A stretch of 24,200 nucleotides of DNA from a virus (Duplodnaviria > Caudoviricetes). A model generated the notes under the pieces. It searched no databases, was not told the DNA's origin, and worked only from the letters and a program-made list of their open reading frames with translations. The translations under genes and the position numbers were made by a program. Positions 1 to 24,200 of the stretch are shown in pieces (positions within the stretch are counted from its first letter, which is position 1; every line of letters begins with the position of its first letter). Location: positions 1 to 24,200 of IMG/VR virus record IMGVR_UViG_3300020045_003472; one strand, 5' to 3'.

Positions 1-3000
1 TTGTTTGATTGACGTTGATGAAGTCCATAGACGTAACAGCTACCGCCTCCTGTAAATTTGTTGTTACAACAGAAAGAGTATTCGATGTCGCTGCGTCTAT
101 TCCGCTTTCCAGCAAGTAATAAAATCGTATTGTGTGAAGCGTGAATCCCTGCGTACCGAGAAGCGTAAGTGCTTCTCCGCCATAGGTGGGAGTCTCTATG
201 CCAGTGTCTCTTGGGTAGGATACCGACACCAACAATATTCTATTTGCGCCAGGTTCAATTTTGTGTTGTAACTCAAGTAATGGGGCAGGCTCTAGTACTA
301 CCGCAGACTCTACATTCCGTAAAACAACTCCAATGTGTTCACAACCCGGAACGCCCACCGGCGAACCGACATAGCCATACATATTGTCCAGCACCTTCTC
401 CTCATCGGTCAGCGTAGCACCTTCGTACGTCGTCAACTCCTGCGTGCGCACGGTAGGCCCTTGATACACAATCCCCGCCGTGACTCCCGTTCCGCCAATT
501 CCTTCATCGTAAATGGTACTCACGTTTCCAGCCGACAGCGCCGTGTTATAAACGCGCACGTCCCGCAAGCGGCCCGCATACGCGCCCGCGACATACCCCG
601 GATTGGTATCATTTCCAAGCGTAAACTGCGCCCCGGTAGCATCTTTCATCGCCCCGCTTGCGCCTGTGTTTTCGGTAATTGCAACCGATGTTCCGTTGAC
701 GTAAATGATCGGCGAGGTGGTGACGGTGGTCGCGTTACGAGTTACCACAATATGCACCCACTCGCCAGTTGGAATGGCGGCGTCTGTTTGCCAATCCCCG
801 CCGGTCTCGTGGATGTCTACAAAATAGACCTTGCCCGATGTCGCCAAAACAGACAGCGCGTACCCGCCCGCGTCTGGCACGTAATTATTGAGTATCCACA
901 TCCCCGGAGTGAACGAATCTATTTTGACCCACGCGCTGATACTTTTTATTGTCAGGTTCGAGACTTCGGGCAAGTACCCAAACTTTACCGAGTCGGTCTC
1001 CGCCCCCGTAAACTGTAAGCCGATCAGCGCCAATCCCGCTAACAATGAAAACGATCTGCGAACGACCCAAGTAAACATTATTATGCCTCCCGGCGATATG
1101 GTGTAGGAAATATTTTGGACATAGTACCAATTGTCAATATCGGCCTGGTCAATGATGATCTGTACCAGGTTGCCAATATCCACGTTGAGAAACATTTTCA
1201 TTAACTCATCCGAGCGATTGGCATTCATGGTGATGCTGTAAAGTTCAGTGCGCGGGTTCTTTTCCAACTCGACTATTTTTTCAATCTCATGGCGGCCCGG
1301 CGTGAGTTCGCGCTGGTATTGTTGCTCAAGCGTGATGTTTTGGTAGCCGTAAACGTCGTATGACGCTGAACTCTCCTCGGACGCCTCGATTGGGTTATAC
1401 CTGTAAATGCCGAAACCACGCGCCCGCAGGTAAGTTACATACCCGTTTACCGTTCCGTTGTTTATCAGTTCGTAAGATACCGCTTCCGTGCCGTAAGTAG
1501 CGGTTATCCCCAGGTCGGACGATAAATCTGTGCCTGACCCGTCATCAACAGCATTAAACAGGTAATCGCCGGGGAGCGTTGTCGGGTATTGGATTGCAGT
1601 AGGGGTAAAATTCTCTGTGTAAAGCGCCTCTCCCTTTTTGATGCGGATTTCGTCAAGATAAATAAATTGGTACGCATAGACGTTTGGCCCTGTACTAACA
1701 AGCCGCCGCCCAAATTCTATCGGTGACGCGCTGGCCGCGATTGTACCCGTCGAGTACCATTTATCAGTTAGTTGCCCGTCCTTAAAAATGTAAAACCAAT
1801 TCCCCTGACGGCATATCGCATAGTGCGCCCAGGTGTCAATGGCGCATTTGCCCATCGAGCGCCCATCGCCAATGTCCCAATTGGCATTGTCGGACGTGAA
1901 ATAAGCCAGCATATTTGTGCCGTCTGAATATCCGATCATAAACGCTGGTTTTACGTTGGCAGCATCCCTGACCAACGTCGCGTCGCCGCTCGTTTCGTCG
2001 CGCAGGTAGGCGAAATATTCAATCGTAAAGTCGCCCGCGCCGAAATCCCAATCCGCAGAGTCGGCGCTGTCTATGTACTCGTTTGTCCCAGACAGAGAGA
2101 GCACACCGCCGCCTAATTTGCTTACAGTGCGGCTTATCTGCGCACCGTTGTATGCCGTCCAGGTCTTCCCGGTCTCGTCCGTTATAGTTGTTGACCCGGC
2201 TGTACCATTGCAGGGTAATAACGCTACGAGATACGGGTCAGTGCTGCCGTCGAGCACCGGGTCAATCATGCTGCTAGTAATTGCGTTGACCTGCGCCCCG
2301 CCGCCTGTCGGGTCAGTGTACCCGCCACGCACCGTCACCGTTTGCCCCGGCCCAATCATGATTGGAGATGACAATGAGTACAACGTTTTGACGGTGGTAT
2401 CAATGCGCTTCGGGTACACGCGCACCGTACCGCGATTAACCATCCCGTCGCCATAACGGATGTCTGCGCTCATAATGCTATTATTGATAACCGCGTCAAG
2501 CGACGACAGGATAGTAGTTAGCTCATTCCAGCCGTTGCGGGTGTGGTTGCTGTCGAATATCAGCCGCTCGCCGTTGTCGTAGTCCTTATGGAGATAACAA
2601 TATCCCATCTCGGAAAAGACAATTTTGGCAAATTCCGTGTATGCTTTTGTGCGAATGGTTGCGCTGTCTCCAGTCGCGGAAAATATATTTACACCTTCGG
2701 CGTATTGTGTAAAGAGCGGCTGGATAGGCATTGCCAGTACGACGGTATTGAGCGCATCACCTGCCTGAATGTCAGACTGATACGTCGGGGAGATCATTGG
2801 GTATTTTATGGCATATTCCATCCAGTCCAAAACAGTGACAGAAACCGTGTCAGATACACCATTCGCTAACTCGATGCGGACATTCAGCTTGTCAACCCTT
2901 CCGTAAAAACGTATGTAATCCTGACTGGCGTAAGTCAGGACGATTTTTATTTTCGTGCCCTTGCCCCAATCGGCGAGCGCGTTGACGTGACCCGGCGTGT

Positions 3001-3193
3001 ATTCGCCGTCTGGATTTTTGAGCGTGAATGTCAGTGAGCCAGTATCGGCCAGCCGGTCAAGCGGGCCGTTGCCGGGGAGACCCCATTTCGAGGAAACAAT
3101 TGTTGACGCAAATAATACACTGTCGGATATGTCAACCCAGGCAGCAGATAGATAAGCATAAATCGCGCGATTGGTCAGGAAAACGGCTGTCAT
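1..3193 (-). CDS. Large tail-tip/baseplate hub-like protein with two LamG (concanavalin A-like) domains; partial, runs off the left edge (>1064 aa)
   Basis: ATG at 3193 overlaps the tape-measure stop (ATGA). Manual translation (MTAVFLTNRAIYAYLSAAWVDISD...) found no stop down to position 1. LamG-like motifs: DWDFGAGDFTIEYF...IYLDEIRIKKG (~2240-1600) and ISAWVK...WVHIVVTR...IYVNG...LRDVRVYNTALS (~1010-470). Absent from the ORF track because it has no stop in the window. Confidence 0.85.
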   Translation of the reverse strand, partial: MTAVFLTNRAIYAYLSAAWVDISDSVLFASTIVSSKWGLPGNGPLDRLADTGSLTFTLKNPDGEYTPGHVNALADWGKGTKIKIVLTYASQDYIRFYGRVDKLNVRIELANGVSDTVSVTVLDWMEYAIKYPMISPTYQSDIQAGDALNTVVLAMPIQPLFTQYAEGVNIFSATGDSATIRTKAYTEFAKIVFSEMGYCYLHKDYDNGERLIFDSNHTRNGWNELTTILSSLDAVINNSIMSADIRYGDGMVNRGTVRVYPKRIDTTVKTLYSLSSPIMIGPGQTVTVRGGYTDPTGGGAQVNAITSSMIDPVLDGSTDPYLVALLPCNGTAGSTTITDETGKTWTAYNGAQISRTVSKLGGGVLSLSGTNEYIDSADSADWDFGAGDFTIEYFAYLRDETSGDATLVRDAANVKPAFMIGYSDGTNMLAYFTSDNANWDIGDGRSMGKCAIDTWAHYAICRQGNWFYIFKDGQLTDKWYSTGTIAASASPIEFGRRLVSTGPNVYAYQFIYLDEIRIKKGEALYTENFTPTAIQYPTTLPGDYLFNAVDDGSGTDLSSDLGITATYGTEAVSYELINNGTVNGYVTYLRARGFGIYRYNPIEASEESSASYDVYGYQNITLEQQYQRELTPGRHEIEKIVELEKNPRTELYSITMNANRSDELMKMFLNVDIGNLVQIIIDQADIDNWYYVQNISYTISPGGIIMFTWVVRRSFSLLAGLALIGLQFTGAETDSVKFGYLPEVSNLTIKSISAWVKIDSFTPGMWILNNYVPDAGGYALSVLATSGKVYFVDIHETGGDWQTDAAIPTGEWVHIVVTRNATTVTTSPIIYVNGTSVAITENTGASGAMKDATGAQFTLGNDTNPGYVAGAYAGRLRDVRVYNTALSAGNVSTIYDEGIGGTGVTAGIVYQGPTVRTQELTTYEGATLTDEEKVLDNMYGYVGSPVGVPGCEHIGVVLRNVESAVVLEPAPLLELQHKIEPGANRILLVSVSYPRDTGIETPTYGGEALTLLGTQGFTLHTIRFYYLLESGIDAATSNTLSVVTTNLQEAVAVTSMDFINVNQT

Positions 3194-5292
3194 CGGTTAG
3201 CCTGTAGCATTGCATTTACAATCGTTCGCGCCAATCTGTCCTCATCTATTTTGTTGCTCATTATCGCGGCGATGAGCGCCGGGTCAGTAACGGGGGACGC
3301 TGCTCTATTTTCCGACACGGTTGACACAAAATCGCCCTCTTGTTGCGAGCGTGTATCGCTGTATTTTGGCTGCGCATCTCGCCAACTAAATGACTCCATT
3401 GTGGGCGCAGGAAGTGGGGTCAAAGCAATATCCGGCATGTCAGTCTTCGCATCTTCGCTCATGGTGTTATCTGCAATTTGACGAAGTACTGCCAGCATGT
3501 CGCTGTTATCGTTTTCGCCGATAGCCGATTCGGTCACGGGCGCGGGGATACTTTTCCCAGCAGGAATAACGCTGAATTTCTCGCCGGATGACAACTTGAT
3601 GGGGTAGGTGTCATCACTATACCCAGGCGGCACGGTTTCCCAGCCCTCAGTACCCTCTGCAAAAGCCGGGGTTGTCGGGTTGGTGTTGCCGCCCGCGCCC
3701 GGCAAGATTGGCGGTAGGTTATTTGGATTGCCTTCGAAGTAATTTGTGCGCACATTCAGCGTGACATTCGTTATGGGCGGGATGTGCTCAAGATTTTCTT
3801 TCACTTCCGAAAAACCGCCTGCGACTGATTTTGCTCTCGCAATAATCGCAGATGTTTTTTGCATGTAGTCTTCTGTCCAAAGACCGAGAGCCACACCTTG
3901 CTTGAGGTAGTAGTCTAGCTCAGCATCAGTTAAACCGTCCACTGCTAAAAGCTGTAATGCCTGGCCCAGGATAAATTCATCCTGGCGCTTCTTGCGCTCT
4001 GCGGCCAGGTTTGCTTCGGCTGTGTCTATCTCTCCAACTTTTTGTAATTCCCCCTGGATTGTTTCGCCGTATTCGGAATACCCCTGCTGTCGTAGCAGGG
4101 CGATATTCTCCATAATTTTGGCGCGGTCTTCTTCTAACTTTGCGTAATTTTCCGCGTAGGTCTCTTCCGCGCCCTGGACATTTCCGAGCAGGCTAATGTA
4201 ATTATTGTTTTTGTCTGTGACCGCCTGGATGGCATCCGCGACAGCTTGTTTAGCGGCAGCCAGGTCTTCTTCGGTGGGGATCGCGGCTTCGTTGGCGGCA
4301 GATGCGTCTCTAGTTGCGTCGGTTTGCTTACTGAGATTGTACGCAAGTTCGTTTGTTACGTCGCCGTAGGTTTGCGTTAAATTTATCAACGCACCGCCGG
4401 GAATAAGCAGACTCTCCCACCCCATTCTTGTTTGTAGCGTGCCCTGCATTGCCCGACTGGTCATCTCTACCCATCCGGCAAAAGCCGGGGTTAACTTTGT
4501 CCCAAGTACAATGGACAAACCTTCCGTTGTGTCGCTTAGTTGATCCTGCGCGAGGCGTAATTGCTCAGCTTCCTGTAGCATTTTGTCAGTCAAAATCAGG
4601 TTCTTGTTGACTTCCGCCGACTGTTTGCGTAGCGCGTCCCCGCCCTGCAATAGCACCTGATTCCATTGCATTCCGGCGCGGCCCAAGTTTTTGATTACAA
4701 ATTCGTTTCTTTTTTGTACGTCGGTGATTGACAAATATTCATCAGATAGTTTCGCCAATGTTTCCATGTTTGGCGCAAGACCCTGGCCTGTTAATTTTCG
4801 GGTTGCTGCCATTGCGTCTTCGGCGCTTATCTGCCAATCATCAAGCACTTGTATAAAGCGGCTGGTTTCCTCGGCGGATTGCCCAGAAACAACCTTGATG
4901 TTTCGGATAGATTCGGCATAAGCCATTGATTTACCGATGGTTGCGCTATACGCTTGTTCGGCGTAGCGTATTGTTTTATTAACGACTTCCATTGCCTGAT
5001 TTAGTTCCGAAAAAGACATTCCGGCGTTTTTGTTTTCGTCAGCGGTTTCTTGCGTTTGACGCTCCAGGTCTTCCATCGCAATACGCTGATTTTCAGTTGC
5101 AATCAACGCTTCTTTTTCGGCCTCGCTCATTCCGTCAAATTTACGCTTTGCATCTTCGAGCGTCTGCGCGGCTTTCTCGTTTTGCGCAAGCCTGAGAAGC
5201 GCATCGTTAAACGTGTCAGTTTCCGCCGTTGCGCTTTCCAACGTGGCGGAGAATTCGTCATTGGCCCTGACTGCAAACTCGACATCATTCAT
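3190..5292 (-). CDS. Tail tape measure protein (700 aa)
   Basis: Long Ala/Glu/Gln-rich helical protein after the tail chaperone; N-terminal VEFAVRANDEFS; C-terminal FAEG...VPPGYSDDTYPIKLSSGEKFSVIP motif typical of tape measure C-termini. Confidence 0.9.
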   Translation of the reverse strand: MNDVEFAVRANDEFSATLESATAETDTFNDALLRLAQNEKAAQTLEDAKRKFDGMSEAEKEALIATENQRIAMEDLERQTQETADENKNAGMSFSELNQAMEVVNKTIRYAEQAYSATIGKSMAYAESIRNIKVVSGQSAEETSRFIQVLDDWQISAEDAMAATRKLTGQGLAPNMETLAKLSDEYLSITDVQKRNEFVIKNLGRAGMQWNQVLLQGGDALRKQSAEVNKNLILTDKMLQEAEQLRLAQDQLSDTTEGLSIVLGTKLTPAFAGWVEMTSRAMQGTLQTRMGWESLLIPGGALINLTQTYGDVTNELAYNLSKQTDATRDASAANEAAIPTEEDLAAAKQAVADAIQAVTDKNNNYISLLGNVQGAEETYAENYAKLEEDRAKIMENIALLRQQGYSEYGETIQGELQKVGEIDTAEANLAAERKKRQDEFILGQALQLLAVDGLTDAELDYYLKQGVALGLWTEDYMQKTSAIIARAKSVAGGFSEVKENLEHIPPITNVTLNVRTNYFEGNPNNLPPILPGAGGNTNPTTPAFAEGTEGWETVPPGYSDDTYPIKLSSGEKFSVIPAGKSIPAPVTESAIGENDNSDMLAVLRQIADNTMSEDAKTDMPDIALTPLPAPTMESFSWRDAQPKYSDTRSQQEGDFVSTVSENRAASPVTDPALIAAIMSNKIDEDRLARTIVNAMLQANR

Positions 5293-5880
5293 TGGCTAGT
5301 TTTTCCGCTTCAACCAACAGCCGATTCGCAACTGGATTTCTGGACGCCCATCCTGCCCATCCATCTTCGGCTTGCGCCCGATTTTGGTATGAGCTAACAA
5401 TTGACTCAGCGGTGCGCATCCGCAGCATTTCACCGGCATACAAAATAGACCGCCCCATCGTGGCAGCTACGCCGAAGCGGTCTATCAACTCAAGCAAAAA
5501 CAATTCGTCTGGCCTCTGGTTTTTCGCCGGGTCGTCAGCGTACAGATACGCGCTGACTTTCAGGCTTTTGGGATTTCGCGTTCTGCCCGGTACACCCGTA
5601 TGCACTCAATGAGCACCCACGTATAAAGCGCCTTCGCTTCCATGACCGGGTGTCCGATGAAAATACTTTCTGGCGTCGGCTTTTCCGGCAAATTGTCAAT
5701 GTGCCATTCCACGATGCTGTTTACGGCATCAATGCTGGCCTGGCAACCTGCGATTGTCGCAATACCACGAGTTGCAAAAAGCGCATTGTCGAACGCGAGC
5801 AGTTGCGGGAATGTCAGCGCATCGGGGAAAGTGACCTTACCCGGATATTCCGGGTAAGGTGATTCGAGTGTTTTGCTCAT
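5285..5880 (-). CDS. Tail assembly chaperone, long -1 frameshift product (lambda gpGT analogue)
   Basis: ORF 5560-5880 is joined to the -1 frame ORF ending at 5285 via the slippery heptamer C CCA AAA (5572-5566). Confidence 0.8.
5534..5572 (-). promoter_or_regulatory. Programmed -1 ribosomal frameshift signal
   Basis: X XXY YYZ heptamer CCCAAAA in the correct phase (ATC CCA AAA), 8-nt spacer, then hairpin GTCAGCG-N10-CGCTGAC (5557-5534). Confidence 0.8.
5560..5880 (-). CDS. Tail assembly chaperone, short product (lambda gpG analogue)
   Basis: 106 aa, between tail tube and tape measure genes; ends ...EIPKA* just after the slippery site. Confidence 0.8.
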   Translation of the reverse strand: MSKTLESPYPEYPGKVTFPDALTFPQLLAFDNALFATRGIATIAGCQASIDAVNSIVEWHIDNLPEKPTPESIFIGHPVMEAKALYTWVLIECIRVYRAEREIPKA

Positions 5881-5883
5881 GAT

Positions 5884-6366
5884 TTATGTCTCGGCTGTAG
5901 TGCCCCAAGCGGGGAGAGCAGAACCGGGGACAAGCACGGCGCGGGCGCTATACATCATCGTGGCAGGGTCAACCGTGAATTTGGTAATGATATATCCACT
6001 TGTCGAAGATGACGTGATACCAAACTGCGGAGAATCGGATTCTGGTGCGGCGCGGATGCCAAAACGAATATCCAACGAGCGCGGGGTAACTACGCCATTG
6101 AGCGCACTCAGGACAGTGTGAGACCCCGAAAGCGTTGGACTGGACGCCGTTGCCGACGTATCCCAGGGGCCGCCGAAGTCAATCGGCGCATCCGGCATAG
6201 TGGGCAAGCGGCCCTTCACCGCATCCTGGAATGCCGTGAGTTCCTGTTCGTCGTACACTACGCCAACAGCGGATAGGGAGTTGATCGGGATGTTGCGAAG
6301 CGCCGTTCCGTCGTGGATGTTGAAAACGATCCACTTGAAAGTTGTTCGACCAGTAGCAGAGGCCAT
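5884..6366 (-). CDS. Major tail tube protein
   Basis: 160 aa, beta-rich, directly upstream of the tail chaperone; DEQELTAFQDAVKGRLP resembles the siphovirus tube beta-hairpin loop. Confidence 0.7.
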   Translation of the reverse strand: MASATGRTTFKWIVFNIHDGTALRNIPINSLSAVGVVYDEQELTAFQDAVKGRLPTMPDAPIDFGGPWDTSATASSPTLSGSHTVLSALNGVVTPRSLDIRFGIRAAPESDSPQFGITSSSTSGYIITKFTVDPATMMYSARAVLVPGSALPAWGTTAET

Positions 6367-6381
6367 TTTTATACTCCTTGA

Positions 6382-7152
6382 CTAATGAATTCCCCGCACG
6401 AAGGCAAGGGAGAAATTAACGTTTACGGCTGTGCCGAGCGCAATCTGCCAGCGCAGATATTGACCGATAGTTGCCGTTTTGCTCAATGCGATAATGCCCG
6501 ATGTCGGGGATGAACAATCAATTGATCCGGTTGTAGCGCCGCTCAAATCCGAAAAAGACCCGTCCAAATTGGTCGTGGTGGATTTCTGGACTTTGATTGT
6601 CGCCGTCCCGTCACCCGAAAAAACATGATAGACCATGTACCCACCTAGCAGGGTGGCGGCCAGGTCGTCGTTGCCAATGGCGGTGTTGGCGGCGGTGACG
6701 TTGCCTTTGGCTTTCAACATGCGCCCCCAGGGGGTCTCGTATCCAATCTGATTGGCCGCGTCCCACCCGGCCCAGGGGATGGAGACCGTGACTGCGCCAC
6801 CGTCTTCGTTCGCCTGATACCCGGCTTGCTGGTAACGTCCGCAGTAGACATAATCCCCCTGTGCCGGTTCTGCGTTCATTCCAAACGGAATGCTTACAAC
6901 TCTGGAAACCCCCGGAGAATTGGCGATAACATGTAAGCCAGACGTGGCGGTGTTGTCGAAATTACCGTTTAACATCGTTGGCGTCATCTCACAAAGATAC
7001 GGCAAATATCCCTTCGCCGCATCGGATAACGCTGTTAGATTGGCTTCGTCAAACGTCCAATCCAATGTGCCAAGCGAGCGGGAATATCCGCTCATGTCAT
7101 AGCCGTTGATGTAAACTCGCGCCCATCGCTGAGTCGTTCGGGTGAGTGTCAT
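6382..7152 (-). CDS. Tail-tube paralogue with a C-terminal beta-sandwich extension
   Basis: DEANLTALSDAAKGYLP...NGNFDNTATSGLH aligns by eye with the neighbouring tube protein; about 110 extra C-terminal beta-rich residues. Confidence 0.6.
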   Translation of the reverse strand: MTLTRTTQRWARVYINGYDMSGYSRSLGTLDWTFDEANLTALSDAAKGYLPYLCEMTPTMLNGNFDNTATSGLHVIANSPGVSRVVSIPFGMNAEPAQGDYVYCGRYQQAGYQANEDGGAVTVSIPWAGWDAANQIGYETPWGRMLKAKGNVTAANTAIGNDDLAATLLGGYMVYHVFSGDGTATIKVQKSTTTNLDGSFSDLSGATTGSIDCSSPTSGIIALSKTATIGQYLRWQIALGTAVNVNFSLAFVRGIH

Positions 7153-7328
7153 TTGGATTTTTCCTTCGCCTCCACCGGGGCAGTATATGGTTCTTCGACT
7201 TCGACCAGTTGAGCCAGCTTCCCATCAGTCATCCGTTGAGCAAGATCATTGCTTACGTCAATGATCTTGCCAGCAGGGAGTATCGCGCCGTCAATCATTT
7301 TTGTCGGACAAAGCAATTTGATTAGCAT
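7149..7328 (-). CDS. Small virion-cluster protein (59 aa; not in ORF track)
   Basis: MLIKLLCPTKMIDGAILPAGKIIDVSNDLAQRMTDGKLAQLVEVEEPYTAPVEAKEKSK*; fills the gap exactly and its stop overlaps the next ATG (ATGA); resembles 9275-9469. Confidence 0.75.
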   Translation of the reverse strand: MLIKLLCPTKMIDGAILPAGKIIDVSNDLAQRMTDGKLAQLVEVEEPYTAPVEAKEKSK

Positions 7329-7332
7329 GTAA

Positions 7333-7818
7333 TCACCTGTATAGTCCTTGCCGTTTAGCTTCCTTGATAATTTCTGTCTCTATTCGCTTTGGTAATTCGT
7401 CAATTTTTTCGTTATCGAGTGCATCCTCGAGTTTATTCCAGCGCCCGGCATGAATTGGGGACTGGTATAGTCCTTTTGCGTTACCGCCAACATGTTTGGC
7501 TGCATTGGTATTATTTAACAATTTATAGCCGCCAGGAAGTTCTTGAAGTTGCCAACCAGCCTGGTATTTCCCAGTACGCTTATGCGGTATTCCGCCGCCA
7601 AAACCGTTTGTGGCAAAAAAAGCACGGCGCTGTTTTTCGCTAACCCATTTAATCGGGTAAGTCGGCACATCTCCGGGTTCGTGCATTTTGTCGGAGACTT
7701 CCCGCATCGTTCGCTTGCATTCTGTTTTCGCAACACCGGGTAACATACCGGCGAATGATTGCAGTCTCTTTTTGACATAATCAACTTCGTGACCGACTTT
7801 GACTGATACCTGTACCAT
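7333..7818 (-). CDS. HK97 gp10-like neck/tail completion protein
   Basis: RTGKYQAGW...NNTNAAKHV motifs (RTG-x-W / N-x-YA-x-V family pattern); start at 7818 chosen from the TAATG overlap with the upstream stop. Confidence 0.7.
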   Translation of the reverse strand: MVQVSVKVGHEVDYVKKRLQSFAGMLPGVAKTECKRTMREVSDKMHEPGDVPTYPIKWVSEKQRRAFFATNGFGGGIPHKRTGKYQAGWQLQELPGGYKLLNNTNAAKHVGGNAKGLYQSPIHAGRWNKLEDALDNEKIDELPKRIETEIIKEAKRQGLYR

Positions 7819-8285
7819 TACGACACCTCGCAAAATTCGGTAATTCTTAGCGTAAAATCACATCCTAAAAATTCATTGCCAGCCGGATCAACGACAATTC
7901 CCGCGCCGGAAACGTCTGTCAATGCCAGGTTTATTGCGCCAGACACCGTGTCGTTTGTCAAAAAAGACACCATGATTGTGGCGATATTAGTTATCAATCC
8001 AGATGTAATGTCGTAGAGGCCACCAACGCTACCAACCGGAGCACAATGCAAGTAACGATAATACAGGTCATACTCAAGCGTTATCTTTTCGTTGCCGCCC
8101 GACCCCTGCGTTTTTGGTTCGGAGTTGACTTTGCCAAAAATTCCTTTTTCTGCGTTTGGATACAACGTCTGCGGTGCCAAGTTGCCGTGAGTTGGCATAT
8201 CAGTCAAGCCAAGAACCGTAACATCCGTAATACTCAGCGCGGCGATACTCGCGATAACCGTTGAGATTTTGACATTGACAGCCAT
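7818..8285 (-). CDS. Putative tail terminator protein
   Basis: 155 aa in the neck module; alpha/beta pattern ending in a beta strand (GCDFTLRITE). Assignment rests mainly on position and size. Confidence 0.55.
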   Translation of the reverse strand: MAVNVKISTVIASIAALSITDVTVLGLTDMPTHGNLAPQTLYPNAEKGIFGKVNSEPKTQGSGGNEKITLEYDLYYRYLHCAPVGSVGGLYDITSGLITNIATIMVSFLTNDTVSGAINLALTDVSGAGIVVDPAGNEFLGCDFTLRITEFCEVS

Positions 8286-8899
8286 TATATTTTTCGCCTG
8301 TACGATTCGATTGTCTTTTGCGCCATCGGAGGGACATCTTCCGGGCGAATAACAATCCCGGCGGCGGTGATAGTTATTTTCCCGCCGCTAGACTGACCGG
8401 AGCGCAGCATATACTTACTTTGCACGATGGATAGGGTTGCATCTCGGATATCAACGGGTACAGACGGCCAGCCAAATATGGCTGTTAGTTTTACCGACTT
8501 GCTCAAAATGGGAAATGTATATATCCCGTTTGGAGTTGTTGAAATACGGTTATACGGTTTTCCCAGCACGGAATTATTAAATGGCTCAATGTCATAATCC
8601 GTAGCACTCCACACATCGGAGTAAGCCCGCGTCCCGTTTATGTCAGTCGCAAGCGCCGAAACGGAAACGAAATCGTCAACCCTGCAACACCTACTGTCTA
8701 TCGGTGTGTAATACCGAACAGTTGCCGCTGTGTCTTTGTAGAAATATCGGCAGGTTTGCTGCTCGATATACCGGCTGGTCGCCTCTATCAGGTCTTCGAT
8801 TACGCCGTCATCACTCTCGTCCACGCGCGGGGATTGACCCCGCGCAGATGAAAAGTCTTTGTATTCAGCGAGTGTGGCGTACCCGTTCGTAATTGCCAT
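8285..8899 (-). CDS. Head-tail adaptor/connector (SPP1 gp15 / HK97 gp6-like)
   Basis: YATLAEYK...LIEATSRYIEQQTCRYF...FGWPSVPVDIRDAT motifs. Confidence 0.85.
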   Translation of the reverse strand: MAITNGYATLAEYKDFSSARGQSPRVDESDDGVIEDLIEATSRYIEQQTCRYFYKDTAATVRYYTPIDSRCCRVDDFVSVSALATDINGTRAYSDVWSATDYDIEPFNNSVLGKPYNRISTTPNGIYTFPILSKSVKLTAIFGWPSVPVDIRDATLSIVQSKYMLRSGQSSGGKITITAAGIVIRPEDVPPMAQKTIESYRRKI

Positions 8900-8900
8900 G

Positions 8901-9278
8901 TCACGCCTTGATGTACACGATTACAGTGCCGCTTTTGGTATTCCCGGCATTAGTCACGGACAGCGTTAGCGTATCATTGACCACTGCGCCCAGGCTGGAA
9001 ACAACAGTAGATGGAGCAGTGTTGGAGATATTCGTGCCCTGACCCGCCAGAATATCATATCCATCCTCATCGTTGACGACAACATCAAAATTGTTTGTTG
9101 GTTGGCTTCCGCCAGTTCCGGGCGCAAATACTACGCGCCAAACTTCGCCGGTGTATCTTTCTGGCGTAGTACCGCTTGCTGTCCCATCTGCGGCAGAGAC
9201 AAAGGCAAACGATATTTTAGCGAGCCTGGACATTGCCAGTTGCCCGCGTCTTTCCGTAGTAGTTACGCTCATTGTCAT
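8901..9278 (-). CDS. Hypothetical virion structural protein (beta-rich; possible decoration protein)
   Basis: Thr/Gly/Val-rich 125 aa between head and neck genes; translationally coupled (ATGA). Confidence 0.6.
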   Translation of the reverse strand: MTMSVTTTERRGQLAMSRLAKISFAFVSAADGTASGTTPERYTGEVWRVVFAPGTGGSQPTNNFDVVVNDEDGYDILAGQGTNISNTAPSTVVSSLGAVVNDTLTLSVTNAGNTKSGTVIVYIKA

Positions 9279-9469
9279 TTTCGACTAACCTTTTTTGTCG
9301 GGTAAGGAGAAGAAATGGCAGGCTGATTATCGCCAAATTTAACGCAGTGCCCATCGCTCACGAGTTGCTGGGCTTTTCCGTCCGGCATTTCCACAATCGC
9401 ACCAGCCGGATAAAAACAAAGACCGTCCGTTTCGGATCCTCGAAAATCTTTTAAAAACTGTATTTTCAT
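9275..9469 (-). CDS. Small capsid-cluster protein (64 aa)
   Basis: SD AAAGGA upstream; YPAGAIVEMPDGKAQQLVSDG pattern with a Lys-rich tail, common after capsid genes. Confidence 0.75.
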   Translation of the reverse strand: MKIQFLKDFRGSETDGLCFYPAGAIVEMPDGKAQQLVSDGHCVKFGDNQPAISSPYPTKKVSRK

Positions 9470-9483
9470 AATAATTCCTTTTA

Positions 9484-9510
9484 TCAGGGGCGGATTCTAT
9501 CCGCCCCTGA
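9484..9510. other. Perfect 12-bp stem-loop (terminator or mRNA stabilising/processing hairpin)
   Basis: TCAGGGGCGGAT-TCT-ATCCGCCCCTGA; no U-tract on the coding (-) strand. Confidence 0.6.
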
Positions 9511-9515
9511 CTTTC

Positions 9516-9686
9516 TCAATTTTCAATATGCGGCGCTTCGGTGGGGATTTTTACCGCGCTAATACTATTAATCCAGTATTCGCACTCTGAGATTGCGCCA
9601 ATTGTTGCGTTGCCATTCGCCTGGATTTGGTCTAACTTTTTCTGCAATTCGGACAGGCGTCTCTCGAGGTCTTCTTTGGTTATCAT
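9516..9686 (-). CDS. Small coiled-coil protein (56 aa; not in ORF track)
   Basis: MITKEDLERRLSELQKKLDQIQANGNATIGAISECEYWINSISAVKIPTEAPHIEN*; starts 5 nt after the upstream stop. Confidence 0.75.
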   Translation of the reverse strand: MITKEDLERRLSELQKKLDQIQANGNATIGAISECEYWINSISAVKIPTEAPHIEN

Positions 9687-9691
9687 CGCCT

Positions 9692-10531
9692 TTATGCCTT
9701 AGCCGCATAAAGCGGAATATAGCGGACGGTTGAACCAATCAAAACCTTGATCCACCCCGCGTTTGCAGTAGCGGAGATGTCGTTTAGGTCAGAGCCGTTT
9801 GTCAGGCTTGCCGGTTTTCCGTCATCTGGCAGCCAAAGCAGGTTAGTAAAACCATTTGCCGTGTTGGTCAGGTGGAGCAGCGACTTCGTTGTGCCGGATG
9901 CGTTCTCAATGTTGATAGCTGAGACATCCTGGGCGCTTACGTCGGTCACGTTGGATTGAACGGCGAGAAAAATCGCCGCAGCCACACCACCGGAGTTAAA
10001 CGTCTCTCCGTTTAACAAAAGTTTTGCGAAAACCGGAAAAATACCCGTAGCAGGCGCACCTGCCGCAGTCGTAACTGTTGCGCCTGCATCCACCTGGCAA
10101 ATAGCCTGGACAGCAAACATACTATTGGAACTCGCGCCGCTATCCATAAACGGGAAAAAACCCGCTCCCAAAACCTGGGCCACGCCATTCGTGTGTAGCT
10201 CCCGATAGTCTGTATATACCTGGGCGGGCGTAGCGCCAACAGTACCGCTGAAACTTATCCACCCGGAAGTTCTGGTTGGATTAACGCTCGCGCCACGAAT
10301 GGCGTTTGAGTTGGCAGGCAACGTCAGGCTTTCCATGTTGATAGGATGACTCGCCGGTGTTCCAGACGATAGATTAAGCGCATCAGCTGAAATCGTTTCA
10401 AAGCGCCCAACATTTTTTGACGCATCCACCGAAACGACCTTGCTCGCCTCAACTGTGCCAGCAGTAGTCGGGCCATCCGCGAGATCGGCAATAACAGCGT
10501 CGCCTTTGCGTAAAACAAAAGTTGTACCCAT
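9692..10531 (-). CDS. Putative head fibre/decoration protein
   Basis: Ala/Gly/Thr/Ser-rich, directly after the capsid gene; SD AAAAGGA; C-terminal AGWIKVLIGSTVRYIPLY motif typical of fibre-like trimeric ends. Confidence 0.6.
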   Translation of the reverse strand: MGTTFVLRKGDAVIADLADGPTTAGTVEASKVVSVDASKNVGRFETISADALNLSSGTPASHPINMESLTLPANSNAIRGASVNPTRTSGWISFSGTVGATPAQVYTDYRELHTNGVAQVLGAGFFPFMDSGASSNSMFAVQAICQVDAGATVTTAAGAPATGIFPVFAKLLLNGETFNSGGVAAAIFLAVQSNVTDVSAQDVSAINIENASGTTKSLLHLTNTANGFTNLLWLPDDGKPASLTNGSDLNDISATANAGWIKVLIGSTVRYIPLYAAKA

Positions 10532-10552
10532 TGTGTTTATCCTTTTGCCTCC

Positions 10553-10580
10553 CCGGTGTGAGCAACACTGCTCACACCGG
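10553..10580. other. Perfect 12-bp stem-loop downstream of the capsid gene
   Basis: CCGGTGTGAGCA-ACAC-TGCTCACACCGG; a second hairpin TCGGAG-N6-CTCCGA lies at 10605-10622. Confidence 0.6.
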
Positions 10581-10665
10581 ATCAGGCTATCGTATCAGGT
10601 TGATTCGGAGATTACACTCCGACGTTGCAAAAAACTTTGTTTAGGATGTGGATAAAAAGAAAATC

Positions 10666-12171
10666 CTAAATCCCAACATTATAAGTAATGGCCGAGGCCT
10701 CTACATCCCGGTAGATCATGCCGACACGAGCAGTAACGACCATCTGGTAGCTATCGGAGTTCGGGATATTTTGCAGGATCATGTTGATGTTGCGCTTCCA
10801 GCCGAAATGCCATTGATCCCAACGGACGGCCAGGATTGCGCCAGTGGTGTTGTTTGCCTGCGTGGTCAAGTCAACCTTTCCGGCAGTGTTGGCCTTGCGC
10901 GGGTTGGTGGTCGAGCGCCAGTGCATAAACCAGGACGGGATGACGCGGTAGCCCCAAATAGATGCAAACATACCGTTTTCGAGCGTGGCATTTTTGAATA
11001 CATCCTGGGTTTTGACCGACAAAATTTCCTGAACTTTCCAGAACACATTGCCGTCAACAATAAAAGCGCATTTGGCCGGATCGGCATTTTGCCCCGCGCC
11101 CCCTAAAAGTTTCACGGTGTTCAGGAAGTCGGTGTCCACCAAGCTACCAGAAGCGGAACGAGAGTTGGCTGTGTTGGTAACGAGCGCCAGTTTGCGGAAG
11201 CCGTCCAGGGTCAAAAACAAATCCTGAGACGCCCCGGTGCTGGTCGGAGTACCGCCGATATGGTTGATGTTGGTAGTCGCGCCGGTCTCAGTATCTCCAT
11301 CAATAACCAGGTGGTCAACTTGCTCCTTGAACGCAACCTGAACCTTCCGGCGCAACTCAGGAACCCACTCAATCAGGCTGTCCTCATCGAACTCGCCGGA
11401 ATACTGCGGACGAGTGCCGATTTTCGCGAATGTCAGAGTATCTTTTGCAGTCGCGACTTTGGAACTGCCAATGGTGCTGTCGGGAATGCCGGTGGTTGCG
11501 TTGTTGTCAGTTGCCTGTCCGACACGATAAAACGTCGGGTCGGCGCCCTCAACGGGAATCTGGACGGTATCGCCAGGGCCGGTATATTCTTTACCGGGAA
11601 TATTGCTCATCACTTGGGCCTCTTTGCGGATGAGTTCCCACTGTTCGGTTGAGTAGACAGTAGGAACAAACTCGTCACCATACCCCACCTGCGTGGTGTA
11701 GTTGAGTTCGTTCGCCTTTGTCGCATCGAGCGCGGCGGCAGGGTCTACCCCAATCGCCTTCAACGCTTCGCGGCCATTGCGAGCCGTTACGTCATTGCCC
11801 TCCGCGATTTTGGCGGCCAGCGCCTTCATTGCGCCAACACTCGCTCCGCTCGCGCCGGGCCTGCGAAGCGCGGCGGCATCGTTTTGCAGCTTGATGAGCA
11901 TCGCTAAGTCCGACGCGCTATAATGCTCGTACCGATTAGTGTCAGCAAAACGCGCCTGGATCGGAGCGCGGCCAAACGGTAAACGCTGACTGGCCGCTAC
12001 CTGCTGGACAAGCGGCTCAGTGGCAGCTTTCACAGCGTTGTCAATACGCGCCTGGACAGCCGCCTCAGCTTCAAGCTTCGCTTTATCTGCGGCTTGCGAT
12101 TCGGCCAGGGCTTCGGCGGCCATCGTTTTCATAGCCGCCTGAACTTCGGGGTCTTTCAAGTCAATGCTCAT
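10666..12171 (-). CDS. Probable internally initiated scaffold-major capsid protein (501 aa, in frame, from Met300)
   Basis: A-rich CAATCAAAAAGGAACAAAAATG: SD AAGGA upstream of the in-frame ATG at the linker/scaffold junction. Confidence 0.6.
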   Translation of the reverse strand: MSIDLKDPEVQAAMKTMAAEALAESQAADKAKLEAEAAVQARIDNAVKAATEPLVQQVAASQRLPFGRAPIQARFADTNRYEHYSASDLAMLIKLQNDAAALRRPGASGASVGAMKALAAKIAEGNDVTARNGREALKAIGVDPAAALDATKANELNYTTQVGYGDEFVPTVYSTEQWELIRKEAQVMSNIPGKEYTGPGDTVQIPVEGADPTFYRVGQATDNNATTGIPDSTIGSSKVATAKDTLTFAKIGTRPQYSGEFDEDSLIEWVPELRRKVQVAFKEQVDHLVIDGDTETGATTNINHIGGTPTSTGASQDLFLTLDGFRKLALVTNTANSRSASGSLVDTDFLNTVKLLGGAGQNADPAKCAFIVDGNVFWKVQEILSVKTQDVFKNATLENGMFASIWGYRVIPSWFMHWRSTTNPRKANTAGKVDLTTQANNTTGAILAVRWDQWHFGWKRNINMILQNIPNSDSYQMVVTARVGMIYRDVEASAITYNVGI

Positions 12172-13068
12172 TTTTGTTCCTTTTTGATTGTCAGTTGATG
12201 GTTGATTGTCAATCGCGCTATGCCCTGCGGCCTCTCGCGCATTATCGCCGCTATCGAGCGACGGTGTTTCTAAATCATCGGGGATGTTAATTCCTAATGC
12301 TTTTGCAGACGGCATGGCATAAGCATACGAGTTTGCTGGCCGCTTTCCCGTTTCCGTCTCAAACAAGCTTATGCCAACCAGCGGCCAATTAAGAATTTCG
12401 CCGTCTTGCGCAACTCGTACTAAGTGCGAAATACTGTCGGATGATGCACGAGCTAGTCCTTTTTGCGCAGATTGCCAAACCGCGACAGCCTCGGATATGG
12501 TCTCGTCAAGTTTCACCTTCATCCAGCGCCCGGCCTGGTCAGTCCAACGTTTTCCTGCCTCGTGACCAATTTCAACAGGGACGGGTTGCTTGACGCCCCG
12601 CGCCTTGTAACCGTGATAATAAAGCACGAGCGGGTTAGTGAATTTAGTAGCGTGTTCATTGGTGCGCGGGCTAAAGTATTGCATGTCCGCGTCCTTACCA
12701 CCATTCTGTCCGCTGTATGGCATATAGCAGACATCAAGCGTCATGTCTGAGTTGGCTTTGATTGCCAATTCAGGAGTGTTATATTCGGTGTACTCCATGT
12801 CTAGCGAGGCAGCCTTCATCGGCATAGCGTCGGGCTGGCACATTGCGCCAGCCGTAACAATCGCGTCGTGCGCAGCCTGGATATGCTTTTGGTCGGTTGC
12901 GCTATGTCGCGCCCCGGCTTTCGTAGCTTCGCTGTGCTGTTGTTTAAACATCGTCATACACATAGCAACGGCCTGCTCATTGTCACCCGCCGAACCGTCA
13001 TCCACAACCATCGGTATACAGCGTTTCATGAAATCGTCCTGCGTTTCGTTCGGTTCGGGCGTTGGCAT
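10666..13068 (-). CDS. Prohead protease-scaffold-major capsid fusion (HK97 fold)
   Basis: N-terminal MPTPEPNETQDDFMKRC domain; protease-like VLYYHG...ASSDS...WPLVGISL; Ala-rich scaffold; capsid motifs GDEFVPTVYS, EFDEDSLIE, LVIDGDT, IWGYRVI. SD AGGAG. Confidence 0.9.
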   Translation of the reverse strand: MPTPEPNETQDDFMKRCIPMVVDDGSAGDNEQAVAMCMTMFKQQHSEATKAGARHSATDQKHIQAAHDAIVTAGAMCQPDAMPMKAASLDMEYTEYNTPELAIKANSDMTLDVCYMPYSGQNGGKDADMQYFSPRTNEHATKFTNPLVLYYHGYKARGVKQPVPVEIGHEAGKRWTDQAGRWMKVKLDETISEAVAVWQSAQKGLARASSDSISHLVRVAQDGEILNWPLVGISLFETETGKRPANSYAYAMPSAKALGINIPDDLETPSLDSGDNAREAAGHSAIDNQPSTDNQKGTKMSIDLKDPEVQAAMKTMAAEALAESQAADKAKLEAEAAVQARIDNAVKAATEPLVQQVAASQRLPFGRAPIQARFADTNRYEHYSASDLAMLIKLQNDAAALRRPGASGASVGAMKALAAKIAEGNDVTARNGREALKAIGVDPAAALDATKANELNYTTQVGYGDEFVPTVYSTEQWELIRKEAQVMSNIPGKEYTGPGDTVQIPVEGADPTFYRVGQATDNNATTGIPDSTIGSSKVATAKDTLTFAKIGTRPQYSGEFDEDSLIEWVPELRRKVQVAFKEQVDHLVIDGDTETGATTNINHIGGTPTSTGASQDLFLTLDGFRKLALVTNTANSRSASGSLVDTDFLNTVKLLGGAGQNADPAKCAFIVDGNVFWKVQEILSVKTQDVFKNATLENGMFASIWGYRVIPSWFMHWRSTTNPRKANTAGKVDLTTQANNTTGAILAVRWDQWHFGWKRNINMILQNIPNSDSYQMVVTARVGMIYRDVEASAITYNVGI

Positions 13069-13088
13069 AAATAAAACTCCTAGACAAC

Positions 13089-13142
13089 AAAAAAGGCGGC
13101 GCTCCGAACAGGTACGATTAGTACCGTGTTTAGAACGCCGCC
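13089..13142 (-). terminator. Intrinsic terminator-like hairpin in the leader of the capsid gene
   Basis: GGCGGCGTTC...GGTAC-TAATC-GTACC...GAGCGCCGCC followed by TTTTTT, ending 8 nt before the SD. Confidence 0.7.
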
Positions 13143-13242
13143 CGTTGGGGCCTCTGGCATTCGGGGGTATTAAGTTTTTGGCTGGTTACATCGTGTCCAG
13201 TGAGTTATGCGAGGTCGTCAGCCCGAGCACCAGCCTGAAATC

Positions 13243-13272
13243 ATCTTACCACAAAAATACGTGCGATGTCAA
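13243..13272 (-). promoter_or_regulatory. Sigma70-type promoter for the head operon
   Basis: TTGACA-18 nt-TAAGAT with an extended -10 TGn. Confidence 0.7.
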
Positions 13273-13481
13273 GAAGATATTTTTTTGCACTCACGCATTG
13301 CATTTGCAAAAACATCGAAATTGTCCCCGGCATTTTTCGCTTCATCTGGCGAACGTGTTCGAGACGCAATAAAAATTGGCTCTTTATCATCCAGGGACGT
13401 AACATCCATCCAATGATAAGCGATCCACTCATGACGTTTTATGCGAGAAAATGGCCGCATCATAGCGTTGTTTAGTAGCAT
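13269..13481 (-). CDS. Hypothetical protein (70 aa)
   Basis: Strong SD AGGAG upstream; fills the gap between MuF and the capsid promoter. Confidence 0.7.
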   Translation of the reverse strand: MLLNNAMMRPFSRIKRHEWIAYHWMDVTSLDDKEPIFIASRTRSPDEAKNAGDNFDVFANAMRECKKISS

Positions 13482-13493
13482 CTTGTTTTTCTC

Positions 13494-14763
13494 CTACACA
13501 TTCGGTACCCCGCCGTCAGTCAACGGGTTGCGTTTTTTCTTTTTCACCTCACCAACAAAAACGCCATTTTCGGGCTCCTCGGCCACACTCTTTTCGGAAA
13601 CCTCGGAAGCTGTCCATGCAAAGTAGTCGTCGCCCAAATCCGTCATTCCATTTTTTTTCGTAGAATGCCCGCGCTGATTTTGCGGCCTTGAGTATTAACC
13701 CCTTGCCTTCGCTTTGCGCAATTTTCACAAAGTCGTGCAAAATTTTAGAACCATACCCGGTTTCACGAGTTGCCAAGTATTTTATCTCGACAAAATCCTC
13801 GAAATCTCTTCCGCCAACTTCATAACTTGCAACTCCAACAAGTTTCTTGTTTGCGTCGTGAAACATCGCGCCAGCCTGATCGTAATCCCTTACATGCACA
13901 AGCGCCGCTTCGGCTATTTCGTACCGGTCATCATCCCAAGATAATATTTCTTTTCGAGCGCTTTGGATTTTATCTCCATCATCGCTGGAAAAATCAGACG
14001 ATGAGTAACTTTCGCTGCTGCTTTCGCCGCTTCCCCCGCTTCCAAATCTCCCGTTTTCATCACGTGGCTGGTCGGGGTCGTATTTTATTCCGACCAACGA
14101 TTTCTCAGTCAACGGGTCATCTGTTGGCACAATATCGCATTGACAATGCACACCATGACATTTTAGTTCCCACGATTTCGGGTAAATCCCACGCGCTCGC
14201 AATGCTTCCCAGTCTTCTTTTTTCGCCACGACATCTTTCAGCGTCAGGCAGGTTTCACAGTGTTCTGTGTCGCCGACAATCCACTTAAATCTTTTTCCAG
14301 CGTTCGCAGTAGCTACCCTTGCGATACCTACAACTTTTGTGTATTGATTTGCCCACATCTCACCACGATTGAGCATATCATCAATCTTCTCGTTTGGCCG
14401 CGCCTCGATAATAGCAAGCGCAAAATCTCGCAGGTGGTCTAGCTCTGAATTTACTAGCACCGATATTTCGTCGGCCATTGCCTGGGTGAAATCACGTTTA
14501 GTATCCAGGCCATTCTCGGCCATGCCCTCGCGCCATGCCGCAAAAAACTGGTTACTAAGCACAGTTGTAATTTTGCCGATAAATTGCTCAACGTTTGTTT
14601 TGTCGTTGAACAAACTGCGGACGGCGGCTATTATCGTTGAGCGGTAATATTCGTAGGTTTTTATCCCCGCCGATTCGATGCGCGTCAATAAGTCGGCGGG
14701 TATCTCGATCCCGTTGACATCGCACCAAGCCAGGGTATAGAAAATCTCATCAGAGAGTGGCAT
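13494..14763 (-). CDS. MuF/SPP1 gp7-like head morphogenesis protein fused to a GNAT acetyltransferase; apparent frameshift in an A8 tract at 13651-13658
   Basis: MuF-type W...HCETC...CHGVHCQC; linker YDPDQPRDENGRFG; GNAT motifs IKYLAT..TGYGSKIL...ARAFYEK. As given it stops at 13549; removing one A gives FYEKNGM... ending at TAG 13494, abutting the next SD. Confidence 0.75.
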
Positions 14764-14950
14764 AAACAGCCACCGCAAAAGATACACAAGCCGCTAGGAA
14801 GCAAACAAAGCGCTTTGCCCTATCGTCACTCGTTTCTATATGGCGATTGATAAAAAAACCAAGCGAGAAAAAAAAGATTGAAATCAGTACCCATTCATAG
14901 GGGCTTTTCCATACCCCCGCATCGCTCAGGAGAAGAAAATATTTCATCAT
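14750..14950 (-). CDS. Small two-TM membrane protein (66 aa)
   Basis: Two hydrophobic segments (WVLISIFFFSLGFFI; FVCFLAACVSFAVAVYATL); ATGA coupling to the upstream ORF. Confidence 0.65.
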   Translation of the reverse strand: MMKYFLLLSDAGVWKSPYEWVLISIFFFSLGFFINRHIETSDDRAKRFVCFLAACVSFAVAVYATL

Positions 14951-15093
14951 TTCGCCAACACCTTTCCTGCGCACTTCGGACAAGCAATAACACTAGCTCC
15001 GTGACATCTAGCACAATCGCCCTTCTTTCCATCCTTTCCGCACCCCACCGGACATGGTATTTCTTTTTTCCCGTCACACACAGGGCATTTCAT
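14947..15093 (-). CDS. DnaJ-type Cys-rich zinc-finger microprotein (48 aa; not in ORF track)
   Basis: MKCPVCDGKKEIPCPVGCGKDGKKGDCARCHGASVIACPKCAGKVLAK*; four Cys pairs; ATGA overlaps at both ends. Confidence 0.8.
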   Translation of the reverse strand: MKCPVCDGKKEIPCPVGCGKDGKKGDCARCHGASVIACPKCAGKVLAK

Positions 15094-16619
15094 TTCGTTA
15101 CCTCCAGCGCCTTCACGGCCATGTACAGCGCATCAATTACCATCGGCTGAGACTGCAACGAGCGCCGCGCCGATGCGAATATATCCCCAATGTCTATTCC
15201 GCCACGTCGCAGATTATCGCGCACGCTATCGGCTACCAGCGCGGGGGTATTATGCGCGGTGAAGTCAATCGCCTTTTTTACACTTTTCACCGCGACCCGC
15301 TCCCACGCTTCCAATTCGCGCATGGCCGGATAGATGTCTGCTTTCTGTGATACTCGTTCTTCCACCGCGTTGATGTCTGTCAGGTTATCCGCCGTCTCTG
15401 CGGGAAGCGCTGGATTGGTGCTCTCTGCGGGGGATATGGGCTGCACTGGTTCGGGGGTTGGAGCGGAAAGCAACTTGTACATCTGCCCGCCGATCTCGGG
15501 GTCTTCATGCGGCGAGTCTCCCCATATTTTCCGGTATTCGTCTACCGTCAAAACGTTTGCGTGTTCCTTGTTTTCGCTGAGTAACAATACTCGGTCTGTT
15601 ACGCGGATGTCGTCTGGCCGGATTACAAATTCTTTCCCGTAGTATTTCCACAAAACTTTTTGAGTGAGCAGGTCGTAGAATGTCAGCAGAATCGGATATA
15701 CAACCAGGTCAATCAGCGTAGCTTTTCCGCTCCTGGCATTAGCTTCCGTTGCGGACGCAGAGAGCATAGATACCAATCCTGGCCCGACACGATTCAAGAT
15801 TTCGTCCCGGCTATTATCCCGGCCAACATAAAATTGCATATCAGACGGCGGGGAGGATGTGCTCACCCACGTTACCGCGCCCTGGCCGGTAGAGCGCAGG
15901 CGCATAATGTTGTTTTTAGACGCGGCCTTGTCTATATCCTCGCCAATCAGTTTCCAATCATCGTTGTTGATTGGGTCTGCAAATGCCAAGATGCCGGGCA
16001 GGCGGCCATTGCCTTTGTACGTGTTTTGGCTCCACTGTTGCATTGAGATGTCGTTACTAGCTGTCATCTGTATACTGGTCAAACTGCTCTCTGGTTGGAT
16101 CATGTTGAGCGGGTCATAATCGCTCATGTGTATAATTTGCTCTTTCGGTATCAATATCACCCCCCCGTCCCCAGGATCATACAGATACCCGTCAATACCT
16201 AGTGTCCCAGAAATCTTTGGCGCGATATTCGCCATTGGTATTCGCCACATTTCGATAACGCGATTATCTACAATGTTGAGCCATAGATATGCATTATTAT
16301 TCAGGACGTAATCTGCGATAAACTGTCGAATCAGAGAACGCCCTGTTTGTAACTCGTTCGGAGAAATTAGCCGCGCCGTCAATTCATGATCTGGCAGCGC
16401 CTCGTCTTCGCCAGGACGTACACGATATACCTGTTTGTCCGCCATTGCCGCAATAGCTGAGATAATATCCACGCCAATGGCAACCCACGACAGGCGCTTA
16501 TACAGCATCCCCATGCGCTGAGATAACGTTAATTCCGGCCACTCCGACGCCATTGTGCGAGCGTGGGCCAGATACCAATCAGGATATGCGCTTTTATTTT
16601 TCGCTGGATAAGTTGCCAT
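15090..16619 (-). CDS. Portal protein (HK97 family) with a C-terminal extension
   Basis: SWVAIGVDIIS, PNELQTG, LNNNAYLW, IIHM..YDP, ATEANA, LTVDEYR motifs; follows TerL. Confidence 0.92.
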   Translation of the reverse strand: MATYPAKNKSAYPDWYLAHARTMASEWPELTLSQRMGMLYKRLSWVAIGVDIISAIAAMADKQVYRVRPGEDEALPDHELTARLISPNELQTGRSLIRQFIADYVLNNNAYLWLNIVDNRVIEMWRIPMANIAPKISGTLGIDGYLYDPGDGGVILIPKEQIIHMSDYDPLNMIQPESSLTSIQMTASNDISMQQWSQNTYKGNGRLPGILAFADPINNDDWKLIGEDIDKAASKNNIMRLRSTGQGAVTWVSTSSPPSDMQFYVGRDNSRDEILNRVGPGLVSMLSASATEANARSGKATLIDLVVYPILLTFYDLLTQKVLWKYYGKEFVIRPDDIRVTDRVLLLSENKEHANVLTVDEYRKIWGDSPHEDPEIGGQMYKLLSAPTPEPVQPISPAESTNPALPAETADNLTDINAVEERVSQKADIYPAMRELEAWERVAVKSVKKAIDFTAHNTPALVADSVRDNLRRGGIDIGDIFASARRSLQSQPMVIDALYMAVKALEVTK

Positions 16620-16825
16620 TATTGCCTCACGTATACATGATAACCCTGGCCCTGCAAATGCACGCAGAGCGCAGACAAATCCTGCTCTTCTACGGATGTT
16701 CGATACCCCTGCGGCTTGTTCGGTGCGATGATGATATAAAATATTTCTTTGTTGCGAGTATAGGGCATAGAGAAACGATAGAGCCGGTAATAAAAGTGAA
16801 TGAGTGCGGATATGATTCTCTTCAT
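16619..16825 (-). CDS. Hypothetical protein (68 aa)
   Basis: Fills the gap between TerL and portal; TAATG overlap with the portal start. Confidence 0.6.
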   Translation of the reverse strand: MKRIISALIHFYYRLYRFSMPYTRNKEIFYIIIAPNKPQGYRTSVEEQDLSALCVHLQGQGYHVYVRQ

Positions 16826-16831
16826 TTTTCC

Positions 16832-18175
16832 CTATCCGTTGAATGCGTACAGGTCGCGGCCCATCGGTTTACCGTATCCCATCATACCAAGCGCCCCCGC
16901 GCTGATACTATCCGGCAAATGTTCGCCACTACCGAATACGGCTTCCACAGACGCAAATTTATGCTCCTGATAAGCGTACCTGATAAATGGATAAATTATA
17001 TCCCCGTTTTCACAGGCCGCCGCATAGTCAGATAACATTTTTGCGCGTGGACGCCCTGCCATTATAACACCCGTTGCGGGTTGGGTTAGGTATCCGCTAA
17101 CAACGTCACCTATGCCAGTACCGTCGTGGTGCGCCGGGCCTTTGTATCGCAGTAACCGCGCATCTAATTTACCCAACATTACCGGCCAATCCAGTCGCGC
17201 GGTGCGCTCCCAAGCCACGCACCGCGCTGGTTCGCAATCCACCCTAAATGTAATGATGATTGTCCAATCCTGTTTTCTGGCCCAATCCGCGCCTGTAGCA
17301 TATCGCGCGCCGGGAATAGGCGGCTCTATTTCGATGTACTCATGCGCCGCGCCCTCAAACTCGCCAAGCGAACGGTCAAACATACGCTCTACTGCTGCGG
17401 GCTGAATTGCCCGACTGGACGGGTTAGGCTCCTGGTTGTCGTATTCAGTAGCCCACATCCCTGCCGTTACTTCGTTTCTCTTCTGGTCAACATCCGACTG
17501 TTTCAGCCAGCCATGTGGCTCTAGCGTCTCTTTCCAGCACCATTCATGCACCCCCCACCCCTTTTGTTGCGCACGTTGCAAAATCTCTTGCATTGTACCA
17601 TCGCTGTATTGGCGCGTACTACTCATCACTGTTTGAGCATGTACGCCACTTTTCGACATCGGCTGTCCCATCGCGGCGTCAAGTATTGGTAAAGTCATTT
17701 CGTCTATTTCATCCAGCCGTAGCCGCTGGGGATGCGGCCCGCGCACACTTGCCTGCGACGCCATGAGCGCCTGAACTTTTGCGCCATTATTCAACCGGGT
17801 CGTAGTGGCCGCGTCTGATAATAGCATAGATCGCGGGGCTGCTTCACCGCGCCATAAATTCTGCATGTGCTCCAGTACCCGCTTGGATTGTTCCCCTGAT
17901 CCTCCCAATACATTTACGTCCGCGCCCAACGTAACAGCTTCGGTCATTGACAAGACAGCCAGTGTAAACGACTTCCCCGCAAAACCACGCGAGCCGTGCC
18001 ACACCGAAACAGGGTAGCGCCCAAAATACGCATCTGAAAAAGCCCGCCAGGGGGTTGTGTGATGGGCGCATACCTGTACATCCGGGACGCGTACCCCCCA
18101 TGCCACCTCGACAAACTCTCGTAGGGTTTCGTCGGTCAATATCGGCAGATGGTATTCGTATTCTCGTAATGTCAT
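16832..18175 (-). CDS. terL: Terminase large subunit
   Basis: Walker A-like GSRGFAGKS, Walker B LRLDEIDE, nuclease GADWARKQDWT / DGTGIG / HLPDSISA. Confidence 0.95.
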   Translation of the reverse strand: MTLREYEYHLPILTDETLREFVEVAWGVRVPDVQVCAHHTTPWRAFSDAYFGRYPVSVWHGSRGFAGKSFTLAVLSMTEAVTLGADVNVLGGSGEQSKRVLEHMQNLWRGEAAPRSMLLSDAATTTRLNNGAKVQALMASQASVRGPHPQRLRLDEIDEMTLPILDAAMGQPMSKSGVHAQTVMSSTRQYSDGTMQEILQRAQQKGWGVHEWCWKETLEPHGWLKQSDVDQKRNEVTAGMWATEYDNQEPNPSSRAIQPAAVERMFDRSLGEFEGAAHEYIEIEPPIPGARYATGADWARKQDWTIIITFRVDCEPARCVAWERTARLDWPVMLGKLDARLLRYKGPAHHDGTGIGDVVSGYLTQPATGVIMAGRPRAKMLSDYAAACENGDIIYPFIRYAYQEHKFASVEAVFGSGEHLPDSISAGALGMMGYGKPMGRDLYAFNG

Positions 18176-18588
18176 TTTTTCGCCAAGTCTGAGCTATCGT
18201 CCCTGACTATCCGTATAATGTTGTGGTTGACTTCCACCGCCCCGCCGTCCGCGCCGGTCACGGCGAGTGCCTGGGGAACTTTGCCATAAGCCGCCTCGGT
18301 CAACGCCTGCTGCCGCTTCGGGTCTCTCAGCCAAGAGCGGGCCACCATTTCGGCGTTTGTGGCATAGTGGTCAACGAGCACCGGCTGCCCGTTGTCGTCA
18401 AACACCGGTTTGCCGTCTTTGACCATCGGTATTTTGATAAGCACCAAGCCGTCCTTGCCGCTGGCAGGCTCGGACATGATCTCTTTGGCGAGTTCGCGCC
18501 ATGCGTCGAACGAACGCGGGCGACCTTTTTTATTGATAGCCGTCGGGCGTTTGTCTAAGCCGTTTTTAGGTGGATTGTGATTAGCCAT
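18172..18588 (-). CDS. terS: Terminase small subunit (138 aa)
   Basis: INKKGRPR N-terminal motif, YGKVPQ and TGADGGAVEV C-terminal motif; directly upstream of TerL. Start chosen at MANHN to avoid overlap. Confidence 0.75.
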   Translation of the reverse strand: MANHNPPKNGLDKRPTAINKKGRPRSFDAWRELAKEIMSEPASGKDGLVLIKIPMVKDGKPVFDDNGQPVLVDHYATNAEMVARSWLRDPKRQQALTEAAYGKVPQALAVTGADGGAVEVNHNIIRIVRDDSSDLAKK

Positions 18589-18611
18589 GTTTGTAAATGT
18601 TTGTATGCGGC

Positions 18612-19811
18612 TCAGTCTAACCGCTTGATTTCGATGGTGGGGAAAGCGTCGGTCATGCGTTGAAGAATGACGGCGCAATAAATTTCAGATATTTCAATTG
18701 CTCGACATTTGCGACCCAAATTTTCGCAAGCCACAAGAGTCGTACCGGAACCGGCAAATGGTTCGTAAACTAACTCGCCTTCTACGCTAGAATTCTTTAT
18801 CGCTCTTGCAGGCAGGTCTACCGGCATCATGGTTGGGTGTTCTTCACTTACTCGCGGGCGGTCTATCTCCCAGACATCATCCAAATTTCTAGCATCACAG
18901 AATGAGCTTTTGGACTTCTTGTGCCACCCATACCATATTGGCTCATAACGACGATGATACTTCGAGCGTCCTAAAACAAAAATATCCTTCACCCAAATTA
19001 AAGTTGCAGACCAATGATACTTTTGCGCCCGAAAAATTGCACTAATAATATCCATGTATTCTGAAGCTACCTTGCAGTAAACGTCGCCGTCGCAGGTCGA
19101 GACAAAGGTCGAGACAAAGGTCGAGACAAAGGTCGAATAATCATCGTCAGACATATCGTCATTTTGGAGGCCGTCTCTTTGTTTGTGGCGAGGGTTACTA
19201 TCCTTCCCGATTGCAACGTTCCAGGGTGGGTCGGTAAATATCATGCGTGCTTTCTGTCCGCCCATCAACCGCCCCACATCCTCCCACGCCGTAGAATCTC
19301 CGCACAATAACCGATGCTCACCAATCTGCCACAAGTCGCCGCGCTTGACTCGCCATTTCTCTTGTAATTCATCCCCGGCTTCAATCTGCGGCTCCGCGTC
19401 CACCGGCGCAAAACCGGTATCCACCATCCCCCAGTCTTCCAAGTCTACGCCCGCCGCAAAGTCGGCGGCTATCTGTTCTTCGTCCCAAGCCAAATCCAAC
19501 TCAGCGACTTTGTTGTCAGCGTAAGCCAACTCGCGCCCGCGCTTGTCCTGGTCGCTATACAGGTCTAAGTCCATGCGCTTGACGACTACCAACTCACGCC
19601 CGTCTGTTTCCACGATGCGAACGGGTAAGCCGATTTCGGCGGCATTCTCCAAAGTCTTGTTGCCTGCAATGATGTTTCCGTTTTTATCCGCGAGAATAGA
19701 GCGCCCGGCCCCCAGCTTGCGCAGTGATTTTTCGAGCAACCCCCGCCCGCGCTGAGTCCCTTTATTTGCGTTTTTTATATCCGGCTTAAGTTCAGCGTCG
19801 TCAATGTTCAT
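18612..19811 (-). CDS. ParB-like domain fused to an N4/N6 DNA methyltransferase (beta class)
   Basis: IIAGNKTLE (ParB-like), HRLLCGDST, FTDPPWN (motif IV), EPFAGSGTT (motif I); start at 19811 (ATGA overlap), 19823 also possible. Confidence 0.9.
   Translation of the reverse strand: MNIDDAELKPDIKNANKGTQRGRGLLEKSLRKLGAGRSILADKNGNIIAGNKTLENAAEIGLPVRIVETDGRELVVVKRMDLDLYSDQDKRGRELAYADNKVAELDLAWDEEQIAADFAAGVDLEDWGMVDTGFAPVDAEPQIEAGDELQEKWRVKRGDLWQIGEHRLLCGDSTAWEDVGRLMGGQKARMIFTDPPWNVAIGKDSNPRHKQRDGLQNDDMSDDDYSTFVSTFVSTFVSTCDGDVYCKVASEYMDIISAIFRAQKYHWSATLIWVKDIFVLGRSKYHRRYEPIWYGWHKKSKSSFCDARNLDDVWEIDRPRVSEEHPTMMPVDLPARAIKNSSVEGELVYEPFAGSGTTLVACENLGRKCRAIEISEIYCAVILQRMTDAFPTIEIKRLD
19094..19136. repeat. 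12-bp perfect tandem repeat x3.6 in the methylase (STFV repeats)
   Basis: (AGGTCGAGACAA)x3 + AGGTCGA. Confidence 0.95.
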
Positions 19812-20056
19812 CGCCTCATCCATCTCCGCACCCTCCCCGCCACCGTCACGCACCAGCGCCAGGCGCGGGATAGCCAAGTGTCGCTCGCTACGTTGTAATA
19901 CGTCAAGCCACTATCGGAAAACACGGAATAGGCTCTCGATGACGTAGAATTAATTAGCGGAACTCGCGCTTCGTCATCGTTCCAGATTAGCGCAAAATAA
20001 TTGTTGCCTACCTCTTCCGCGGTTTCACGACCTTTTTCCAGGCGCGTGTCACCCAT
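19808..20056 (-). CDS. Hypothetical protein (start uncertain)
   Basis: Fills the gap between HNH and methylase and its stop overlaps the methylase ATG; the nearest ATG overlaps the HNH gene by about 50 nt. Confidence 0.4.
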   Translation of the reverse strand: MGDTRLEKGRETAEEVGNNYFALIWNDDEARVPLINSTSSRAYSVFSDSGLTYYNVASDTWLSRAWRWCVTVAGRVRRWMRR

Positions 20057-20268
20057 GTCATCAAACTGTGACAGCGACGGCAGAGCGGGATAATCTCGAA
20101 TACCCACTCAGCGCCCAGGCGGGCGTAGCCGAGCGCGTGATGTCCTTCGAGATTCCTGGTAGCACGACATATCAGACAGCGATTACCCCAAAACTCGAAG
20201 GCCCGGCGGCGCTTTTTGTACCACGCCGGGGAATGGATGTATCTGAGATACTCAGGCGAGAAAGTCAT
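20008..20268 (-). CDS. HNH endonuclease (86 aa), probably packaging-associated
   Basis: YIHSPAWYKKR...CLIC...LEGHH..Y...LCRRCH; upstream of the terminase genes. Confidence 0.88.
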   Translation of the reverse strand: MTFSPEYLRYIHSPAWYKKRRRAFEFWGNRCLICRATRNLEGHHALGYARLGAEWVFEIIPLCRRCHSLMTWVTRAWKKVVKPRKR

Positions 20269-20270
20269 AG

Positions 20271-20480
20271 TTATTCCCGTAACACGTCTCCGACACTCAG
20301 ATTCGAAGACACACCCGCCATTTCTGCACCGACGACGATACCAACGCATTTCACCGATTCCCGGAGCGCGACAGGACTACCGGGAAACTCACTCGCTAAA
20401 ACATGGTCAATAACCCGGTAGCATATGCGCGTACCGTCTCCGTACTCAATCTCAAACTCATCGCCAATTGGTCTAAGCAT
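20271..20480 (-). CDS. Hypothetical protein (69 aa)
   Basis: Abuts the HNH start; its ATG begins 3 nt after the tRNA discriminator base; no SD. Confidence 0.55.
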   Translation of the reverse strand: MLRPIGDEFEIEYGDGTRICYRVIDHVLASEFPGSPVALRESVKCVGIVVGAEMAGVSSNLSVGDVLRE

Positions 20481-20482
20481 AG

Positions 20483-20558
20483 TTGCGGGGGGTGGACTCG
20501 AACCACCATATTTCAGGTTATGAGCCTGTTCCCGGCACCCTTCCGGGAGTACCCCGCG
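20483..20558 (-). tRNA. tRNA-Met(CAT), initiator-type, atypical (possibly pseudo-tRNA); CCA not encoded
   Basis: CGCGGGG TA CTCCCGGAAGGGTGCCGGGA ACAGG CTCATAA CCTGA AATAT GGTGG TTCGAGT CCACC CCCCGCA A: C1xA72 mismatch, fMet-like acceptor stem and anticodon loop, canonical T-arm. Confidence 0.85.
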
Positions 20559-20779
20559 TCATTGTTGCGCCACACCGCGACGGTCTCAGTCATGTCGGTG
20601 AGATTACCGGGATGATCCCGTAACCCATCTTGTGCATACCATGCAGGGACACGCCGAAACGCATTGGCGTAAATCAGCGTGTCCGCAAAATTACGGACGC
20701 GAATAAATCGCATTGTCTCGGCGACGAATGCGCTAGTCGCCTGGTTATACTCAGTCAAAGATTTCAGGAAATCATCCAT
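20513..20779 (-). CDS. Hypothetical protein (88 aa); 3' end overlaps the tRNA
   Basis: MDDFLKSL...; purine-rich SD-like GGGGGAAGGG upstream. The overlap with the tRNA lowers confidence. Confidence 0.45.
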   Translation of the reverse strand: MDDFLKSLTEYNQATSAFVAETMRFIRVRNFADTLIYANAFRRVPAWYAQDGLRDHPGNLTDMTETVAVWRNNDAGYSRKGAGNRLIT

Positions 20780-20787
20780 ATTTTTTC

Positions 20788-20967
20788 CCTTCCCCCGCCG
20801 CGAAACGGGAGTAAACGCAGCGGGGGAAGGTCTTACTCCACTGCGTAAAACGCAATGGAGCGGGCGCCGCCCGATACCGGATGAACCCGGCGGCCTTTGC
20901 GCCATGACGGAGTCGGCGGTCAGTCGAAACTTTAGGCCGCCCCGCCACCGTTGCTCGCTGTCGGTAG
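20788..20967 (-). ncRNA. Candidate structured RNA (intergenic, multiple stems)
   Basis: Stems CTACCG/CGGTGG, GCGGCCT/AGGCCGC, CTCCATTGCGT/ACGCAGTGGAG, CCTTCCCCCGCTGCG/CGCGGCGGGGGAAGG; mismatches resolve as G-U on the minus strand. Confidence 0.5.
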
Positions 20968-20969
20968 TT

Positions 20970-21185
20970 TTATTTTACCACTTTTTCGCGCAACTCGACA
21001 GTGATATTTGCGCCGATGCGGTTGATGTCCCAGGCGCACAAACATTTACGGCATATCGTCATCTGGTAATTGAGCGGCTCGATGTCGCCAATGTGTACCG
21101 CTAGTTTCGCGCCGCAATCGCAGTCAAATTTGTAATAGATTACATTCGCGTCAATTTCTTCGATGTGACTGCGTTTTACTCTCAT
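20970..21185 (-). CDS. Small zinc-ribbon protein (71 aa)
   Basis: CDCG...CRKC motifs. Confidence 0.7.
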   Translation of the reverse strand: MRVKRSHIEEIDANVIYYKFDCDCGAKLAVHIGDIEPLNYQMTICRKCLCAWDINRIGANITVELREKVVK

Positions 21186-21456
21186 CGCCGGATTCCTTTT
21201 TGATTAGCCGATAAGCATTACCAGATTTACCATTCGGCAAAATAACGTCCTTTATTTTTTCAAATACCCCGTCCTCAACCATCTCTTCGAGCAGCCGCCT
21301 GGCCCGCAGTTTTCCGGCCTGCGTGTTGGGGTATTGCCATTGCGACAGGGCGCTCTCCACCGTCATATCCCCCGGCTGGTATTGCGGTTTGGCGTACTGC
21401 GCCATAGCCGCAAGTACGTCTGGATTCAACTGTACTTTTGTAAATGTACAGGTCAT
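21151..21456 (-). CDS. Hypothetical protein, possible winged helix
   Basis: ARRLLEEMVEDGVFEK...AYR pattern; ATGA-coupled to the phosphoesterase. Confidence 0.65.
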   Translation of the reverse strand: MTCTFTKVQLNPDVLAAMAQYAKPQYQPGDMTVESALSQWQYPNTQAGKLRARRLLEEMVEDGVFEKIKDVILPNGKSGNAYRLIKKESGDESKTQSHRRN

Positions 21457-22286
21457 TTTATACTATCTCCTATCTCCCATGTTCGCGCCGCGAACGGCAT
21501 TAGCAGAAATTCCGGCTCTGCGTCACCCCCATCAAAATACACCATGCCCACCTGTGGATAATCCGACTCCGCGCCAATCCGGTACATATATTCTCCGGGC
21601 AGGCCAAAGCACGGAGTAGTTAGGACGCGCATATCCCCCCAAGTTTTCCCAGTGTCAAAAACGCGGTGAACGTGAGACCGGACAACATAATGCGGCATTC
21701 GTTCCCCGCGCTCATCCGGCGCTTTACGCCGGTTGCAGTGCTCATACATTTTCCGCGCCAGGGTATGCACGGACGCCGGGGTATTACCTGCGATGTGGTG
21801 CGTTATGTCAAAACGGCGATTGTCAAAAATGCGGCGCAAATGCCACCAAGAAGACGTACCCCGATCCGGGTCTTTCTCCGCGCCAATGTCGGCGGCGTAT
21901 AGCTCTTCCATTTTGCCGGATGCCCCACTGTGCGCCGGGGACGTACCGCGTATGACATAGACTCTATTCGCCATATTGACCACCCCTGCCAATGTGTCAA
22001 TCGTCATACCCAGTACGTCCGCCTCGTTACGACTGATTACCTGGTTCGTCCTGTTTTTTGCGTCCAAGTCCGCAATGTCCCCATTGAGCACCAGGGTCAA
22101 CCTGCGCCCCGATTTTCTTTTACACAATCTCAGTTTCACAGTTTCGATCTGCTCAAGATATCCCGCCCGAAGCTGCTGCTGGAAACTGTTTGGGTGATAG
22201 TCATCTCCATCGTCAAGCGTCACCAGTTCGGGGCATAGTGACATTTTGCTATTTATGTGCGTGTCAGCGATTACCAATAGCGGCAT
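21453..22286 (-). CDS. Calcineurin-like metallophosphoesterase
   Basis: Motifs ADTH, NGDIAD, RGTSPAH, THH, RSHVH. Confidence 0.88.
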   Translation of the reverse strand: MPLLVIADTHINSKMSLCPELVTLDDGDDYHPNSFQQQLRAGYLEQIETVKLRLCKRKSGRRLTLVLNGDIADLDAKNRTNQVISRNEADVLGMTIDTLAGVVNMANRVYVIRGTSPAHSGASGKMEELYAADIGAEKDPDRGTSSWWHLRRIFDNRRFDITHHIAGNTPASVHTLARKMYEHCNRRKAPDERGERMPHYVVRSHVHRVFDTGKTWGDMRVLTTPCFGLPGEYMYRIGAESDYPQVGMVYFDGGDAEPEFLLMPFAARTWEIGDSIK

Positions 22287-22299
22287 ATTGCCTCAATGA

Positions 22300-22350
22300 T
22301 GTTTTGTGTGGTGTAAATTAGCTCAAGCGTAATTTACACCACACAAAACA
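22300..22350. repeat. Perfect 21-bp inverted repeat with a 9-nt spacer
   Basis: TGTTTTGTGTGGTGTAAATTA-GCTCAAGCG-TAATTTACACCACACAAAACA. Confidence 0.95.
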
Positions 22351-22353
22351 GTA

Positions 22354-22397
22354 GCGGCGGCCAGCCGGGAAAGGAGAGTAACCCGGTCAGCCACCGC
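22354..22397 (-). other. GC-rich hairpin with an anti-Shine-Dalgarno-like loop
   Basis: Minus strand GCGGTGGCTGACCGGG-TTACTCTCCTTT-CCCGGCTGGCCGCCGC (15/16 pairs including G-U). Confidence 0.7.
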
Positions 22398-22408
22398 CAT
22401 AATCAAAT

Positions 22409-22453
22409 CGTGATTATTATACGCGTGATTATCATACGCAAGATTATTTTACC
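22409..22453. repeat. Three tandem imperfect 15-bp direct repeats, each with a minus-strand -10-like hexamer
   Basis: CGTGATTATTATACG / CGTGATTATCATACG / CAAGATTATTTTACC; the minus strand reads TATAAT, TATGAT, and TGTGG-TAAAAT. Confidence 0.75.
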
Positions 22454-22461
22454 ACACACAA

Positions 22462-22470
22462 TGATATAAT
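22462..22470 (+). promoter_or_regulatory. Extended -10 promoter for the 22494 gene
   Basis: TGATATAAT (TGn-TATAAT) upstream of SD AGGAG. Confidence 0.65.
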
Positions 22471-22493
22471 TGAGCGAAAACAGGAGATAAAAA

Positions 22494-22898
22494 ATGGACT
22501 ATTACGACGGAAACGGAAACATGATTACCGATGCGATAAATCCGGATTCGTGGGCGCATACTCCGGAATCGGTAGAACGGCAGTACGTGGGAAGAAAGAA
22601 AGAAAAACCAATGCCAGCAACTGGAAAAATAGTTTTCGCTCTTTTGGTTACTATTTGGATAATTGGATTTTCTGGAGGGTGGGACATATACGCCAAAGGA
22701 TTTACGATGACCACCGAAATAGAAACTACTTCCATCGCAGCAAAAACAGGAGATTTTTTCTACTCCCCGCCTGCTACAATTTCGCAAAGAGAAAAACTGT
22801 CTCAATCAATTGCTTGTATATTGATTCCGGCGGCGTTTGTCTTAGTACTCCTGGTAGGATGGTACAGTTTGGTCAACAAAATAACCCCGCGAATCTAA
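22494..22898 (+). CDS. Two-TM membrane protein (moron-like transcription unit)
   Basis: SD AGGAG; hydrophobic IVFALLVTIWIIGF and IACILIPAAFVLVLLVGWYSLV; own promoter and terminator. Confidence 0.8.
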   Translation: MDYYDGNGNMITDAINPDSWAHTPESVERQYVGRKKEKPMPATGKIVFALLVTIWIIGFSGGWDIYAKGFTMTTEIETTSIAAKTGDFFYSPPATISQREKLSQSIACILIPAAFVLVLLVGWYSLVNKITPRI

Positions 22899-22950
22899 AA
22901 AACAAGTGATAGAATCAGTCTAGCGCAGGATGACTCAAAAGACCCTGCCC

Positions 22951-22980
22951 ACCAGCCGCTTATACCGGCTGGTTTTTTTT
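22951..22980 (+). terminator. Rho-independent terminator
   Basis: ACCAGCCG-CTTATAC-CGGCTGGT followed by a T run. Confidence 0.85.
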
Positions 22981-22991
22981 GTTCGCAGAAT

Positions 22992-23051
22992 TAGCACAAA
23001 ATGAACATTTTCTTCCGAGAAATTGGTCTAAAAGATGTCCGTTTTGTGCTA
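22992..23051. repeat. Imperfect 19-bp inverted repeat containing the TGTCCGTTTT motif
   Basis: TAGCACAAAATGAACATTT ... AGATGTCCGTTTTGTGCTA (16/19). Confidence 0.7.
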
Positions 23052-23078
23052 CACATTGTATACAATGTATTGTATAAT
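23050..23078 (+). promoter_or_regulatory. Promoter (TACACA-17-TATAAT) overlapped by a 16-bp palindromic operator ACATTGTATACAATGT
   Basis: Perfect palindrome at 23053-23068; its TTGTATACAA core matches the GntR-family operator type. Confidence 0.65.
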
Positions 23079-23116
23079 GATAGCAAGATAGACAATAAAA
23101 AAAACAGGAGAATAAA

Positions 23117-23407
23117 ATGGACATCAAATCAATCAATACTGAGTACGTGACCGACAGCCCCTACGCTCATCTCATCCAACCCGATGGAGAGTTTGTACCC
23201 TACTACTCTACAGTTATTCACTACACCGATCCACGCGACGGGGAACGCGCAGACCGTGTGTACAATGTATCGGGGCGCGGCAACACGGAATACGAGAGTG
23301 AGCAGGATGCTATTGCAAACCTGAAAGCGCAATTGTCTGCAAAGGTGTACTCGGCAGTCGAAAAGTACTACGCGGCAAACGGCGCTGGAATGCTTGATAT
23401 AGCATAG
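23117..23407 (+). CDS. Hypothetical protein (96 aa)
   Basis: SD AGGAG; first gene after the promoter. Confidence 0.8.
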   Translation: MDIKSINTEYVTDSPYAHLIQPDGEFVPYYSTVIHYTDPRDGERADRVYNVSGRGNTEYESEQDAIANLKAQLSAKVYSAVEKYYAANGAGMLDIA

Positions 23408-23415
23408 AGGCGCAC

Positions 23416-23628
23416 ATGCTTAAAAACTCCATCACCCCCGCAACCGTCGCGGCCTGCTCCGCGCTCTTGGATTACATCGCGGCCCACCCCGGCCCATCCG
23501 AGAAAGAGTTAGCTGACGAATTTGGCATATCCCGGCCAACAATCCGGCACAGGCTAGCGATCCTGGAGCGCGAAAAACTCATCACGCGAACACCGGGCAA
23601 ACAGCGCAGTATTCGCACCGTAACATAA
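23416..23628 (+). CDS. Stand-alone winged-HTH regulator (GntR/LexA-like DNA-binding domain)
   Basis: PSEKELADEFGISRPTIRHRLAILEREKLI (GntR-like HTH) with wing RTPGKQRSI (LexA-like). Confidence 0.85.
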   Translation: MLKNSITPATVAACSALLDYIAAHPGPSEKELADEFGISRPTIRHRLAILEREKLITRTPGKQRSIRTVT

Positions 23629-23632
23629 CGAT

Positions 23633-23689
23633 CAATTTGTCCGTTTTATGGATATAGACGGACAGTTGCGTCCAAATCACAAGTTAGCT
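23633..23689 (+). mobile_element. attI-like recombination site (candidate)
   Basis: Degenerate L box TCCAAAT-5 nt (CACAA)-core GTTAGCT (23683-23689); upstream inverted TGTCCGTTT/AGACGGACA pair. Confidence 0.45.
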
Positions 23690-24077
23690 TGCACCTTGCA
23701 GGCAAAGGAGAAAAATGTCAATCGAAGAGCTGCTCAAGAAAGAATTATTCAATTGTGGTGAATCTCAGTGCAATGAAGTCATGGCCCGCGTGAAGGCTTC
23801 AAAGGGTAACGAAGCCCTGTCGAGGGTCTGGTCGGATACGCCAGAAGATTACCCCCCAATCATTGTTTCACTCGCTCGGTTTGCCGTGCGGCGCGAAACT
23901 CTCGCGTTTATTGATGAAACCTGCCCGCAAGCGTGGTTTCGTGAAATGTTTGTTCCTGCTGTCAGAGAAGCAAGCTAACAAAGCGTGCAATGGACGTGTG
24001 CCACGCGCTGGCACAACGAGTTAATTCTGATTATCCGGCTTGCGTGTTTGGTCGCACACGCCATTAACGCAAGTCCG
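23684..24077 (+). mobile_element. Integron-type gene cassette (394 bp)
   Basis: Begins at core G|TTAGCTTGC; single promoterless ORF with SD; GCAAGCTAAC at its end is the exact 10-nt reverse complement of the start; ends in attC. Confidence 0.8.
23715..23978 (+). CDS. Cassette-encoded hypothetical protein (87 aa)
   Basis: SD AAAGGAG; stop TAA lies inside the attC R'' box. Confidence 0.8.
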   Translation: MSIEELLKKELFNCGESQCNEVMARVKASKGNEALSRVWSDTPEDYPPIIVSLARFAVRRETLAFIDETCPQAWFREMFVPAVREAS

Positions 24078-24083
24078 TTGGGC
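23973..24083 (+). mobile_element. attC site (111 bp)
   Basis: R'' AGCTAAC-AAAGC-L'' GTGCAATG-GACGTGTGC...GCACACGC-L' CATTAAC-GCAAGTCC-R' GTTGGGC; unpaired C in L'' and unpaired A at 23994 give bottom-strand extrahelical G and T. Confidence 0.85.
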
Positions 24084-24106
24084 AGCTTCGCCAGAAAGGG
24101 AACAAA

Positions 24107-24200
24107 GTGGAACCTAAGTGGTTTACAGAGAATATGAAAAAATATGCCGGTGCTAATGCGTCATTTGCCGAAACGCTAAAATCAAAATACGCACGCAAGG
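24107..24200 (+). CDS. Start of the next putative cassette ORF (partial)
   Basis: SD-like AAAGGGA, GTG start, open to the window end (MEPKWFTENMKKYAGANASFAETLKSKYARK...). Confidence 0.6.
   Translation, partial: MEPKWFTENMKKYAGANASFAETLKSKYARK

Follow-up and report, generated by a model that had tools for sequence, protein, structure and literature searches.

The viral record and its predicted rightward unit

The window, meaning the whole stretch of DNA that was analysed, is the entire linear virus record IMGVR_UViG_3300020045_003472 (24,200 bases; Caudoviricetes). The record is estimated to be 53% complete, and no terminal repeat was found in its 24,200 bases. A leftward phage arm occupies positions 2..22286 of the minus strand and includes, according to Pfam and PHROG matches, genes for a metallophosphoesterase-like protein, an HNH protein, a DNA methyltransferase, the terminase large subunit, the portal, a head-tail adaptor and a tail protein; the capsid and tape-measure labels in this arm were assigned from size and position. 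The 800-aa gene at 10666-13068 has no Pfam or PHROG match, is 39-41% identical to genes of the records G008 and G004, and likely encodes a fused protease-capsid protein. The initial annotation of this DNA had placed the cassettes described below about 1.4 kb from the virion operon. This distance has to be revised: the gene found there (21453-22286, minus strand) is metallophosphoesterase-like on a weak Pfam match below the cut-off and is not a virion gene, and the terminase large subunit gene lies 5.5 kb from the cassettes.

At 22300-22350, where the leftward arm begins, lies an inverted repeat with perfect 21-bp arms and a 9-nt loop. Its half-sites occur again at 22445-22461, and a 15-bp tandem repeat is present at 22409-22438. 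In a search of Rfam nothing reached the gathering level; the matches at 22293-22355 are weak and are to microRNA hairpins.

From position 22494 the plus strand carries, in order, a 134-aa gene, a terminator-like site (22951-22973), a promoter-like site, a 96-aa gene, a winged-helix gene and the cassettes. The promoter-like site, TACACA-17-TATAAT (23050..23078, plus strand), agrees with 10 of 12 consensus positions and is the predicted start of a rightward unit that runs into the cassettes; two such sites were found in the window against 3.1 expected in shuffles, which is not significant alone. No terminator-like site was found between 23117 and 24200. The 96-aa gene (23117..23407, plus strand) encodes a product without assigned role, with a 66% identical homologue in the metagenome contig L102 and another in the contig L101. 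It is followed by the gene of a 70-aa winged-helix (GntR/MarR-like) regulator (23416..23628, plus strand; PF00392, E 1e-9; phrog_3502), the stop codon of which lies 54 nt ahead of the cassette insertion point at 23683. The 54-nt leader contains no promoter-like site (Pc), and one site, of a type no more frequent than expected by chance, is 600 bp upstream. The gene that precedes the array of the phage G001 (L016:9222-9743) likewise encodes a winged-helix domain of phrog_3502.

The motif TGTYCRTTTT is found four times in the window, at 22998-23007 (minus), 23036-23045 (plus), 23114-23123 (minus) and 23638-23647 (plus), all of them within 22998..23647. Three copies are placed around the promoter-like site and the start of the 96-aa gene, and the last lies in the leader, 36 nt before the GTT at which the cassettes begin. 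Shuffles gave a mean of 0.41 copies and 0 of 100 reached four, for a pattern that was chosen post hoc. The motif may constitute the operator of the winged-helix protein, and the copy in the leader appears to connect the leader with the phage regulatory region.

Cassette anatomy and the putative docking site

Cassette 1 spans 394 bp (23684..24077, plus strand). A single ORF (23715..23978, plus strand; SD AAGGAG) fills the unit; it lies 32 nt from the core G and ends with its stop in R'', and no promoter-like site was found inside the cassette. The core at the cassette start, GTTAGCTTGC (23683-23692), has an exact 10-nt reverse complement, GCAAGCTAAC, at 23970-23979. The attC site (23973..24083, plus strand; 111 bp) consists of R'' AGCTAAC (23973-23979), a 5-nt spacer and L'' GTGCAATG (23985-23992) on its left side, and of L' CATTAAC (24062-24068), an 8-nt spacer and R' GTTGGGC (24077-24083) on its right side. 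Two top-strand bases, C23988 and A23994, are extrahelical (G and T on the bottom strand), and the stem contains one mismatch, G23987/A24066. Cassette 2 starts at 24078, and 23 nt past R' a GTG at 24107, preceded by the SD AAAGGGA, opens a frame of 31 codons that runs to the end of the record at 24200 (plus strand), 117 nt past attC. The contig thus stops inside an ORF, the right side of the array is absent from the record, and the partial ORF has no Pfam or PHROG match. The initial annotation had described the 87-aa ORF unit, the reverse complement, the stop within R'', the full attC with both spacers and two extrahelical bases, and the second ORF with its SD, and all of these features were recovered at their positions.

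The site was further analysed with a covariance model of our own (R1), which was built from 31 aligned attC sites of other viral contigs with the window site left out. R1 scores the window attC at 75.3 bits (E about 3e-18), and the next best match in the window reaches 12 bits. With a heuristic based on structure only, the score of the site (14 or more) was reached 6 times in 200 shuffled windows. Within the family alignment, 97.5% of cells are paired against 31-41% when the partners are slid, and 12 of 21 stem pairs show changes on both sides, although the structure was drawn from the same sequences, which favours these results. As judged by R1, the window attC is genuine rather than a chance resemblance. 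The same search detected no second attC elsewhere in the 24.2 kb, including the stretch to the right up to 24200. The "cassette array" of the initial annotation is accordingly limited to one complete attC and the start of a second cassette.

The relation between R'' and the cassette start had been read earlier as the footprint of a cassette that integrated as a circle. Since R'' matches the start at 23683 over 10 of 10 bases and its own R' (GTTGGGC) over only 3, this reading stands, and cassette 1 is, on the evidence of these boxes, a real integrated cassette. The family displays the same relation: among the 72 cassettes between consecutive viral attC sites, 49 match their own start over at least 9 bases and one matches the downstream R'. 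The bottom strand of attC is predicted to be the recombining hairpin. In the circle-junction form attC is predicted to fold as a long hairpin; in the integrated (linear) form the predicted recombinogenic fold lies 4 kcal/mol above the minimum and makes up about 0.3% of the ensemble, which could slow the excision of cassette 1. In many viral cassettes (L016-L034) the ORF runs through attC and stops in the right arm, approximately 75-115 nt into the site, in contrast to the window cassette, the stop of which falls in R''.

The 87-aa product of cassette 1 is all-helical and belongs to a family with phage members (PHROG 31275). This family comprises 725 representatives, and 16 of 50 aligned members match phrog_31275, with a best E of 2.8e-9. 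The predicted model is a compact helical domain (pLDDT 94). A fold search returned no match at E <= 0.001 in PDB or BFVD, the best row being an 89-aa Cellulophaga phage protein (E 0.16), and the sequence gave no Pfam match, no notable PDB sequence match and no usable Atlas match. The family was not found in five host genomes, which are incomplete and were searched with no positive control. Judged by context, and with low confidence, the protein could be an early host-interaction protein.

An attI site is composed of an L box, a 5-bp spacer and a GTT core. The initial annotation had not recognized such a site ahead of 23683, where an attI-like arrangement (23658..23689, plus strand) is present, with the L box TCCAAAT at 23671-23677, a 5-nt spacer and the putative crossover G|TT at 23683/23684. 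A matrix derived from 13 other array leaders, built without the leader of the window, ranks the 23683 site first among 793 GTT positions (7.9 versus 5.3 for the next). In direct comparison the leader is identical, in register, to the IntI-adjacent attI of L032 (phage G017) at 16 of 25 positions, a value that one other of the 793 GTT positions likewise reaches, with a lead in summed score of only 71 versus 69. Identity amounts to 14 of 25 with L026 and L048, and to 6-9 with four other IntI-adjacent leaders. Two stretches of the leader, AA at -8/-7 and GTTGC at -18 to -14, line up with the same bases in the sites next to intI in L032 and L026. A short attI pattern was followed by a downstream attC in only one of the 80 loci examined out of 107; this locus belongs to the L032 record, which had itself been used to define the pattern. 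With a high rank and an uneven identity, the support for an attI-like site is modest; position 23683 is likely a docking site borne by the phage.

The phages with their own integrase offer a reference for this arrangement. In all three (G008, G011 and G017) intI is co-oriented with the cassettes and directly upstream of them, ending 0-13 bp before the GTT. The attI that the leader of the window most resembles is the one overlapping the 3' end of intI in G017 and G011; unlike G008, G011 and G017, the window keeps only about 25-30 bp of this likeness and no remnant of intI. The IntI loci L032:8860-9856, L026:10642-11751 and L023:8849-9852 belong to complete phage records in which attI sits where intI ends. 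The GTT directly adjoins the stop codon of intI in L032 and L026, and L032 also has a second tyrosine recombinase gene immediately upstream of intI. At L021:9765-9850 and L028, the leader of an IntI-less phage shares approximately 15 identical bases with the intI 3' end of L026, which suggests an attI that remained after the loss of intI.

Related arrays in phages and in bacterial chromosomes

A two-arm attC pattern was used to find other carriers of this attC family. It matches 19 viral contigs, 10 of which are at least 90% complete and 5 of which have terminal repeats. Whole-record searches of 13 viral carriers revealed between 1 and 12 attC sites in each. Phage genes lie on both sides of the array in five of the six annotated viral loci; the sixth, L026, has terL on one side and belongs to a terminally repeated record. 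The proposal that phages carry these attC cassettes is supported by comparison, as arrays of the family lie between phage genes in near-complete or terminally repeated records. The initial annotation had also located the recombinase outside the window. In agreement with this, no tyrosine recombinase (PF00589) was matched in the 24.2-kb record, itself 53% complete, and tblastn with three phage IntIs against the window yielded neither a match nor a coding remnant of intI. Integrases above the TIGR02249 cut-off were found in 3 of the 19 viral carriers and in 9 of 22 prokaryote genomes bearing the pattern, and 7 of the 10 near-complete viral carriers have no IntI. A tree of 12 IntI rows groups L032 with L026 on a long branch, and neither supports nor rejects a single clade of phage integrases.

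G008, which encodes IntI and has 9 attC sites, shares 11 colinear genes with the window (virion genes; 28-43% identity), and G001 shares 8, in a comparison that covered 14 records, several of them in part. G018 is complete and without IntI. Its array stands divergent from genes for a methyltransferase, terL and the portal, which corresponds to the layout of the window, and the methyltransferases are 77% identical over 206 aa; its leader and array head recT, a replication initiator and dnaC-like genes. Separate arrays, two or more per phage, occur in L033 (G018), G002 and G001; those of G018 are oppositely oriented, one lying in the early arm and the other past the portal gene.

Viral cassettes have a median length of 338 bp (n=86, window included), compared with 742 bp for host cassettes (n=30, from one genome), and the 394-bp cassette of the window falls near the former. 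Of 80 viral cassette ORFs, 24 match PHROG families and 11 of these are DNA methyltransferases, versus 3 of 24 host ORFs with no methyltransferase. Cassette ORFs whose boundaries or calls were doubtful (5 of 85 viral, 6 of 30 host) were excluded from this count. Near-identical cassettes in different phages amount to two, at 79% and 80% protein identity. The 15 terminase relatives examined (51-64% identity, 2 complete) all lack an attC of the window type. No close relative of the window was found by the cassette protein, the metallophosphoesterase, the winged-helix protein or the 96-aa family in viral contigs, nor by exact attC-arm patterns, the exact attI pattern in metagenomes or annotated phage records.

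Homologues of the 96-aa protein led to two metagenome contigs, L101 and L102, the latter not selected for the presence of attC. In L101 the homologue is divergent from a terminase operon (terL), with no attC in the next 476 bases. In L102 a cassette of 2.72 kb (374-3103) forms part of an array, and its start matches the R'' of the closing attC over 10 bases. It contains the 96-aa homologue, a 143-aa gene, a PAPS_reduct+DUF3440 gene, a ParB_N gene, an 83-aa gene and a promoter-like stretch. To judge by these boundaries, a whole multi-gene module is packaged as one cassette in L102. Because the homologue lies inside this cassette, the gene beside the array of the window is cassette cargo elsewhere.

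The same attC pattern occurs at 24 prokaryote genome loci, 18 of which are titled Chloroflexota (to which the Ktedonobacterales belong), with 8 naming Anaerolineae or a group within it. As most of these loci are from Chloroflexota, the phage host is likely an Anaerolineae (Chloroflexota) bacterium. The attC family forms large chromosomal arrays in Anaerolineales. At L061, L048, L063 and L066 a divergent intI begins approximately 125-175 bp from the site of the first cassette, a stretch that is occupied by the winged-helix gene in the window. The pattern is also matched by L043, L051, L058 and L046, which are binned as Magasanikiibacteriota, Woesearchaeota, Saccharibacteria or Clostridia and may be misbinned phage DNA; L043, L051 and L058 have arrays of short cassettes.

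Proposed loading of the site and relation to known integrons

That the cassettes in this record are phage-borne is something we infer from the comparison with related records. The explanation that we favour, and consider moderately probable, is that an attC cassette and the start of a second one stand at a phage-borne attI without an adjacent integrase, loaded by an IntI acting in trans. This IntI would be supplied by the chromosome of the Anaerolineae host or by a co-infecting phage. It would bind the folded bottom strand of attC in a circular cassette and recombine it with the double-stranded attI of the phage at G|TT 23683/23684; new cassettes would enter at this point, cassette 1 being the newest. 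Transcription of the promoterless cassettes would start at the rightward phage promoter near 23050 and first pass through the genes for the 96-aa and winged-helix proteins. The absent part of approximately 21 kb would contain further cassettes followed by replication genes, as in G018. The benefit for the phage would be the quick gain and reordering of small accessory genes, including anti-restriction methyltransferases, from a pool that circulates among these phages.

Phage-borne cassettes are also compatible with a less specialized site. Position 23683 could be a secondary site of the attG type, at which a host IntI used a permissive GTT between two genes, with later cassettes joined by attC x attC recombination and no dedicated attI involved. 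According to bioRxiv 10.1101/2022.09.11.507474, IntI inserts cassettes at sites defined by the GWT consensus only, and the window resembles the attG sites described there in having cassettes inserted at a GTT away from intI. The uneven resemblance to attI (6-16 of 25) and a pattern scan that returned no independent carrier agree with such an origin. According to the same work, however, attG sites have only GWT in common and a structure unlike attI, whereas the window site has an attI-like L box and an extended likeness to IntI-adjacent leaders. The first rank of the leader under a matrix built without it, the bases kept in register with L032 and L026, and the position of 23683 at the head of a transcription unit, as in G018, also argue against it, and we regard an attG-type site as unlikely. 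The phage might alternatively encode an IntI of its own in the absent 21 kb, 23683 being then a second or displaced attI. IntI genes are present in three of the 10 near-complete carriers, among them G008, the nearest to the window in virion genes, and several carriers have more than one array; but in all three IntI carriers the place directly upstream of the GTT belongs to intI, not to a winged-helix gene as in the window, and the other seven near-complete carriers manage without one, which makes a resident integrase distinctly unlikely.

The two remaining alternatives concern the limits of the array. The right end of the record could be host chromosome, with a prophage beside or inside an Anaerolineae integron, or a chimeric join at an attI/attC repeat. 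The contig stops within the array, the same attC family builds large chromosomal arrays in Anaerolineales, and a Vibrio prophage bounded by attC sites is known (PMC9892861). Nevertheless, there is no intI at the distance seen in hosts and no recombinase in the window that would mark a prophage end, the TGTYCRTTTT motif found around the upstream promoter is present again 36 nt ahead of the GTT, and the cassette is of the short class and encodes a protein from a family with phage members that was not found in the five incomplete host genomes (searched with no positive control). A prophage flank is thus less likely than phage-borne cassettes, and a host or chimeric right end is, overall, quite improbable. 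It is also conceivable that 23622-23689 is a decayed attC that closes the winged-helix gene as an older cassette, the array starting further left. The stop of this gene lies in ACATAAC, behind which come a 5-nt spacer and an inverted repeat that is imperfect, and the homologue of the preceding 96-aa gene is cassette cargo in L102. R1 with filters off, however, gives no entry at E <= 5 for this stretch, its fold is weak (-8.3 kcal/mol), and no matching GTTATGT start is present upstream within 22301-24200; a decayed attC is therefore highly improbable.

A cassette site at the far end of intI has counterparts outside phages. In the Treponema integron attI is located downstream of intI. PMC9668308 describes the same order for archaeal integrons. 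The chromosomal integrons of Anaerolineae (L061, L048, L063 and L066; arrays L042, L053 and L057) resemble the window in attC arms, box layout and attI leaders, the latter being similar rather than the same. They differ in that intI is divergent and adjacent, the cassettes are about twice as long (one genome) and few of them match phage families, whereas the window is without intI.

Integrons and CALINs are already known in phages: in a survey of 10,705 phage genomes, Qi 2023 (PMC9892861) reported 3 complete integrons, 1 In0 and 17 CALINs, showed recombination with attI1 for 5 of 6 attC sites from phages, noted methyltransferase cargo and described the Shewanella prophage M16-3, in which an attI heads an integrase-less array. 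The window resembles these cases in having an attC-bounded single-gene cassette in a phage without adjacent integrase, and the wider group described here also has methyltransferase cargo. With one attC, no integrase nearby and a contig that ends 117 nt later, the window lies below the two-site minimum that defines a CALIN in that work. The 21 cases of Qi 2023 are scattered, and its host list names no Chloroflexota and gives three hosts as unknown. Here, by contrast, a single attC family recurs across at least 19 viral contigs, and different phages have cargo of the phage type in common. The literature searched, with most subscription papers outside its coverage, contained no report of integrons in Chloroflexota phages.

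Taken alone, the window is a short, incomplete representative of a phage group in which integron parts are abundant, and its value lies in the candidate attI with a putative phage operator and in the link to L102. More broadly, and tentatively, Anaerolineae phages might trade phage genes and modules on attC sites of the host type by means of mostly integrase-less attI sites; in the window the attI would stand under the phage's own repressor, the operator of which would lie in the leader, and the newest cassette would be expressed together with the early genes. Bacteria are known to capture genes by means of integrons, which have recently also been described as stores of anti-phage genes. If the proposal is true, phages that keep an attI, borrow IntI and stock phage genes and methyltransferases would turn the integron machinery to counter-defence. 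Such an exchange would also offer a specific mechanism by which phage genomes become mosaic, and it would supply newly made cassettes, with a bearing on the origin of cassettes.
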